Shown: piece after piece, positions 1 through 64,000 of the stretch | How positions within the stretch are numbered: the first letter of the stretch is position 1 | Layout of the letters: the number at the start of each line of letters is the position of its first letter | Assembly (NCBI GenBank): GCA_965242725.1 | Contig: CBDESZ010000006.1 | Span: forward strand, 64,001 to 128,000 | Reading direction: 5' to 3' | Origin: Alkalispirochaeta sp. | GTDB lineage: Bacteria; Spirochaetota; Spirochaetia; DSM-27196; Alkalispirochaetaceae | DNA: 64,000 nucleotides | Notes under the pieces: generated by a model | The model's database searches: none | What the model saw: the letters and a program-made list of their open reading frames with translations, nothing else | What the model was told of the DNA's origin: nothing | Program-made: the position numbers and the translations under genes

Positions 1-526
1 TGTTTGAAATCGGCGGGGCGGCGGAACCTCCCTCCCGTGTCCAGACGTACTCCGTTACCGTGCGCATGGTATCCACGGATATTACACGGAGACGGGACGC
101 CGCCGCCCCCGCCACCCCCGAGGCTATGGCCCCGTGGAGATCGGAGAGGACGCCGTGGGACTCATTGGTCGAACGCGACCTTGCTAAAGCCGCCGAATGC
201 TCCTTTATAAGCTCGAGACAAACGTTCGCTTGCCCGATGTACCGGAAGGATCTGGTAAGGCGATGTTGAAGCGTCTGCTTTTCCAGTTTCTCCCTCACGA
301 TTTGGCGGTTGAGAATCGTGATGAGGGCTCCGGCAACGAGTAGGTCGATCGCGATGAGTAGAGACTGTGTCTGTGCGACCGATAGGCTGAGAATATGGCC
401 GTCCACAAGGTGTGGGACCAAAAGCGCCACGGCCAAAGCGCCGATCAGGGTTACTATTATGGCCGGCTTTGCCGCGGTGCGAATCCACTCCGCTCGTTTC
501 GTGTTCGGTCCGAGCGTTACGCTCAT
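1..526 (-). CDS. hypothetical membrane protein, runs off the left edge
   Basis: Translated by hand: ATG at 526 after GGGAG, MSVTLGPNTKRAEW..., two hydrophobic segments, no stop before base 1 (so absent from the ORF track). Confidence 0.6.
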   Translation of the reverse strand, partial: MSVTLGPNTKRAEWIRTAAKPAIIVTLIGALAVALLVPHLVDGHILSLSVAQTQSLLIAIDLLVAGALITILNRQIVREKLEKQTLQHRLTRSFRYIGQANVCLELIKEHSAALARSRSTNESHGVLSDLHGAIASGVAGAAASRLRVISVDTMRTVTEYVWTREGGSAAPPISN

Positions 527-550
527 TGTAAGCTGCTCCCGTCTGCATTC

Positions 551-859
551 CTACTTCCGCTTTTTCGCATCGACGTTGTCAGGAGTCGCGTCTCTCGCAT
601 GGGCATCCTGCGCATCGTTGCCCGTGGCACGGTGTCTGTGCATCCCCAGTAACATCGGCACATGGAGCGCTACGAAGAGAATGTAGAGCACGTTTCTACC
701 TTGGTCCGGCACTGAAATTCCAACTTTCGGAAGCAGGTAGACCGCAGTTAGCATGATGGCGCCAAACACCATCATGCCGGTATGCGAGGTAATCGCAGCT
801 ACACCTCGGCTCCAAAGACTCTCTTCTCGGGTTTCTGCGTGGCGGTCCGGTGCCGTCAT
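551..859 (-). CDS. small membrane protein (DUF2933-like) coupled to the copper ATPase
   Basis: Two TM segments then [11 protein letters not shown]; start overlaps the ATPase stop. Confidence 0.6.
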
Positions 860-3207
860 GCCGCAGCTCCTTCGGTTTTCGCTCCTGCGGTGGAAAGATC
901 TTCCGAGGGTGCGGTGAACTTGACCTTTGCTCTTCGTAGGAGATTGGCGTTCGTAACCACGTTGATCGAGCTGAACGCCATTGCCGCTTCCGCGATAACC
1001 GGGTGTAGCAGTCCGAGCACCGCCACAGGAATAGCCACGGTGTTATAGAAGTACGCCCAGAAGAGATTTTGCTTGATCTTCCTAAAGGTCGCCTTGGAAA
1101 GCCGAATCGCGGTAACCACCCCGGAAAGCTCGCCGCTCACAAGGGTAACGTCGGACGCCTCAATTGCAATGTCCGTTCCCGTGCCGATCGCGATTCCTAC
1201 GTTGGACTGTGTAAGGGCGGGGGCATCGTTGATACCGTCCCCGACCATCGCGACGCTGCCGACCTTCTCCTGCAACCGCTTGATCTCGTCCACTTTGCCA
1301 TCCGGGAGCACCTCCGCGAGTACCCGGGAAATCCCAACCTTTCGGGCGATTGCCGAGACGGTTTTCTCGTTGTCTCCGGAAATCACCGCCGTCTCGATAC
1401 CCATCCGCTCAAGCTCGTGAATCGCCGCGACCGAATCCGGCTTCAATGTGTCCGCTACCGCCACGGTTCCGAGAATGGTCCCGCCATAGGCTACAAGCAT
1501 TGCGGTCTTTGCCTCGTCCTCCAGACGATTCATTGTGTCCGCGGCGGACTCGATAACGACTCCGGCTTCTCCCATAAGCTTCCTGCTACCGACAAGGATT
1601 TCTTTCCCCTCGACGACCGCACGAACTCCCTTGCCTCGCACCGCCTTGAACTCCTGGGGCTGGGCAATCTCAATTCCCTCCTCTTTGGCGAGCTTGACGA
1701 ACGCCTGCCCCAGCGGATGCTCGGAGCCGGACTCCGCGGAGGCGACCAGACGCAAGAGTTCTCGTCGATCGATTTCGGTAAAGGCGATAAGGTCGGTAAC
1801 CTCGGGCTTTCCCTTGGTGATGGTTCCGGTCTTGTCGAATACGACGGTGTGAATGTCCTTGAGTCCCTGAATTGCCTCGCCCCGACGAATCAGGATTCCA
1901 TTTTCGGCGCCGATACCGCTACCGACCATGAGAGCGGTCGGAGTAGCGAGGCCGAGGGCGCAGGGGCACGCGATCACCAACACCGCCACGGCGGCAAAGA
2001 TGGCCAGGGTGACCGTTCCGACGCTCGGATCTACCCAGGGCAGAAATGTAGATGCCCACTCGGTAATCGGCAACAGAGTTTCGGGGAAGACCATCCATAC
2101 GAGAACCGTAAACGCCGCCACAGCCAGTACGACAGGTACGAAGTAGGAGGTTACGCGGTCCGCAAATTCTTGGATCGGAACCTTTGACCCCTGGCACTCC
2201 TGTACCATTCGTATAACTTGAGAAAGAAAGGTATCCTTGCCTACCTTTGTCGCCCGAACCTTCAGTAGCCCTTCCTGGTTCACCGTGGCGCCGATCACCT
2301 CGTCTCCATTCCCCTTGTTCACCGGCATCGATTCACCAGTAGCCATGGACTCGTCTAAAGAGCTCTCGCCTTCGACTATTATCCCGTCGGTTGGAATCTT
2401 TTCTCCGGGGCGCACTACCATCACATGGTCTATTTGGACCTGTTCAATCGGAATCTCCCGTTCCTCGCCATCTTCGATTACGCGAGCCGTCTTAGCGCCA
2501 AGTTCCAAGAGCCGCTTAATGGCCTGAGACGCTCTTCCGCGGGCTGCGGTCTCCACGTATCGCCCGGTTAGATGAAACGCCATTATCATGGCGGCGACTC
2601 CCGCATAGTTGGCCACGGGGAGGAAGAAGGCGGCGGGGCCTGTCGCCAGGGAGACGACCGTACCCATCGCAATAAGTACGTCCATATTCGCGCTGCCGTG
2701 TGAGACCGCCTTAAATGCCGAACGCAGGGTGCTCCAGCCGACGCCGAACATCACCGGTAGGGCTAAGGCGATCATTCCAAGATCGAAAATCGCCTGGGTC
2801 GGCCAGACGATGCCTGCGAACATTTCAAAGGACATCCATACGATGATGGGCAGGGTGAACGCCCAGGCGGTCACCATTTTGCGACGGGCTGCCGACATCC
2901 GCTTCTCGTCCTCGTCGACTTTCCCGTCTTCACCGGTCGCATCCGGCTTTTCGCCGACCGCATAGCCGACGGCTTCCACCGCCGCCTTGAATTGCGATAC
3001 CCCAACGACCGACGGATCATAATGAAGCGTGGCCTGTTCGGCAGCAAAGTTGACCCCCGCCGAGCTTACGCCGGGAACCTTACCTAACGCTTTTTCAATT
3101 GTCTGTGCGCAGGATGCACAACTCATCCCTTCCAAAGGAAGGACCGCCGTTTCCAGACGAACGCTCTGAGTATCGGTACTATCTATGCGTGCTTTGGTAG
3201 CTTCCAT
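856..3207 (-). CDS. copA: Cu(I)-translocating P1B-1 ATPase
   Basis: GMSCASC HMA domain, [29 protein letters not shown] motif. Confidence 0.95.
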
Positions 3208-3230
3208 AGAGAACTCCTTCTTAATCGAGT

Positions 3231-3247
3231 ATACCCTACCAGGGTAT
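3231..3247. promoter_or_regulatory. CsoR-type operator upstream of copA
   Basis: ATACCCTACCAGGGTAT, an ATAC-C tract/G tract-GTAT pseudo-palindrome. Confidence 0.8.
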
Positions 3248-3386
3248 TGTATAGCGTCGGATTAGTTGGCGGGAGTGTCAACCCCTTTTTGTTTTTTATG
3301 TCAACTTTATGTTTGAGGACGATAGTGGCCCGCGTTCTTTTTGCTCCGAGGAATGCATGGAGATCTATCGGTGCACATGATTAATC

Positions 3387-3424
3387 GTCACCTACTCGTA
3401 ATACAACCGTCACTCTGCGGTCAC
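3387..3424 (+). promoter_or_regulatory. 4 x 11-bp phased direct-repeat box (OmpR/PhoB-family type)
   Basis: GTCAC 3387, GTAAT 3398, GTCAC 3409, GTCAC 3420. Confidence 0.7.
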
Positions 3425-3503
3425 CTTGAGCTGCTACATTCTCAATCGTTGACGGCGAGACCGGAAGGCCGCCGCGACAAATACTAAATCTGGAGGACGA
3501 TTT

Positions 3504-4040
3504 ATGAATAATCGGACGCTTTTAGTCGCCGTATTGCTGACGGCAGTTGTATTTGGAGCCTTCGCACAAGTCGACGGGCACAATCGGAGTGTCGAAGACG
3601 TGGAGGCGGAAATTCGGACCACCCTGGGCTTGAGTAGCGAGGAGAGAATCAATCCGGACGCGGTTCCCGAGGAACTGCTCATCGTCCTCGGTGACGCGGT
3701 AATGGGAGCCTATGTAGGTGACCCTGAGCGGCACGAATGGATGGACGAGATGATGGGAGGCGAAGGTTCGAGCTCTCTGGATGCCGCACATCGGTGGATG
3801 GCGTATCGGTATTTAACCGGCGGATATGCCACGGCGGGAGGAATGGGATACGGCATGATGGGCGGTGGAATGATGGGTACCGCCGGCATGATGGGCGGCG
3901 GTTGGGGCCTCATGGGCAACCCCGACATGATGTACGAGGGGATTCCGTACGGTTCACCGGAAGAGGTGCTCAAACGCCGCTATGCGGCCGGGGAGATTTC
4001 GCGTCGGGAATTCCGGCGAATGCTTCGCGAGATCGAATAG
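3504..4040 (+). CDS. exported Met/Gly-rich protein with C-terminal SHOCT domain
   Basis: Signal peptide, HEWMDEMMGGEGS motif, GMMGG runs, LKRRYAAGEISRREF. Confidence 0.8.
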   Translation: MNNRTLLVAVLLTAVVFGAFAQVDGHNRSVEDVEAEIRTTLGLSSEERINPDAVPEELLIVLGDAVMGAYVGDPERHEWMDEMMGGEGSSSLDAAHRWMAYRYLTGGYATAGGMGYGMMGGGMMGTAGMMGGGWGLMGNPDMMYEGIPYGSPEEVLKRRYAAGEISRREFRRMLREIE

Positions 4041-4064
4041 ATCGCGATTTGTTATCGTGATGGT

Positions 4065-4096
4065 GGGCGAAGCAGGTTTTACATCCTGCTTCGCCT
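4065..4096. terminator. stem-loop between convergent genes
   Basis: GGCGAAGCAGG...CCTGCTTCGCC. Confidence 0.6.
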
Positions 4097-4127
4097 CGTC
4101 TAACAATACCTAATAATATGGGACACG

Positions 4128-4478
4128 TTATCTGCCGGTAAACTCGCGAAACTCGTACACTATGACGCCGTTGTCGCTTACCTCAATTCCCACGCGTGTG
4201 CCATCCACGAGGCGTTCCAACGACTGTTCGGCAATCTGCGCGCTAACTCCGATTTCTACTATTAGATCCGACACGGTAATTCTGCCACCGAGACGGCGGG
4301 CAATCCGATATACCTCCGCCTCCCGCGGTAGATCTTCCGGGTACATGCCCCTTCCACGTCGAGTCGCCCGACGTCTGAGCCTTGGCTCTAACTCGTCACG
4401 TAACCCGATTACAATCAACGGTAGCACAAAGAGAAAGAGCCACAAGCCACCACCCATTCCATGCATAATACTCGACAC
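4128..4478 (-). CDS. hypothetical membrane-anchored protein
   Basis: GAGG RBS, one TM, HTH-like tail; CsoR-like box at 4499-4515. Confidence 0.6.
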   Translation of the reverse strand: MSSIMHGMGGGLWLFLFVLPLIVIGLRDELEPRLRRRATRRGRGMYPEDLPREAEVYRIARRLGGRITVSDLIVEIGVSAQIAEQSLERLVDGTRVGIEVSDNGVIVYEFREFTGR

Positions 4479-4600
4479 CTCAATACAACGCTTATACTAT
4501 GCCCCGGAAGGGTATAGCAAGAGGTTGGATGAAAAGCACACACGCTGAAGACGAGAGACCCGCCGATTTTCCGGGAAATAATACACACTTGGCTTTGCAT

Positions 4601-4628
4601 TATATACCATACAGGAGTATGGTATATA
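4601..4628. promoter_or_regulatory. palindromic operator (CsoR-like) upstream of pflB
   Basis: TATATACCATAC-AGGA-GTATGGTATATA, perfect 12-bp arms. Confidence 0.7.
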
Positions 4629-4671
4629 AATATATTGAAGTACATAGACAGCAGGTACACAGGAGGTTTTT

Positions 4672-6945
4672 ATGAGTACTGTTGATATACATACCGACGA
4701 CGCAAATGGACGGGAAAAGCGGGATCCGTGGCGCGGATTCAGTTTCGGAAGATGGAGACGGGAAATAGACATTCGTGGGTTCATTCAGGAGAACTATTCC
4801 CCTTACGACGGAGATGAGTCTTTTCTATCCGAACCCACATCGGATACTCAAATACTTTGGGAGCAGGTACAGGAGCTTCTCTCGCAGGAACGAGAACGAG
4901 GTGGGACACTCGACGTTGATGTACACACGGTATCATCGATTACAGCTCATGCTCCGGGATATATCGACCGGGAACGAGAGAAGGTCGTAGGGTTACAAAC
5001 CGACGCGCCGCTTCGACGAGCCATAATGCCGTTCGGGGGAATACGGGTTGTAGAAAAAGCCGCCGAATCATACGGTTACCAGCTCCCCGTAAGGATTACA
5101 GCCATCTTCACCGACTATCGAAAGACACACAACGACGGTGTCTTCGATGCCTACACCCCTCAAATGAAGGAAGCCCGACGTTCGGGTATCATTACCGGCT
5201 TGCCGGACGCCTACGGTCGGGGTCGAATTATCGGTGACTATCGAAGAGTAGCCCTTTACGGCGTGGACCGACTTATCGCCGAAAAGCGGCATGAACTATC
5301 GATGACCGAGTCGAGGATGACTGAAACGACGATTCGGCTCCGCGAGGAACTTTCAGAGCAGATCGAGGCTCTGGAGGAACTCACGGAAATGGGGATCAGT
5401 TACGGCTTCGATTTAAGCCGGCCGGCAGCAGACGCCTTTGAGGCGGTTCAATGGACCTATTTCGCCTATCTTGCGGCCATTAAAGAACAAGACGGCGCGG
5501 CCATGAGTCTGGGGCGAGTCTCGACCTTCCTGGACACCTATTTCCAGCGAGACATCGCCGAGGGAAAGCTCGAAGAGGCGGGTGCTCAGGAACTCATCGA
5601 CCAATTGGTGATGAAGTTGCGCCTCGTCCGGTTCTTACGCACTCCTGAGTATAATGAGCTCTTCTCGGGTGACCCGACATGGGTGACCGAGGCGATCGGC
5701 GGGGTCGGAGAGGACGGTCGCCCCATGGTGACCCGCAGCAGTTTTCGGTTCTTGCACACCCTGACCAACCTGGGGCCGGCTCCGGAACCTAACCTAACGG
5801 TTCTCTGGTCCCAACGACTTCCCAAAGCGTTTAAAGAGTACTGTGCGAGAGTCTCGATTATGACAAGCGCTATTCAGTACGAGAACGACGACCTTATGCG
5901 GCCCTACTGGGGAGACGATTACGGAATCGCCTGCTGCGTGTCGGCAATGAGAATCGGCAAGCAGATGCAGTTCTTTGGTGCGCGGTGCAATTTGGCGAAG
6001 GCGCTCTTGTACGCCATTAACGGGGGACGTGACGAGATCACCGGTAAACAGGTTGGTCCACCGCTGGCCGCTATCGACGACGACGTTCTGGAATACCAAT
6101 TAGTGATGGAACGGTACGATTACATTCTGGATTGGGTGGCAGGCTTGTACGCGGATACGCTCAACGTCATACATTACATGCACGATCGTTATGCATATGA
6201 GAAAGTGCAAATGGCGCTCCACGACCGCGACGTATTACGCACTATGGCGTACGGCATAGCCGGACTATCGGTCGCGACCGATGCGCTCTCGGCCATTCGT
6301 TTTGCCACGGTGAAACCGATTCGCGATGACAGGGGACTGGCTACGGATTTTGTCATCGAAGGTACATTTCCGACCTTTGGGAATGACGACGACCGAGTTG
6401 ATGATATCGCGGTAGATCTTGTACAACGGTTTATGAAGAAGCTATCGAGTAAGGAATGCTATCGGCACGCACTTCCAACACAATCGATCCTCACCATCAC
6501 CTCCAATGTCGTTTACGGAAAAAAAACTGGGGCAACACCGGATGGACGGAAAAAGGGAGATCCCTTTGCGCCTGGTGCCAATCCGATGCACGGCCGGGAC
6601 ACCCGAGGGGCCTTAGCTTCCATTACCTCCGTGGCCAAGCTGCCTTACGAGTATGCCCAGGACGGAATATCCTACACATTCTCGGTGGAGCCTCATACTC
6701 TTGGATTTGACACGACCGCACAGGTAATGAACTTGGTGGCGGTGTTGGACGGGTACTTCGAGCGGAAGGGACACCATATCAATGTTAACGTACTGCAACG
6801 GGAGACGCTGATTGATGCTATGGACCACCCGGAAAAGTATCCGCAGCTTACAATTCGTGTATCAGGATACGCCGTCAATTTTATTAAGCTTACGAAAGAA
6901 CAGCAACTGGACGTCATACACAGGACATTCCATGAGCGTGTTTAG
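4672..6945 (+). CDS. pflB: pyruvate formate-lyase
   Basis: IACCVS catalytic cysteines, RVSGY glycyl-radical motif. Confidence 0.97.
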
Positions 6946-7774
6946 ACCGATACCTGCCACGAGAGACGGTACGTCATCGCCGGTGGGGTCCCGGCGGGAG
7001 AGGAATAGCCGAGACGGCACTGTCAGAGGCGGGGAGCTTACCGGAAACCTCCATTCCGTTGAAACCTTCGGTACGCTGGATGGCCCGGGAATTCGTTTTG
7101 TCATGTTTTTTCAGGGGTGTCATTTGCGCTGTCTTTACTGTCAGAATCGCGACACTTGGGAAGTGGGCGACGGCCGGTCGGTAACCATTGACCAGATGAT
7201 GGAGGAAATCCGGGCGGTCCGCAGCTTCCTCGATCGTTCCGGGGGTGGTATTACCGCCTCCGGCGGAGATCCTATCCTGCAGGCGCGGTTTGTCGGAGCG
7301 CTCTTTGAGGCCGCGAAGAGGGAGGGAATTAATACAGCCCTCGACACGTCGGGTCTTACGGTAATAACCCCAGCCGTCGAGCGATTGATTGAGGTGACGG
7401 ATCTGATATTGCTCGATATTAAGCATGTCGACGACAAGAGGCATCGAGAACTGACGGGCCGGCCGAACCGGCTGGTCCTGGAGTTTGCGCGGTGGCTCGA
7501 TAAACTTGGGAAGCGGACATGGATACGACACGTCGTGGTGCCGGGTTTTACGACCGACGCCACCTCGGCGCAGATGACGGGGGAGTTTCTCTCCAACCTC
7601 TCGAATCTGGAGCGTGTCGAGCTACTTCGATACCACGAAATGGGTAAGCACAAATGGATATCCCTCGGAAAACGATATCCGTTGGAAGGTACCCCGGTTC
7701 CAAGTCGAGCACAACTGGAGTATGTCCAGGCGATATTCGCGCGCTATGGCGTGGCGGCGGCGATTTCCGGATAG
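6932..7774 (+). CDS. pflA: PFL activating enzyme (radical SAM)
   Basis: [20 protein letters not shown]; start trimmed to ATG 6932. Confidence 0.93.
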
Positions 7775-7782
7775 CGGCGGCG

Positions 7783-8685
7783 CTACGCCGGGAAGACTCC
7801 GGTGGACACGTAGCGGTCTCCGCGGTCGCAGATAATCGTGACCAAGACCGCGTCTTGCACCCCTTCCGCGTCCAAATCCCGAGCTACGTCCAGCGCCACG
7901 GCAACGTTTCCCCCGGAGGAGATTCCGGCGAAAATACCCTCTTCCCTCGCCAGTGCGTGCATCGTCTCTACGGCCCGCTCGCGCGACACTTCGCGGCGAT
8001 CATCGATACGGGATTCGTCGTAGATCGCCGGTAGATATGCCTCAGGCCACGCTCGAATCCCCGGGATTCCGCCGTGGCCGTCGGGTAGGGCTCCCACGAT
8101 CCGTACCGCCGGGTTCCGCTCCTTGAGATACCGCGATACCCCCATCAGGGTTCCGGTTGTACCGGTGGAGGCAACAAAATGGGTAACCCGGCCGTCGGTG
8201 TCCTTCCACACCTCGGGCCCGGTGGTCCGGTAGTGGGCCTCTGGATTGTCCGGGTTGGAGAACTGATCTAGAATCACGCCCTTTCCGGCGGCTTCCAATT
8301 CTCGTGCCAGGTCGATCGCCCCCTCCATGCTCTTGTCCTTTGGTGTCAGTACCACCGTAGCGCCGTAGGCCTTCATGAGTGCTCTTCGTTCCGCGCTCAT
8401 GTGTTCCGGCATGATCAACACCATCCGATAGCCTTTGATCGCCGCCACCATCGCCAGTGCAATGCCGGTGTTGCCACTGGTCGGTTCAATGAGGGTATCA
8501 CCCGGGCGGATTCGGCCTTGTTCCTCGGCCGCCACGACCATTTGGTAAGCCGGTCGGTCTTTGACCGAACCGGCGGGATTGTCACCCTCCATCTTACACA
8601 GTATCAGATTGGGACCGGTATATATGCGCTGCAGCCGTACCAGCGGTGTATTGCCGATGCACTCTTCGATCGTTTGTACGTTCAT
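7783..8685 (-). CDS. cysM: cysteine synthase B
   Basis: NPAGSVKDR, EPTSGNTGI, IPGIRAWP, CDRGDRY; start at MNVQTIEE. Confidence 0.9.
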   Translation of the reverse strand: MNVQTIEECIGNTPLVRLQRIYTGPNLILCKMEGDNPAGSVKDRPAYQMVVAAEEQGRIRPGDTLIEPTSGNTGIALAMVAAIKGYRMVLIMPEHMSAERRALMKAYGATVVLTPKDKSMEGAIDLARELEAAGKGVILDQFSNPDNPEAHYRTTGPEVWKDTDGRVTHFVASTGTTGTLMGVSRYLKERNPAVRIVGALPDGHGGIPGIRAWPEAYLPAIYDESRIDDRREVSRERAVETMHALAREEGIFAGISSGGNVAVALDVARDLDAEGVQDAVLVTIICDRGDRYVSTGVFPA

Positions 8686-8742
8686 GCTCCAACTATAAGT
8701 TGAGTAGCTTGATTTGTGAACAGGACATTGGTAGGACACCGC

Positions 8743-9393
8743 ATGAAGATGACGGTGGAATTGCGGCGGTATAACGACGCGTCGTACTTCGTCGCTACCG
8801 ACGGCGATGGGAACGGTGTGTCAATCGACGGGTCTCCGGCCGTCGGGGGCCAGGGCCGCGTTTTAGGCGGCGCCATCCTCGGTCCACGGGAGATTATTGC
8901 CGACCTGCGCTTCTTCGCGCGTCAGACCGGTCCCGCGCTGTCGTCGTTCTATGCGTGGGTTCTCTCCAAGAGCCTGAAGACACTATCGATGCGATTGTAC
9001 CGACATTGTGAGAATGCCCACGCCGTGGCACGCTATCTCAGAAGTCACCACGCGGTGGAGCGCACGCGCTTTCCCTTCCTCGAGAGTCACCCGCAGTATG
9101 AGCTCGCCCGGCGACAGATGCGACACGGCGGCGGCCTTGTCACGATCGATATCGTCGGTGGGGAGGCGGCGGCGATGCGCTTCATCAACCGCTTGAAGGT
9201 GATCAGTCGCTCCGCGAACCTCGGAGATTCCCGATCGATCGCCACTCATCCCCGCACAACAACCCACTCAAAACTCGAGGAGGAGCAGCGACGGGTGCTG
9301 GGTATTCTTCCGGGTACGGTACGGCTTGCGATCGGGCTGGAGAACGGCGAGGACATCATCGCCGATATCGACCATGCCTTGGGGGAGGACTGA
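8743..9393 (+). pseudogene. in-frame deletion chimera: OsmC-family N-terminus fused to the C-terminal half of a MetZ/MetB-type PLP enzyme
   Basis: ...VSIDGSPAVGGQG then RVLGGAILG...SANLGD...HP.TTTHSKL...VRLAIGLE; PLP lysine region absent. Confidence 0.7.
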
Positions 9394-9397
9394 GACA

Positions 9398-9808
9398 ATG
9401 TTCACCCTCTCCGCAAAGGCGATCTACGGTCTCACTGCGGTCGTGGAATTGGCACATCAATACCGCTCCGGGCCGGTGCAAATCCGGGACATCGCCTCCC
9501 GCCACGAGATCCCCCGACACTACCTTGAACAGATCCTAAATACCCTCAAGCGCAGTGAGTTGGTACGGAGCCATCGAGGCGCCCACGGTGGTTACGAACT
9601 CACGGCCCACCCCGACTCCATTAGCCTGCGGGCGGTGCTCACGGAATTGGAAGGACCACTCGCAGTGGCCCATGTAGGACCGGCCGCTTCGCTCCAACCG
9701 TTGTGGGACGATCTGGCGGCGCACATAGACGGCTTTCTCGCGCAGTCGCTGGATGATGTGATGCGGCGCCGGATCACCGGGCAGGTCGACCAAGATTTCA
9801 TCATTTGA
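9398..9808 (+). CDS. Rrf2-family (CymR-like) regulator
   Basis: YLEQIL..LK...LVRSHRGAHGGY; no Fe-S cysteines. Confidence 0.85.
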   Translation: MFTLSAKAIYGLTAVVELAHQYRSGPVQIRDIASRHEIPRHYLEQILNTLKRSELVRSHRGAHGGYELTAHPDSISLRAVLTELEGPLAVAHVGPAASLQPLWDDLAAHIDGFLAQSLDDVMRRRITGQVDQDFII

Positions 9809-9909
9809 CATCGGGCGCAAGGTTGACATGTGGCCGGCGCCAAGCTAAAGGGCTCCGAGTGTGAAAAAAGTTCGTGAGACGGTGAAACTATCCGGGCAAA
9901 CACGTTGCG

Positions 9910-10683
9910 CTACATCGTCAGACCCAACAAAGTCAGTAATTCGGTTCTCGTCTTCGTGTAGTCGGCGCTACTGCGGTCTCGCGGCCTGGACATCGCAATC
10001 GATAGGTCCGCCTTGAGGTGTGCGGGACGGGATGAGAGGACCATAACGCGGTCGGCCAGTGACAGCGCCTCGTCGACATCGTGGGTGACCATCACGATGG
10101 TCCGTCCCGACCCTTTCCATATTCGGAGAAGCTCTTCGTGCATCTGCATCCGGGTCATTGCATCCAGGGACCCGTAAGGCTCGTCCATGAGAAGGATTGC
10201 CGGCTGCATGACGAGTGCGCGCGCGATGGCCGTACGTTGTCGCATTCCCCCTGATAGTTGATGGGGATAGTACTCCTCAAATCCGCAGAGCCCCACTTGC
10301 TCGAGGACCTCACGGACGAGGCGGTGTGCCTCGTCCGTGTCCGCGTGGCGGTACTCGAGCCCCAAGGAAATGTTTCGGCGAACGGTACGCCACGGAAGAA
10401 GTCCGTCCTGCTGGAACACCATCGTTCGCTCGTGCGGGCCGAGATGGTCTGCGTCTCTGCCGCGCACCAGTAAGCGCCCCCCGCTGGGCTGTGAAAGGCC
10501 GGCCAGCAGGGACAGAAGCGTGCTCTTGCCACATCCGGACGGACCGAGAACGGCGACAAACTCGCCATCGGGAACGCGGAAAGACAGTGGACCAAGAACC
10601 ACGAGTGACCCGTACATCTTGGTTACCCCGTCCACCTGAAGTGCGTCGACAACCACTCGCTCTGCGGAATTAATCATTTCCAA
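9910..10683 (-). CDS. ABC transporter ATPase (TauB/SsuB/NitT type)
   Basis: GPSGCGKST, LSGGMRQR, LMDEP. Confidence 0.9.
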   Translation of the reverse strand: MEMINSAERVVVDALQVDGVTKMYGSLVVLGPLSFRVPDGEFVAVLGPSGCGKSTLLSLLAGLSQPSGGRLLVRGRDADHLGPHERTMVFQQDGLLPWRTVRRNISLGLEYRHADTDEAHRLVREVLEQVGLCGFEEYYPHQLSGGMRQRTAIARALVMQPAILLMDEPYGSLDAMTRMQMHEELLRIWKGSGRTIVMVTHDVDEALSLADRVMVLSSRPAHLKADLSIAMSRPRDRSSADYTKTRTELLTLLGLTM

Positions 10684-11398
10684 CGTACCTCCATCGCAGC
10701 AGCCGGTGTTTTATCCACTCGAGTACAATTCGGTCGATGATAGCCGCAATAACACCGATAACTACGATGTGCGCGAGAGCGCCCGCCATATCGGCGATTT
10801 CCGCGGCAAAGGTGATAGACCATCCCAGACCAACGCCTACGCCCGCGACCATTTCCGAAGCCACAAGGGCGCGCCACGCGTTACCAAAGGCAATCTGCGT
10901 TCCGGTCACGGCGGCGGGAAACACCTCGGGAAGGTAAACTGTACGCAGAGTCTGTCGGCGTGAAGCCCCCAGAATCCGCGCAACTTTCAAATGGAGAGCG
11001 TCCACGTGTTCCGCGGCACTCATGACGCTTTGGATGAGGGGATAGAAGCTCGCCAGCGCGACGACAATGATGATAGGGGCATCGCCGAACCCTGTGAGTA
11101 TTACCAGAAGCGGTACCCAGGTTATCGGCGGTATCGATTGCAGTACTGAGACCAGGGCGCGTAGATAGCTACGAAGCGAGTTGGAGAGTCCGGAGGCAAG
11201 GCCCAGGCTTGTGCCCAAAATTATGGCAACGGCAAACCCGACGCCGATACGATAGAAACTCACCATGAGGGCCTCTGCAAACTCCCGCGTTCCGAGCACC
11301 GTGGCAAGCCGACGAGCGACCTCCGCCACTCCCGGAAGCAGGAACGAAGGAAAGAACGCAGCGGCCGTCTGCCACGTGACGAGAATCGTACCTGCCAC
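10670..11398 (-). CDS. ABC permease (TauC/SsuC type)
   Basis: IPPITWVP, WRALVASEM; start uncertain. Confidence 0.85.
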   Translation of the reverse strand: MAGTILVTWQTAAAFFPSFLLPGVAEVARRLATVLGTREFAEALMVSFYRIGVGFAVAIILGTSLGLASGLSNSLRSYLRALVSVLQSIPPITWVPLLVILTGFGDAPIIIVVALASFYPLIQSVMSAAEHVDALHLKVARILGASRRQTLRTVYLPEVFPAAVTGTQIAFGNAWRALVASEMVAGVGVGLGWSITFAAEIADMAGALAHIVVIGVIAAIIDRIVLEWIKHRLLRWRYVGND

Positions 11399-11427
11399 CG
11401 CAAGGTACGCGACGACTATCCGTCGCG

Positions 11428-12411
11428 CTATCGGATTGCCTGCTGCCAGGACATATCGAGGAGCTGTTCAAGATCGACGCGCTGTGCGAGCAAACCTTCA
11501 TCGTGCATCATCTCTTCGACCTCCTTAATACGCTCCAAATCCTCCGAGGTTAGACGCCAGCTGAAGGTGTTTGCTTCGATCGCCTCCGCGACAACACGAC
11601 GTGCCGGAACCGGCCCCGACGGTGTCTCCAACGTTTCTTCGGCCATGAAATAGTGTGTGATCATGCCGGCCGCTTGGTTGGGATCCCCTTCCAGAAGCGC
11701 GATCGCTTCCTTTTGAGCTTCCAGCACGGATTCGATAGTGCTGCGATTCTCCTGCCAGGTTTCGGCGGAGGTGATTACCACCATGCAGGGGAACGGCCAG
11801 TAATCTCCAACTTCGGCAATCTCTCGCACGGGGGCCGTATACCTGGCAATCCGGGCGTAGGGTTCAAAAAGGAACGCCGCGTCAACGCCACCGCTCACGA
11901 GGGCCTGCACTGCGACGGCGGGCGATACGTGGCGCATGTTGAGGTCTCTTTTGGACAAACCGGAATCCGCAAGTAAGACGTTGCTCAGCACAATATCGGC
12001 CGTGGAGCCCTGTTTCTGCGAGGCGAGCTCTCGACCATGCAACTCCGACACGTCGGTTATTCCGGTATCACGTCTCGCAAGCAGGGAGTGGTACCCTCGT
12101 TGCGCGCCTCCGACAATGCGCAAGCTCGCACCGCGGGATGCCCAGGTAAGGGCGTTGGTAAAACCAAGAACGCCGACATCGATTCTGCCTCCCACAATGG
12201 CCTTGACCATGTCGGTGCCGCTTGCGAATTGAGTCAGCCGGGGCTCCAGGCCTCGGTCGCCGTAAAAGCCGCCCTCGTACGCCACGAGAACTGAGGCATC
12301 ATCCATGACATTTACATAACCGATTCGAACAGGCTCTCCGAAAAGCACCCCGCCGGTGACTGTCAGGAACAAAATCCCGAGGACAACCCCGATACTCCTT
12401 TTCCCAACCAT
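11428..12411 (-). CDS. ABC substrate-binding protein (SsuA/TauA/NitT type)
   Basis: Signal peptide, VRIGY, GSTAD; start at MVGKRS after GGAG. Confidence 0.85.
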   Translation of the reverse strand: MVGKRSIGVVLGILFLTVTGGVLFGEPVRIGYVNVMDDASVLVAYEGGFYGDRGLEPRLTQFASGTDMVKAIVGGRIDVGVLGFTNALTWASRGASLRIVGGAQRGYHSLLARRDTGITDVSELHGRELASQKQGSTADIVLSNVLLADSGLSKRDLNMRHVSPAVAVQALVSGGVDAAFLFEPYARIARYTAPVREIAEVGDYWPFPCMVVITSAETWQENRSTIESVLEAQKEAIALLEGDPNQAAGMITHYFMAEETLETPSGPVPARRVVAEAIEANTFSWRLTSEDLERIKEVEEMMHDEGLLAQRVDLEQLLDMSWQQAIR

Positions 12412-12499
12412 AGTACGCTCCTTAATTCGGTGAATGCATTGAGCATCACTGACTTGGTTTTGGATAGATACTATACTTTGTAACATTAGTTAGTCAACT

Positions 12500-12860
12500 T
12501 TAAGACCCTGCATTCGTGTCTTCTACAATGCTGCGGGCTTGCAACTCGAGATCACTTTTCCACGAAGGTGCCTCAGCTCCCGAGTAAGTGAGGGGAAGCG
12601 CAAGGAGTTCCAGTCTATCGCCTGCGCGGTTAGGGAACCGGCTCCGGTTACCAGGGAGCTTCTCGTTTCAGATGTCCTTGAGGGGGGGTGCGGGAACATC
12701 GTTTTCTCACGCCGCCCGGTATTGCATCTCTTGAGAAGATGACGGGAACTCGAGGTGTGGTAGATCCTGAGGAAGGACGCCTCATACGTGGCGTGACCGA
12801 GGACGTCCCTATCGAATCGCCGGTTTCGGTATATGTGAACCTCTTCGAAGCGATGTGCCG
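12500..12860 (+). pseudogene. decayed paralog of the Enzyme I-like gene at 15311-17221
   Basis: Fragments in different frames: VTRELLVSDVLE, GTSFSHAA, GIASLEKMTGTRGVVDPEEGRLIRG, SPVSVYVN. Confidence 0.65.
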
Positions 12861-12868
12861 CCGCGATT

Positions 12869-12906
12869 GTCATCTGTTCGTAATAAGCCTGTCATTCTAC
12901 GTTCAC
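12869..12906 (+). promoter_or_regulatory. 4 x 11-bp phased box
   Basis: GTCAT 12869, GTAAT 12880, GTCAT 12891, TTCAC 12902. Confidence 0.7.
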
Positions 12907-12985
12907 CTTGAGCTGCTACATTCTCAATCGTTGACGGCGAGACCTGAAGACCGCCGCGATAAATACCAAATTTGGAGGACGATTT

Positions 12986-13522
12986 ATGAATAATCGGACA
13001 CTTTTAGTCGCCGTATTGCTGACGGCAGTTGTATTTGGAGCCTTCGCACAAGTCGACGGGCACAATCGGAGTGTCGAAGACGTGGAGGCGGAAATTCGGA
13101 CCACCCTGGGCTTGAGTAGCGAGGAGAGAATCAATCCGGACGCGGTTCCCGAGGAACTGCTCATCGTCCTCGGTGACGCGGTAATGGGAGCCTATGTAGG
13201 TGACCCTGAGCGGCACGAATGGATGGACGAGATGATGGGAGGCGAAGGTTCGAGCTCTCTGGATGCCGCACATCGGTGGATGGCGTATCGGTATTTAACC
13301 GGCGGATATGCCACGGCGGGAGGAATGGGATACGGCATGATGGGCGGTGGAATGATGGGTACCGCCGGCATGATGGGCGGCGGTTGGGGCCTCATGGGCA
13401 ACCCCGACATGATGTACGAGGGGATTCCGTACGGTTCACCGGAAGAGGTGCTCAAACGCCGCTATGCGGCCGGGGAGATTTCGCGTCGGGAATTCCGGCG
13501 AATGCTTCGCGAGATCGAATAG
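12986..13522 (+). CDS. exported SHOCT protein, identical protein to 3504-4040 (repeat copy B)
   Basis: Identical translation. Confidence 0.8.
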   Translation: MNNRTLLVAVLLTAVVFGAFAQVDGHNRSVEDVEAEIRTTLGLSSEERINPDAVPEELLIVLGDAVMGAYVGDPERHEWMDEMMGGEGSSSLDAAHRWMAYRYLTGGYATAGGMGYGMMGGGMMGTAGMMGGGWGLMGNPDMMYEGIPYGSPEEVLKRRYAAGEISRREFRRMLREIE

Positions 13523-13592
13523 AATTCAGCACGGACGGGGCCTGCGGGATGGCTTTATTGCCACCCCCGCGGGTCGCGACAGAGGAGGTAGT

Positions 13593-14258
13593 ATGGGTGA
13601 ACAAAGCGATATCGTACGGAAACGATATAATAGAATTGCTCCGCTCTACGATCTTATGGAAAGACCGATGGAGAGTCATGGCACCCAATGGAGAGACGAG
13701 CTTCTCCAAGAAGCTCACGGGCGGGTGCTGGAAGTCGGCGTGGGCACGGGGAAGAACCTGGCGAGCTATCCCAAAGGGGTTCACGTAACCGGGATCGATT
13801 TCAGCTCCGGTATGATTGCACGGGCTCGCGAGCGAGTGCGGGAGCTTGGGCTTACAAATGTCACACTTATCGAGATGGATGCTGAGCAAATGGAGTTTTC
13901 GGACGACAGTTTTGACACGGTCGTAACGACCTGTGTCTTTTGCTCGGTGCCGGTTCCGATCAAAGGATTGGAGGAGATCCATCGCGTCTGCAGGCCGGAA
14001 GGAAAGGTGCTCATGCTCGAGCACGTTCGGAGTAAGGGTGCAATTCTCGGTCCAATAATGGATTTTCTGAACCCGCTCCCATTGCATCTCTACGGTGCCA
14101 ATATCAACCGACGGACCGTCGAAAATCTTCGCCTGGCCGGATTCAAGGACATTGAGGTCACCGACCTTTGGAAAGACATCATGAAACGGATCGTCGCTCG
14201 CCCGTACAAGACATCGGATAAATCGTTTGACTTTATATGGGAGGTTACAAATGCGTAA
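13593..14258 (+). CDS. class I SAM-dependent methyltransferase
   Basis: VLEVGVGTGKN, TCVFCSVP, LEHVRS. Confidence 0.88.
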   Translation: MGEQSDIVRKRYNRIAPLYDLMERPMESHGTQWRDELLQEAHGRVLEVGVGTGKNLASYPKGVHVTGIDFSSGMIARARERVRELGLTNVTLIEMDAEQMEFSDDSFDTVVTTCVFCSVPVPIKGLEEIHRVCRPEGKVLMLEHVRSKGAILGPIMDFLNPLPLHLYGANINRRTVENLRLAGFKDIEVTDLWKDIMKRIVARPYKTSDKSFDFIWEVTNA

Positions 14259-15303
14259 AATATTTTCAATAACGGTATCCATCTCGTTAGTGCTATTAAT
14301 AGGTGTCGGCAGTTTGTTCGCGGCGGGCCGCGCGGAAGAGAGTGCACCGGCAGGAACTCCGACGATCGGCGTCGTCCACATCACCTTTGGCCCGTCTTAT
14401 TGGTTTAGCGGGGTGGAGTATGCGAGCTTCGGCGCAGCCTATCGGGAGCAGTGGCGCCGCCTCTCGGAGGAGGAGAATTTCAAACTCATCCAAGTGGAGG
14501 CAGGCGTCACGGCATACGATCTCGAATTCGCAACCCGGCGTCTCATCGACCTCGGGGTCGATGCGATTCTGCTCTTTCAACACGATCCGTATGCTGCGGG
14601 TCAGGCGGTACAGCTTGCCCAGGAGGCCGGTATTCCCGTCGCCATACACGGCATCAGGCCGGCATCGGGAATCAAGGCTCCTTATGTGGGTTTCTCGGAG
14701 TACGAAACGTGCAGGCTCCTGGGTCAAATCGCGGCGGAACGGTTTACCGAGCAAACGCCGGGTGTGATTCCCCGCGTTCTGGTGCTGAACAATAGGACGG
14801 TGGAACGTGATGTCAATCGAGAGCGGGGGTTCCTCGACGGTTTCCGGTCCCGCGTCCCGGACGTTGAAATAATCCAAGCCCCGGAAGATAGCGGTACTCT
14901 GGAAAGCGCCCTGCGAGTAGCCGAGGTAGCGTTCTTCAACAATCCGGAAATCAACATGGTCTATGCCACTAGCGACGAGCGTGCCTTCGGCGTGATGCAG
15001 GCGTTGAATAACGCGAATATCGCTCCGGCGGAGGTCGGCATAGTCGCCGTCGGCGGCGGCGAACGCGCCATGAAAAACGTCCTTCAACAACATAATTGGT
15101 GGGCACAAGTCGGTCTCAATGTTCGCGGCGTCGCCGAAAAATCGTACGAAGTACTGTCGATGATGATGGCAGGCGACATTCCTTTTGGGAGCGAGCGGGA
15201 GATTCTGGTGGACTCGCCGATTTTTGTTGATCCGTCGGTCGCGGAGGTGCGGGCCTATCTTCAAAACAATCACGGAATCGAAGCTCCTGACCTGACAAAG
15301 TAA
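14251..15303 (+). CDS. sugar-binding periplasmic protein (RbsB-like), no adjacent permease
   Basis: Signal peptide ending LFAAGRAE, GVDAILL, RERGF, DERAFG. Confidence 0.7.
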   Translation: MRKIFSITVSISLVLLIGVGSLFAAGRAEESAPAGTPTIGVVHITFGPSYWFSGVEYASFGAAYREQWRRLSEEENFKLIQVEAGVTAYDLEFATRRLIDLGVDAILLFQHDPYAAGQAVQLAQEAGIPVAIHGIRPASGIKAPYVGFSEYETCRLLGQIAAERFTEQTPGVIPRVLVLNNRTVERDVNRERGFLDGFRSRVPDVEIIQAPEDSGTLESALRVAEVAFFNNPEINMVYATSDERAFGVMQALNNANIAPAEVGIVAVGGGERAMKNVLQQHNWWAQVGLNVRGVAEKSYEVLSMMMAGDIPFGSEREILVDSPIFVDPSVAEVRAYLQNNHGIEAPDLTK

Positions 15304-15310
15304 CACAATC

Positions 15311-17221
15311 TCACGGTGACGCGGATTGATACGCCAGCATACATTCCTCCGAGCAGAAGTAGTGCGTACGATCGGAGCTCTCGAGAACAAAGGGATTGCC
15401 CGTTTGATGCACTACCATACCGCAGACCGGGTCCATTGCTCCGTCGGAAATTCCGGTCGTCCGCACTTCGATATCCGAAACGGTTGGGACGCTCGTCCCG
15501 GTATTCCTGAGTATCTCGCTGACTTCTGCGGCGGTACTCACCGATACGCAGCGATTCGCGATTGTCCGAAACCGGTCCTCGGAGCCTTCCGGTACCGCGC
15601 GCCGTACCGCGTCCACCGCATGGACATCTACGCTGAGATCTGAAAAACCGAGGCCGAAAAGCAGCGGGACCATGTCGGGATCCGAGGCGATCTCTCCACA
15701 GAGCGTCACCGGAACGGACGCGGCCTTCGCAGACTCGACGATGTGTGCCAGAGCCCGCAACGCGGTGGGGTGGTAAGGTCGGTAGAGGTGGCCCACATTC
15801 CCGTTTGTACGGTCTACGGCAAAGTGGTACTGCAGCAGATCGTTGGTGCCGACGCTGACAAAATCGACCTTGTCATAAATCTCCTGCAGTGTCCAAAGAA
15901 TGGAAGGGACCTCCAACAATACACCCTGCTTGAAATCACGCCGATACGGCGTCCCTTCAGCGTCGAGCTGTGCCCGTGCCTCGCCTACTAGGGAGAGTAC
16001 CGCGTCGAGATCGTCGACGGTTTCTATCATCGGAAAAAGCAGTCGGAGCTCCCCGCATTCAAGACCCGCCCGAAGGATGGCCTTCGTTTGCGTAATCAAT
16101 ATCTCCGGATGATAGGCGTAAATGCGATGCGCCCGAAGACCGAGGAAGGGGTTTTCCTGAGGACCGAGGGAAAAGAAGGAGAGACTCTTATCTCCGCCGA
16201 CATCGAAGGTCCGGATTGTGACCGGAGAGGCGGGCCACTCCCGGCAGAGTGTGCGGTATTCCCGGTACTGCTGCTCTTCCGTCGGAAAGCCTTCCGCTCG
16301 GGTCAGGAGGAACTCGCTCCTGTAGAGGCCTATCCCGGCGATGCGCCCATCTTTGTCCGTCGACGATGCGTGGGTATCCACTACATTTAGGTAGACCGAG
16401 AGAGGCGAGGCCACGCTTCCACCTATGTCCGTTTTCTCCACTTCAATCCACTCTTCGATTTCCGGGTCCTTTAGCCCCAGTATGAGCCGCCCATTCGTGG
16501 TGTCTACGACAACCCGACTGCCGGCTACCTCCCTGAGGGACTCAACCCCGGCAACTCTGAGTACCGGTATGCCGAAGGCCTTCGCCATGATCGCGGCGTG
16601 GGAGAGGGGGGTTCCCGTTGCCGCAATAATCGCTTTCACCCCCGCGTCCTTTGCCTCGAGAACCTCAGTCACCAGAAGCTCCTGGGTAACGAACACCGGG
16701 GCCTCCACATCGCAGACCGTCGAAAGTACGTCCTCCCGCTTTTGCCCGTCTAACCCTTCACGAAGCCGGCGGTGCAGATCCTCGATGTCGGAGGCTTTCT
16801 CCCTGGTTATCTCGTGACCGGAGCGTTGTAACCGGGTCTTGACCGATCCGAAAACTTCCGCAACCGCGCTCTCCGCCGTCGCGTCTTCTTCTTCGATCCT
16901 CTTTCTGACCTGCTCCCGAAGTCCCTCATCTTTAAGAAGAAGGATGTGAGTCCGGAGGATATCGGCCTCGGAACCAAACCCTTCCGCTCGAAGTATCTCC
17001 TCGGTAGATGCAATCTCCGCCTCCAGTAACGACATTTGCCTCTCTACGCGAGCGAACTCCGAAGCGTACGGCGCCTGAGCCGCGATCCGCCCGTTGTCGG
17101 GCGCCTGATGCGGTCGTGGTACGTCTCGAAAACAGATCGTGCCGGAAACCACCGGCGCCGTTGAAATCGGTATTCCCGCAAGGAACCTTACCCTGCCTTT
17201 GTCGTCTTCAGTCATCGTCAT
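15311..17221 (-). CDS. PEP-protein phosphotransferase (Enzyme I-like) with C-terminal YHS/TRASH domain
   Basis: SHAAIMAK, IGLYRSEF, RTFDVGGDK, ENPFLGLR, SVGTNDLLQY, LCGE; DPVCGM...HYFCSEEC. Confidence 0.88.
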   Translation of the reverse strand: MTMTEDDKGRVRFLAGIPISTAPVVSGTICFRDVPRPHQAPDNGRIAAQAPYASEFARVERQMSLLEAEIASTEEILRAEGFGSEADILRTHILLLKDEGLREQVRKRIEEEDATAESAVAEVFGSVKTRLQRSGHEITREKASDIEDLHRRLREGLDGQKREDVLSTVCDVEAPVFVTQELLVTEVLEAKDAGVKAIIAATGTPLSHAAIMAKAFGIPVLRVAGVESLREVAGSRVVVDTTNGRLILGLKDPEIEEWIEVEKTDIGGSVASPLSVYLNVVDTHASSTDKDGRIAGIGLYRSEFLLTRAEGFPTEEQQYREYRTLCREWPASPVTIRTFDVGGDKSLSFFSLGPQENPFLGLRAHRIYAYHPEILITQTKAILRAGLECGELRLLFPMIETVDDLDAVLSLVGEARAQLDAEGTPYRRDFKQGVLLEVPSILWTLQEIYDKVDFVSVGTNDLLQYHFAVDRTNGNVGHLYRPYHPTALRALAHIVESAKAASVPVTLCGEIASDPDMVPLLFGLGFSDLSVDVHAVDAVRRAVPEGSEDRFRTIANRCVSVSTAAEVSEILRNTGTSVPTVSDIEVRTTGISDGAMDPVCGMVVHQTGNPFVLESSDRTHYFCSEECMLAYQSASP

Positions 17222-17254
17222 TACCCCTTTCTCGAAACAGAGTATCAGTGACAG

Positions 17255-17348
17255 GTGACCGCAAGGTGACGAGTTTATTACAAATGTATGACAGCGCAGA
17301 GTTATATAGCGTCATCAAATTGCAATACGGTCGTTATATCTGCGTAAT
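17255..17348. promoter_or_regulatory. two back-to-back 4 x 11-bp boxes in a divergent promoter region
   Basis: Minus: GTCAT,GTAAT,GTCAC,GTCAC (17292-17255); plus: GTCAT 17311, GCAAT 17322, GTTAT 17333, GTAAT 17344. Confidence 0.7.
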
Positions 17349-17421
17349 GCCGCTCTTTTATACTCCGCATAAATGTAGGCTGTTTGGAGCCGCAATAGCA
17401 CTCAATGGAGGAAATTGCTAT

Positions 17422-18063
17422 ATGAATATGGACACCATGAACCAGTACGGGAAATTCCGCGCGACGTCGCACCGTGCCGCGCTCTTCGCGCTTATTCTGA
17501 CGACCATGATCGGAGCGCCGACGGTCTTCTCCCTCCCCTTCGGTCATATGGGATTGGCCAATCACCGTTCCACGGGATACATAGGACCCTCGATCGGTAT
17601 GTCGCCGGTTGAATCCGGCCCGGCCACCTGGGTCGGTCTCCGAGGGGGGTGGGAGTTTGATCACGCCGTCGCCGTGGGTGTAACGGGTAATTGGCTTCTA
17701 AGCAACATCGAGGAAGAGACCGGAAACAGCGCCAACCTCGGTTACGGAGGAATAGAGTTTCGGACGTTTCTATTGTCCCAGGCCCCGGTCTCCCTCGCCT
17801 TCGATTTAACAATCGGGGCCGGTTCCGTGGGAAGCGGCGTTCATTTCATGGGGGGAGGTCACCACGATTCCGACGAGGAGTCCGACGGCTTTTTCGTGGT
17901 CGAGCCGGAGCTGCAGTTGGTGTTTCGGGCGAATCGTTTCGTTCGCCTCGAATTGGGAGCCGGATACTTTATCACCAGCGGCGTCGACGTACCGGGAATT
18001 AACGATGGGGACTTGAGTGGGCCAAAGGCGACGCTATCCATGAGCTTTGGAGACTGGCTATAG
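17422..18063 (+). CDS. putative outer-membrane beta-barrel protein
   Basis: GGAGG RBS, signal peptide, amphipathic strands (LGYGGIEF, FFVVEPEL), loop HFMGGGHHDSDEE. Confidence 0.6.
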   Translation: MNMDTMNQYGKFRATSHRAALFALILTTMIGAPTVFSLPFGHMGLANHRSTGYIGPSIGMSPVESGPATWVGLRGGWEFDHAVAVGVTGNWLLSNIEEETGNSANLGYGGIEFRTFLLSQAPVSLAFDLTIGAGSVGSGVHFMGGGHHDSDEESDGFFVVEPELQLVFRANRFVRLELGAGYFITSGVDVPGINDGDLSGPKATLSMSFGDWL

Positions 18064-18134
18064 GAGCCCTCTCAGGACACGTGATACTCACCGCTGTTAG
18101 GTATAAATTCGTTCTACCGTGAGGCATTCTTCAC

Positions 18135-18156
18135 ATACCATAGAGTGGTAGGGTAT
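18135..18156. promoter_or_regulatory. CsoR-like operator upstream of gap-ldh
   Basis: ATACCATAGAGTGGTAGGGTAT overlapping TATAAT; same geometry as the pflB site. Confidence 0.55.
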
Positions 18157-18279
18157 AATCGGCGATGCGCTTTGGTTGATTCGGGCGCCGTATGCGACGG
18201 CCTGTGGCCGGCGGGACGCGTGACCGATTTTAGAATTGGAAGTCTGTTCATTAAAAGCTAATTTTAGAAGGAGGACCGT

Positions 18280-19344
18280 ATGAGCGAGAAAAAAACGAAA
18301 GTAGCGGTAAACGGCTACGGCGTGATAGGCAAACGAGTCGCCGACGCGGTGGTGGCACAACCGGATATGGAGCTTGTCGGGGTCGCGGACGTCGTCAACG
18401 ATTACAGGATGAAGACGGCGGCGATTCGCGGGCTGCCCATTTACGCTGCGCTCCCGGAGAAAGCCGCCGGCATGCGCGAGGCGGGTCTCAGCATTGCAGG
18501 CGATCTGGACGACTTATTGGCGCAAAGTACGGTCATCGTCGACTGTACGCCCAAAGGTATCGGAGCCAAAAACCTTGAACGATATACGAAGGCGGGGGTC
18601 AAGTCGATCTTTCAGGGAGGCGAAAGCCACACGCTCACCGGTCATTCATTTGTCGCACAGGCGAACTATGAGAGCGCTATCGGTCGCGACTCCACACGAG
18701 TCGTTTCGTGCAACACGACCAGCACCGTGCGCACACTGGTGGCACTTCGTTCAGCCGGGCTTCTGAAGAAGGCGAGAGGCGTATTGATTCGGAGAGCAAC
18801 CGATCCGTGGGAATCCGACCACAGCGGGATCATGAATACCGTCGTTCCGGAGCCCCATATTCCCAGCCATCAGGGCCCCGACGCACAAACGGTTATTCCG
18901 GATCTTGAAGTGGTAACGATCGCCGCCAAGGCGTCACACACGCAGACCCACAATCACTATTGGATCGTGGAACTCTCGCGCACCGTCGAGAAAGAAGAAA
19001 TACTCGATGCGTTTCGTGCCGCTCCTCGTATTGCGTTTATCCGCATGAGTGACGGTATTGTCGCGTTAAACAGCACCATTGAGCTGATGAAGGACCTTGG
19101 CCGGCCCCGCGGCGACATGTGGGAGGTAGCGCTGTGGGCAGACGTCCTGACGGTAAACGGAAACGAAGCGTACTACACCTACCAAGTGTACAACGAAGCG
19201 ATCGTTGTGCCGGAGAACGTGGACGCAATTCGAGCGCTGAGCGGTGTCGTGTCGGATGCGCATGAGTCCATCCGAATAACCGACACGGCACTCGGCATGC
19301 GACGGGAGTTTCTGATTCAGGACGCCCCGGGAGATAAGAAATGA
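18280..19344 (+). CDS. type II (archaeal-type) glyceraldehyde-3-phosphate dehydrogenase
   Basis: NGYGVIGKRVADAV, IFQGGE, RVVSCNTT, PSHQGPD, EAIVVPENVDAIRA. Confidence 0.88.
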   Translation: MSEKKTKVAVNGYGVIGKRVADAVVAQPDMELVGVADVVNDYRMKTAAIRGLPIYAALPEKAAGMREAGLSIAGDLDDLLAQSTVIVDCTPKGIGAKNLERYTKAGVKSIFQGGESHTLTGHSFVAQANYESAIGRDSTRVVSCNTTSTVRTLVALRSAGLLKKARGVLIRRATDPWESDHSGIMNTVVPEPHIPSHQGPDAQTVIPDLEVVTIAAKASHTQTHNHYWIVELSRTVEKEEILDAFRAAPRIAFIRMSDGIVALNSTIELMKDLGRPRGDMWEVALWADVLTVNGNEAYYTYQVYNEAIVVPENVDAIRALSGVVSDAHESIRITDTALGMRREFLIQDAPGDKK

Positions 19345-20339
19345 ACCGTGTGTCGACGAATCCCCGGATCGACGGAGAGTCCGACCTGTCACATTCCATA
19401 CACGCCGGAAAAGTTGCGGTGGTTGGAGCCGGCGGTGTCGGCGCGAGCTTTTCCTTTGCACTCCTGCTGAGCGGACTTGCGTCGGAGATCGTTCTCATCG
19501 ATGCCAACCAATCCAAGGCCGAGGGAGAAGCATTAGATCTGAATCATGCGGTCCCGCACACGCATCCGACGCGGGTGTGGGCAGGAGATTACGGCGATTG
19601 TGCGGGGGCCGCGGTGACCATCGTAGCGGCCGGGGCTGCGCAGCAGTCCGATCAAAGCCGTCTGGAACTCGCGGAGAAAAATTCGGACATCTTCCGCCGG
19701 ATTGTGCCGAATATCGTACGCAACAATCCGACGGGAATCATTCTCGTCGCGACCAATCCGGTCGACGTACTGACCCGTCTCACATGGGAACTTTCGGGTA
19801 TGCCGGAGGAAAAGGTCCTGGGCTCCGGGACAATCCTCGACACGGCGAGATTCCGGCATCTTCTCAGTCTGCACTTTGGGGTAGATCCGCACAGCGTGCA
19901 TGCCTACATCGTCGGTGAACACGGGGACACCGAGGTGCCGCTCTGGTCGCTCGCGAACATCGCCGGCATGCGGTTTCCCGAGTTTTGCGCGGTCAATAAC
20001 ATGAAGTGCGACAATGACGAAATGGAGAAGATATTTCGGAGAACCCGGGACGCGGCGTACGAAATCATCCGGAAGAAAGGTGCAACCTATTACGCGATCG
20101 GAGCCGGCCTCGTGCGGATCGTGACGGCGATTCTGAGGAATCAGCGCACCGTGCTCTCAGTAAGTACCCGTATCACCGATTACTATGGGATAAACGGTAC
20201 CTTCCTGAGTATGCCGTGTGTCGTCGGTGGCGCCGGAGTCGAACGGTATCTTCGTTTAAATCTGAGCGACGACGAGGCTACGGCATTACAACATTCGGCG
20301 GCCGTAGTGGACAAATCGATGGAATCGATACGGCAATGA
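19341..20339 (+). CDS. ldh: L-lactate dehydrogenase
   Basis: GAGGVG, NPVD, GSGTILDTARFR, GEHGD, KKGATYY. Confidence 0.92.
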   Translation: MNRVSTNPRIDGESDLSHSIHAGKVAVVGAGGVGASFSFALLLSGLASEIVLIDANQSKAEGEALDLNHAVPHTHPTRVWAGDYGDCAGAAVTIVAAGAAQQSDQSRLELAEKNSDIFRRIVPNIVRNNPTGIILVATNPVDVLTRLTWELSGMPEEKVLGSGTILDTARFRHLLSLHFGVDPHSVHAYIVGEHGDTEVPLWSLANIAGMRFPEFCAVNNMKCDNDEMEKIFRRTRDAAYEIIRKKGATYYAIGAGLVRIVTAILRNQRTVLSVSTRITDYYGINGTFLSMPCVVGGAGVERYLRLNLSDDEATALQHSAAVVDKSMESIRQ

Positions 20340-20366
20340 TACCCCTTACGTCACGGTTGGTCGCAA

Positions 20367-20849
20367 CTACCTCTTTGCCAGTAGCATTAACGGCCAGGGT
20401 AGGACGAGTAGCTGAACAAAAGGTGAAACTCCAATACCGAGGAGCGGTACCATCGGCATGAGCGAGGAGTATACCCAACGACCGGTCGCGAGAGCGTGGA
20501 ACTCGATAGCGGCGGCGATAACCGCACCGACAATTGCCAAGATCGCCACATTTCCGGCGGTGAGCGGACGAAACCAGTCCAGTGAGCGATAGAATAGATA
20601 CCCCGTCGCCCAGATGGCGACAATGATCAGCCCGTCTCCTAAGCTCGCTCTCAAACAGATTAACCAGCTCGAAAGCTCACTGAAGGGCATATTCTCGTAG
20701 AGCGGCATTTGCGCCATCTCCCAAACATAGTTGACGACCACGGAAATGAAGAACAGTCGCAGAAGGAAACGGCCCGTCGGACTTTTCAAAACAGCTCCGC
20801 CTCCCATTACCGCATCTCCGAGGCGCTTACGCTGCTTGTTCGATACCAT
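20367..20849 (-). CDS. hypothetical integral membrane protein
   Basis: About four TM segments, WEMAQMPLY; start uncertain. Confidence 0.65.
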   Translation of the reverse strand: MVSNKQRKRLGDAVMGGGAVLKSPTGRFLLRLFFISVVVNYVWEMAQMPLYENMPFSELSSWLICLRASLGDGLIIVAIWATGYLFYRSLDWFRPLTAGNVAILAIVGAVIAAAIEFHALATGRWVYSSLMPMVPLLGIGVSPFVQLLVLPWPLMLLAKR

Positions 20850-21439
20850 ATCGGGGTAATTGCATCGAAGGTGCCCTCACCATGGATCACTTCCATATTT
20901 GTTGCTTTTCCCCACTGATCAATTATAAACACCGATTTCCTCTATGAATGAGCGTCCGGTACGATGTTACCCATACGAGGTATCGTATGTACAGTGTATC
21001 GAGGGCGAACCGGACACAGCCATGACGGCGGCGTCCGATAAGACTGTTTCGGGCGGTTATTGAATGAGTGGATGTAGAGGACTCAGGAACAACCACCCGC
21101 TGCCGCGTTGATGTCCCCACGGGCAACCGATGAGATCGTCCTTCCCGGCGAGATATCGCGGGGTACGGCAAAGCTTCAGTCCGTTCAGAATATTACCAAA
21201 GTTGTCGAGCGGAACATGGGTAAAGGGAAAGTGTTTGACTCTGCCCGCCAGGGCATACGTAACCCGACCGATCCCAGGGGTATACGAGAATTCCTACAGT
21301 CCGGAGGTACTGGTAAGCGGTCCGCACATTCGTGATCCGGAGCGGGCGAAATGCCGGTACCAACGCGACCATCTCCGGATCGTTCGGTACCGGTAGCCTT
21401 TTTTGTGGTGTCGAATGGGTATTCGTACTCCGTTTCCTT

Positions 21440-21718
21440 CTACCGACGATATGTACCGAGCATACTCATGATCTCTTTTTGCTTTTCCGTTTGCTCGGTG
21501 AGATTCTCGCTTCGAATCGCATCGGCGACACAGGTGTCAAGATGATTCTGGAGAACGATGTTCTCGACGTTGCGTATCGCCGCGACTACGGCCGAAGTCT
21601 GGTTCAGTATGTCTAAGCAGTATCGATCTGTTTCAACCATTTTACTGACCCCGCCGAGCTGGCCCCGAATCCTGCTTAAGCGATCGCGTATACTCTTTTT
21701 TTGTTTATCGTCAAGCAT
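21440..21718 (-). CDS. csoR: CsoR-family metal-sensing repressor
   Basis: RLSRIRGQL, RYCLDIL, HLDTC (C-H-C fingerprint). Confidence 0.88.
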   Translation of the reverse strand: MLDDKQKKSIRDRLSRIRGQLGGVSKMVETDRYCLDILNQTSAVVAAIRNVENIVLQNHLDTCVADAIRSENLTEQTEKQKEIMSMLGTYRR

Positions 21719-21751
21719 GCCGTACCTCTGATTGTCGGTTCATATGTTTTT

Positions 21752-21841
21752 ATACCCCGGTAGGGTATATACTATCAACCCTCACTCGTCGACACAAGTG
21801 TCTCATCCGAGTTTATGACTTGACATACCCCCACGGGGTAT
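21752..21841. promoter_or_regulatory. two CsoR operators and a sigma70-like promoter
   Basis: ATACCCCGGTAGGGTAT 21752-21768; ATACCCCCACGGGGTAT 21825-21841 overlapping TTGACA 21820-21825. Confidence 0.8.
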
Positions 21842-21956
21842 ATTATATTGATATTAGCGTATGAATCTTTTTTAATCGAAGGGCGATACGGCTGATTAAT
21901 CCGGGCTCCTGATGAGTCCGGAAGAGGTACACAGCGCCCTTCGAAAGGAGCCACGT

Positions 21957-23987
21957 ATGAGTAAGCAGGTTGACCACAATCACCACAATCACCACGGTGA
22001 TCAACACCATGACCACAATGAACATCACAGGATGATGATCCGTGATTTCCGAACGCGGTTTTACGTGACCCTGGTGTTCACCATTCCGGTCCTCGCGTTA
22101 TCGGAACTCATTCAGCAGTTCCTCGGCTTTTCGTTCACCTTTGCCGGAGCGGATTATGTCGTCTTTGGCCTGGCCACGATCATATTTGTATATGGCGGCT
22201 GGCCCTTCCTTAGCGGTCTGGTCGGTGAACTTAAGCAGAAAGCACCGGGCATGATGACCCTCATCGCTCTCGCCATAACGGTAGCGTATGTCTACAGCGC
22301 GGCGGTAACGTTTGGTCTTGAAGGGACACCTTTTTATTGGGAATTGGCAACCTTAATCGCGATTATGCTTGCGGGTCACTGGATTGAAATGGCCTCAGTA
22401 TTAAGTGCGTCGTCCGCCCTTGAGAAGCTTGCCCAACTCATGCCGAACGAAGCGCACAAAAAGTCCGGAGACGATGTTAAAGACGTCCCGCTCTCGGAGA
22501 TCAAGAAGGGTGATATTCTGGTCATCAAGCCGGGAGAAAAAATACCCTCTGACGGCGTGATCACTCGCGGGTCGAGCTATATAGATGAGTCTATGCTGAC
22601 CGGTGAGTCTCGCCCGGTGCACAAGGAGTCAGGCGATCAGCTTATCGGCGGCTCTATAAACGGCGACGGATCGATGGAACTCAGGGTGGAAAGTTCGGGC
22701 GAAGATTCCTACCTTTCAAAAGTCATCAATATGGTCAGGGAGGCGCAGGCAGCCAAGTCGAAGACGCAAGCACTTTCGGATCGTGCGGCGCTCTGGCTGA
22801 CGATTGTCGCAATAACGGTGGGATTATCGACCCTCGTGGCGTGGTTGCTTGCCGGGCAGGGGTTGCAGTTTTCCATTGCCCGGATGGCGACGGTAATGAT
22901 CATTACGTGTCCCCACGCTTTAGGGCTGGCGATACCATTGGTGGTAGCACAGTCCACCGCCAAGTCCGCTCAGAACGGCCTGCTGATTCGCAACCGTACC
23001 GCCTTTGAGAATGCCCGGAAGATAAGCGCGGTCCTCTTTGATAAAACGGGAACGCTTACCAAGGGAACCTTCGAGGTTAACTCCGTGAATGTCCATAGCG
23101 GTCCGTACACAGAAAAGGAAATTCTCTCATTTGCGGCAGCCTTGGAGGGGCAGTCGGAACACCCCATCGGTAAGGGAATTGTGACAAAAGCGAAGAGCGA
23201 CGGAATCACCATCCAATCTGCCGATGATTTCGAGGCGATTAAGGGTAAGGGCGTCACCGGTACCGTCGGGAGTAAGCGCATTCAGGTAGTGAGCCCGGGA
23301 TATTTGGAAGAACAGGGGCTCGACAGGCCGCAGGGAGCGGAGCGCAAGGGCGGGGTCACCCGCGTCTTCGTCCTCGTTGACGGCGAAGTTGCAGGATCCG
23401 TGGCTCTTTCCGACACCATTCGACCCGAGTCCTACCGGGCGATTCAAGCGCTGAAAAAACGGGGAATCGAATGCTGGATGCTCACCGGAGATAACCGGGA
23501 GACTGCCGAAGCCGTTGCGGAGGAACTCGGAATGGACGGGTTCTTTGCGGAGGTCCTCCCCGATCAGAAGCAGGAAAAGGTGAAGGAGTTGCAGGACAAA
23601 GGAGCGTATGTTGCTATGACCGGTGATGGGGTCAATGATTCGCCGGCCCTCGCCCAGGCACAGATCGGCATTGCCGTCGGGTCCGGAACGGACGTTGCCG
23701 CTGCGACGGCCGATATTATACTGGTCAACTCCAACCCACTTGATATTACCGCGTTAATTCTCTTTGGTCGGGCTACCTACCGGAAAATGGTGCAGAACCT
23801 GATCTGGGCAACGGGTTACAACGTGGTGGCCATCCCCCTGGCGGCAGGCGTTTTATACAGTAGCACCGGTATGGTGCTTTCACCGGAGGTTGGTGCCATT
23901 CTGATGTCCCTTTCCACCGTGATTGTTGCCGTAAACGCGCGACTCTTGCGCGTCAAGAAAGAGGAATTGGAAGAGGCGACGGCTTGA
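21957..23987 (+). CDS. copB: copper-translocating P1B-3 ATPase
   Basis: His-rich N-terminus, CPHALGLA, DKTGT, GYN, MSLST. Confidence 0.9.
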   Translation: MSKQVDHNHHNHHGDQHHDHNEHHRMMIRDFRTRFYVTLVFTIPVLALSELIQQFLGFSFTFAGADYVVFGLATIIFVYGGWPFLSGLVGELKQKAPGMMTLIALAITVAYVYSAAVTFGLEGTPFYWELATLIAIMLAGHWIEMASVLSASSALEKLAQLMPNEAHKKSGDDVKDVPLSEIKKGDILVIKPGEKIPSDGVITRGSSYIDESMLTGESRPVHKESGDQLIGGSINGDGSMELRVESSGEDSYLSKVINMVREAQAAKSKTQALSDRAALWLTIVAITVGLSTLVAWLLAGQGLQFSIARMATVMIITCPHALGLAIPLVVAQSTAKSAQNGLLIRNRTAFENARKISAVLFDKTGTLTKGTFEVNSVNVHSGPYTEKEILSFAAALEGQSEHPIGKGIVTKAKSDGITIQSADDFEAIKGKGVTGTVGSKRIQVVSPGYLEEQGLDRPQGAERKGGVTRVFVLVDGEVAGSVALSDTIRPESYRAIQALKKRGIECWMLTGDNRETAEAVAEELGMDGFFAEVLPDQKQEKVKELQDKGAYVAMTGDGVNDSPALAQAQIGIAVGSGTDVAAATADIILVNSNPLDITALILFGRATYRKMVQNLIWATGYNVVAIPLAAGVLYSSTGMVLSPEVGAILMSLSTVIVAVNARLLRVKKEELEEATA

Positions 23988-24008
23988 TTGTCCCGGTTTT
24001 TAGTAACT

Positions 24009-24048
24009 GTAACATGATCGCAACATAGCGGTCGCCGGAATGTAACAT
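24009..24048 (+). promoter_or_regulatory. 4 x 11-bp phased box ahead of the SHOCT/two-component operon
   Basis: GTAAC 24009, GCAAC 24020, GTCGC 24031, GTAAC 24042. Confidence 0.6.
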
Positions 24049-24083
24049 TGAATGGATATGATTTGTACTACCAGGAGGAAACG

Positions 24084-24266
24084 ATGGGACTTTTACTGAT
24101 TATTGTGTTATTCGCCGTGGGATACTTTATGTACAAGAACGGATTGATCCCGGCGTCTCTCGATGGCGCCGATCGAAAGGCGCCGATCGATATTATCAAC
24201 GAGCGCTACGCCCGGGGTGAAATCGACCGGGAAGAATACGAGCGACTCAGACGAGATCTGAATTAA
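24084..24266 (+). CDS. small SHOCT membrane protein
   Basis: TM plus ERYARGEIDREEY. Confidence 0.8.
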   Translation: MGLLLIIVLFAVGYFMYKNGLIPASLDGADRKAPIDIINERYARGEIDREEYERLRRDLN

Positions 24267-24288
24267 GTTTGACTTGGAGGAACAATAC

Positions 24289-24555
24289 ATGATGCACAAC
24301 AACTGGGGCTGGGGAACCGGCATGGGATTTGGATACGGAGGCGGTATCGTCTCCATCCTGCTGATAGCGGTAATTCTCATCGGAGGATTCTTCTTCATAC
24401 GGTGGATTATCCGTCGAACCGATGGAGACGGGCTTTCCCCCGGCGGATCAGGCCGACGTGACCCGGCGGAGATACTTAAGGAACGGTACGCGAAAGGTGA
24501 AATTTCCAGGGAAGAGTACCGAAGCATGTTGTCGGACATAAGAGGTGGAGAGTAA
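24289..24555 (+). CDS. small SHOCT membrane protein
   Basis: TM plus LKERYAKGEISREEY. Confidence 0.8.
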   Translation: MMHNNWGWGTGMGFGYGGGIVSILLIAVILIGGFFFIRWIIRRTDGDGLSPGGSGRRDPAEILKERYAKGEISREEYRSMLSDIRGGE

Positions 24556-25250
24556 TGATTTATAGTCGAAAATCGTTCTTGTTTGCGGTGGCACTGGCTT
24601 TTTTTGTAGCGGGAATTGCCACTGCTCAGGAGGATGCACACGGACGCGACGTCGAGGAAATTCTCCAACAGATCATACAGGTTCAGGGAGTAGAACGGGT
24701 CGGCCAAATTGACGCCAATGCGGTCGACCGGGATCTCCTTGAAGAGCTCGGAGACGGCGTCATGGGCCTCATGATTGCGGACGACGAGCGGCACGAATGG
24801 ATGGATCGAATGATGGGAGGCGAAGGCTCCGCTGAGCTTGCCTCCACGCACGCCTGGCTTGGATATAACTACCTTCAAAATGACGGTAATCTCGCCTCCT
24901 TCGGCCCCGGAATGATGGGGTTCGGAATGATGGGCCCCGGTATGATGGGTGGCTGGAACTGGGGCGCGGACCGTAACGGACCCTGGTCGGAAACCTGGGG
25001 TGATCGGGGAAGCTGGTACGGCGGAACGCCGTTTAGTCGGCAGGCCGGTACCTACCTCTGGATTATCGGACTTCTCGTTTTGGTACTGATAGTCGCTATC
25101 ATTGTAGCGCTCGTGCGGACCAGGACGCCCCGACACGGCTCGCAATCGGGCAAATCAGGTGAGAGCGCCGTCGCCATCCTGCAGGCTCGCTATGCCAGGG
25201 GCGAGCTTTCTCAAGAAGAGTATCGTCAAATTAAAAAGGAGCTGCGGTGA
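24555..25250 (+). CDS. exported/membrane Met-rich SHOCT protein
   Basis: HEWMDRMMGGEGS, GPGMMG repeats, TM, ARYARGELSQEEY. Confidence 0.8.
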   Translation: MIYSRKSFLFAVALAFFVAGIATAQEDAHGRDVEEILQQIIQVQGVERVGQIDANAVDRDLLEELGDGVMGLMIADDERHEWMDRMMGGEGSAELASTHAWLGYNYLQNDGNLASFGPGMMGFGMMGPGMMGGWNWGADRNGPWSETWGDRGSWYGGTPFSRQAGTYLWIIGLLVLVLIVAIIVALVRTRTPRHGSQSGKSGESAVAILQARYARGELSQEEYRQIKKELR

Positions 25251-25271
25251 ATTCGATTAGCAGGGTAGCTT

Positions 25272-25967
25272 ATGGCCGGTGAGCGCATTCTCATCGTTGA
25301 CGATGAGGCCGGCATACAGAAGACACTAAAGGCGTATCTGGAAAATGAAGGATACGCCACGGAGTCAGTAACCGAAGGCGATTGGGTGCTCCCGAGGGTA
25401 CAGATATTTAAGCCTGACGTTGTTATTCTTGATATTATGCTCCCAGGAATTGATGGAATAGAAGTATTAAGACGACTCCGGCAGGACTCCTCCGTATTGG
25501 TGCTCATGCTCAGCGCCAAGGGCGAGGAGTCCGACCGTCTCGTGGGACTCAAAATGGGGGCAGATGACTACGTCGTAAAACCATTTAGTCCCCGGGAGGT
25601 TGTAACTCGGGTCGGCGTTCTCCTTCGGCGCGGTCGGGGAGCGGACGGCGACCCGGGCGACGTTATTAGATTTTCCCGAATCACCGTCGACCCGGGCAGC
25701 AGACAAGCGTGGAAAGATGCGACAATACTGAGCCTGACTCCGATAGAGTTTGACTTGCTCCTCACCCTTTCCCGCAACAGCGGGCGAGTCCTCAGTCGAG
25801 ATCAGTTGATCGACCACGCCTGGGGTGACGACTACTACATCGATGAGCGTGTCGTTGATGTGCACGTTCGCAGACTCCGCAGGAAGATCGAAGACGATCC
25901 CCGAGAAGCCCGAATTATTGCCACCGCGCGAGGTGCCGGCTATCGCCTGGATTCCAATCACGCATGA
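25272..25967 (+). CDS. OmpR/PhoB-family response regulator
   Basis: VDDE, LDIMLP, GADDYVVKPF, VDVHVRRLRRK. Confidence 0.93.
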   Translation: MAGERILIVDDEAGIQKTLKAYLENEGYATESVTEGDWVLPRVQIFKPDVVILDIMLPGIDGIEVLRRLRQDSSVLVLMLSAKGEESDRLVGLKMGADDYVVKPFSPREVVTRVGVLLRRGRGADGDPGDVIRFSRITVDPGSRQAWKDATILSLTPIEFDLLLTLSRNSGRVLSRDQLIDHAWGDDYYIDERVVDVHVRRLRRKIEDDPREARIIATARGAGYRLDSNHA

Positions 25968-27085
25968 AGCTGGAAACATTCTTAAAACCGAAACTTGGAC
26001 GTAAGCTCTTTCTTTCCCATTTGATTGTTGTACTCGTGGGAAGCGTGGTCCTGGCGGCCGTCGCCTACCTGCACGCACCTCGCGCGCTGACACATCACAT
26101 GGCGGAAATGGACGCAGCAATGGGGCGGATGCACGGCATGGGAGTGGATCTCAGGCAGAGTTTTCTTGCTGCGGTGGGCGAGGTGCTCTTCGTCGCGGGA
26201 CTCGTCGCCGTCGGGGCGGCGGTAGTGGTGAGCAGTTTCGTGGCATGGCGAATTATCGGGCCAGTTCGTTCTTTGACGGTTGCCAGTAGACGTATCGCCG
26301 ACGGCGATTACTCCCACCGAGTCGAGGCCGTCTGGAAGGATGAGTTGGGAGAGCTGGCCGCGTCGTTCAATCGCATGGCTGCCGCACTCGATGAAACCGA
26401 AAGGAGACGTGCGGAACTTATTGGCAATGTAGCCCACGAACTTCGCACGCCGCTCACAACGATTCGGAGCATGATGGAAGGGCTCATTGATGGTGTGTTG
26501 CCGGCGGATACCGAAACCTTTCTCGACGTACAGCGCGAGGCATCACGGCTCGGCCGTCTCACCTCAGAATTGAGCGAGCTCTCTCGTGCCGAAGCGGGGG
26601 AGATTTCATTGGAAACCAAGCTGACGGATCCGAAAGTACTGCTCCGAATAGCCGTTAATCGCCTTCGTCCGCAATTCCAGGACAAAGGTATTGCGCTGAC
26701 GGTCGGGTTTCCACAACGAAACCTGCCGTGGGTCGATGTAGATGACGAAAAGATACTCCAGGTTCTGCTCAATTTAATCGGAAATGCACTCCAATATACC
26801 GACCCGGAGGGTAGCGTCCAGGTACAGTGCCAAGCGGAGGGAGATTTGGTTCGGTTTTCCGTTTCTGATGATGGAATCGGCATTCCGCCCGAGGATCTCC
26901 CTCGGGTGTTTGAGCGATTCTATCGGGTGGATAAGTCGCGAGCACGCTCCCGCGGTGGGAGCGGAATCGGTCTCACTATTGCCGCTCATTTGGTGAAGGC
27001 TCATGGTGGAACAATCGCGGTCAAAAGTAATGGGATTGGTCAAGGAAGTGTTTTTTCTTTCGTCATCCCACGACCGAAAGATTAA
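25964..27085 (+). CDS. HAMP sensor histidine kinase with His/Met-rich sensor loop
   Basis: HHMAEMDAAMGRMHGM, HELRTPL, N/G1/F/G2 boxes. Confidence 0.93.
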   Translation: MKLETFLKPKLGRKLFLSHLIVVLVGSVVLAAVAYLHAPRALTHHMAEMDAAMGRMHGMGVDLRQSFLAAVGEVLFVAGLVAVGAAVVVSSFVAWRIIGPVRSLTVASRRIADGDYSHRVEAVWKDELGELAASFNRMAAALDETERRRAELIGNVAHELRTPLTTIRSMMEGLIDGVLPADTETFLDVQREASRLGRLTSELSELSRAEAGEISLETKLTDPKVLLRIAVNRLRPQFQDKGIALTVGFPQRNLPWVDVDDEKILQVLLNLIGNALQYTDPEGSVQVQCQAEGDLVRFSVSDDGIGIPPEDLPRVFERFYRVDKSRARSRGGSGIGLTIAAHLVKAHGGTIAVKSNGIGQGSVFSFVIPRPKD

Positions 27086-27179
27086 ACAATTTATCCGTCT
27101 GACACATGGCAGAACGTATTCGTGTTGATGGGTATGAACGAGTGCGGAGTGACGCTCCGCACCCGGATGTTTGCCGCTC

Positions 27180-27389
27180 TTATCTGACCGCTCCAACCGT
27201 ATAACCCGCCTCGGAAACTGATTGAGCGTACGTCTCCAAGGGAATCTCAGCTTGAACATTTACGGAAGCGACTCCCGACTGCAAATCAACCGTTACGGTG
27301 GAGACGCCGTCGATTTTTTCAAGCGCTTGCCGAACACTCATCGCACAGTGATCGCAACTCATATCCTTAATGTAAACTTGTTGTGTCAT
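27180..27389 (-). CDS. copZ: copper chaperone
   Basis: MSCDHC in a 69-aa HMA protein; CsoR box TTACCCCTGTAGGGTAT at 27411-27427. Confidence 0.88.
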   Translation of the reverse strand: MTQQVYIKDMSCDHCAMSVRQALEKIDGVSTVTVDLQSGVASVNVQAEIPLETYAQSVSEAGYTVGAVR

Positions 27390-27527
27390 ATCGACCTCCT
27401 GAAAAATACATTACCCCTGTAGGGTATATAGAATTATACATCGTCGATATTTGTGGGTCAAGTGCTCCCCAGAATATTTTCATGGCGTAACAAACGCTCA
27501 CCGCCGTTCCCGATTTGGTTGTTCCGC

Positions 27528-28160
27528 TTAAGGATAGGCCGTAATACGTTTTATGATGTCCTTCCAGAGATTTGTCACTTCGATATCGCGAAATCCCGCC
27601 CGGCGAAGATTATCCACGGTTCGGCGGTTGATGTTTGCCCCATAAAGATGGAGTGGAAGAGGGTTTAGAACGTCCATAAGAGGACCGAGTATCGGGCCTT
27701 CACTGCGAACGTGCTCGAGCATGAGCACCTTACCGTCCGGTTTGCATACACGGTGAATCTCTTTGAGACCGGCTACGGGAAGTGGTACCGAGCAAAACAC
27801 GCATGTCGAGACAACCGTATCGAACGTATTGTCGTCAAAATCGAGGTGCTGTGCATCCATTTCCAGGAGCGTTACGTTAGATAGGCCATGCTGCGCTTTT
27901 CGGTCGGCTGCACGTGCAATCATCGCCCGGCTGAAATCGATCGCCGTGACCGAGACGTCCTTCGGGTAGTAGGGAAGGTTTTTACCCGTACCGACTCCCA
28001 CTTCAAGAACTGCACCTTTCGCGAAACTCAACAATTCTTCGCGCCACGACGACGCCATCCGCTCCATCGGGTTTTCTAATAGATCATATACGGGAGCGAT
28101 TCGGTCGTACCGTTGTTGGATTTTGTTAATTTGTTTTGTCATATCATGTACCTTAGTCAA
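27528..28160 (-). CDS. class I SAM-dependent methyltransferase, paralog of 13593-14258
   Basis: Same motifs with long identical peptide stretches. Confidence 0.88.
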   Translation of the reverse strand: MTKVHDMTKQINKIQQRYDRIAPVYDLLENPMERMASSWREELLSFAKGAVLEVGVGTGKNLPYYPKDVSVTAIDFSRAMIARAADRKAQHGLSNVTLLEMDAQHLDFDDNTFDTVVSTCVFCSVPLPVAGLKEIHRVCKPDGKVLMLEHVRSEGPILGPLMDVLNPLPLHLYGANINRRTVDNLRRAGFRDIEVTNLWKDIIKRITAYP

Positions 28161-28212
28161 AGTTTCTTTTCACGCGCCTGCTTCCCGAACATCTTAAATA
28201 TAACGCTATGGT

Positions 28213-28250
28213 ATGTATGAGAATTGACGGCGATATTACAGTTTGATGAA
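28213..28250 (-). promoter_or_regulatory. 4 x 11-bp phased box upstream of the methyltransferase
   Basis: Minus strand TTCAT, GTAAT, GTCAA, TACAT. Confidence 0.55.
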
Positions 28251-28348
28251 TTGTTTTCTCCGGACGAAATACAGTTGCCTCGTTTTGCTGTTGCCATTCG
28301 ATGCCTTTGTTGGTTACGTTAGGATGTCGTAGACTACGGGGGTATGGT

Positions 28349-28627
28349 ATGATGAAAGAAGAACAGAGGGAAAAAGTACGGAACAGGTTACGCCGGATTG
28401 AAGGACAGATTGCCGGGATTGGTCGTATGATTGATGATGACCGATACTGTGTCGACATTCTCAACCAAACGTCGGCCGTCATCGCGGCGATCAGGAACGT
28501 TGAGAATATCGTAATGGAGAACCACTTGAACACATGTGTCGTCGATGCGATTCGGAGCGGAGATCCTGAGGAACAACGCCTGAAGACGACCGAAATTATG
28601 GATGTGCTTGGCAAGTATCGGAAGTGA
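28349..28627 (+). CDS. csoR: second CsoR-family repressor
   Basis: RLRRIEGQI, RYCVDIL, HLNTC; CTACGGGGGTATGGTAT overlaps its start. Confidence 0.88.
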   Translation: MMKEEQREKVRNRLRRIEGQIAGIGRMIDDDRYCVDILNQTSAVIAAIRNVENIVMENHLNTCVVDAIRSGDPEEQRLKTTEIMDVLGKYRK

Positions 28628-28657
28628 AGATATTCGCGGGGGCGCGAAACAGATAGA

Positions 28658-29302
28658 TTATCTACCGTCGCGGAATTTCACATAGAGGCGGCGCAGGGCA
28701 AAAATCGCGACTGAAACGCCAATTCCCATCAGTGACAAACGTATCCAATCGTTTCGGGCAAGTGCACTGCCCATGGAGAGAATGACAAAGGCAAAGGGTG
28801 TCATACCGATAAGGCTGGCGAGAGCGTAAGTGCGGAAGGAGACCGCTTTGGTCAAACCAAGCACGTAACTTGGTATCTCCACGGGAAATATCATCCGTAT
28901 AATGACGATCGCCAGAAAACCCGTGTCCCGGGGTATCCTGTTCTCCCATTCCTGCAGTCTCTCCGGGGAAACCAGTTTTACCAGAACCGGTCTGCCAAGA
29001 TACCGAGCGATGAGAAAAGCGATGACGGCACCGATCCACCAGCCAAGGATGCTCAGGATACCTCCTATGGTAATACCCCATGCCGCTGCCGCTATGGGTA
29101 TCAGTGGCATGGAAGAAAGGGGAAGGACCACGATCGCCGCGGCCGTCACGGCTACATAGATCATCGCCGTACCTACGGGGTAGTCGATGGCGTACTGGGC
29201 GATGACGGAAACCAACAGCGGAAAATATTGAAACGAAAACAACAGACCCGAGGCGATAAGCAGGGCGACAAGTACTCGTACAAGCAGAACCGGGAGTCTC
29301 AT
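28658..29302 (-). CDS. TVP38/DedA (VTT) membrane protein
   Basis: GAVIAFLIARYLGR, IRMIFP, SYVLGLT; start trimmed to MRLPV. Confidence 0.8.
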   Translation of the reverse strand: MRLPVLLVRVLVALLIASGLLFSFQYFPLLVSVIAQYAIDYPVGTAMIYVAVTAAAIVVLPLSSMPLIPIAAAAWGITIGGILSILGWWIGAVIAFLIARYLGRPVLVKLVSPERLQEWENRIPRDTGFLAIVIIRMIFPVEIPSYVLGLTKAVSFRTYALASLIGMTPFAFVILSMGSALARNDWIRLSLMGIGVSVAIFALRRLYVKFRDGR

Positions 29303-29802
29303 TTCTTCCTCCGGAAGACTCCCCAAAAAACCAATGCAAGTACCGCAACAAATATGAGCAAATGGTATACCCGTACATGGATTGGTCGGTGAAGGATATG
29401 TCGGTCCGGGGAAAACCAGGGAGACCACCGGTCGGTAGTTATACCCGGGGCCATTATGGTGTTGTTCCATTGCGGAATGGTACCGTCCATTTCAAGGTAG
29501 TGGCGGGCAAAACGTATATGGACGGCCATGTTTCGCGGTGAGCCGCGGCCGCCCATTATGTCGTTTAACCACTTGTGCCAGTCCGGGTCATCTACAATGG
29601 CACCCATGATTTGGAAACCGAGTTCTTCCATATCCGCCGGGGATACCAGGTCGGGGTCTATGTCACCCGGTCTGCGTACCCCCTGTTCTTCCATGATGCG
29701 GGCGGTGATTTCCATAACCGATTGTTCATCGGGAAAAAGGGAAAGTGCCGGGAGTACAAACAGGAGCAGAACGAAGACGGTTAATCGAGAACGACTGTGC
29801 AT
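29299..29802 (-). CDS. exported protein, divergent paralog of the HEWMD family
   Basis: IDPDLVS..MEELG..IMG....WHKWLNDIMGGRGS....H......YL. Confidence 0.65.
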   Translation of the reverse strand: MHSRSRLTVFVLLLFVLPALSLFPDEQSVMEITARIMEEQGVRRPGDIDPDLVSPADMEELGFQIMGAIVDDPDWHKWLNDIMGGRGSPRNMAVHIRFARHYLEMDGTIPQWNNTIMAPGITTDRWSPWFSPDRHILHRPIHVRVYHLLIFVAVLALVFWGVFRRKK

Positions 29803-29914
29803 CTGTAATCAGTATATCAGCGACCTTGAGCCGCAGGTGTCGAACCTACGATTTTTCGGACTTTGTTTGTATAATGTAGAAGAAATGAACAAGCAAAAAG
29901 GAATTTGGAAGCAT

Positions 29915-30609
29915 CTATAGGTAGCAGCTGGTATCTGAAATAGTTCAAATTTATCATTATTAAAACTATCTGACTTTTCAACACCAAGAATATCAATAAA
30001 TGATTCATCATTTTTTTCACTAGGCAAATAGACTGATATCAGAGGAGAATCAGTCACCTCTCCCCATCTACCATTTGTCAAATTCCAAAGCTCTTGGTAT
30101 TCATCTGTACATACGTATTCTTTCCAGAATTTAGGGCCTTCTTTAAAAAAGTTTTCATGTGTAAAGTTTTTACTCTTCCCTACCAATTCAAAAGACGGTT
30201 TTTCGACTATTTTATAATCCATATCATTTCCTCCTTTGATTTCGATATGAAAAGAAACACGATTATATGCCGATAATTTAACCTCAGAGCTGCGCACTTC
30301 TCGTGGATTAATACCATGCATATTCCGGAATGCTCTAGTAAACGCATTTGGTGATTCATAACCATATTTCAGAGCGATATCAATGACTTTTTCATTCCCA
30401 GCAGCGAGATCAGAGGCTGCTAAATTCAATCTTCGTCGTCTGATATATTCAGCAGGCGTAATCCCAATGATTGCATAAAACATTCGCTGAAAATGAAATG
30501 ATGAACAATTGGCTATCTTTGCTACTTCTGAAATCAGTAGTTCATATTTAATATTATCTTCAATATAATTGATTGCCATATTCATTCTTTCAGACCATTC
30601 CATTATCAT
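29915..30609 (-). pseudogene. AraC/Rob-type regulator with GyrI-like domain, 3'-truncated; probable gene cassette
   Basis: HFQRMF, YIRRRRL, YGYESPNAFTRAF; similarity stops at IPAATY; AT-rich; preceded by GTTAGAT core site. Confidence 0.75.
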
Positions 30610-30757
30610 GCTTCCTTGTTATGCATAGTAATAAATTTTAATTCTATGATCTCACCTTTTTATGCGATGCGATGTGTGTTTATACATTTCCAAACTGGCA
30701 CGGATGCCAGTTTGCCTATATATAATCCCTTCTCCCAAAAAAGGGCGGGGTAATTGC

Positions 30758-30785
30758 ATCTAACGTCCTGCGAATAGCCGAAGTT
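30758..30785 (-). other. partial attC-like site (right half only)
   Basis: AACTTCGGCTATTCGCAGGAC-GTTAGAT, a perfect GTTRRRY ahead of araC; no left arm found. Confidence 0.4.
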
Positions 30786-30856
30786 ACCAAGGCATTCACC
30801 TGTCAACAATGTCCTTAGCTTTCTGTAAACCATCTCCATGATCAGTACCTGTGTCC

Positions 30857-30955
30857 ACATAACGATGAGTTGAGTTGTTTGGCGTTAATCGGCGCGGTTG
30901 TTGCAGAAGCAAGAACCGTGACGATAGCCAAATCAACTCGAACGTGGTGTTATGT
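30857..30955 (-). other. integron attC site
   Basis: R'' ACATAAC, spacer ACCAC, L'' GTTCGAGT (extra C), stem TTTGGC/GCCAAA, L' ACTCAAC, spacer TCATC, R' GTTATGT. Confidence 0.85.
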
Positions 30956-31028
30956 GACTCAGGTTTTTGAGGTGGACCCCTTCGTCAAGACCACTCAACG
31001 AGGGTCTTAAGCTACTCCATTGCCCCGC

Positions 31029-31856
31029 TCAGGCTGCAGCCTGAGCGCCGCGCCGGTTGTATGCCATATTCGGCGTCTTCCCATCCACGGATGAGTGAGG
31101 GCGCCGTCCGTTGTACATCGTGATGTACTCATCGATTCGTTGCCGGGCTTCTGCCGGTGATTGGTAGTCGTTGAGGTACACCTCGTCGTACTTGATCGTC
31201 CGCCAGAACCGCTCGATGATTACATTGTCGAGAGCGCGGCCCTTGCCATCCATACTGATCTTCACGCCCGCATCTTTAAGGGGCTGCAGAAACGCCGGAG
31301 AGGTGAACTGTACTCCCTGATCGGAGTTGAAGATCTCCGGCGGCCCATACCGTCTGAGAGCCTGCTCGAGCACTTCAATCGCGGACGATTTGTCGAGAGT
31401 CAGGCTTACGTCCCAGCTCAACACCTTCCGGGAGAACCAGTCAATGATCGCCGTCAGGTACACGAACCCGTCTTCCAGCCGAATATAGGTCGTATCGATC
31501 GACCACACCTGGTTGGGACGCTCAATCGACAACCCTCTCAAGAGGTACGGGTATACCTCGTGTTCCGGCGGCAGGCGACGGTGATAGGTGTGCGGAAACA
31601 CCACACGCAGCATCATGAGCCGCATCAGACGCTGTACGCGCTTCCGGTTGACCGTCCAACCCTCCAGACGCAGGGCGTCACGGATCATTCGGCTGCCCCA
31701 CGTGATATGCGCGGTGTGGAGCTCATCGATCCGTTTCATAAGCTGATCGGTGTCCCGATCGACCTTCTGCGGTTGGTAGTACAGCGTTGATCGGTTCAGG
31801 CCCAACAGCATGCACTGCTCACGGACTGACAGTCTTTCGTGATCCGGCTCGATCAT
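31029..31856 (-). CDS. IS3 OrfB (DDE transposase)
   Basis: PNQVWSID, NSDQGVQF, DNVIIERFWRTIK. Confidence 0.92.
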   Translation of the reverse strand: MIEPDHERLSVREQCMLLGLNRSTLYYQPQKVDRDTDQLMKRIDELHTAHITWGSRMIRDALRLEGWTVNRKRVQRLMRLMMLRVVFPHTYHRRLPPEHEVYPYLLRGLSIERPNQVWSIDTTYIRLEDGFVYLTAIIDWFSRKVLSWDVSLTLDKSSAIEVLEQALRRYGPPEIFNSDQGVQFTSPAFLQPLKDAGVKISMDGKGRALDNVIIERFWRTIKYDEVYLNDYQSPAEARQRIDEYITMYNGRRPHSSVDGKTPNMAYNRRGAQAAA

Positions 31857-32161
31857 TTCCCGAAGTTCGGCAGCTGATCGACTCCCAGTTTTTTTTTCAG
31901 GAAATCGATCTGTACTTGCTGGTGACCGACCTTCCGGTATAGCTCATCTCGTTCGGCCTCAGTGGCCTGTTGCTCGTCATCATGCTTGCCGGCAAAGATG
32001 TCCGGCCCATGATCCATCAGCTCTTTCTTCCAGCGATGGACCTGCGTCGGATGAACGCCATATTCCTCGGCGATCTCCGTCACGCTGCGGTCAGCCTTGT
32101 AGGCCTCCATCGCAACCTTGAACTTGGTCGCCTTGTTCCATGTTGTTCGTCGTCGTCCCAT
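31853..32161 (-). CDS. IS3 OrfA (HTH)
   Basis: FKVAMEA, YGVHPTQVHRWKK, DFLKKK. Confidence 0.88.
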   Translation of the reverse strand: MGRRRTTWNKATKFKVAMEAYKADRSVTEIAEEYGVHPTQVHRWKKELMDHGPDIFAGKHDDEQQATEAERDELYRKVGHQQVQIDFLKKKLGVDQLPNFGK

Positions 32162-32259
32162 GGTGCAAAACCTCCGATTCCCATTCCAACGCAATCTTCA
32201 TGCGTTGTCCAGTTTTCGGGGTCCACCATATTTCGTACAAAAGAATCGAAGCAAGAGCG

Positions 32260-32562
32260 CTAATTCGTCTTGGCGAGTACTCGCGGGATCTTTCTCAAGT
32301 CTTCTTTCAGCCGTTCCTTTTCATCGCGAAGATCATACTCATCCTGGATACCCATCCAGAACTCCGCCGAGTTTCCAAAATACGCCGATAATCGAAGCGC
32401 GGTGTCCGCAGTAATACGCCGATTACCTTTTAGGATCTGCGATATTCGAGTCGCCGGCATCCGGGTGTCCTGGGCAAGTCGGTACGCACTGATTCCCATC
32501 GGCTCGAGGAATTCTTCTTTCAATATTTCTCCGGGAGTAACATTGGGAATTTCGTCCATCAC
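32260..32562 (-). CDS. higA: HigA antitoxin
   Basis: TPGEILKEEFLEP, ITADTALRL, AEFWMGIQ. Confidence 0.92.
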   Translation of the reverse strand: MMDEIPNVTPGEILKEEFLEPMGISAYRLAQDTRMPATRISQILKGNRRITADTALRLSAYFGNSAEFWMGIQDEYDLRDEKERLKEDLRKIPRVLAKTN

Positions 32563-32794
32563 ATCCTCCTAGTGGTAATCCACGATTTCGACGTCGTGAG
32601 CCGATCCGTTTTCCCAACGAAAACAGATCCGCCATTGATCATTAATCCGCACGCTATGCTGACCTGATCGACCCCCCGATAATGATTCCAGTCGATTCCC
32701 TGGTGGTATTCGGAGATCATTCAGATCTCGGGACCGATGAATCATGACGAGTTTGCGATAGGCGGTTTTCTGAATCGGTTCGGGGATTTTTTTT

Positions 32795-34127
32795 GGTTCA
32801 TCGCAGATTAGCGGGGAATAGTCAGTAGAAGGAAATAGCAAGATGGCGGCCCACCGGGTACTGTTTGAGTCGACCAAGATCCAAACACCGGAGGACCACC
32901 ATGCAAGCTATTCACCAAGATATCGACCTTCTGGGAAACTGGGAAGGCTACCGCGTTCGCGGTATCAGGGTTCCTGTGAACCAGAATCGAAAGATCCGTG
33001 TTGAACTCCATCCGAAACACGGGTGGTGGGGTGGGTGCAGCCGGTGTGGATGTACCGGCTGCGACTACCACGATCGTACAACTCGGGTAGTCCGAGACCT
33101 CCCGGTATTCGGCCAAGCGGTTGAACTTCGTGTCCTCGTACGACGGGTGATTTGTCCGGTATGTGGCCCCAGCCGTGAATCGATCCCCTGGTTGGATTCG
33201 TATGCACGCGTCACGAGACGGTTGGCCGATACCGTCTGCCGGATGGCAGAGATCATGACGATCAAGGACGTTGCGAAGACGTTTCTGCTTGCCTGGCATA
33301 CGGTGAAGAACATCCACAAACGGTACCTAACGCACCTCCTTGAGCCGGTTGATCTCAACGGGGTCACCCAGCTTCTGATCGATGAGTTTGCTATCCAGAA
33401 AGGGCATCGATACGCGACGGTAGTCGTCGATGCAGTGCGAAAACGGGTACTGTGGGTCGGAAGGGGCCGCTCACGAGCCTCTATTCGTCCGTTTTTTGAG
33501 CTGCTCGGGGACCAGCGACACAACATCAAAGCGGTCGCACTCGATATGAGTAGCGCCTACATCAATGAAATCGCCGAACAGTGTCCACACGCGCAGGTGA
33601 TCTTTGATCACTTTCACGTCATCGCCCGCTACGGTCGCGAGGTCATCGATCGCGTCCGCGTTGATGCCGCCAACCGATATCGACATGACCCGATACAGCG
33701 GAAGCTGGTCAAAGGGTCTCGTTGGCTCCTATTACGAAACCCCAGCAACATCACCCGACCGGAAGACCGGCAACAACTCGACGAGCTGCTTGAAATCAAC
33801 AAGGAACTATCGCTGGTGTACATCATGAAGGAGCACCTCAACCATCTCTGGCGGTTCGAAGATCAGATTACCGCTCGTGCGTGGTGGCATCAGTGGTATC
33901 GCATGGCGATCAACAGCAACATCGACGCGTTAATCAAGTTCGCTCGGAATCTATCCGTTCACGTGGAGGGCTTGTTGGCACACACAAGATACCGGCTGAA
34001 TACCGGTGTCCTCGAAGGTATGAACAACAAGATCAAGGTGATCAAGCGGGTCGCCTTTGGCTTCCGGGATGACGAATACTTCTTTCTTCGCATCCGTCAC
34101 GCATTCCCCGGAGTTCGACGATGAACC
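32795..34127 (+). mobile_element. ISL3-family element
   Basis: IRs GGTTCATCG........CGGGGAAT at both ends, 8-bp T duplication, empty site visible in copy 2. Confidence 0.93.
32901..34124 (+). CDS. ISL3 transposase
   Basis: CxxC zinc finger, IDEFAI.KGH.Y, ALDMS, FDHFH, EGMNNKIKVIKR..FGFR. Confidence 0.93.
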   Translation: MQAIHQDIDLLGNWEGYRVRGIRVPVNQNRKIRVELHPKHGWWGGCSRCGCTGCDYHDRTTRVVRDLPVFGQAVELRVLVRRVICPVCGPSRESIPWLDSYARVTRRLADTVCRMAEIMTIKDVAKTFLLAWHTVKNIHKRYLTHLLEPVDLNGVTQLLIDEFAIQKGHRYATVVVDAVRKRVLWVGRGRSRASIRPFFELLGDQRHNIKAVALDMSSAYINEIAEQCPHAQVIFDHFHVIARYGREVIDRVRVDAANRYRHDPIQRKLVKGSRWLLLRNPSNITRPEDRQQLDELLEINKELSLVYIMKEHLNHLWRFEDQITARAWWHQWYRMAINSNIDALIKFARNLSVHVEGLLAHTRYRLNTGVLEGMNNKIKVIKRVAFGFRDDEYFFLRIRHAFPGVRR

Positions 34128-34220
34128 TTTTTTTTTGAAAACTCTTGCCGCCAGATTCTCGACGTCTCTTTGTCCTTAAATGACTCGATCACCTAGGCTA
34201 ATAATAACGCAATACATCAT

Positions 34221-34244
34221 TGACGTAAAGCGTCATTATGACGC
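34221..34244. promoter_or_regulatory. candidate HigA operator in the cassette promoter
   Basis: Overlapping palindromes TGACG-N5-CGTCA and GCGTCAT-T-ATGACGC. Confidence 0.5.
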
Positions 34245-34307
34245 GAGAGCGTACCTTCGGTTTCTGCGTCAATCGCGTATTGCAATTTGGCTTCGCGTTC
34301 CGGAGTC

Positions 34308-34384
34308 ACATAACGACCGCATCACCTGCGCCCTCGCAGGAGCGAAGCGACGAGAAGGCGTCTGGTGAATGCGCGATGTTATGT
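34308..34384 (-). other. integron attC site, 62 bp upstream of the HUH transposase
   Basis: R'' ACATAAC, CATTCACC/GGTGATG with one extra base, GACGCC/GGCGC with extra A, spacer CGGTC, R' GTTATGT. Confidence 0.85.
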
Positions 34385-34446
34385 TGCGCACGGTGACCAC
34401 GCCCCCTATCTGAAGCAGGAAGCTCGCTACGCCCGTATGTGTTTAT

Positions 34447-35784
34447 GTGAGCACGGCAATCTCTGTCGCGACCGCGGTAAGGAATCAATACGTTCCCCGC
34501 GGCCGCAACGAGCTCCATACTATATTCGAGCGGCACTTCGGCGACTTCTGCGCCCAGTACGATGAGAAGTACGCCGCCACTTACGGCCGGTATCGCCTTG
34601 AGCGCATCCAGCAGATCGGGGAGCGGTTTTGCACCTGTGGCGACTATCTCCAGGGCGTCGCGCGGATACGCTGCACGAATCCCGAATGCGGACACGATTA
34701 CTTCCGACCGTTCTCCTGCAAGGGGTTTTATCTTTGTCCGTCCTGCAGTCGCAAACGAACCATCCTGTTCGCTGAACACCTGACAGACGAGGTCCTGCTC
34801 AAGCTGCCGCATCGGCAGTTCGTTTTCACGATGCCCAAAGCACTCCGGCCGTTCTTTCGCCACGATCGACGCTTGTTCGCCGAGGTGTCTCGCCTAATCT
34901 ACGACATCCTCCGTGATTTTTACCAAGAGGCCGCGGGCAGACCGCTGCTCACCGGCATGGTCATCGCGCACCAGACGTTTGGAGACATGCTCCGCTGGAA
35001 CCCTCATTTCCACGCCATCGTTTTGGAGGGCGGGTTTGATGATGAAGGTACGTTCTTCTACATCCCGTTCTCTGGGCTCCAGTCGATGGTCGAGGTATTC
35101 CGGCGTCGGGTGATCAAGCTGGTGGTGCAACGGGAGCTCCTGAACGATGACTTCGCTCGAAACCTTCTATCCTGGAGACACTCCGGTTTCAGTATCGACA
35201 ACAGCGTACGCATACTCGACGAGTCCTCCCAGGAAAGCCTGGCGGAGTACATAGCACGGCCGCCGATCTCGCTGAAGAAGATCCGCTACGAGCCGTTCAA
35301 AGGGAAGGTCCTATTTCACACCAAGTACTCGGAGTATTTCAAGCAGAACTTCCATCTGTTCGATGCCTTAGACTTTTTGGCCGAGTTAACGCAGCACATC
35401 CCGCCGAAACGTCTACAACTGATTCGGCGTTACGGGCTCTATGCCTCCCGCACAAAGGGACGGTGGGCACAGATGCCATGGGTTGTGGAACGAGCACCGG
35501 ACGGATGGAAGACCGACCATCAATGCGGTGATGTCGCAGATGATCCTGGCTACGAGCCATTGTCGGATGGGGATGAAGAGGTCGATATCAATGCGAGCAA
35601 ACGCGCCTGGGCCCGACTACTCGCGAAGGTCTATGAGGTCGATCCGATGGTCTGCCCAAAGTGCGGTGCGGACATGAAGGTGATCGCCGTCATCGAGGAT
35701 CCCGACGAACTGAAGCGTATCCTCCGACATCTGATCAAGATCGGGCGGTCCCCACCGGGATTCGATCCCGATCGCCTTAACTGA
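34447..35784 (+). CDS. IS91/ISCR-family rolling-circle HUH transposase
   Basis: Cys-rich Zn domain (FSCK...CPSC), PHRQFVFT, NPHFH HUH, single-Tyr EYIARP, IRRYG, C-terminal CPKCG. Confidence 0.92.
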   Translation: MSTAISVATAVRNQYVPRGRNELHTIFERHFGDFCAQYDEKYAATYGRYRLERIQQIGERFCTCGDYLQGVARIRCTNPECGHDYFRPFSCKGFYLCPSCSRKRTILFAEHLTDEVLLKLPHRQFVFTMPKALRPFFRHDRRLFAEVSRLIYDILRDFYQEAAGRPLLTGMVIAHQTFGDMLRWNPHFHAIVLEGGFDDEGTFFYIPFSGLQSMVEVFRRRVIKLVVQRELLNDDFARNLLSWRHSGFSIDNSVRILDESSQESLAEYIARPPISLKKIRYEPFKGKVLFHTKYSEYFKQNFHLFDALDFLAELTQHIPPKRLQLIRRYGLYASRTKGRWAQMPWVVERAPDGWKTDHQCGDVADDPGYEPLSDGDEEVDINASKRAWARLLAKVYEVDPMVCPKCGADMKVIAVIEDPDELKRILRHLIKIGRSPPGFDPDRLN

Positions 35785-36000
35785 CTGCTCTCTCGGCCTC
35801 GCGCCGTGGCATCCGTGTGTCCGTCTTACGCCCCAATCGTTTCCGTAACAGCCCTGATCTGTCCGTTTGGACGTTTGCGTACTCGAGTGGGCGGCAAGTG
35901 CGCCGCCGGCGCACGGCGAACCGCGATTCTCGTCGTGATTTCGTCGAGTCTTGCGCCTACCGCCCGTTTTCCGGTTGCGCTCGCGGATAACTCTTCCTAC

Positions 36001-36068
36001 TACTGGTGCTTCTCGAGTCGGAGGGCATGCGCCTCGAGGATGTCGTCGCCGAGCTCGCCTCGCGCTGA
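36001..36068 (+). pseudogene. 3' remnant of a hisE/hisIE-like gene
   Basis: Reads LVLLESEGMRLEDVVAELASR*, resembling the HisE C-terminus; starts at the TACT junction. Confidence 0.55.
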
Positions 36069-36161
36069 CCGACTGACCGGCCGTCATCGCGGCGGGCCTG
36101 TTGCGGACGACCTTCCGTCGGAACGGGCGACCCGGCGTACGGCGCGCGCCGTCCCCGGTCG

Positions 36162-37523
36162 TTACGGCGTGGCCGTCGGACCGGCAGGTTCGGCGTACTC
36201 CATCGGCCCCTCGTCGGGGTTGTACGAACTTTCGGCGTCCTGAACGGCGCCGGGCGGCAATGGAACGTCCCCCGCCAGGAGGGGGTCTCCGGTCCGACGC
36301 ATCCACGACTCCAGTCGTTCCTCCAGCGCAGCCCGTACCTCCGCGTACCCCGGGTCATCGGCGACGTTCACCCGCTCGAGGGGATCGATGTTGAGGTCGT
36401 AGAGCTGCACCGCGTCCAGGGGAAAATTCCTCACCCCCGCGTCGAAGAGGTGGTGCTTCGACGCGCTGCCGTCGATGTTGACGGGAACGAGGCGGGGCGG
36501 CGTGAGAAATCGCTTGATCAGCTTGTGGTCCCGGGTACGGATGGCGCGCTGTGGCTCGTACCGGGCGTGGTACGTCACTTCCGCGAACAGCTCGTCCCGG
36601 ATCTGATCGCGCTCACCCGTGAGGAGGGGAAGCAGGGAGCGACCCTCGAGGTTCGCCGGCGCGGGGATCCCCGTCAGTTCGCAGATCGTCGGAAAGATGT
36701 CGAGGTGCGAGACGAGGCCGTTGACGACCGATCCGCGGGCGGGGTTGCCGGGATAGTCGAGGATGAGGGCGACGCCGATGCCCGTATCGTAGAGGGTGCA
36801 CTTGTTGTAGGGGTACGCCACCCCGTGGTCCGTCGTGAAGATGATGATCGTCTGCTCCCGGAGCCCCGCGGCGTCCAGGGCGTCCAGCACGATGCGCACG
36901 CAGCGGTCGACGACGCGGGCGGAGGTGACAAAGCCGGCGTAATCCTCCCGCGCTTCGGGGGTGTCGGTGACCTCCCGGGGAGGCAGGAGGCGGTCAGGCT
37001 CGACCCCTTCCTCGACGGGGGGAAACTCCCGGTGCGTGTTGAACATACCGAAGGAGAGGAAGAAGGGGGAGTCGCTTTCACCCGCCTTCGTGAGGTACGC
37101 CGCGGCGCTCCGGGCGTTGGAGAGGTCGTACTCGACGGTGTCGAAGTCGTGGGCGTTGGCCATCGAAATCCCGAAGTCGTCGAGGACCTCGTCGTATCCG
37201 ATCGCGTCGACCGGCTCCGCCTCGTGCTGGATACCCGACAGGGCCGTTCGGTAGCCCGCGGCCGTGCAGTGGCGCACGAGATGCTCCTCGTAGTCGTAGA
37301 GCCGGAACCCCCGGTGAGCGAGGCCGAGCATTCCCGCGCGGTGGGGGCTCGTGCCGGTGAGGAGTCCCGCCCGACTGGGGGAGCACGTCGGGGCGGTGCT
37401 GTACGCCTGGCGGAAGAGGGTTCCCCGCCGGGCCAGCTCGGTGATTGCCGGGGTGCCGACGGCGTACCCGTAGGGGTCGAAGTACCGCCCGCTGTCGTGC
37501 GTGTGAAGGTAAAGAATGTTCAT
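36162..37523 (-). CDS. Cys-type sulfatase
   Basis: MNILYLHTHD, CSPSRAGLLTG, TTDHG, K.TLYD.G. Confidence 0.9.
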   Translation of the reverse strand: MNILYLHTHDSGRYFDPYGYAVGTPAITELARRGTLFRQAYSTAPTCSPSRAGLLTGTSPHRAGMLGLAHRGFRLYDYEEHLVRHCTAAGYRTALSGIQHEAEPVDAIGYDEVLDDFGISMANAHDFDTVEYDLSNARSAAAYLTKAGESDSPFFLSFGMFNTHREFPPVEEGVEPDRLLPPREVTDTPEAREDYAGFVTSARVVDRCVRIVLDALDAAGLREQTIIIFTTDHGVAYPYNKCTLYDTGIGVALILDYPGNPARGSVVNGLVSHLDIFPTICELTGIPAPANLEGRSLLPLLTGERDQIRDELFAEVTYHARYEPQRAIRTRDHKLIKRFLTPPRLVPVNIDGSASKHHLFDAGVRNFPLDAVQLYDLNIDPLERVNVADDPGYAEVRAALEERLESWMRRTGDPLLAGDVPLPPGAVQDAESSYNPDEGPMEYAEPAGPTATP

Positions 37524-37567
37524 CGTGTGTTGACCTTTCATGTGTGGTGTCACCGCGGTGCTCCACA

Positions 37568-38401
37568 TCAACCCTTGATGGCGCCGAGGGTGAGCCCCCG
37601 GACGATGTGGCGCTGCGCGTAGGTAACGAGGACAAACGCCGGCACCGCCGCGAAGAGGGACGCCGCCGCCATCTCTCCATACTCCGTCCGCCACTCCTGG
37701 ACAAATCCGGCGATGCCGATCGGAACGGTCATCCCGTTGGGGGTACTCGTGAGAACGAGGGCGAGGAGAAACTCTTTCCAGGAGAAGAGGAAGACGAGAA
37801 TCATCGCCGCCGAAATGGCGCCCTGGACGACCGGAAGGATCACCGCCCAGAGGGTCTGCAGCTCGGACGCGCCGTCGATCATCGCCGACTCCCGCAGTGC
37901 CGGGGGTACCGCGGCAAACCCGTCCTGGAGGATCCACAGCCCGAGAGGAATATTGAAGAGGGTGTGCGCTACGATTACCGCCGCCGGGGTGTCGTAGATC
38001 CCGACGGATCGGGCAAAGAGATACAGCGGCGCGGCGAAGATGATCGGCGGGAGGAGGTGGACGAGGAGCAGCCACAGGGTGACGACGCTCTTGGCCCCCG
38101 CACGCCAGCGAAACTGGGCGAGACTGTACGCGGCGGGACCGGCGATGAGCAGCACCAGGACCATCGTTCCGCTGGAGGAGATGACGCTGTTGATGGTCAG
38201 GCGCAGAAAGTCGCTGCGAACACCGTCGAAGAGGCGCTGATAGTTGATCAGCGTCGGCTCAAAGACAAAAGAACCGCTCATGATGTCCCGGGTAAACTTG
38301 AGGGACGTCGCTCCCGTGAAGAGCACCGGGACGACGAGGATTATCAGCCACAGTGAAACGATGGCAACGGTAAAGAATCGGGCACGTCGGGTTGAGTTCA
38401 T
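37568..38401 (-). CDS. carbohydrate ABC permease
   Basis: ESAMIDGAS loop, SWKEF. Confidence 0.9.
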   Translation of the reverse strand: MNSTRRARFFTVAIVSLWLIILVVPVLFTGATSLKFTRDIMSGSFVFEPTLINYQRLFDGVRSDFLRLTINSVISSSGTMVLVLLIAGPAAYSLAQFRWRAGAKSVVTLWLLLVHLLPPIIFAAPLYLFARSVGIYDTPAAVIVAHTLFNIPLGLWILQDGFAAVPPALRESAMIDGASELQTLWAVILPVVQGAISAAMILVFLFSWKEFLLALVLTSTPNGMTVPIGIAGFVQEWRTEYGEMAAASLFAAVPAFVLVTYAQRHIVRGLTLGAIKG

Positions 38402-38416
38402 GCTTCCTCCTCTGCC

Positions 38417-39292
38417 CTACTCGCGGTCGAGCCGCGCAAGAACAACGCGATAGACGATGATGATCGACAGGACGATTACCGACAGGAGGATTGTGAGAAA
38501 CGATCCGTAGCCGATGCGGTTCTGCACGAAGTACACCTTGTAGATGTACAGGTTGAGCACCTCCGTCGCCGTTCCCGGGCCACCGTTGGTGAGGAGGTAC
38601 ACCTGATCGAATACCTTGAACGCGAAGATCAATCGCAACATCAGTGCCGTGGCGATCGAAGGGCGAAGGAGTGGCAGAATCACGTGACGACGGATCTGGC
38701 GCGACGAAGCGCCATCGACCTGGGCAACCTCAAAGAGCTCGTGAGGGAGAGATTCGAGACCGGCGTAGACGATCAGAAAAACGAAGCTCGTCCAGTGCCA
38801 GATGTCGACGATGATGATCGTCAGCAGCGCGAGGTTGGGGTCCGCGTTCCACGTCGGACCCTGGACGCCGACGAGAGACAGAATCATGTTGAAGAGACCG
38901 AAGTTGTAGTCGTACATGAGCCGCCACATCGACCCGATGGCGATCGGCGGAATCAGGATCGGGAAGAGCAGGAGCGTCTTCGCGAGGACCGTCGTTTTGC
39001 GGAGGCTGCCGATCATCAGCGCCAGTGCCGTTCCCAGGATACCCTCGACGATGACGACCACCGCAACGTAGATGAAGGTGTTGCGCAGGGCGATTCCGAC
39101 GACCGGGTCGGCGATCGCGGTACGCGCGTGCTTGAGACCGACAAAGGTCCGGGTGACCTGCGATCCCGAGAATGAGACTTCGGAGACACCCATCTGGACG
39201 AGCTGGATGATGGCGTAGGTCGAGAAGACCATGAGGAAAAGAAAAAGCGGCACCATGGCCCGATACTTGAACGGCATCGATATCTGCTGCAT
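38417..39292 (-). CDS. carbohydrate ABC permease
   Basis: EVAQVDGAS, LTNGGPG. Confidence 0.9.
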   Translation of the reverse strand: MQQISMPFKYRAMVPLFLFLMVFSTYAIIQLVQMGVSEVSFSGSQVTRTFVGLKHARTAIADPVVGIALRNTFIYVAVVVIVEGILGTALALMIGSLRKTTVLAKTLLLFPILIPPIAIGSMWRLMYDYNFGLFNMILSLVGVQGPTWNADPNLALLTIIIVDIWHWTSFVFLIVYAGLESLPHELFEVAQVDGASSRQIRRHVILPLLRPSIATALMLRLIFAFKVFDQVYLLTNGGPGTATEVLNLYIYKVYFVQNRIGYGSFLTILLSVIVLSIIIVYRVVLARLDRE

Positions 39293-39392
39293 GGACGGTC
39301 CTTTGTTTCGTCGAAGATTTCGTCGAAATGGCGCGGAAGAGGGCCTGTGCTCTCTTCCGCGCCGGGATGGGTCAGTTCTCGGAGCGGAGAGT

Positions 39393-40721
39393 CTACTCGA
39401 CGATCACCGCATTGTAACCGGCACCGTCGAGGACGGCGAAGATCTCTTCGGCGGCGTTCTGCATCGCTTCTGCCGGTGACTCCTGGCCGATCACGGCGTA
39501 GCCGATCTGCCGCTTGATGATGTCGTTGATCTGGGCACTCTCGGGGATCCGCAGCTGGGGCGAGATGTACGGGGTGGATGCGGCAAACCCTTCCATCCAC
39601 CATCCGATTTCGGGGTCACTCGAGAGGGTGTCGTAGGTGTCCTGTCGCACCGGGATCGCTCCCGCCTGGGTGTACGCGATCTGGTTTTCCGCCGTGAGGA
39701 GATAGTCAAGAAAGTCCACGGCGGCCTGTTTGCGGTCGTCCGGAATATTGTGGGGCACTCCCATCGTCCAGATGCCGGTCATCGTGGTGCGGGAGTCCGC
39801 CGTCCGGCCCGGGACGGGCACGGCGCGGATCTGGCCGGCGACGATCGACTCTTCCTCATTGTCAAAGGCGGGGGCTGCCGCGCCAACGACGATCGCCTGG
39901 GCGAGACGTCCGCTCTGCAAGAGTCCCATGAGCTGGGCCTGACCGATGTCGGCGAAGTTCGCCGGTCCGTACTCGGCGGTCATGTCGAGCAGGTACTCGA
40001 GGGCTTCGATCGACTCGGAGCTTCCGATCAGTACTTCCCAGACGCCGCTGTCGGCGTTGTAGATCACGTAGCCACCACCGAAGCTCTCGAAGACGGCGTT
40101 GGTTTCCCACTCCGGCGGGTTGGTGCGCCAGGCAAATCCGAGAACGTCATCACTGCTCACCGCTTCGGCGATCGCACGGACCTCGTCCCAGGTGGTGGGC
40201 GGATCGAGTCCCGCCTCTTCGAGGAGATCGGCGCGGTAGAAGAAGAGCTGGATGTTTCCATTGACCGGAACGGCGTACATCGTGCCGTCCGGAGAGGCCA
40301 CGCCCGTCTCGGGGTCCCAGAACGCGGCGTTACCATAGTCGATGACGTTCTCGTCCAGGGTGAAGGATGGTCTGATCTCGGTGATCGGCGTCAGCCAGTC
40401 GTTGGCGTAAAACTCGAGCATCCACTGCTCGTTGAGGTTGATCAGGTCAAACTCGCTCTCACCCGCGGTAACGGCGTTGCGCGACTTCGGAAGCATCGCC
40501 GGAAAGGGGTTGACGTCGAGACGCACCGGATTGCCCGTCTCCTCGATGTACTTCTCGACGATCGCCTCGAAGCCGGGCAACCACGGGGACGTGTTGATCA
40601 GAATCGAGATCTCCGGATTGGTCCCCTCCGGGGCATCTCCTTCCGGTTGGCCGCCGGCCATCGCGAGACCCGTTATCAGGGTCAGGGCAACCAGGGTGGC
40701 AAAAAAGCAACGTATACGCAT
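39393..40721 (-). CDS. carbohydrate ABC substrate-binding protein
   Basis: Signal ending MAGGQPE, FYRADLLEEAG, PTTWDE. Confidence 0.88.
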   Translation of the reverse strand: MRIRCFFATLVALTLITGLAMAGGQPEGDAPEGTNPEISILINTSPWLPGFEAIVEKYIEETGNPVRLDVNPFPAMLPKSRNAVTAGESEFDLINLNEQWMLEFYANDWLTPITEIRPSFTLDENVIDYGNAAFWDPETGVASPDGTMYAVPVNGNIQLFFYRADLLEEAGLDPPTTWDEVRAIAEAVSSDDVLGFAWRTNPPEWETNAVFESFGGGYVIYNADSGVWEVLIGSSESIEALEYLLDMTAEYGPANFADIGQAQLMGLLQSGRLAQAIVVGAAAPAFDNEEESIVAGQIRAVPVPGRTADSRTTMTGIWTMGVPHNIPDDRKQAAVDFLDYLLTAENQIAYTQAGAIPVRQDTYDTLSSDPEIGWWMEGFAASTPYISPQLRIPESAQINDIIKRQIGYAVIGQESPAEAMQNAAEEIFAVLDGAGYNAVIVE

Positions 40722-40867
40722 TACCGTATCCTCCTTGTAGATCGTGGCCGATAAATTCGGTCGTCTTCAGTGTCGAACGAGAATCCGGTTATGTCAACCT
40801 GTTTCTTTACCGGTTGCTATACGTGTATCGAAACCGTTGACAGCAGAGATTGCGCCTCGTACAGTAG

Positions 40868-42079
40868 ATGGCGGGGAGACGCGTGAAAACGAATCAGCAC
40901 GAGGTCCGAGTGGCCAACACCAGAAAGATACTCGATCTCCTGCGCCAACAACCGGCTCTCACCGTGCGGGAGTTGTCGACGGAGACGCGGCTCAGCCGAC
41001 CGACGGTGGCCAAGATTCTCGCGCTCCTCACCGGGGCAGGGGTCGTCAGCGATCGGGAGACGGGAGAGTCGACCCTCGAGGGCGGCAAGCCTCCGCGACT
41101 CTTCTCCCTCAACGCCGAGGGAGGGCACCTCATCGGAATCCACTACTCGGGCAACCACTTCTTCGGCAGCCTCGTCGATCTCCAGCTTCGTGTCATGACC
41201 TCCGTCGCCCAACCCGTGCCGGCGGAGATTCGGGCCAGCGAGCTCGTCGATCTGCTGGACCAGATGGTTCGGGGGCTGTTGGTCAGTTCCGATGTCACCG
41301 GGGGGCGCTGCCTCGGCATCGGGATCGGCACGCCCGGTGTCACCGACCTCGGGCTTGGCGAAGTGGTCTTCTCCCCGCACCATCCCGGCATCGGCGAGCA
41401 CCTCGCCCTGCGGGACCTCCTGGCGGAGCGTCTCGAGTACATCGCACCCGTCTTCGTCGACAATTCGATCCGGTTTCGCACGATCGCCGAGCAAACGATG
41501 GGCCACCTCCGGGGCGTGCGGGACGGAGCGGTGATCTACTGTGACGACGGCCTCATTTCGGGACTGCTCCTGGACGGGCAGATCCGGCGGGGCCCCAACA
41601 GTCTGGCCGGCTCGATCGGACACATGACGATCAACCCCGGCGATCCGGTACAGTGTGCCTGCGGCGGATACGGCTGCTGGGAGATGCAGGTTTCTCCGGA
41701 CCGGCTCGTCGCCGAGATGCGCGCCCGCCTCACACGGCGTTCCCCGAAGGATTCTCCCGGTGAGGAACTGACGGTTGCGACGGTACTCGATCGCGCCGAC
41801 GAGGGTGATCCCGACGCGGTAGAGCTCATCGAAGGCGTCGCCCACTGGTTTGCCGTGGGAATCCACAACATGATTCTCGCCTACGATCCCGAGACGATCG
41901 TCATCCAGGGGGTCTACGCAAGACCCGACAGCCACTTCTTTCGATCCCTGACGGCGCAGATTACCGACGTTTCTCTCGTTCGGGCACCCTTTCAGACCCG
42001 GGTGGTCTGTTCGTCCCTCGGAAAGGACGCCGCCAATATCGGCGCGGCGTCCTACTCCCTGTCCATGGCGCTGGCGTGA
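40868..42079 (+). CDS. ROK-family transcriptional regulator
   Basis: N-terminal HTH, GGKPP, GIGIGTPG, IGHM....CACG..GCWE. Confidence 0.9.
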   Translation: MAGRRVKTNQHEVRVANTRKILDLLRQQPALTVRELSTETRLSRPTVAKILALLTGAGVVSDRETGESTLEGGKPPRLFSLNAEGGHLIGIHYSGNHFFGSLVDLQLRVMTSVAQPVPAEIRASELVDLLDQMVRGLLVSSDVTGGRCLGIGIGTPGVTDLGLGEVVFSPHHPGIGEHLALRDLLAERLEYIAPVFVDNSIRFRTIAEQTMGHLRGVRDGAVIYCDDGLISGLLLDGQIRRGPNSLAGSIGHMTINPGDPVQCACGGYGCWEMQVSPDRLVAEMRARLTRRSPKDSPGEELTVATVLDRADEGDPDAVELIEGVAHWFAVGIHNMILAYDPETIVIQGVYARPDSHFFRSLTAQITDVSLVRAPFQTRVVCSSLGKDAANIGAASYSLSMALA

Positions 42080-42096
42080 CGAGGGGTGCCCATTGT

Positions 42097-42243
42097 GCCA
42101 CGTCGCCGGGCGCGCGGATTGATGGACTGGTGGCCGATCATGGCGAGACGGTCGTCGCTACGCCGCCGGGCGCGTGGGTTTATGGACTGGTGGCCGATCA
42201 TGGCGAGACGGTCGTCGCCACGTCGCGGGGCGTGTGGATTGAT
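42097..42243. repeat. 60-bp tandem repeat, about 2.5 copies
   Basis: Units start at 42097, 42157, 42217; core ATGGACTGGTGGCCGATCATGGCGAGACGGTCGTCGC. Confidence 0.85.
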
Positions 42244-42256
42244 CGGGTACCCGCGG

Positions 42257-42628
42257 TCAGTACAGCCGGCCACCCTCGGGCACCGGCGCATCCGGCGCGA
42301 TGAGAACGACGGCACCCGTCTCATCGGGAACCCCGAGGGTCAGACACTCCGACTTGAAGCCGGCGACGCGCTTGGGCGGCAAATTGGTGACCGCCAGGAC
42401 CTGACGGCCCGCGAGCTCGTCGGGGGTGTAGCGATCGGTGAGCTGCGCGCTCGACCAGCGGACGTCACCGCCGCCGAAGTCGATGCGCAGTTTGATCGCC
42501 GGAACCCGCGCTTCCGGGAAGGGGATCGCTTCCCGGACGGTGCCCACCCGGATCTCTACCTGACCGAATGCGTCCCACACGGAGGGAGCCGGTGATTCCC
42601 CGTCGATGGCAGGCGTCGCCCCGGTCAT
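42257..42628 (-). CDS. csaA: tRNA-binding protein / export chaperone
   Basis: EIRVGTV, SSAQLT, NLPPKRVAGFKSECLTLG; start uncertain. Confidence 0.85.
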   Translation of the reverse strand: MTGATPAIDGESPAPSVWDAFGQVEIRVGTVREAIPFPEARVPAIKLRIDFGGGDVRWSSAQLTDRYTPDELAGRQVLAVTNLPPKRVAGFKSECLTLGVPDETGAVVLIAPDAPVPEGGRLY

Positions 42629-42677
42629 CCCGGCGTGGCGCGGATCGCCACCCCTCGGGTTCGACGTACCCATCCGA

Positions 42678-43814
<1,137 letters not shown>

Positions 43815-43879
43815 TTACGGGAAGACCGCCCGGACCGACGGGTCCCCGTCACGGAAGTCCTCGCGCGGGAAGTCCGTCC

Positions 43880-44563
43880 TCAGGGGAAGACCGTCCGGAG
43901 CTCCATCAGGACCACCTCCTCACTGCGATACCCTCCCCAGATCGTGAGGACGCTCTCTTCCGGCGTCTCGCCGGAGATGTAGTAGCCCTTGAGAAGGCCG
44001 AGGTTGTCCAGGAGCATGTCCTCAAACTCGTTGTAGCTGCCGGCGCGACGGTTTCGGACGATTGAGTCACCCGTCAGGGTTCCTTCCTCGAAAGTGAGGC
44101 TCTCCCGGGGCGAGGCGGTGTCGATGCGAAAGGTGTAGGAGCCCTCGATGGTGTTCTGCGGACCACGGACGTGGATCGGACCGCTCCCGCTCGTGTTGCC
44201 GGGGTCGTGGGTCGCGCTCGGGCGGAGTTCGATCCAGACGTCCCGGGTCGGGGGAACGAGTCGGCGCATATCTCCGTAGAGGCGGACGAGCTCCCACCGC
44301 GTCTCCACCAGGGGCGCGTGACCGAGGGGCGCCGGCTCCTCCGGTTGCGGCAGGGGTTCCGCCGGCAGCTCCGGCGGGATCGGCTCCGGTGGAGGTGCGG
44401 GAAGGGCAATCGGGGGCGCGACCGGGGGCGCGGGTATCCCAAAGGGGAGGGGCTCCGGGTCGCCGGCACAACCGGCGAGGAGGATCATCGCACCGATCAC
44501 GATCGCTCCCGCCAGAGTGCTCCGGGCACCGGGGGGCATCCGGCGCGAACTGCGTCTCTTCAT
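43880..44563 (-). CDS. Pro-rich lipoprotein, possibly META domain
   Basis: Lipobox LAGC, Pro linker, LVETRWELV. Confidence 0.6.
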   Translation of the reverse strand: MKRRSSRRMPPGARSTLAGAIVIGAMILLAGCAGDPEPLPFGIPAPPVAPPIALPAPPPEPIPPELPAEPLPQPEEPAPLGHAPLVETRWELVRLYGDMRRLVPPTRDVWIELRPSATHDPGNTSGSGPIHVRGPQNTIEGSYTFRIDTASPRESLTFEEGTLTGDSIVRNRRAGSYNEFEDMLLDNLGLLKGYYISGETPEESVLTIWGGYRSEEVVLMELRTVFP

Positions 44564-44642
44564 GGTGTCAGTATCGGCTGCGGGGGGACGCGTCCTGACA
44601 CGCGGCGCCGTATCCGGCTACACTCGGCGCCAGGAGGTGTAG

Positions 44643-44912
44643 ATGCGCGCTGTGTGCACCGTCGTAGGATACGACAAACCGGGGATCATCGCGGCGGTGA
44701 GTACCGCGTTCGCCGAACGGTCCGTCAACATTCTCGATATCAGCCAGACGATCATGCAGGGGTTCTTCACGATGATCACGCTGGTCGACCTCGCGGGGAT
44801 GTCGATTTCCCTGGACGAACTTCGTCAGGACCTCGCCGAGCTCGGCGAACGCATCCAGGTGCAGATAACCCTGCAACACGAGGACGTCTACACTGCGATG
44901 CACCGGGTGTGA
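44643..44912 (+). CDS. ACT domain protein (UPF0237-like)
   Basis: TVVGYDKPGII, NILDISQT, MHRV. Confidence 0.88.
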   Translation: MRAVCTVVGYDKPGIIAAVSTAFAERSVNILDISQTIMQGFFTMITLVDLAGMSISLDELRQDLAELGERIQVQITLQHEDVYTAMHRV

Positions 44913-44927
44913 GCGGGGAGTGAGCCG

Positions 44928-46340
44928 ATGTTTCTGACACCGACCGAGATCGAAGAGACGTTGCGCATGTTTGCCCAGGAAAACCTGGACGTGCGAACGA
45001 TCACGATGGGAATCAATCTTCTCGACTGCATCGACAGTGATCCGCGCCGCGCCGCCGGACGGATCTACGAGAAGATCACCCGCGTCGCCTCCCGGCTCAC
45101 CACAGTGGGAGACCAGATCGAGGCTGAGCTCGGGGTACCGATCATCAACAAGCGGATCGCCGTCACGCCGATCGCGATGATCGTCGGGGCGAGTATGGCC
45201 GCCGGCGGACGCGCGTCAGGCGCCCGGGGCGCGGGATCCGCCGGGACCGGGGATGGACCTCTCTATTTCGCCGAGACGCTGGAGCGCGCAGCCCAGGAGG
45301 TTGGCGTCGATTTTCTCGGCGGCTTTTCCGCCCTTGTGCACCGGGGGATCACCCCCGCCGAGGAGCGGGTGATCCGCGCCATCCCGGCGGCGCTCGCCGC
45401 CACCGAGAAGGTGTGCGCCTCCCTCAACGTAGCCACCTCTCGGGGCGGGATCAATATGGACGCGGTCCAGCTTGCTGCGGCGGCGATCAAGGAGTCGGCC
45501 GACCGCACCCGCGACCGCGGTGGATTCGGGGCGAGCCGTCTCGTCATTTTTGCCAACGCGCCGGAGGACAATCCCTTCATGGCGGGCGCCTTCCACGGAC
45601 CCGGCAACCCTGACACGGTGGTACACGTCGGCGTCAGCGGCCCTGGAGTCGTGCAGAGCGCCATTCGCCAGTACCCCGACGCGCCCCTCGACGTTCTCGC
45701 CGAGGTGATCAAGAAGACCTCCTTCAAAATCACCCGTCTCGGTCAGCTCGTCCTCGACCTCGCCGCCGAGCGCCTCGGGGTGGAGCGGGGAATCGTCGAC
45801 CTCTCCCTCGCTCCGACCCCCGCCGTCGGTGACAGCGTCGCCCGCATCCTCGAGGAGATGGGCCTCGAGATGGCCGGCGCTCCCGGCTCGACTGCGGCGT
45901 TGGCGCTCCTCAACAACGCCGTCAAGAAGGGCGGCCTGATGGCGAGCTCCCGCGTCGGCGGCCTGAGCGGCAGCTTCCTTCCGGTGAGCGAGGACGAGGC
46001 GATGGCGCGCGCGGCGGAGTGTGGCGTTCTCACCCTCGAGAAGCTCGAGGCGATGACGGCGATCTGCTCGGTCGGACTCGACATGATCGCCGTGCCCGGG
46101 GACACCTCGGTGGATACCCTCTCGGGGATCATCGCCGACGAGATGGCGATCGGCGTGATGAACCACAAGACGACGGCGGTCCGCATCATTCCCGTTCCGG
46201 GCAAAGGGCCCGGCGAGTGGGTCGAGTTTGGCGGCCTCCTCGGGCGGGCACCGATCATGCGCGTCAACGGCGCCTCCTGCACCGGGTTTGTGCGCCGGGG
46301 TGGCCTGATCCCCGCGCCGGTCACCGGATATCGCAACTGA
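44928..46340 (+). CDS. UPF0210/DUF711-family protein
   Basis: [34 protein letters not shown]. Confidence 0.88.
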
Positions 46341-46354
46341 GAAAGGACCCGACC

Positions 46355-47083
46355 ATGCCACAACGGAAGTACCGACACGTTCTGCTCGACGCGGACAACA
46401 CGATTCTCGACTTTGCCGTCTGCGAACGCCGCATTCTCGAGACGATGGCCCGGGAGTTCGGGTTTATGCCGCGCACCCGCAGCGGTGAGGACCTGACCGC
46501 CGCGTATCGCCGGATCAACGCCTCCCTCTGGCGCGACCTCGAAGAGGGATCGATCGGCCCGGAGGAGCTCAAGATCGAGCGGTTTCGGCGGCTCATCGAG
46601 CACCTCGATTTCACGGCGATCTCCCGGCCGCTGGAGCCGGAATTCCTCAATATGCAGTTCATCATGCGCCTGACGGGGTGCGCCGAGCTCGTCCCGACGG
46701 CGAAAGCAGTGGTCCCCTCGATCGCGCCGGTATCGATCATCACCAACGGCTTTGCCGACGTGCAGCGGCCGCGCCTCGCCGCAAGCGGGCTCGCAGAGTA
46801 CATCGACCACACCTTCATCTCCGAGGAGATCGGTGCCGCGAAGCCCCAGGCGGCGTATTTCGACCACGTTCTGACCGCTCTCGGCAACCCCGATCCGCGG
46901 GAGTGCGTTGTCGTGGGTGACTCTCTCTCCTCCGACATCGCCGGCGGCATCGCTGCGGGAATGGACACGGTCTGGTTTGATCGCAGCGAGATGCTCGGAG
47001 AGAAGCGGGTCACTCCTTCACCCGACCGCACACCGACCCACCGAATCACGCGATTGGTCCAATTGCGCGATATTATCTGGTGA
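46355..47083 (+). CDS. YjjG-like HAD nucleotidase
   Basis: DADNTILDF, ITNG, AKP, GDSLSSDI.GG. Confidence 0.85.
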   Translation: MPQRKYRHVLLDADNTILDFAVCERRILETMAREFGFMPRTRSGEDLTAAYRRINASLWRDLEEGSIGPEELKIERFRRLIEHLDFTAISRPLEPEFLNMQFIMRLTGCAELVPTAKAVVPSIAPVSIITNGFADVQRPRLAASGLAEYIDHTFISEEIGAAKPQAAYFDHVLTALGNPDPRECVVVGDSLSSDIAGGIAAGMDTVWFDRSEMLGEKRVTPSPDRTPTHRITRLVQLRDIIW

Positions 47084-47116
47084 AGAGAGTCGCCGCGGCC
47101 GGCCATCGCGCGCCGG

Positions 47117-47220
47117 GGCGACTCAAGCCGGGTCGCCGTCGGAGGCACGTGCACACCGAGGCGACTCAAGCCGGGTAGTTGACGGCCATTGCCCGGCCGG
47201 GCGGCTCAAGCCGGGGAGCC
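47117..47220. repeat. three REP-like 21-bp units
   Basis: GGCG(A/G)CTCAAGCCGGG at 47117, 47160, 47200. Confidence 0.7.
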
Positions 47221-47252
47221 GGCGGCCGATATAGGAAGTCAAGGAGATAGCT

Positions 47253-48020
47253 GTGCGCACGTTGACCCTCCTCTTTCTGATCGTACTCGTGCCGGCGGCG
47301 CTGATCGCTCAGGCGCCGTCATCGGATGCGGTCGAGACGGGGGAGATCCCGGAAGAGTTTGAGGAGATGGTCCGGGACCTCGTCGATCGCTACGAGGAAC
47401 TGCGGCTGCTCCTGCGAGAGGAAATGGCGAAGAACGCCAACCTCTACAGCCAGGCCGAGATCGACGCGGCGGTCTCCGAGGTGGAAGATCGCCTCGGCGC
47501 CGAACTCGCGGCGGCAAACGAGCGGATTGATCTCCTCGAGGCGCAGCGCGACGCGCTCGCCGGCGCTCTTCGTCTCGCCGAAGCGGAGTTTATGATGCAC
47601 CAGGGCGGCGGCTCCCAGACCGCGTCGGAGCTCGCCGCGGAAGTCGCCTCCCTCGAGGAGACAATCGCCTCGATCGAGGAGGAGTCCCTCTTTCAGGTCG
47701 GTGCGACCTTCTCCCCCGCGGGCACCCTCGGCGCCATCGGTATCGTCAATCTACCCCAGACAAACGTGAGTCTCCTCGCCGGTACCAACTACTTCCTGCG
47801 GGACAAGGAGTTCAACCTGATGCTCGGCGTGACCTTGAGCTTCCTGCCGGCGCGGGAGATCTCCGACCGGTTTGCCCGGCGGGGCGAAAGAGATTCCGAC
47901 GAGCCGTCCGACGGCGGTCGATCGGCGGATAACGGCGCGGACGATCTGCCCGCCGAGTCGGCCGATGCGGCCTCCAACGCGCCCGAAAGCTCGGACGAAT
48001 CGCCGGCTGAAGCGGAGTAG
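47253..48020 (+). CDS. exported coiled-coil hypothetical protein
   Basis: AGGAG RBS, signal peptide, helical repeats, acidic tail. Confidence 0.65.
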   Translation: MRTLTLLFLIVLVPAALIAQAPSSDAVETGEIPEEFEEMVRDLVDRYEELRLLLREEMAKNANLYSQAEIDAAVSEVEDRLGAELAAANERIDLLEAQRDALAGALRLAEAEFMMHQGGGSQTASELAAEVASLEETIASIEEESLFQVGATFSPAGTLGAIGIVNLPQTNVSLLAGTNYFLRDKEFNLMLGVTLSFLPAREISDRFARRGERDSDEPSDGGRSADNGADDLPAESADAASNAPESSDESPAEAE

Positions 48021-48101
48021 CGCGCGCCACTTCGGGCGTGCAAACGTTCCCCCTGCTGTGGTACAATGCCGCCACAATCAGCGATGGGAGGAACAATTCG
48101 C

Positions 48102-50072
48102 ATGGATAACAAGGCCGTTGAAGCCGTAGCACTCTCGGTACGTACCCTGACAATCGACGCCGTACAGGCGGCAAACTCCGGACACCCCGGCATGCCGATG
48201 GGCATGGCCGAGCTCGGCGCACTCCTCTACGGGGAGGTTCTCAAGCACGACCCCGCCGACCCGAAATGGCCCGACCGCGACCGTTTCGTGCTCTCCGCCG
48301 GCCACGGTTCGATGTTTCTCTACAGCCTGCTCCACCTCTCCGGCTACAATCTCCCGCTGGACGAGCTCAAGCGCTTTCGTCAGGTCGGGAGCATCACCCC
48401 GGGGCACCCCGAGTACGGGATGACCGACGGTATCGAGACGACCACCGGACCCCTCGGACAGGGACTCGCCAACGCCGTCGGTATGGCAATCGCCGAACGG
48501 ATGCTCGCCGCGCGGTTCAACACCGCCGACCACACGATCGTTGACCACTATACCTACGCCATCTCCGGCGACGGCTGTCTCATGGAGGGCATCACCTCCG
48601 AGGCGAGCTCCCTCGCGGGCCACCTCGGCCTGGGCAAGCTGATCGTCTTCTACGACAACAACAGCATCTCCATCGAAGGTTCCACCGAGCTCGCCTTTAC
48701 CGAAGACGTGGCGGCGCGCTATCGCGCCTACGGCTGGCAGGTACTCGAGGGCGACGCCTACGACCCCGACGGTATCCGCAAGATGGTGGCGGAAGCGAAG
48801 AAGGACGCGTCGCGACCGGCGATCATCATGCTCAAATCGGTGATCGGCCAGGGATCGCCCAACAAGAAGGGAACTCACGACGTTCACGGAGCGGCCCTCG
48901 GGGACGACGAGGTCGCCCTCACCAAGAAGCAGCTCGGCGTCGATCCCGCAGAGATGTTTTACATCGCTCCCGCCGCGACGGAGTTCTTTGCGGCGTACCG
49001 CGCGGAGCTTGCCGGGAAGCACGCGGCGTGGAAGAAGACTTTCGACGCCTGGGGCGCCGCCAATCCGGGGCTCCTCGCCCAGTGGAAAGAGGCGGTCGAG
49101 GGCGGTTACAAGGCGGTTCTCAAGGACATCGGGATGCCCACCTACAAAGTGGGTGACAAGGTCCCGACGCGCAAGGCGAGCGGTTCGGCGCTGCAGGCGG
49201 CGGCCCGGATGCTTCCCAACCTCGTCGGCGGCTCCGCGGACCTCGCTCCCTCCAACAACACGGCGATGCCCGAATACGGCGACTTCACGAAGGCCGACCC
49301 GAGCGGTCGCACCCTCCATTTCGGCGTGCGCGAGCTCGGCATGGCGGCGATCGGCAACGGCATGGCCCTCCACGGCGGTCTCCGGCCCTTCGTGGCGACC
49401 TTTCTCGTTTTTACCGACTACCTGCGCCCGGCGCTGCGCCTCTCGGCGCTGATGCAGATTCCGCTGATCTACGTGATGACCCATGACTCGATCTTCGTCG
49501 GTGAAGACGGACCGACCCACCAGCCGATTGAACACGTCGCCGTCCTGCGGGCGATCCCCGGAGCGCGGGTGCTGCGTCCCGCCGACGCGGAGGAAACCAA
49601 CGAGGCGTGGCTCATGGCCCTCGAGCACGACGGCCCCACGGTACTCGCCCTCACACGGCAGGGACTCCCGGTCCTCGAGAAGGCCGACGCCGACTGGAAA
49701 GAATCGATGCGCCGCGGCGCCTACGTCGTCAGTGACGTTGCCTCCCCGGAGGTTGTCGTCGTTGCGACGGGGAGTGAAGTCTCCCTCGCCCAGGAAGCGG
49801 TCGCCAGGAGCGGCCGGAAGGCGCGGATCGTCTCGATGCCGAGCCGGGAGCTCTTTGAGGCGCAGGACGCGGCGTGGCGGGAGAAGATCCTGCCGGCGGG
49901 AGTTCCCGCCGTCGTCGCCGAGGCGGGTATCCGCCAGGGCTGGGAAGGTATCGCTCCCCGGGAGCGGATCCTCTCGATCGATCGCTTCGGCGAGAGTGGC
50001 CCCGGCGATGCCGTCGCACAGCACCTCGGCTTTACCGCCGACGCCCTCGCGGCGCTGATCAAGAACGCCTGA
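48102..50072 (+). CDS. tkt: transketolase
   Basis: [33 protein letters not shown]. Confidence 0.97.
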
Positions 50073-50085
50073 CCGGAGGAACCCT

Positions 50086-51630
50086 ATGGCACGCTACGCC
50101 CTTGGCTACGATGTGGGGAGCTCGTCGATCAAGGCGAGCCTCGTCGATCTCGATTCGGGAAAACGGGTCGCGTCGGCGGGGGCTCCCGAGACGGAAATGC
50201 CGATCAGTGCACCCCGGCCTGACTGGGCGGAGCAGGACCCGGCGATGTGGTGGCGCTACGTCGTCGAGGCGACGCGGAAGCTGGGGCAGGCGGCGGACCT
50301 GAGTGGCGTCGCCTCGATCGGCATCTCCTACCAGATGCACGGGCTCGTTGCCATCGATCGCGACGGCGAGCCCCTGCGCCCCTCGATCATCTGGTGCGAC
50401 AGCCGCGCCGTCTCGTACGGTGAAGAGGCGTTCAACACCCTCGGCGGTGCTGCGAAGGTGCTGCCGCGGCTTCTCAACTCCCCGGGCAACTTTACCGCCG
50501 CCAAACTGGCGTGGGTCAAGGCCAACGAGCCGGACGTCTACGGCCGCATCTGGAAGATCATGCTCCCCGGAGACTACATCGGGTACTGCCTCACCGGCGA
50601 CGTTGTGACGACCGCGGGGGGGCTCTCGGAGGGCATCTTCTGGGATTTTCAGCAGGACGAACCTGCCGGTTTCTTGATGGACCATTTCGGGTTTGACCGT
50701 GAGCTCATACCCCCGGTGATGGAGGGGTTTGGCGACCACGGCCGGGTGACCTCCGCCGTCGCGGCGGAGCTCGGCCTGCCCGCGGGGACCCCCGTCGCGT
50801 ACCGCGCCGGGGACCAACCCAACAACGCCCTCAGTCTCAACGTCCTCAACCCCGGTGAGGTCGCAGCGACGGCGGGCACCTCCGGCGTCATCTACGGCGT
50901 CGTGGACCGCCCGGCGTGGGACGAGAAGAGCCGGGTCAACACCTTCCTCCACGTCAACCACCGTGCCGACCAGTCCCGGTACGGGGTGCTCCAGGTGCTC
51001 AACGGCACGGGCATCCTCAACCGCTGGGTCCGGGAGGTGAGCCTCGATCCGGTAGCCGGCGGGGCCGCTGGGGCCGGAAGCGCGCCCGGCGGGGCGCCCG
51101 CCTCGTACGAGGCGCTCAACGCGCTCGCGGCGGAGGCGCCGATCGGGAGCGCCGGGCTGGTGATGCTCCCCTTCGGGAACGGCGCGGAGCGCATCCTCGA
51201 AAACGTCAACTACGGCGCGAGTATGCACGGCCTCAACTTCAACATCCACGGTCGGAGTCACCTGCTCCGCGCCGCCCAGGAGGGCATCGTCTTTGCCCTC
51301 GGGTTCGGCCTGGAGATCATGCGTGGAATCGGCCTCACCGTTGATACCGTCCGCGCCGGCCACGCCAACATGTTTCTCAGCCCCCTCTTCCGGCGTGCGT
51401 TCGCGACCGTCACCGGGGCGACAGTCGAGCTCTTCAACACCGACGGGAGCGAGGGTGCCGCGCGGGGTGGTGCCTACGGTGCAGGGCTCTTCTCAAGTCT
51501 CGAGGAAGCGTTCAGCGGCCTCGACCTCCGGGAGCGGATCGAGCCCGACCGGAGCGTCGCCGGGGAGTACGCCGAGGCGTTCCAGCAGTGGAAGGACCGC
51601 CTGGCTCGGGTGACCGCCGCCGGCGTGTGA
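50086..51630 (+). CDS. xylB: FGGY-family sugar kinase, probably xylulokinase
   Basis: GYDVGSSSIK, YQMHGLV, IIWCDSR, AGDQ. Confidence 0.8.
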   Translation: MARYALGYDVGSSSIKASLVDLDSGKRVASAGAPETEMPISAPRPDWAEQDPAMWWRYVVEATRKLGQAADLSGVASIGISYQMHGLVAIDRDGEPLRPSIIWCDSRAVSYGEEAFNTLGGAAKVLPRLLNSPGNFTAAKLAWVKANEPDVYGRIWKIMLPGDYIGYCLTGDVVTTAGGLSEGIFWDFQQDEPAGFLMDHFGFDRELIPPVMEGFGDHGRVTSAVAAELGLPAGTPVAYRAGDQPNNALSLNVLNPGEVAATAGTSGVIYGVVDRPAWDEKSRVNTFLHVNHRADQSRYGVLQVLNGTGILNRWVREVSLDPVAGGAAGAGSAPGGAPASYEALNALAAEAPIGSAGLVMLPFGNGAERILENVNYGASMHGLNFNIHGRSHLLRAAQEGIVFALGFGLEIMRGIGLTVDTVRAGHANMFLSPLFRRAFATVTGATVELFNTDGSEGAARGGAYGAGLFSSLEEAFSGLDLRERIEPDRSVAGEYAEAFQQWKDRLARVTAAGV

Positions 51631-51647
51631 CACGATAGCAACCCGCG

Positions 51648-52306
51648 ATGCTGATCGGCCCGGACTCTCCCCTTACCCTCCCGGCGCTCGCGCGAATCGC
51701 GGCGGTGCCGGAGGCGATCCATTTCAGCGCGGCGTCGCGGGAGCGCGTCGCCTCCGCGGCGGCGTTTCTCGAACGGCTCGTCGCCGATCGCCGCGTCGTC
51801 TACGGCATTACCACCGGCTTCGGGCCGCTGGCGGGGACGTGGATCGACCCGTCCCGGTCTGAGGAGCTGCAAACCTACCTGCTGGCTCATTTGCGGTCCG
51901 GGGTCGGGCCACCCCTGCCGCGCGAGGCGGTGCGGGCGATGATGGTGGCGCGCCTGGCGAGTCTCTCCCGGGGTCACTCGGGCATTCGGATGGAAACCCT
52001 GGAGCTTCTCGCCGCCATGGTCGAACGGGACGTTACGCCGGTTGTTCCGTCGATGGGGACCGTCGGTGCCAGCGGGGATCTCACGCCTCTCGCGCATATG
52101 GCAGCGACGCTGCAGGGGGAGGGAGAGGTTCTGGTCGAGGGTGTGGCACTTCCCGCCGGGGAGGGGCTTCGCCGTGTCGGGCTGGAGCCGGTCGTCTTTG
52201 GCCCGAAGGAGGCGATCGCCCTGGTCAACGGCACCTCGACCATGACCGCCATCGCCGCGCTCAACGGGGAGGCGGCGGAACGACAGCTCAACCTCGCCGT
52301 CGCCCT
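51648..52306 (+). pseudogene. aromatic amino acid (His/Tyr/Phe) ammonia-lyase, 3'-truncated by the element
   Basis: VYGITTGFG, MIO motif GASGDL, KEAIALVNGT; runs into element sequence at TACT 52307. Confidence 0.88.
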
Positions 52307-52640
52307 TACTTCTGAAATCAGTAGTTCATATTTAATATTATCTTCAATATAATTGATTGCCATATTCATTCTTTCAGACCATTCCATTATCATGCTTCCT
52401 TGTTATGCATAGTAATAAATTTTAATTCTATGATCTCACCTTTTTATGCGATGCGATGTGTGTTTATACATTTCCAAACTGGCACGGATGCCAGTTTGCC
52501 TATATATAATCCCTTCTCCCAAAAAAGGGCGGGGTAATTGCATCTAACGTCCTGCGAATAGCCGAAGTTACCAAGGCATTCACCTGTCAACAATGTCCTT
52601 AGCTTTCTGTAAACCATCTCCATGATCAGTACCTGTGTCC

Positions 52641-52739
52641 ACATAACGATGAGTTGAGTTGTTTGGCGTTAATCGGCGCGGTTGTTGCAGAAGCAAGAAC
52701 CGTGACGATAGCCAAATCAACTCGAACGTGGTGTTATGT
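52641..52739 (-). other. attC site (copy of 30857-30955)
   Basis: Same sequence at offset 21784. Confidence 0.85.
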
Positions 52740-52751
52740 GACTCAGGTTTT

Positions 52752-54014
52752 TGAGGTGGACCCCTTCGTCAAGACCACTCAACGAGGGTCTTAAGCTACT
52801 CCATTGCCCCGCTCAGGCTGCAGCCTGAGCGCCGCGCCGGTTGTATGCCATATTCGGCGTCTTCCCATCCACGGATGAGTGAGGGCGCCGTCCGTTGTAC
52901 ATCGTGATGTACTCATCGATTCGTTGCCGGGCTTCTGCCGGTGATTGGTAGTCGTTGAGGTACACCTCGTCGTACTTGATCGTCCGCCAGAACCGCTCGA
53001 TGATTACATTGTCGAGAGCGCGGCCCTTGCCATCCATACTGATCTTCACGCCCGCATCTTTAAGGGGCTGCAGAAACGCCGGAGAGGTGAACTGTACTCC
53101 CTGATCGGAGTTGAAGATCTCCGGCGGCCCATACCGTCTGAGAGCCTGCTCGAGCACTTCAATCGCGGACGATTTGTCGAGAGTCAGGCTTACGTCCCAG
53201 CTCAACACCTTCCGGGAGAACCAGTCAATGATCGCCGTCAGGTACACGAACCCGTCTTCCAGCCGAATATAGGTCGTATCGATCGACCACACCTGGTTGG
53301 GACGCTCAATCGACAACCCTCTCAAGAGGTACGGGTATACCTCGTGTTCCGGCGGCAGGCGACGGTGATAGGTGTGCGGAAACACCACACGCAGCATCAT
53401 GAGCCGCATCAGACGCTGTACGCGCTTCCGGTTGACCGTCCAACCCTCCAGACGCAGGGCGTCACGGATCATTCGGCTGCCCCACGTGATATGCGCGGTG
53501 TGGAGCTCATCGATCCGTTTCATAAGCTGATCGGTGTCCCGATCGACCTTCTGCGGTTGGTAGTACAGCGTTGATCGGTTCAGGCCCAACAGCATGCACT
53601 GCTCACGGACTGACAGTCTTTCGTGATCCGGCTCGATCATTTCCCGAAGTTCGGCAGCTGATCGACTCCCAGTTTTTTTTTCAGGAAATCGATCTGTACT
53701 TGCTGGTGACCGACCTTCCGGTATAGCTCATCTCGTTCGGCCTCAGTGGCCTGTTGCTCGTCATCATGCTTGCCGGCAAAGATGTCCGGCCCATGATCCA
53801 TCAGCTCTTTCTTCCAGCGATGGACCTGCGTCGGATGAACGCCATATTCCTCGGCGATCTCCGTCACGCTGCGGTCAGCCTTGTAGGCCTCCATCGCAAC
53901 CTTGAACTTGGTCGCCTTGTTCCATGTTGTTCGTCGTCGTCCCATGGTGCAAAACCTCCGATTCCCATTCCAACGCAATCTTCATGCGTTGTCCAGTTTT
54001 CGGGGTCCACCATA
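52752..54014 (-). mobile_element. IS3-family element (orfB 52813-53640, orfA 53637-53945)
   Basis: Same element at the same insertion site as in copy 1. Confidence 0.92.
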
Positions 54015-54043
54015 TTTCGTACAAAAGAATCGAAGCAAGAGCG

Positions 54044-54346
54044 CTAATTCGTCTTGGCGAGTACTCGCGGGATCTTTCTCAAGTCTTCTTTCAGCCGTTC
54101 CTTTTCATCGCGAAGATCATACTCATCCTGGATACCCATCCAGAACTCCGCCGAGTTTCCAAAATACGCCGATAATCGAAGCGCGGTGTCCGCAGTAATA
54201 CGCCGATTACCTTTTAGGATCTGCGATATTCGAGTCGCCGGCATCCGGGTGTCCTGGGCAAGTCGGTACGCACTGATTCCCATCGGCTCGAGGAATTCTT
54301 CTTTCAATATTTCTCCGGGAGTAACATTGGGAATTTCGTCCATCAC
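54044..54346 (-). CDS. higA: HigA antitoxin
   Basis: Identical to 32260-32562. Confidence 0.92.
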   Translation of the reverse strand: MMDEIPNVTPGEILKEEFLEPMGISAYRLAQDTRMPATRISQILKGNRRITADTALRLSAYFGNSAEFWMGIQDEYDLRDEKERLKEDLRKIPRVLAKTN

Positions 54347-54352
54347 ATCCTC

Positions 54353-54635
54353 CTAGTGGTAATCCACGATTTCGACGTCGTGAGCCGATCCGTTTTCCCA
54401 ACGAAAACAGATCCGCCATTGATCATTAATCCGCACGCTATGCTGACCTGATCGACCCCCCGATAATGATTCCAGTCGATTCCCTGGTGGTATTCGGAGA
54501 TCATTCAGATCTCGGGACCGATGAATCATGACGAGTTTGCGATAGGCGGTTTTCTGAATCGGTTCGGGGATTTTTTTTTGAAAACTCTTGCCGCCAGATT
54601 CTCGACGTCTCTTTGTCCTTAAATGACTCGATCAC
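54353..54635 (-). pseudogene. higB: HigB toxin, frameshifted in an A9 tract
   Basis: 283 bp from GTG to TAG; T9 at 54571-54579 where T8 would keep SKKIPEP in frame. Confidence 0.85.
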
Positions 54636-54750
54636 CTAGGCTAATAATAACGCAATACATCATTGACGTAAAGCGTCATTATGACGCGAGAGCGTACCTT
54701 CGGTTTCTGCGTCAATCGCGTATTGCAATTTGGCTTCGCGTTCCGGAGTC

Positions 54751-54827
54751 ACATAACGACCGCATCACCTGCGCCCTCGCAGGAGCGAAGCGACGAGAAG
54801 GCGTCTGGTGAATGCGCGATGTTATGT
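54751..54827 (-). other. attC site (copy of 34308-34384)
   Basis: Same sequence at offset 20443. Confidence 0.85.
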
Positions 54828-54889
54828 TGCGCACGGTGACCACGCCCCCTATCTGAAGCAGGAAGCTCGCTACGCCCGTATGTGTTTAT

Positions 54890-56227
54890 GTGAGCACGGC
54901 AATCTCTGTCGCGACCGCGGTAAGGAATCAATACGTTCCCCGCGGCCGCAACGAGCTCCATACTATATTCGAGCGGCACTTCGGCGACTTCTGCGCCCAG
55001 TACGATGAGAAGTACGCCGCCACTTACGGCCGGTATCGCCTTGAGCGCATCCAGCAGATCGGGGAGCGGTTTTGCACCTGTGGCGACTATCTCCAGGGCG
55101 TCGCGCGGATACGCTGCACGAATCCCGAATGCGGACACGATTACTTCCGACCGTTCTCCTGCAAGGGGTTTTATCTTTGTCCGTCCTGCAGTCGCAAACG
55201 AACCATCCTGTTCGCTGAACACCTGACAGACGAGGTCCTGCTCAAGCTGCCGCATCGGCAGTTCGTTTTCACGATGCCCAAAGCACTCCGGCCGTTCTTT
55301 CGCCACGATCGACGCTTGTTCGCCGAGGTGTCTCGCCTAATCTACGACATCCTCCGTGATTTTTACCAAGAGGCCGCGGGCAGACCGCTGCTCACCGGCA
55401 TGGTCATCGCGCACCAGACGTTTGGAGACATGCTCCGCTGGAACCCTCATTTCCACGCCATCGTTTTGGAGGGCGGGTTTGATGATGAAGGTACGTTCTT
55501 CTACATCCCGTTCTCTGGGCTCCAGTCGATGGTCGAGGTATTCCGGCGTCGGGTGATCAAGCTGGTGGTGCAACGGGAGCTCCTGAACGATGACTTCGCT
55601 CGAAACCTTCTATCCTGGAGACACTCCGGTTTCAGTATCGACAACAGCGTACGCATACTCGACGAGTCCTCCCAGGAAAGCCTGGCGGAGTACATAGCAC
55701 GGCCGCCGATCTCGCTGAAGAAGATCCGCTACGAGCCGTTCAAAGGGAAGGTCCTATTTCACACCAAGTACTCGGAGTATTTCAAGCAGAACTTCCATCT
55801 GTTCGATGCCTTAGACTTTTTGGCCGAGTTAACGCAGCACATCCCGCCGAAACGTCTACAACTGATTCGGCGTTACGGGCTCTATGCCTCCCGCACAAAG
55901 GGACGGTGGGCACAGATGCCATGGGTTGTGGAACGAGCACCGGACGGATGGAAGACCGACCATCAATGCGGTGATGTCGCAGATGATCCTGGCTACGAGC
56001 CATTGTCGGATGGGGATGAAGAGGTCGATATCAATGCGAGCAAACGCGCCTGGGCCCGACTACTCGCGAAGGTCTATGAGGTCGATCCGATGGTCTGCCC
56101 AAAGTGCGGTGCGGACATGAAGGTGATCGCCGTCATCGAGGATCCCGACGAACTGAAGCGTATCCTCCGACATCTGATCAAGATCGGGCGGTCCCCACCG
56201 GGATTCGATCCCGATCGCCTTAACTGA
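54890..56227 (+). CDS. IS91/ISCR-family HUH transposase, copy 2
   Basis: Identical translation to 34447-35784. Confidence 0.92.
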   Translation: MSTAISVATAVRNQYVPRGRNELHTIFERHFGDFCAQYDEKYAATYGRYRLERIQQIGERFCTCGDYLQGVARIRCTNPECGHDYFRPFSCKGFYLCPSCSRKRTILFAEHLTDEVLLKLPHRQFVFTMPKALRPFFRHDRRLFAEVSRLIYDILRDFYQEAAGRPLLTGMVIAHQTFGDMLRWNPHFHAIVLEGGFDDEGTFFYIPFSGLQSMVEVFRRRVIKLVVQRELLNDDFARNLLSWRHSGFSIDNSVRILDESSQESLAEYIARPPISLKKIRYEPFKGKVLFHTKYSEYFKQNFHLFDALDFLAELTQHIPPKRLQLIRRYGLYASRTKGRWAQMPWVVERAPDGWKTDHQCGDVADDPGYEPLSDGDEEVDINASKRAWARLLAKVYEVDPMVCPKCGADMKVIAVIEDPDELKRILRHLIKIGRSPPGFDPDRLN

Positions 56228-56443
56228 CTGCTCTCTCGGCCTCGCGCCGTGGCATCCGTGTGTCCGTCTTACGCCCCAATCGTTTCCGTAACAGCCCTGA
56301 TCTGTCCGTTTGGACGTTTGCGTACTCGAGTGGGCGGCAAGTGCGCCGCCGGCGCACGGCGAACCGCGATTCTCGTCGTGATTTCGTCGAGTCTTGCGCC
56401 TACCGCCCGTTTTCCGGTTGCGCTCGCGGATAACTCTTCCTAC

Positions 56444-57236
56444 TACTTGCGGTTAGAAAGACCCTTAGCGCCGGTGAACTATCCCGAAACAGGAGGATCA
56501 CCGTGCCGAAGACCAGCATAAAAACCGTGTAGTAGACCAGATAAATGACGGTAACTGCACCAAGAGAAACAAGGCTGAACGTTCCGAGCCAGTAGTTGAC
56601 GCTGACCGTTGTCAAAACCCCATAGGTAACTCCGTAAAATAGAATCGTCTTGAGATTACCGCGCCAGAGTACAAAAAGTAACGGAACAATCCCGATCCAA
56701 CCCAGGACTCCAATGCCGGAGGTGCTGATCGCTGATGGAAGTGAAAGAGTCGAGAGCCCCACGGAAAGCAGTGTGAGCAACAGTTCATAACGGTGCTGCC
56801 TCGCCGCGAAGAATAGATACAACAAAAAAACAGAAAGCAGCGACGGCCCGAATCGGAGTGCGACGATGGTCCGCTCCGTGCTTGTATCGATCGCCAGATT
56901 CAGCTCTCCGCCGCTTGCAATGAATCTCTGGACATAATCCATGTTTGCATTTGCAGCGAATATGTACCGGAACAAGAAAAACAGGAGCCCGACGGAGAGC
57001 AGCGACTCAGCGTAAAGGCGAACGGCTCGCCCGCGACGGTCTGCCGGTTTTCCATTACCGAAAATGAGCCATGTTCCGAGGAAACCGACCGCCAGGGCGA
57101 GCATGGCGGGAGGGAAGAGCCGAAGGCTCACTTCCGTTACGGCGTAAGGTCCCAGGAAAAGGATTCCGATTTCTACGACTCCGACAGCGAGAAGGGCCCC
57201 GCCCGCTTTTCGGTACGATGATGATTCAGGTTTCAT
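56444..57236 (-). pseudogene. lnt: 5' part of an apolipoprotein N-acyltransferase-like gene, cut by the element
   Basis: LSLPS....GIGVLGWIGIVPLL...YG......NYWL membrane region; nitrilase domain absent. Confidence 0.65.
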
Positions 57237-57285
57237 GTGTGTTCCGGGGCTTGTAAGGCAGACGGCATTCCGCCGGGCTATCCCG

Positions 57286-59472
57286 TCACGCCCTGCCGGT
57301 GTCATCCCCGATATGGCGCGAATACCGTAACGTCCGGGTCGCATTGAGTACCGCAAGAAGGGAGACCCCAACATCGGCGATGACCGCCTCCCACATCGTC
57401 GCAATGCCGATCGCACCGAGTGAGAGAAAACCTACTTTCACCAGCAATGCGAGGACTATATTCTGCATAACCACCGAGCGGGTGTGGTGGGCGACACGAA
57501 TTGCCGAGCCGATTCCTTCAACTTTGTCATCCATGAGAACGACGTCGGCGGCTTCGATCGCCGCATCCGAGCCGAGGGCTCCCATGGCAAAACCGACATC
57601 CGCGCGCATGAGAACCGGTGCGTCGTTTATGCCGTCTCCCACGAACGCCAGACGCTCTCCCTTGGGAAGCTTCTCGGAAAGTTGCTCGACCTTCTCCACC
57701 TTATCTTCGGGAAGCAGGCCGGCGTACCACTCGTCAACGCCGACAACATCCGCCACCCGACGAGCGACCGACTCGTTATCTCCTGTGAGCATCACCACCC
57801 GCTGCACGCCGGAGGTCCGGAGATTGGCGATTGCCTCGGTGGCTCCCGCTTTTAGCTCGTCCGCAATCACCAGATGCCCGACGTACGTTTGATCGGCCAC
57901 TACGTGGACGACTGTTCCCTCTGCGTCGCAGTCACCATGTTCTATGTTCTCACGATGAAGGAGCCGGTCGCTACCGGCCATGACCGTCCGGCCATCAACG
58001 CGAGCAATAACGCCGTATCCCTTCTCTTCCCTGACATCGGTAACCGTCTCCGGGTTTATCTTTTCACCGTACGCATTCCGGATTGAGCGTGCGATCGGAT
58101 GAGTCGAGTGCGTTTCGGCGCTCGCCGCCAACCGGAGCACATCCTCGGCAGAATAACCGTTTCGCGGTACCGTTTCAGTCACCTGAAATACGCCTTTTGT
58201 CAGCGTACCGGTCTTGTCTACGACCACCGTAGAGACGTTCTTGAGGGCGTCGACATAGTTCGCCCCTTTTATGAGAATCCCCTTGCGTGACGCTCCACCA
58301 ATACCTCCAAAATAGCCGAGAGGCACCGAAATAACCAAGGCACAGGGACAAGAGATCACAAGGACGACCAGGGCTCGATACACCCACTCATTGAGGACGG
58401 CACCCGGAATAAACAGAGGCGGCAAGAACGCGATCGCCGCAGCAAGACCGACAACAATCGGCGTGTAAACCGCCGCAAACTTGGAAATGAACTTCTCGGT
58501 AGGAGCCTTGCGGGCGGCGGCGTCCTCTACCAGCTCAAGTATCCGGGACACCGAGGATTCCGTGTACGGTTTGGTCACTCGGATGCGGATGGTGCCCGAG
58601 TCATTCACAAAACCCGACAGCACTGTATCACCTGTTTCCACGGTACGTGGGACCGACTCACCGGTAAGCGCAGATGTATCAACTGCCGATTCTCCTTGGG
58701 TAACTTCTCCGTCCAGAGGAATCCGCTCGCCTGGTCGCACCTCTATTATTGCACCGACCTCTACGGTGTCCGGACCAACTTCGGTCGTATCGTTCTCTGA
58801 GACAATCCGCGCCGAATCCGGACGGAGATCCATCAGAGAGGAGATCGATCGGCGTGACCGGCCGACCGCGAGGTCCTGGACATACTCACCGACGGAATAA
58901 AAAAGCATCACCGCGACCGCTTCGGGGAGCTCATGAATGGCGATCGCTCCAAGTGTAGCTATACTCATCAGAAACATTTCATCAAAGACACGACCCCGGA
59001 GAATGTTCTTTCCCGCGTTCAGCAGCACCGGCCCGCCGACAAGCACGTATGCAAGCAGGAAGACAAGGTACTCAGCTGTCTGAAACGGCGTCCCGTGAAG
59101 GGTCTTATTGAACAGGATACCGGCACCGGTGAGAACCAGGGCAAGTACCATACGCCCTACCCGCCAGGCGGTGTTTTCATCGCCATCGGGTTCACCCCCG
59201 TGATCGTGCCCGTGATCGTGATCGTGATTGTGATCAGCATGGTGGCTTCCGTCGTCCTTGACGACGATCCGCGCGCCCGGCTCGATGCGGGCGATCACTT
59301 CCTCCGCGGTCTTGAGTCCGTGTTCGGGAATAACGATCGACTCGGTCCCGAAGCTTACCGTGGCATCCGCGAACCCATTGATCTTCCGCAGCCCGGACTC
59401 GATCTGGTTAGCGCAGTTGGCACAGTCAAGACCCTTAATCCGGTACTTCTTCATCTCTATCTTATCCGTCAT
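57286..59472 (-). CDS. cadA: Cd/Zn/Pb-translocating P1B-2 ATPase
   Basis: GLDCANC, His-rich linker, SCPCALVIS, DKTGT, conserved TM Lys, ADVG. Confidence 0.92.
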   Translation of the reverse strand: MTDKIEMKKYRIKGLDCANCANQIESGLRKINGFADATVSFGTESIVIPEHGLKTAEEVIARIEPGARIVVKDDGSHHADHNHDHDHGHDHGGEPDGDENTAWRVGRMVLALVLTGAGILFNKTLHGTPFQTAEYLVFLLAYVLVGGPVLLNAGKNILRGRVFDEMFLMSIATLGAIAIHELPEAVAVMLFYSVGEYVQDLAVGRSRRSISSLMDLRPDSARIVSENDTTEVGPDTVEVGAIIEVRPGERIPLDGEVTQGESAVDTSALTGESVPRTVETGDTVLSGFVNDSGTIRIRVTKPYTESSVSRILELVEDAAARKAPTEKFISKFAAVYTPIVVGLAAAIAFLPPLFIPGAVLNEWVYRALVVLVISCPCALVISVPLGYFGGIGGASRKGILIKGANYVDALKNVSTVVVDKTGTLTKGVFQVTETVPRNGYSAEDVLRLAASAETHSTHPIARSIRNAYGEKINPETVTDVREEKGYGVIARVDGRTVMAGSDRLLHRENIEHGDCDAEGTVVHVVADQTYVGHLVIADELKAGATEAIANLRTSGVQRVVMLTGDNESVARRVADVVGVDEWYAGLLPEDKVEKVEQLSEKLPKGERLAFVGDGINDAPVLMRADVGFAMGALGSDAAIEAADVVLMDDKVEGIGSAIRVAHHTRSVVMQNIVLALLVKVGFLSLGAIGIATMWEAVIADVGVSLLAVLNATRTLRYSRHIGDDTGRA

Positions 59473-59475
59473 GGC

Positions 59476-59847
59476 TTACTCCTCATCGATATAGTGTTCT
59501 CGTGCCGTTTGAATCAGCGACAGAACGTGTTCATCGTCAAGCGTGTAGAACACCTGCTTGCCGTCCCGCCGCGCTCGCACAAGTCGCATCGTTTTCAGTA
59601 GTCGCAGGTGATGCGATATCGCCGGAGAGGTCATCTCCAACAAATATGCAAGATCACAGACGCACAGCTCTTGCCGTGAGAGCAAGTAGAGTATCCTCGT
59701 GCGTGTCTCATCTGCGAGAACGCGAAACAGTTCCGAAAGCCCGGAGACCGCAATGAGCGAATCGCGGAGCTCGTCTTCGTTTTCCTTGCAGGTAATACTG
59801 TACTCACTGCATACATCGTGACTTCGTCCCGAGACCGGCTGTTTCAC
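59476..59847 (-). CDS. ArsR/SmtB-family repressor
   Basis: ELCVCDLA, SHHLRLL, LDDEH...EH; imperfect palindrome ATAAGCAATTGTTTAAT upstream. Confidence 0.9.
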   Translation of the reverse strand: MKQPVSGRSHDVCSEYSITCKENEDELRDSLIAVSGLSELFRVLADETRTRILYLLSRQELCVCDLAYLLEMTSPAISHHLRLLKTMRLVRARRDGKQVFYTLDDEHVLSLIQTAREHYIDEE

Positions 59848-60021
59848 TAATTCTTCTCCTTAAAATAACGCATAAGCAATTGTTTAATTGTATCGTTACC
59901 GGGGCGGTATGTCAACCGATTGGGCGATACAGCCAAGACTCGATTGACCCCCCCTCCCGTAACAGCGATTAGCCGGCTACTTTGTCAAGTGACACTTATA
60001 CCATTCCGATAGTCATTACCA

Positions 60022-61095
60022 GTGGAAACGCTACTCAAGGACCAGCATGTCCGAAGAAGGCCCGACAGACACAGAGAATTGTACCGAAGGTCCGGATTCT
60101 CTGTACGAAGGCTCGTGTTGCCCGCCGTTGGTACCCACGGTACAGTGCTGCTTCTTTCCTCGATCATGTTCATGGCGTTTGTCGCGAACCTCCTCTATTC
60201 CAACTCGGGAATACGCAAAACGATCAACGGCGTTGTCTTTGCCGAAGTTCCTTCTATTGAGCTCCCTGCGACGCCGCCGCACGATGATAGAATAAGCGTC
60301 CCTCCGACTCCCGCCCGACAGGCAACGAACGGCGAACTCCTGAATATTGACCCGAAGGTTTATTCGGAGGTTGGTTTTTCAACCTATACCGTCAGAGAGG
60401 GGGACACCATATGGGAGATCGCCAGCCAATTCGGCTTACGGCCCGGGACACTTTTGTCGGTAAATCCAATAGACAGTGTACGACGACTCCTTCCTGGTAC
60501 CGTCTTGTCGGTCCCTGACCGTGACGGGGTCATGCAATCCGTACAAGAAGGCCAGACGGTGTCCGAAATTGCGGCGGAAAACGACGTTTCGGTCAACAGC
60601 ATATTAGACGCCAACAATCTCCGCTCGGACCTGCTTGAAATCGGGACTACGTTGTTTATTCCCGGGGCCACGATGGACGAGGAAGAGTATCTCCTGGCGA
60701 TCGGCGAACTGTTTCGTTGGCCTCTCGTTTCCGTCCGCTCCACATCCTCTTTTGGAATGCGTCGCGACCCGTTTACCGGAGTATGGCGAATGCATACCGG
60801 CGTTGATCTCGGTAATCCGTGGGGCAACCCGGTACTCGCCGCGTCGTCGGGAACGGTAATTATCGCCGACCCGGAATCAGGCGCCTACGGTAAACTGGTT
60901 GTCGTTGATCACGGAAACAGTTTACAAACCTACTACGCCCATATGAGCAAGATTCTGGTACGTCGAGGCGAGCGGGTATCAAGAGGTGAACGTGTCGGTA
61001 ACGTCGGAAATACCGGACGCAGCACCGGTCCACATCTCCATTTTTCGGTGACACGTGATGGCCGATGGGAAGACCCGCTTCGCTATGTAAAATAG
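60022..61095 (+). CDS. LysM / M23 peptidase
   Basis: Two LysM repeats, HTGVD, YAHM, STGPHLHF. Confidence 0.9.
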   Translation: METLLKDQHVRRRPDRHRELYRRSGFSVRRLVLPAVGTHGTVLLLSSIMFMAFVANLLYSNSGIRKTINGVVFAEVPSIELPATPPHDDRISVPPTPARQATNGELLNIDPKVYSEVGFSTYTVREGDTIWEIASQFGLRPGTLLSVNPIDSVRRLLPGTVLSVPDRDGVMQSVQEGQTVSEIAAENDVSVNSILDANNLRSDLLEIGTTLFIPGATMDEEEYLLAIGELFRWPLVSVRSTSSFGMRRDPFTGVWRMHTGVDLGNPWGNPVLAASSGTVIIADPESGAYGKLVVVDHGNSLQTYYAHMSKILVRRGERVSRGERVGNVGNTGRSTGPHLHFSVTRDGRWEDPLRYVK

Positions 61096-61384
61096 AGTGA
61101 TCGACAGATGCTTGAGTCTTCTACAGTTGTCCGTCGTTGCTGCAGGCGTGGAAAGACATTTTCAAAGAACAGCCCGTCTGCTATGCTGGACCCCCGACTT
61201 GAAATCCCCCGGACCGCAAGATCTGCGCCCGTCCAAGTCGGGTCTCCGGCAAAATATAAAATCACAAAGTGGTGTCGCCGACATCTCCGCATATACATAC
61301 ATTGTGGTATTTCAGCGACCTCACTGTCGGTCAGCTGTCTGAACTCCCGGTTTCTTGCCCTTTTTATCTGATTCGGTTGGGGTA

Positions 61385-62144
61385 GTCCGGAGGATTCCGT
61401 CTCTCCGATGTCGGGACCGGGAATCAACGTCGTCTCTGGATTCGCGGAGGCTTCCCCCGCTCATATCTTGCACCGGACGACGAATCATCGGCCTTGTGGC
61501 GGGAGGGATTTATACGAACCTTCCTTGAAAGGGACATCCCGCAACTCGCTTCAGCCCTTCCCGCACCGGCGCTCCGAAGGTTATGGACGATGATCGCGCA
61601 CAACCACGGTGGCATCGCCAACCTCGCCGCGATATCCCGCAGCCTTGTGATTTCCCAGCCGACGGTGACGCGCTGGGTCGATCTTCTGGTCCACACATTT
61701 GTTCTCCGATCCCTTCGTCCGTGGACATCCAATCTTGGGAAACGACTTGTTAAACGACCCAAACTGTACATCCGCGACAGCGGTATCCTTCACGGCCTCC
61801 TCACGTTGGAGACCGAGAAAGAAGTCATATCCCACCCGATTCTGGGCGCGTCCTGGGAAGGATTTGCCCTGGAGGAGACGGTCCGACGCCTTCGTCTGGA
61901 TTCCGAATCGGTCTACTTCTGGAAGACCCACGCAGGTGCAGAGATTGACCTGCTTTTTGAGCGTCAAGGTCGACGATTTGGGATGGATTTCAAATTTTCC
62001 GACGCACCAACGATGACCAGGTCGATCACCTCGGCGCGCACGGATCTGCATTTGGATCACGTATGGATCGTCTATCCGGGTACGCGAACCTATGCGTTGG
62101 ATGACGACGTCACCGTCGTACCCCTGGACCATGAAAACTTGTGA
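61385..62144 (+). pseudogene. AAA+ ATPase/DUF4143 protein, 5'-truncated
   Basis: LWIRGGFP upstream of the listed start, KRLVKRPKLYIRDSG, GAEIDL; no Walker A. Confidence 0.75.
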
Positions 62145-62279
62145 AACGACTATAACGAAAGAAGGATAATGCGCCCCGTCGGCATGGCGTGGGGAAGCCA
62201 CGTATTGAAGCTGACGGTACAGGTAAGAATTCGCTTCCCCAGGGAGAGACGGCAACCGGGTCTATTAGCACAAGACGCT

Positions 62280-62455
62280 CTAACGAGCAATCGGACGAGT
62301 GGCAAGTAACCCGAAAGTATATGAGTCAAGAGAGCTTGCGAAAGGTTTTCCACCCAGTGCCGGAACAGCGAAAGCTGTCGGCAGAGGGAACAGATAAGGT
62401 AGCGTAGGTTCAGCTACCGGAGACGGGAAATTACACCACTTGACGGGACGCTACC
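62280..62455 (+). mobile_element. IS256-family remnant (transposase tail and right IR)
   Basis: EQSDEWQVTRKYMSQESL; AATTACACCACTTGACGGGACGCTACC end. Confidence 0.6.
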
Positions 62456-62660
62456 TTCTAATTCGCTTTTCATATATATCGTCGAAATTCAAACGTAGAA
62501 AGTATGAAAAGTTTTTATTTAGGCCAGGGATACCTTTATCGTGATTATCCCCGATAGAAATGCAGGCATTTGGTAATTTCTTTTGAGACTTTAGGTAATC
62601 GGCAAGTATATACCGAGAAAGTATTTGAATTTTTTCCGCTAAATCGGTCCTAATGTTCAA
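62456..62660 (-). pseudogene. AT-rich cassette gene truncated by the IS256 remnant
   Basis: Follows the attC R' site; ISIGD...LRLNFDDI resembles a phosphatase-like N-terminus. Confidence 0.45.
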
Positions 62661-62714
62661 ATTATATCCTGATCAATTTTAATGGGTTTTGTTTTTCAAT
62701 TAACCCTGATGTGT

Positions 62715-62822
62715 ACATAACGCAGAGGTGACCTGCGTGGCGTCATTGGCGTGGCAGTTGCCGGCGAAGCCGGTAGCAACGGCCATGACAATAGCCACGT
62801 CTGGTCCACCGCAATGTTACAC
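62715..62822 (-). other. integron attC site
   Basis: R'' GTGTAAC, spacer ATTGC, L'' GGTGGACC (extra base), GACGTGGC/GCCACGC, L' GGTCACC, spacer TCTGC, R' GTTATGT. Confidence 0.82.
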
Positions 62823-63401
62823 TGCAACCGTCTGGGATCTCGAACTCTCGCCACACAGATAGCTGGCATCATCTTCTCGCACACGCACGTCTTGATTTGC
62901 TCAAAGAGCAAATCATGCGTACGGGGGCGCCGTGCTGAGTAAGCGTGAGCGACAACGGGATTACCCCATTCCCCTTCCCAATTTCAACAAAAAGAAGTCT
63001 GCCGCGAACCGTTTGGTCTGTCCCTGACGTCCTACTAACGGAACGGGTCATTTGCTGTGTAACATATTCCCTCCCACGTTTTCCGCGTTCCGCCGTACGG
63101 GAAGAGCTGTCACCGAAAACAGCATAACACGCCGAATCGTGTGCGAACGCTGCAAGGCGACACCGAGCGCATCTGTGAGGATCGGGGCTCTTACGGTATT
63201 GGTGGGGAAGGGCGCCGCCTGAATCGGCGTTCGGGGATCATACGCGGTCAGCGCAGGGGACAGTCGGCGCGCACCCCTGATCGTCGACTTCCTGTCGACT
63301 CCCGCCGGGCGCCTCCGACACTCAACCGACCTCCCGTCGGTTTGCGCTCCCCTGGGTCGCGCCGTGCCGTCGTTTCGAGTCCTGCTGTTCCCTGGGCAAA
63401 C

Positions 63402-63436
63402 AAAAAGCGCACAGCCCGATGGACTGTGCGCTTTTT
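63402..63436 (-). terminator. intrinsic terminator after the tRNA
   Basis: AAAAAGCGCACAG...CTGTGCGCTTTTT. Confidence 0.8.
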
Positions 63437-63439
63437 CAT

Positions 63440-63512
63440 TAGCAGGGGCAGGACTCGAACCTGCGACCTCCGGGTTATGAGCCCGACGAGCTGCCAACTG
63501 CTCTACCCTGCG
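63440..63512 (-). tRNA. initiator tRNA-fMet (CAT)
   Basis: CGCAGGG acceptor with unpaired C1, GGG-CTCATAA-CCC anticodon arm, GTTCGA T loop; CCA not encoded. Confidence 0.95.
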
Positions 63513-63527
63513 TCGTGTGAGGAGAAC

Positions 63528-64000
63528 CTACCAAACCGTGAGGATTTGGTCAAGGGAGCGGGCGAGGAGATTGTAGGCCAGGTGGCCGAGGGCGCCGATG
63601 GTGAGGGCGACGGGGAGGGCGATGCGGGGGCGGGGGACCCCATGTCTGTGTCGGTGGTCGGGGGCGGGGTGCAGGGCGTGGCCGTAGAGCCAGGTGGTGA
63701 CGACGTGGATGGTGCCGGCGGTGATGAAGCGCAGCAGGATGAGGCCGGTGGGGGCGAGGATGTAGAGCAGGTTTTCGGTGGCGGCGAAGCCGAGGCCGAC
63801 GGCGGCGCCGCGGCTGCCGGGTCTGCTGGCGTTGCCGGTCGTGCCCGATGCCCACACCGCGAGGAGTTTGGCGCCTTCCTCCAGGAGCACCACAACGGTG
63901 AGCCACGCGACGGCCGGCGCCCGTGCTACGGGGAGGAGCGAACGGAGCGCCAGCAGGACGACCATGGCGGCGACGGCGGCGGTCGCTCCTGCGCCGATCT
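63528..64000 (-). CDS. PrsW-family intramembrane protease, 5' end probably off the window
   Basis: EEGAK, GLGFAATEN, IH, GHLAYN. Confidence 0.75.
   Translation of the reverse strand, partial: IGAGATAAVAAMVVLLALRSLLPVARAPAVAWLTVVVLLEEGAKLLAVWASGTTGNASRPGSRGAAVGLGFAATENLLYILAPTGLILLRFITAGTIHVVTTWLYGHALHPAPDHRHRHGVPRPRIALPVALTIGALGHLAYNLLARSLDQILTVW

Follow-up and report, generated by a model that had tools for sequence, protein, structure and literature searches.

The 64,000-nt stretch of Alkalispirochaeta sp. DNA that we analysed (the window) carries an IS91-family transposase gene, tnpA, preceded by a 77-nt hairpin of the integron attC type and, on the far side of the hairpin, by a higBA toxin–antitoxin cassette and a truncated araC-family cassette (Table 1). 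A preliminary description had read this arrangement as an integrase-less attC array headed by a cassette-collecting rolling-circle transposon; the observation itself is confirmed by our analysis, and the interpretation as a whole is partly supported. The gap between the hairpin and the tnpA start is 62 nt, as described. Two further ISs interrupt the higBA cassette; higB is split by the ISL3-family IS in copy 1 of a duplicated block and, by frame analysis, is frameshifted in a poly-A run both in copy 2 and in the near-identical sister genome G003. A second ISL3-family copy of the same element lies at C6:4895–6233. At the lone attC of the window, homology to G003 (contig C42) ends at 62721, inside the box.

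Table 1 Features of the attC/IS91 locus, in window coordinates
Feature	Position	Strand	Evidence or remark
araC-family regulator cassette	29917..30862	-	ORF 29809-30609; Pfam HTH_18, HTH_AraC
attC of higBA cassette (attC2)	30857..30955	-	recombinogenic bottom strand is the + strand
IS3-family IS within higBA cassette	30968..32230	-	3-bp TTT duplication; NF033516 273.8 bits; Pfam rve, HTH_Tnp_1
higA antitoxin gene	32260..32562	-	TIGR02607 104.3 bits
higB toxin gene	32569..34190	-	Pfam HigB-like_toxin
ISL3-family IS, copy 1 only	32795..34127	+	8-bp T duplication; NF033550 329.7 bits
IS91 left-end (terIS-side) hairpin, 77 nt, imperfect, integron attC type	34308..34384	+	
IS91-family HUH (Y2) transposase gene tnpA, 445 aa	34447..35784	+	Pfam Y2_Tnp, Zn_Tnp_IS91
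Right (oriIS-side) IS end	35945..36004	+	alignment of 13 loci and 2 window copies
Donor copy of 4.1-kb block	30523..36004	+	87 bp of araC, attC2, IS3, higBA, hairpin, IS91
16.3 kb of high-GC DNA between both copies	36005..52306	.	composition, Pfam
Second copy of block, without ISL3	52307..56447	+	100% identity
Lone attC	62715..62822	-	R1 88.2 bits; sister genome G003 has attI then intI there

To score the hairpins we used a covariance model, R1, built from 15 IntI-adjacent attC sites of genomes G020, G016 and G001 and containing no site from this genome or from any IS91 locus; it is a home-made, clade-specific model and not that of IntegronFinder, and it was run over 96 kb with filters off. 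R1 gave 83.3 bits (E 6e-21) for 30857–30955 and 45.3 bits (E 6e-10) for 34308–34384, both on the + strand, compared with 30.4 and 18.6 bits, respectively, on the - strand; the next-best unrelated matches in the 96 kb reached at most 12.3 bits, and true array sites range from 28 to 102 bits. Because both matches lie on the + strand, the attC top strand is the - strand. Under this proxy both sites have the attC profile features, i.e. R boxes, L boxes, bulged bases and strand asymmetry, and the model accepts the two minus-strand attC sites of the preliminary description. Folded as DNA, attC2 reaches -28.9 kcal/mol (z -8.0). A partial third attC had been placed left of araC, but it gave no R1 match at E ≤ 10; the araC cassette lacks its 3' end and an attC of its own and is cut at 29916/29917, and homology to a paralogous chromosomal region stops at 29916. 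IntI above the cut-off was found in 8 of 22 family genomes (this genome, G000, being included among the 22 as a negative), and the arrays of the IntI-bearing genomes contain hairpins with the same boxes as the IS hairpin. Covariation was seen in 16 of the 26 predicted pairs of the family array attC sites.

The cassettes could be compared with those of G003, which has the same IS and hairpin. Subtracting the IS3-family element with its duplication (1266 nt) and the ISL3-family element with its duplication (1341 nt) from the 3451 nt between 34313 and 30863 leaves 844 nt for the higBA cassette, as previously calculated, and the G003 cassette, which carries neither IS, measures 842 nt; at the IS3 position both flanks overlap there by 3 nt. 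attC2 is 97% identical to the attC that follows higBA in G003. The reported 12-nt complementarity of the higBA cassette start to its own R'' end is real, and of six G003 cassettes checked for complementarity to their own R'' flank, four have it in full, among them the cassette right behind the IS hairpin, and two in part. An araC cassette does follow, and the beginning of this cassette, counted from the attC box, matches G003 at 100% but stands there behind a different attC. Both higBA and araC thus occur with other neighbours in the sister genome and, judged by these comparisons, the two units are true cassettes. In G003, contig C53 has the IS left end (100% identical), then cassettes 1–5, then higBA and then more cassettes; the IS itself is split over two contig ends, C53 and C42, and is presumed continuous. 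Window and G003 therefore have an identical IS and hairpin followed by a different first cassette, and the break falls exactly at the R' box, in register. Because different cassettes stand behind the identical hairpin, we suggest that cassettes were exchanged exactly there, and that the hairpin at 34308–34384 has most simply been recombined by IntI.

Where would such an IntI have come from? In the whole 4.34-Mb assembly (91.8% complete) the best TIGR02249 match scored 77 bits against a cut-off of 265, in line with the reported lack of intI, and tblastn of the G003 IntI against it gave at most 30% identity; a complete integron, with intI and attI by the array, was accordingly not found in this genome. 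The IntI of G003 scores 385 bits against the same cut-off and has an attI adjacent to it. Because no IntI is encoded in the assembly, any IntI action would be historical or in trans. The proposal that the proximal attC is a docking site for an IntI supplied in trans receives comparative support from the cassettes that differ at the R' box and from the IntI encoded by G003. The idea that the IS occupies the place of intI by design did not survive, as G003 has its intI and attI on the far side of the IS, with about 10 kb of ordinary genes in between. The IS is bounded after the third letter of the left box, and the crossover point of IntI is 3 nt deeper; the two positions are indistinguishable by sequence, so that transposase-made junctions are also conceivable. 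The further argument that rolling-circle single-stranded DNA would favour attC folding is weak, because in the IS91 rolling-circle model the displaced strand is the attC top strand, a poor IntI substrate.

The transposase belongs to the IS91 family by NCBIfam NF033538 (148.4 bits; cut-off 125) and by Pfam (Y2_Tnp, E 6e-22; Zn_Tnp_IS91, E 5e-13), and its translation contains an HFH triplet and a YGLY motif, which we take to be the catalytic motifs. The element has two unlike ends, i.e. the left hairpin upstream of tnpA and a conserved right end about 220 nt downstream that we assume to resemble published oriIS sequences. At the right end, conservation stops at 36000–36004 in 13 loci and the two window copies, and L019, a 100%-identical copy, departs after 36004. 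Of the 15 aligned rows, 8 have TAYT as their final four letters, three have NATT, one has TATC and three differ from these; the TACT of the window may be target-derived. At the left end, comparison of the upstream DNA with 77 homologue loci by BLAST places the start of similarity at window positions 34308–34314 in unrelated contexts, and homology between IS copies begins at about 34311, inside the left box. The right-hand box is constant while the first three to four letters of the left box change with the flank. An attC about 60 bp upstream of transposase homologues would agree with the preliminary description, and among 30 homologue loci that retain the transposase N-terminus together with 190 nt or more of upstream DNA, an attC-type hairpin lies about 60 nt upstream of tnpA in 15; it was undetected in the other 15, where L016 and L022 have a different common upstream sequence. 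Hairpin size classes of 61, 77 and 131–138 nt track the IS lineage, and the hairpin is also retained in four degenerate IS copies. Compensatory changes occur in 14 of 24 pairs of the IS hairpin and 90.3% of cells are paired, a value that none of 500 shuffles equalled, and slid controls gave at most 38%. With homology starting within the left box and with hairpin types that track the IS lineage, the mobile unit is bounded on its left by the hairpin, which supports the earlier suggestion that an attC here replaces terIS. On this comparative evidence the proximal attC is the conserved left (terIS-side) end of an IS91-family IS, probably an active one, that extends from about 34311 to about 36004. 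This orientation, with terIS upstream and oriIS downstream of the gene, agrees with the IS91-family geometry in excerpts of PMC13181058 and PMC13393415.

We also considered that an ordinary IS91 element merely lies beside an ordinary CALIN, the term used in excerpts of PMC7923331 and PMC9229058 for a cluster of attC sites without an integrase. In that case, the palindrome would resemble an attC because both are GTT-ended, single-strand-processed imperfect hairpins, IntI would never use it, and the neighbours would differ through transposase action at look-alike sites or through other rearrangements. In the terIS passages of PMC13181058, terIS of IS91 is by definition a single imperfect subterminal palindrome by a GTTC-like cleavage site. 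Moreover, a central stretch is conserved among the IS hairpins but absent from array attC sites, this genome encodes no IntI, and searches with default filters detected no further attC beside the IS in any of 10 homologue loci whose left flank measures 2 kb or more (the window, G003 and L024 apart), so that neither the variable cassettes expected beyond the attC in homologues nor cassette collecting as a family trait was borne out. Against this explanation, a model trained on IntI-adjacent sites alone gives the hairpin 45 bits, with the correct strand bias and inside the range of true sites; the boxes of the IS hairpin are identical to the attC boxes of the clade; an identical IS in two sister genomes is followed by differing cassette starts in register at the R' box; and elsewhere in this genome a solo hairpin, 95–97% identical to the IS hairpin, stands ahead of an MNT/HepT cassette where no IS91 adjoins. 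We therefore regard the ordinary neighbourhood of IS91 and CALIN as unlikely, although it deserves to be kept in mind.

The reported movement of the unit as a block is confirmed by self-BLAST, in which 30523–32794 equals 52307–54578 and 34128–36004 equals 54571–56447, both at 100%, so that the second copy spans 52307–56447, ends at 56447 and lacks the ISL3-family IS. On the right the repeat stops at the IS end; on the left it reaches 3.8 kb past the hairpin into araC, where it begins with TACT. Only in copy 1 is araC continuous. From these edges we infer that the 4.1-kb second copy arose by one-ended rolling-circle read-through of the IS hairpin, in which case replication ran through the hairpin and the hairpin did not act as the stop that had been envisaged. 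For IS91, termination at terIS fails in 1–10% of events or more, according to excerpts of PMC13181058. The 16.3 kb between the copies has a GC content of 64–70%, has relatives within the family of at most 77% identity and encodes a sulfatase, a sugar ABC transporter, a ROK regulator, isocitrate/isopropylmalate dehydrogenase, DUF711, transketolase and an FGGY kinase, together with an aromatic amino-acid lyase gene that is cut at 52306; this DNA is apparently foreign and moved with the IS. Relative to G003, 3.65 kb is missing at the junction right of copy 2, which is unlike a simple insertion.

Alternatively, the layout of copy 1, high-GC DNA and copy 2 would be an assembly artefact, a chimeric path through the repeat that joins two replicons or organisms. 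The edges of the repeat coincide exactly with a GC jump of about 10 points, and in Logan unitigs of run X18, the probable source sample, which holds other organisms too, the insert has a depth of 2–5 versus 12.7–14 for the IS; the short unitigs are unable to link across the 4.1-kb repeat and cross both insert junctions only by k-1 overlap. Nevertheless, the junctions 36004|36005 and 52306|52307 are both present in X18 unitigs at 100% identity, a free circle of the high-GC DNA (H) plus the 4.1-kb unit (U) would carry metabolic genes only and no replication gene, and the assembler threaded other exact repeats of this contig. We give an artefact a small chance; the unitig data may fit a tandem U-H-U arrangement, a chromosome plus a circle, or a subpopulation alike.

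Two other origins of the IS–hairpin junction have far less in their favour. If the IS homed to pre-existing attC sites, the hairpin would belong to the target, and the IS does abut the cassette start in register; we consider this very improbable in view of the hairpin type that tracks the IS lineage, of the hairpins that travel with the IS into unrelated contexts (100% identical in L018, a 99.9%-identical IS copy, and 88–97% in L042, L043, L013 and L034) and of the 13 loci aligned at the right end, none of which has an attC half there. It is scarcely credible that tnpA and the hairpin form an integron gene cassette moved by IntI: read along the top strand, the unit with tnpA does have the hairpin at its 3' end, and a box-like GATAAC occurs near the right end, but conservation extends 12–16 nt past GATAAC to 36000–36004 in 13 loci, so that the right boundary is not a cassette boundary, and the right-end flanks contain no attC or attI.

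Starting from the direct results (the anatomy, the attC-model scores, the hairpin as a conserved edge of the IS, the differing cassette neighbours and the duplication), we infer the acting enzyme at each junction and the order of events, and consider the following explanation probable overall. An active IS91-family IS would use an integron attC-type hairpin as its left, terIS-side terminus, and this copy would head a genuine cassette array, higBA and then the truncated araC cassette, that is the remnant of an integron of which intI and attI survive in G003 and were lost here. Integron-type recombination would have acted on the IS end owing to its attC-like form, and the simplest account of the difference between G003 and the window would be that IntI, acting at the hairpin and at another attC, excised the five cassettes between them. 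In a separate event, the transposase would have read through its own hairpin by one-ended rolling-circle transposition, generating the 4.1-kb unit, which includes attC2, the higBA cassette and 87 bp from the start of araC; with its second copy, this unit would now enclose the 16.3 kb of high-GC, foreign DNA, much as in ISCR-mediated capture. The locus would thus combine an IS91-type left end that resembles an integron recombination site, at the head of a real cassette array, with the copying of one cassette to a second place.

This explanation shares features with several known systems. As in the IS91 family (IS91, IS801 and IS1294; HUH Y2, rolling-circle), the transposase exceeds the family cut-off and has Y2_Tnp and zinc-binding domains, the ends are unlike, the one before tnpA being an imperfect palindrome, and left-end read-through mobilises upstream DNA; in contrast to that family, the left palindrome is 61–138 nt long, is built and scores as an attC with the clade's own R boxes, and the letters by the right end are TAYT in 8 of the 15 rows, not GTTC/CTTG. 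At L034 and L043 we saw no target duplication. As with ISCR in complex class 1 integrons, an IS91-like element adjoins an integron array, adjacent DNA is captured by a one-ended rolling-circle process and a duplicated segment brackets the captured DNA, whereas the transposase scores only 129.8 bits against a cut-off of 925 with NF052416 (clade Ia, the only ISCR model compared), the element has a conserved left end, it meets the array at an attC box, and the mobilised DNA includes the cassettes themselves. In common with attC sites and CALINs, the locus has R''/R' boxes, imperfect palindromes of variable length whose longer arm is on the 3' side of the bottom strand, cassettes that begin with a sequence complementary to the flank of their own R'' box, toxin–antitoxin cassettes and no intI in the contig; unlike them, its first array site doubles as a transposable-element terminus and moves with the element. 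The closest reports concern ISShvi3, an IS91-like element beside an attC in a Shewanella integron (excerpts of PMC9229058), and attC calls at or after ISCR28 that the paper itself gives as data not shown (excerpts of PMC12772301); in both, a gene of the IS91 family and an attC-like site are immediate neighbours in an integron context, and these excerpts do not describe the site as the element's own end, its conservation across copies or cassette exchange at it. In one homologue locus of our set, L024, an IS-type hairpin is separated from tnpA by a ParE-type toxin gene and a small ORF next to it.

By transposase and end geometry the element belongs to the IS91 family, and it lies outside clade Ia, the sole ISCR clade modelled: the transposase exceeded the cut-off of 125 bits for NF033538 and reached just 129.8 bits against the ISCR clade Ia model (cut-off, 925 bits). 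The anatomy given in the table is based on sequence reading and an ORF listing of 29800-36100, complemented by family profile scans. In a self-BLAST of the window, 30523-32794 and 34128-36004 (together copy 1) reappeared at 100% identity as 52307-56447 (copy 2), from which the ISL3 element is missing; the 16.3 kb separating the copies have a GC content of 64-70%, and the rest of the window 38-60%. The toxin gene higB looks inactive, and higA is intact: a homopolymer run puts higB out of frame in the window and in the near-identical sister genome G003 (9 A versus 7 A + TT; in-frame, 8 A), and in copy 1 ISL3 is inserted in that same run.

Coordinates of features in and around the IS91-family element
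Feature	Position	Strand or detail	Basis
AraC-family gene	29809-30609	-	ORF + family scans
99-nt imperfect hairpin (attC2)	30857-30955	R1 match on +	R1
IS3-family IS	30968-32230	TTT duplication	family scans
higA	32260-32562	-	family scans
higB	from 32569	-	family scans
ISL3-family IS	32795-34127	8-T duplication	family scans
77-nt imperfect hairpin (IS left end)	34308-34384	R1 match on +	R1
Spacer	between hairpin 34308-34384 and tnpA	62 nt	
IS91-family transposase gene (tnpA), 445 aa	34447-35784	+	NF033538 148.4 bits
higB homopolymer run	copy 2, 54571-54579; copy 1, 32787-32794 and 34128-36; L124, about 1500		

Rfam at gathering thresholds returned one tRNA in the whole window and nothing at either hairpin, and we therefore built a proxy attC model. 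An IntI above the curated TIGR02249 cut-off was present in eight of the 22 family genomes searched (the window's own genome being counted, as negative), and intI is adjoined in G020, G016, and G001 by hairpin arrays whose terminal boxes are those of the window. Nineteen IntI-adjacent sites were aligned first; four of these (G020_h, G020_j, G020_m, and G002_a) misaligned and were dropped, and the covariance model R1 was generated from the remaining 15 (alignment A2; compensatory changes in 16 of the 26 predicted pairs), with the R-box and L-box pairs put in by hand. Searched with filters off against 96 kb comprising the window and two more regions of its genome, R1 gave full-length + strand matches to both attC2 (83.3 bits; 30.4 bits on the - strand) and the IS hairpin (45.3 bits; 18.6 bits on the - strand), and scored a third site at 62715-62822 at 88.2 bits, the top unrelated matches being at most 12.3 bits; the partial third attC of the preliminary description had no R1 match. 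In 282 kb around the integrases of relatives, R1 found 51 matches of 28-102 bits, mostly within arrays, and many of these are sites outside the training set. By this proxy model, the IS left end passes the attC test. Because the 3' arm is longer on the + strand and attC2 folds much better there (-28.9 versus -21.6 kcal/mol), we take the + strand to be the attC bottom strand; the strands of the IS hairpin fold nearly equally well (-19.2 on + versus -18.5 kcal/mol on -). The cassette genes lie on the attC top strand, which is the usual arrangement. Early whole-genome scans combining regular expressions with folding were swamped by GC-rich false hairpins and were used as leads only.

Relatives of the transposase were surveyed at 77 loci, mostly from Spirochaetes of soda lakes and the sea, with others from Thioalkalivibrio, Ectothiorhodospiraceae, Chloroflexales, Planctomycetota, and Sulfurovaceae MAGs. 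In BLAST comparisons of the 319 nt upstream of tnpA, similarity to the window starts, in one locus after another, at 34308-34314, and DNA farther left is unrelated; the right box of the hairpin is invariant, the first 3-4 letters of the left box vary with the flank, and a 99.9%-identical copy in another MAG (L018) has an identical hairpin in a different context. At the right end, conservation ends at 36000-36004 (13 loci), and the right-end region folds no better than shuffles (z -0.8). Because homology stops at these two limits, the mobile unit extends over about 34311-36004 (1.69 kb), and the hairpin forms its terminal structure on the terIS side, in agreement in position and kind of structure with published accounts of the IS91-family terIS (PMC13181058, PMC13393415).

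That homologues also carry an attC-type hairpin upstream of tnpA was borne out at 15 of the 30 loci with at least 41% identity, the N-terminus present and at least 190 nt of upstream sequence (L010, L011, L012, L013, L014, L018, L020, L029, L031, L033, L034, L042, L043, L046, and L048), where 46-71 nt separate its end from the start codon (156 nt in L031); the count merges R1, BLAST, and motifs marked by eye. At eleven of the 15 the hairpin is an R1 match (E≤0.01) directly upstream of tnpA, and L048 adds a twelfth R1 match, lying 46 nt ahead of tnpA, a gene interrupted there farther down. BLAST or visual inspection supplied the rest; a Python hairpin finder overlooked L042, L043, and L046, which R1 found. 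Hairpin lengths are 61, 77 or 131-138 nt, the type tracks the IS lineage, and the degenerate copies L050, L061, L074, and L078 still carry a hairpin. By the same three methods it is absent from the other 15 loci; L016 and L022, which are without it, have a common alternative upstream sequence, and no match was obtained upstream of tnpA in ten distant relatives at 31-36% identity, for the most part from Aminicenantes. Among 15 R1-aligned matches from IS loci, which include both L010 strands and three matches not directly upstream of tnpA, 14 of 24 pairs show compensatory changes and 90.3% of cells are paired in an alignment fitted to the model; none of 500 shuffles reaches this pairing, and slid controls pair at most 38%.

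Several loci show additional features. In L016 and L022, close homologues with 85-87% identity in the first 120 aa, the conserved sequence precedes GAAGCA, a motif retained about 40 nt ahead of the majority of tnpA starts. In the 77-nt IS hairpins a central stretch is nearly invariant although the arms have changed by compensatory substitutions, and array attC are without it; this stretch, seen in L013, L018, L029, L034, L042, L043, L048, L024, and window 34330-34360, may be a transposase-binding or promoter feature. In L024 (1727-2713; a Desulfobacterales MAG), the stretch from an IS-type hairpin to the start of tnpA is occupied by a ParE-type toxin gene and, next to it, a small ORF, possibly an antitoxin and without Pfam match; the two are bounded by complementary boxes, with only a box stub left beside tnpA.

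The window and G003 are 99.9-100% identical over shared DNA and differ in which cassettes adjoin the IS hairpin. One G003 contig (C53) starts within the IS91 left end, with hairpin and spacer 100% identical over 93 nt, and continues with five cassettes, higBA, attC2 (97%), and more cassettes; its higBA cassette is 842 nt long, 99% identical, and without IS3 and ISL3. The identical IS end precedes cassette 1 in G003 and higBA in the window, and the break lies at the R' box. On the araC side, window 28337-30865 matches a second G003 contig (C1) at 100% until identity ends at the attC2 box, and the araC cassette of G003 is preceded by another attC, itself cut by a different IS3-type element. Read in top-strand orientation, the cassette start is fully complementary to its own R'' box flank in four of six cassettes checked, among them cassette 1 of G003 next to the IS hairpin, and partly so in the other two. 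The simplest event would be an integrase-type excision between the IS hairpin and the attC preceding higBA; a second integrase-type event would have joined attC2 to araC. Based on this two-genome comparison, we conclude that the cassettes are real and appear to have been exchanged at the IS hairpin. Set beside these junctions, the alternative that the hairpin is a look-alike terIS that IntI never uses is unlikely.

A further hint of exchange at the hairpin comes from contig C6 of the window's own genome (L007), where a solo hairpin (4790-4866; R1 36 bits) is 95-97% identical to the IS91 left end with no IS91 beside it. Between it and an attC at 3830-3938 (75.8 bits) lies an MNT/HepT toxin-antitoxin cassette, which pairs with that attC, its own; an ISL3 copy is 31 nt away, and a gene for a 559-aa N6-methylase-like protein follows the array. 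The same genome has a second integrase-less array (L008, C5:120000-139999) with 11 R1 matches (E≤0.011) on one strand at 1294-18724, three of them at 84-89 bits.

The right edge of the repeat formed by copies 1 and 2 is the exact IS right end, its left edge lies inside araC, 3.8 kb beyond the hairpin, and araC is uninterrupted in copy 1 only. We infer that these edges are the signature of a one-ended rolling-circle transposition, in which the transposase would have read through its own hairpin and through attC2. The unit begins with TACT at its left edge, and the same four letters follow both right ends and the G003 copy; this tetranucleotide, which reads TAYT in eight of 15 aligned rows, may be part of the IS or a target or termination site. 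A pseudo-terminator at 30523 folds weakly (-1.9 kcal/mol, z -0.7) and gives no ground for proposing a hairpin at that position. At 52306, copy 2 cuts an aromatic amino-acid lyase gene, and its right flank is not the remainder of that gene. The high-GC insert between the copies contains genes for a sulfatase, a sugar ABC transporter, a ROK regulator, a dehydrogenase, DUF711, a transketolase, and a sugar kinase; its relatives in the 22 family genomes are at most 77% identical, with none for the lyase part. The layout would fit an order of events in which the unit landed in foreign DNA, moved again taking along 16.3 kb of it, and then underwent recombination with the copy already resident, as has been proposed for ISCR1.

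Both junctions of the insert are present at 100% identity in Logan unitigs of run X18, the probable source sample, and an assembly artefact is a rather improbable origin of the copy 1-insert-copy 2 layout. Because unitig depth is 2-5 for the insert versus 12.7-14 for IS91 (two copies), the layout could possibly be that of a subpopulation, a circle or a chimeric path; IS3 has a depth of 29.7, and these depths come from Logan contigs. Runs X1, X3, and X8 appear to form one data set with the G003-type arrangement. X18 also holds other organisms with related conserved genes at far higher depth. Inside the insert there are tandem repeats at 47089-47214 and 42097-42237 (three units of about 43 nt and two of 60 nt).

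As to mechanism, the presumed site of transposase nicking is on the - strand, at the hairpin's outer end and following GTTA (in - strand reading) of the left box; this end is the attC R' end. IntI would cut the + strand 3 nt from this nick, so that the two enzymes would meet on one box but on opposite strands. The attC top strand is not the preferred substrate of IntI. Because the strand displaced under the IS91 model, the complement of tnpA, is here the attC top strand, rolling-circle intermediates would lack the preferred substrate, and this weakens the earlier suggestion that rolling-circle single strands favour attC folding. An IS that homes to attC sites is very unlikely, since the hairpin travels with the IS and no attC halves occur at the right end of the IS in the 13 loci aligned there. 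That the tnpA unit is itself an integron cassette is less probable still, and its right boundary speaks against it.

The preliminary description had placed the IS where intI would normally sit in an integrase-less array. There is indeed no intI, either farther on the contig past 62822 or in the assembly (best TIGR02249 score, 77 bits; cut-off, 265 bits), but the IS does not replace it. Contig C42 of G003 begins within this IS91 (100% identical), followed by TACT, 3.65 kb absent from the window's genome, the DNA to the right of copy 2 (window 56448-62721), a box, an attI-like sequence, and an IntI gene (385 bits). Homology with the window ends in the lone attC, whose box contains the last matching position, 62721. 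Because homology stops in this box and intI is present in G003 and absent from the assembly, the array is most probably integrase-less through loss. The lone attC (62715-62822, - strand) occupies the exact place of attI and intI in G003; no further attC follows on the contig, and a tRNA gene lies at 63440-63512 (- strand). A search for relatives in which flank A adjoins the G003 DNA right of the IS yielded only paralogous islands of about 70% identity, and a paralogue on C16 shows a homology limit at 29916, not the ancestral junction.

In G003, as reconstructed from contig ends, intI-attI comes first, then ordinary genes over about 9.9 kb, then IS91 with its hairpin, and finally cassette 1, cassette 2 and the later cassettes, placing the IS between the array and the roughly 10 kb leading to attI. 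Named from translations, these genes include Lnt-like genes, a heavy-metal P-type ATPase, an ArsR-like regulator, and a peptidase-like gene. This layout fits the look of one giant first "cassette" ending in the IS hairpin. Tentatively, and with low probability, a one-ended rolling-circle product could close into a hairpin-bearing circle that IntI then inserts at attI via the hairpin, an attC-ended IS91 thereby turning ordinary DNA into cassettes. If this circle capture took place, the element would also carry arrays between genomes without an integrase, of which the 4.1-kb copy is an example for a single cassette.

Integrons and IS91/ISCR elements are among the main bacterial gene-capture systems, and both act on folded single strands; the link between them has so far mainly been physical neighbourhood, an example being ISCR1 behind class 1 integrons. 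In the present case a rolling-circle IS has a terminus that is itself of attC type, and cassettes appear to have been exchanged at it. Our contribution is a single-gene IS91 lineage whose terIS is an attC-type site, direct two-genome evidence for cassette exchange at the IS hairpin, and a cassette apparently carried away by read-through transposition. If this is true, an integrase can hang cassettes onto a transposon, and the transposon can move cassettes and arrays without an integrase and bring in foreign DNA. A possible route to new cassettes also becomes testable with defined partners, the IS and the IntI of G003. Full-text searches of the literature turned up no description of the terIS of an IS91-family element as an attC-type site, only passing remarks: in the parts consulted, one source mentions attC sites called at or after ISCR28, for which it does not show data (PMC12772301), and another speculates that ISCR-type elements might move CALINs (PMC7923331).

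Elsewhere in the window, a region with copper- and cadmium-type resistance genes (CsoR-, CopZ-, and P-type-ATPase-like from translations) contains a 659-nt direct repeat (3384-4041 versus 12866-13523; 97.6% identity) and a 467-nt inverted repeat (13725-14191 versus 27544-28010; 70% identity).

Follow-up and report, generated by a model that had tools for sequence, protein, structure and literature searches.

How did 16.3 kb of core-gene DNA come to lie between two copies of a mobile element inside a genomic island? The question is raised by the window, a 64,000-nucleotide stretch of contig C6 of an Alkalispirochaeta assembly (GCA_965242725.1, here G000), in which a block of 16,306 bp (36001-52306) is enclosed by two copies of one element unit. 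The locus was compared with a relative genome, G003, with other relatives and metagenomes, and with contigs from sequencing runs.

The element unit and its two copies

The two copies reported around the block by the preliminary description are present. Leaving out an ISL3 insertion in copy 1 and 8 T from its target duplication, none of their 4,137 positions differs. A further copy of this ISL3 lies on the same contig (G000:C6:4895-6233). The parts of the two units are as follows.

30523-36000, forward strand: copy 1, with an araC 5' piece, an attC-like site, an IS3, a higBA cassette, an attC-like site and an IS91-type core; ISL3 inside
32795-34127, forward strand: ISL3-family IS in the higB T-run, in copy 1 only (Pfam domains and comparison of the copies)
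34308-34384, reverse strand: attC-like hairpin bordering IS core 1 on the left (cores located; z = -3.0 for the folding of the identical sequence in copy 2)
34447-35784, forward strand: IS91-type HUH transposase of copy 1, 445 aa (PF04986 and PF14319)
35900-36000, forward strand: ori end of copy 1, last letters ...TTCCTAC (end conserved in other genomes)
52307-56443, forward strand: copy 2, 4,137 bp, starting with the araC-derived TACT
52641-52739, reverse strand: attC-like hairpin in copy 2 (z = -5.1)
52752-54012, reverse strand: IS3-family element within the copy 2 unit; G003:C53 has no IS3 at the same point
54044-54635, reverse strand: higBA toxin-antitoxin cassette, the higB frame broken at a homopolymer
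54751-56443, forward strand: IS core of copy 2, with an attC-like site (54751-54827), the transposase (54890-56227) and the ori end

In a profile scan, the transposase showed the Y2_Tnp and zinc-binding domains of an HUH enzyme (PF04986, E 6e-22; PF14319, E 5e-13). The transposases of the plasmid collection were all less than 60% identical to it, the best reaching 40-42%. As in IS91, the ori end lies downstream of the transposase and is followed by a fixed tetranucleotide, with no target duplication. This tetranucleotide was TATT in ten of ten ends from other genomes (two loci supplying two tandem ends each) and TACT in the window, the ori ends of this family being followed by TAYT. The ori region folds with z = -2.4, while folding at the ends used (30523/52307 and 36001) was no better than that of shuffled sequence. 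The ori pattern gave 0 matches in viral contigs.

We looked upstream of the transposase for a terIS, with its subterminal palindrome, and recognised none. Relatives of the IS core start aligning at about 54750-54775, at the attC-like hairpin, and to the left of it their flanks differ. The 4.1-kb unit is the IS core plus 2.44 kb of cassette-array DNA reaching the TACT in araC. By the strict TAAC..GTTA pattern, 5 of 17 loci have an attC-like site ahead of the transposase gene, several loci being truncated or starting inside the gene, and blastn found such sites in further loci.

Source of the block and host of the island

The block had been described as richer in GC than the island on both sides and as carrying leuB, tkt, xylB, csaA and a sulfatase/ABC operon, and both statements hold. 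Its GC content is 65.8%, against 55.2% (1-30522) and 54.4% (56444-63060) in the island, the genome mean being 57.7 +/- 3.1% in 5-kb windows. Its genes encode a sulfatase, two ABC permeases, a solute-binding protein, a ROK regulator, a tRNA-binding CsaA-like protein, a leuB-type dehydrogenase, a DUF711 protein, a HAD hydrolase, a transketolase, an FGGY kinase (xylulokinase in JGI naming) and a fragment of an aromatic amino acid lyase.

36001-36068, forward strand: TACT and the last 22 codons of hisIE, where the block begins on the left, either at a surrogate terminator or at a target
36162-42079, both strands: sulfatase, two ABC permeases and solute-binding protein (reverse), ROK regulator (forward), an intact module
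42257-44563, reverse strand: csaA-like gene, leuB and a putative lipoprotein gene, syntenic with G003:C5
44643-51630, forward strand: 89-aa ORF (presumably an ACT domain), DUF711, HAD hydrolase, hypothetical gene, tkt and xylB, syntenic with G003:C5
51648-52306, forward strand: first 220 codons of a gene for an aromatic amino acid ammonia-lyase, the right end of the block

Compared with the hisIE-csaA-leuB-tkt-xylB locus of G003:C5, the block keeps the gene order and is 67-81% identical in nucleotides per gene. The intact sulfatase/ABC/ROK module was not found in G003; the search made with the solute-binding protein had no positive control. In the three trees the block forms a branch of its own and G003 groups each time with the G004/G013 clade, which rules out our earlier suspicion that G003 is a mixture of genomes. 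Because of this branch and the 67-81% identity, the source of the block matches a third congeneric species, not the host, to which the DNA beyond the tRNA belongs. Regarding metagenomes, the block proteins cluster at 93-99.8% with proteins of which one set lies on a 4,799,750-bp contig, and the lyase relatives found there are full length. The comparison with 41 relatives (17 of them in the genus, counting G000) gave no donor above 81% among the matches listed. A scan of metagenome contigs with the lyase gave 28 loci, all 33-54% identical and none of them donor DNA; in 22 family genomes, 11 of the 21 others had a lyase homologue, at 37-46% only.

The host is marked by the flanks of the island.

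29809-30609, reverse strand: AraC-family gene, intact across 30523, the native left flank of the resident unit (Pfam HTH_18/HTH_AraC; 100% in G003:C1)
56444-57131, reverse strand: target TACT of the resident unit, followed by what remains of lnt, its 5' part (comparison with G003:C42)
63440-63512, reverse strand: tRNA-Met; beyond it lies DNA with 99% identity to G003:C2, the mark of the contig's host

The block had been said to resemble the DNA beyond the tRNA, and it does so in GC only. That flank is otherwise of G003 type (98-99% identical), four of its four proteins cluster with G003-type proteins, and its tetranucleotide distance is 11-22 to non-homologous G003 stretches versus 23 to the block. 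Since it is 99% identical to G003 and no other long stretch of the host species was found in G000, contig C6 looks mis-binned in G000, with a G003-type host. For the same reason, the search for reciprocal junctions in G000 was uninformative: as to a second block copy, the 5' part of hisIE and the 3' part of the lyase, it gave only orthologues of 70-78% (C14, C15 and C34) and a HisIE of 50% on C34.

One could argue that the block represents the leuB-tkt locus native to the host strain, displaced into the island by a rearrangement between dispersed element copies, with the reciprocal junctions on contigs outside the bin. The rest of the host chromosome does lie outside G000, leaving the native locus unseen, and the GC content of the block is close to that of the host. 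Yet a strain 98-99% identical to G003 beside the tRNA would have to differ from it by 20-30%, and in gene content, at this one locus, and G003-type XylB occurs on 17 contigs, a 99.6% variant of it on a 212-kb contig. We consider this origin highly improbable.

In G003 the island is present at 99-100% and lacks the block; araC again flanks the unit on the left and ori|TACT-TG on the right, and this appears to be the state before the capture. Beyond the ori|TACT, G003 has one further gene and two lnt genes, both intact, where the window is short of 3,654 bp. By this comparison the resident copy did not insert in lnt, which was truncated by a 3,654-bp deletion with TG microhomology. The joins of G000 are less than certain, as the end of contig C4 past about 343-350 kb looks alphaproteobacterial; an FtsH encoded there has its nearest relatives in alphaproteobacterial plasmid genes (60-63%). 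This GC-rich end was rejected as donor or G003 DNA, since a comparison with 21 genomes at E 1e-30 showed no match in the family.

Junctions and route of capture

The left end of the block is where it had been placed, at a TACT in the tail of a hisE-like gene, which is hisIE: 36001-36004 lies in frame within the tail, and the tail matches the C-terminus of the G003 HisIE. The right end had been read as a TACT within the lyase gene, a reading that fails, since the TACT at 52307 is the araC-derived left end of the element, present also at 30523. Full-length lyase relatives have 521-597 aa, and eight of eight (79-98% identical) read A-L/E-L-G-L-L-Y-A-E across 52306. Inferred from these proteins, the native gene would continue there with NGGN, not TAYT, in all eight, and the nearest possible TAYT-like words are 5 or 10 bases further on. 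The lyase junction is thus apparently not a canonical TAYT target. Microhomology (CCT with the ori or with hisIE) was tried as an explanation and does not produce the observed letters.

The junctions were looked up in run contigs. Both X11 and X12 have a 6,177-nt contig that leads without a break from a point 26 nt inside ori 1 into the block, and a 4,195-nt contig of X11 bridges the lyase junction. Bridging was counted from 31 letters on; the ori-hisIE contigs, with 26-30 letters left of their junction, and the X12 lyase contig, with 30 letters right of its own, fall short of this. In X1, from another study, a 96%-identical relative continues for 1,142 unlike letters past 52306. No alternative entry to the block from an intact hisIE was found in X11 or X12 contigs, and the araC branch predicted by the assembly at 52307 was absent in X11. 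The depth of the transposase part of the element was about twice that of the block in X11 and only 1.1-1.4 times in X12. The preliminary observation is partly confirmed, and the unit-block-unit structure appears real, with the phasing through the 4.1-kb repeat as given by the assembly.

The junctions might be real and the threading through the repeat wrong, the block belonging to a third species of the sample or to a free 20.4-kb circle, and the island holding one copy. Short-word contigs are unable to phase a 4.1-kb repeat, and the G000 bin has a mis-binned C6 and a suspect join in C4. Besides, a separate 16,485-bp ENA contig encodes 100%-identical block proteins, another assembly having apparently left the block apart, and block proteins occur on 1-2 contigs versus 21-25 for island proteins. 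Against this stand the absence from X11 and X12 of a path through an intact hisIE or lyase, and error-free 6-9-kb contigs at depth 3-6, which suggest accurate long reads able to span the repeat. A circle with no replicon would be lost and, even under this reading, the element is joined to the block at both ends. We regard such an artefact as unlikely.

Capture of the block probably took two rounds of one-ended rolling-circle transposition, after which the product integrated at the resident copy; this is the best explanation of the data. In a first step, copying of the unit would start at its ori and stop at the araC TACT, and the copy would land in the lyase gene of foreign DNA, either through an imprecise joint or at a site off the consensus; this DNA may have come into the host cell, or the element may have visited the donor. 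A second round would start at the ori of the lyase copy, pass the whole unit, cover 16.3 kb of foreign DNA and stop at the hisIE TACT, giving a 20,443-bp circle with the ori joined to TACT-hisIE. Homologous recombination over 4.1 kb, or an insertion at the TACT next to the resident ori, would bring the circle into the resident copy and leave unit-block-unit, and ISL3 would afterwards jump into one copy. Both read-through ends fall exactly at TACT, although TAYT is a scarce word, with 29 occurrences in 16,306 bp and 19 in 2,444 bp; the rolling-circle event would require read-through of 19 + 28 TAYT words. The two-step ISCR1-like scheme of the preliminary description thus survives as the best model, its layout fitting, while three of its details change: the donor would be a third species, the lyase junction is non-canonical and lnt was cut by a deletion. 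No donor scar or circle was seen, and no transfer vehicle (relaxase, coupling protein, type IV secretion genes, attL/attR) was recognised by eye in the C6 ORF list, the left end of the island lying beyond C6.

A route with no read-through of the block would be two independent unit insertions in the donor, at the hisIE TACT and in the lyase, from which RecA-type recombination makes the unit-block circle that reaches the island copy. The ori|TACT-hisIE joint looks identical as target or as circle junction, direct repeats of 4.1 kb suit recombination, and IS801 pieces often serve as regions of homology, according to passages of PMC3189936. This route needs two insertions of the extended unit in the same orientation within 16 kb, one of them cutting hisIE; it explains the non-consensus lyase junction no better, and X11 has no second predecessor at 52307. 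We find it rather unlikely.

Alternatively, one canonical insertion at the hisIE TACT could have supplied homology to the island, the left side arising by homologous recombination and the lyase side by an illegitimate join, a process known as homology-facilitated illegitimate recombination. It would account for the hisIE junction alone being canonical and for the 3,654-bp microhomology deletion beside ori 2. But a chance illegitimate join would fall exactly on a TAYT in only ~0.8% of cases (19/2,444 positions), and joins of this kind as a rule remove recipient DNA and do not duplicate it, which makes this route quite improbable.

Under the two-round capture that we favour, the gain is likely the intact sulfatase/ABC/ROK module, with leuB, tkt and xylB as second, divergent copies. 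The event would be very recent (0 differences between the copies), with a pre-capture strain, G003, outside antibiotic resistance and in an uncultured spirochaete-type genus. It would be an example of core genes, 16 kb in all, crossing a species divergence of 20-30% and persisting as second copies, which can mislead marker-gene trees and estimates of bin quality.

Known capture systems and the attC-like sites

The layout of the block is that of ISCR1-type complex integrons: a terIS-less element is fused to integron DNA, and captured non-cassette DNA lies between the ori and the duplicated left flank. For ISCR1-linked complex class 1 integrons, passages of PMC13023784 and PMC3575428 present the circle-plus-recombination model of Toleman, and describe the same HUH element with no terIS, integron DNA on its left and non-cassette chromosomal DNA trapped between ori end and duplicated left flank. 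In contrast to these, the ORFs of the window unit include no class 1 integron, 3'-CS (qacEdelta1-sul1), ISCR1 transposase or resistance gene; its left flank is a chromosomal cassette array, its cargo 16.3 kb of core genes of a congener and its target TAYT. ISCR1 mobilisation of neighbouring DNA is itself described, in a passage of PMC7782503, as not experimentally validated. The window would be a natural and unusually large example of this way of capturing genes, familiar from elements of antibiotic resistance.

One-ended transposition of IS91, IS1294 and IS801, in the parts of PMC13181058 and PMC3189936 that treat it, likewise starts at the ori, ends at a target-like tetranucleotide, gives no target duplication and carries upstream DNA. 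On the cleaved strand, their targets are CTTG/GTTC/GTCC versus AGTA/AATA for the window element; IS801 carried 0.3-1.4 kb in experiments, and the three possess a terIS, unlike the window element. Excerpts of PMC12772301 place an attC site at the edge of ISCR28/ISCR20 and cargo between two ori-bearing copies in an ISCR28 'sandwich', a likeness of layout, with different cargo and a different host. The mobilised sul2-glmM', in excerpts of PMC6335563 and PMC7782503, shares synteny with its chromosomal origin, broken end genes and a nearby IS91/ISCR; the window block is much longer, with no apparent antibiotic selection, and has donor and recipient in the same genus. Our search, which left most subscription journals outside, found no literature on the window element, on IS91 capture in Spirochaeta or on 'cassette genesis'.

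Finally, we considered the attC-like sites, identified from their cores and by folding. The hairpins at 34308 and 52641 share one orientation and bracket an 18,333-bp segment that holds the block. It is conceivable, though doubtful, that an attC-capped rolling-circle element acts as a cassette factory for core DNA, having made here a new 18.3-kb cassette with housekeeping and sugar-sulfatase genes, putatively excisable and movable by the integron integrase of the host. If so, this capture would bypass a divergence of 20-30%, too large for ordinary homologous exchange, and offer one concrete route to the birth of integron cassettes; the attC-bounded layout is in any case a testable link to their origin. 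With the integron integrase profile TIGR02249, no match over the cut-off was obtained in G000, and one over it was found in G003:C42, beside the same end of the island.

Layout of the block and its flanking units

The block has a GC content of 65.8% and lies in island DNA of 54–55% (the mean of G000, the assembly holding the window at C6:64001–128000, is 57.7%), so it is GC-richer than the island on both sides, as the preliminary description had stated. Two direct copies of an IS91/ISCR-type unit flank it. They match at 4,137 of 4,137 positions when an ISL3 in copy 1 is excluded, and each begins with TACT, ends with an IS91-type HUH transposase and is directly followed by TACT.

30523–36000: unit copy 1, with ISL3 at 32795–34127
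36001–52306: block, with the hisIE end, a sulfatase/ABC/ROK module, a csaA-like gene, leuB, and genes for DUF711 and HAD hydrolase proteins, tkt and xylB, closing with 220 codons from the 5' end of an ammonia-lyase gene
52307–56443: unit copy 2, with an IS core and 2.44 kb holding the 5' piece of an AraC-family gene, a second attC-like site, an IS3 and a higBA cassette

All the genes first attributed to the block (leuB, tkt, xylB, csaA, sulfatase/ABC) were found. Its proposed start at a TACT in the tail of a hisE-like gene also held: it opens in frame within the last 22 codons of hisIE and matches the C-terminus of HisIE in G003, a genome of the true host's species. Short intergenic tandem repeats occur at 42097–42237 and 47089–47214 (60 bp, two or more copies, and about 43 bp, three copies).

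Relatives of the element within the order (some match in 54 of 99 genomes) align from about 54750 to 56445. The left edge of the aligned part is an attC-like hairpin; beyond it the flank varies between genomes, with the break at the TAAC core, where a cassette boundary would place it. The IS core is therefore 1.69 kb, without a recognisable terIS. In G008, from another clade of the genus, this core is 99.9% identical (L078, G008:C197:4855–5737) and has another cassette to its left; the element thus crosses species. In other genomes all 10 ori ends examined have TATT as the next tetranucleotide; in the window it is TACT. Two loci (L057, G011:C55; L062, G070:C107) carry the ori end as a tandem duplicate, with spacings of 27 and 44 bp; TATT follows every repeat, a pattern that re-insertion of the element at its own target would produce. 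The higB homopolymer (54570–54580; L070:4270–4300) runs to 9 T in the window and to 7 T in G003, both out of frame as read from the alignment, possibly a slippery switch or a sequencing error; the ISL3 of copy 1 inserted in the same run.

Host of the contig and source of the block

Among 22 family genomes, the 13 kb past tRNA-Met (63440–63512) match G003:C2 best, at 99% identity, and the next long matches reach 69–73%; they also duplicate G000's own C18 locus at 65–74%. The island (C6:13.8–94.9 kb) is present on G003:C1 at 99–100% identity, and the region of the transposase 3' end, ori, lnt and cadA is 100% identical on G003:C42. On these identities, we conclude that C6 is a contig of the G003 species, mis-binned into G000. 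Four proteins encoded past the tRNA fall into clusters of G003-type proteins (14–23 contigs), and two island proteins were found on 21 and 25 contigs of the protein collection. The contig gives G000 second copies of leuB, tkt, the hisC-like gene and tRNA-Met. A 659-bp island duplication (97.6%) places a small gene at 3384–4041 and 12866–13523; the duplication is shared by G003.

G003 has a single leuB and a single tkt, both on C5, in the order hisA-hisIE-(other gene)-csaA-leuB-lipoprotein-DUF711-HAD-hypothetical-tkt-xylB. The block shares this order (synteny in relatives was a suggested check), except that in the block hisIE is followed by the sulfatase module and xylB by the lyase gene. Identity per gene was only 67–81% in nucleotides (88, 83 and 79% in amino acids for leuB, tkt and xylB). 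By comparison, the post-tRNA hisC-like gene gave 97.9% in nucleotides. In tkt, leuB and hisC trees (omitting G005 and partial G010 tkt rows plus three distant paralogues), G003 joined the G004/G013 clade every time, and the block formed a branch of its own, which the leuB tree placed weakly as sister to G003 and the tkt tree left unresolved. No block match exceeded 81% among the matches listed (41 relatives).

Exact sequences of five of the eight block proteins occur in the protein collection, each on one or two contigs. Other full-length members of their clusters are 90–99.8% identical, including one set on a 4,799,750-bp contig and another on a 16,814-bp contig; from the equal sizes we infer that each set shares one contig. 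Full-length lyase relatives are 98, 95, 90, 89, 86 and 79% identical, and the truncated form, ending in a tail derived from the element, occurs on two contigs. The identity range, the separate branch and the few contigs, against the many for the island, show the block to be core-type DNA from a third congener, seldom found in this setting, whereas the island is common in the host species. The sulfatase, without a match in G003 (94% complete), is the likely useful cargo.

Junctions in sequencing runs

Contigs from 4 of the 17 listed runs were compared with 34900–54500. X11 and X12, from one sample, are probably the source; their error-free pieces of up to 6–9 kb cover the block at depth 3–6. 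A 6,177-nt piece in both begins at 35975, inside ori 1, and enters the block, with 26–30 letters left of the hisIE junction, just below the bridging rule. No branch from an intact hisIE into the block appeared in the contigs of either run (34900–54500). X11 also shows no araC branch, which speaks against the assembled join. The lyase junction at 52307 is bridged by a 4,195-nt piece in X11 and branches in X12. X1, from another study, contains a relative (about 96% identity) whose piece matches up to 52306 and continues beyond it for 1,142 letters. At the hisIE and lyase junctions the contigs support the join locally, but they cannot phase the 4.1-kb repeat; the depth doubling was clear only for the transposase part, and only in X11. 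We regard the block between unit copies as real.

Elsewhere in G000, about 80 kb at the end of C4 (~343,000–430,194; L013, L214) have 65–72% GC, without a match in 21 family genomes. This stretch near tRNA-Leu looks alphaproteobacterial, with FtsH nearest alphaproteobacterial genes, and is probably either a chimeric join or an island of very foreign origin, which counts against trusting joins in this assembly.

Proposed capture mechanism and integron surroundings

IS91-family transposition is described as starting at oriIS, using tetranucleotide targets and circular intermediates, and failing at terIS in 1–14% of events (PMC13181058); IS801 ends are reported at target-like tetranucleotides (PMC3189936), and the ISCR1 model is given as a circle plus recombination (PMC13023784, PMC3575428). 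The layout, araC-unit-ori|TACT-hisIE...lyase|TACT-unit-ori|TACT, fits the ISCR1-like steps already proposed, as reconstructed from structure: the unit would insert into the lyase gene, read-through would run to the hisIE TACT, and the resulting 20,443-bp circle would enter the resident copy. Both read-through ends lie on TACT, unlikely by chance because TAYT, the family's post-ori tetranucleotide, is so sparse (29 in 16,306 bp, 19 in 2,444 bp). The lyase junction is the weak point. The gene is cut where copy 2 opens with TACT, as described, but 8 of 8 intact relatives read on G-L-L-Y-A-E, which would put NGGN, not TAYT, after 52306 in the native gene. Either the insertion used a non-consensus site or 5–10 bp were lost there.

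Integration at a resident copy next to lnt agrees with the pre-capture layout of G003, where ori|TACT-TG leads into another gene, which resembles one for a PEP-protein phosphotransferase, and then two intact lnt genes; the adjacency to lnt itself reflects a 3,654-bp deletion in the window beside the resident ori, at TG microhomology. No conjugation genes were recognised by eye in the ORF list of C6.

The capture works like that of ISCR1/ISCR28. Block and unit do not form a class 1 complex integron, however, and the transposase is at best 40–42% identical to plasmid-borne ones. attC sites adjoining ISCR28 have been published (PMC12772301), mobilised chromosomal fragments are described as typically having truncated housekeeping neighbours (PMC6335563, PMC7782503), and ISCR recruitment is treated as separate from cassette formation (bioRxiv 10.1101/2025.11.28.691237). 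Our literature searches found no report of the present capture, which stands out for its size, recency, pre-capture strain and position inside an 18,333-bp segment with an attC-like site at either end, formally a putative new giant cassette.

On G003:C42 an integron integrase adjoins the far end of the island segment that carries ori and lnt; in G000 none exceeded the TIGR02249 cut-off. The cadA-lnt-IS segment adjoins the intI locus in G003 (C42, C53, C2) and, in the window (62715–63063), a cassette and the tRNA-Met locus. An attI-like start is common to both loci, which suggests that an integrase shuffles large segments between two array heads.
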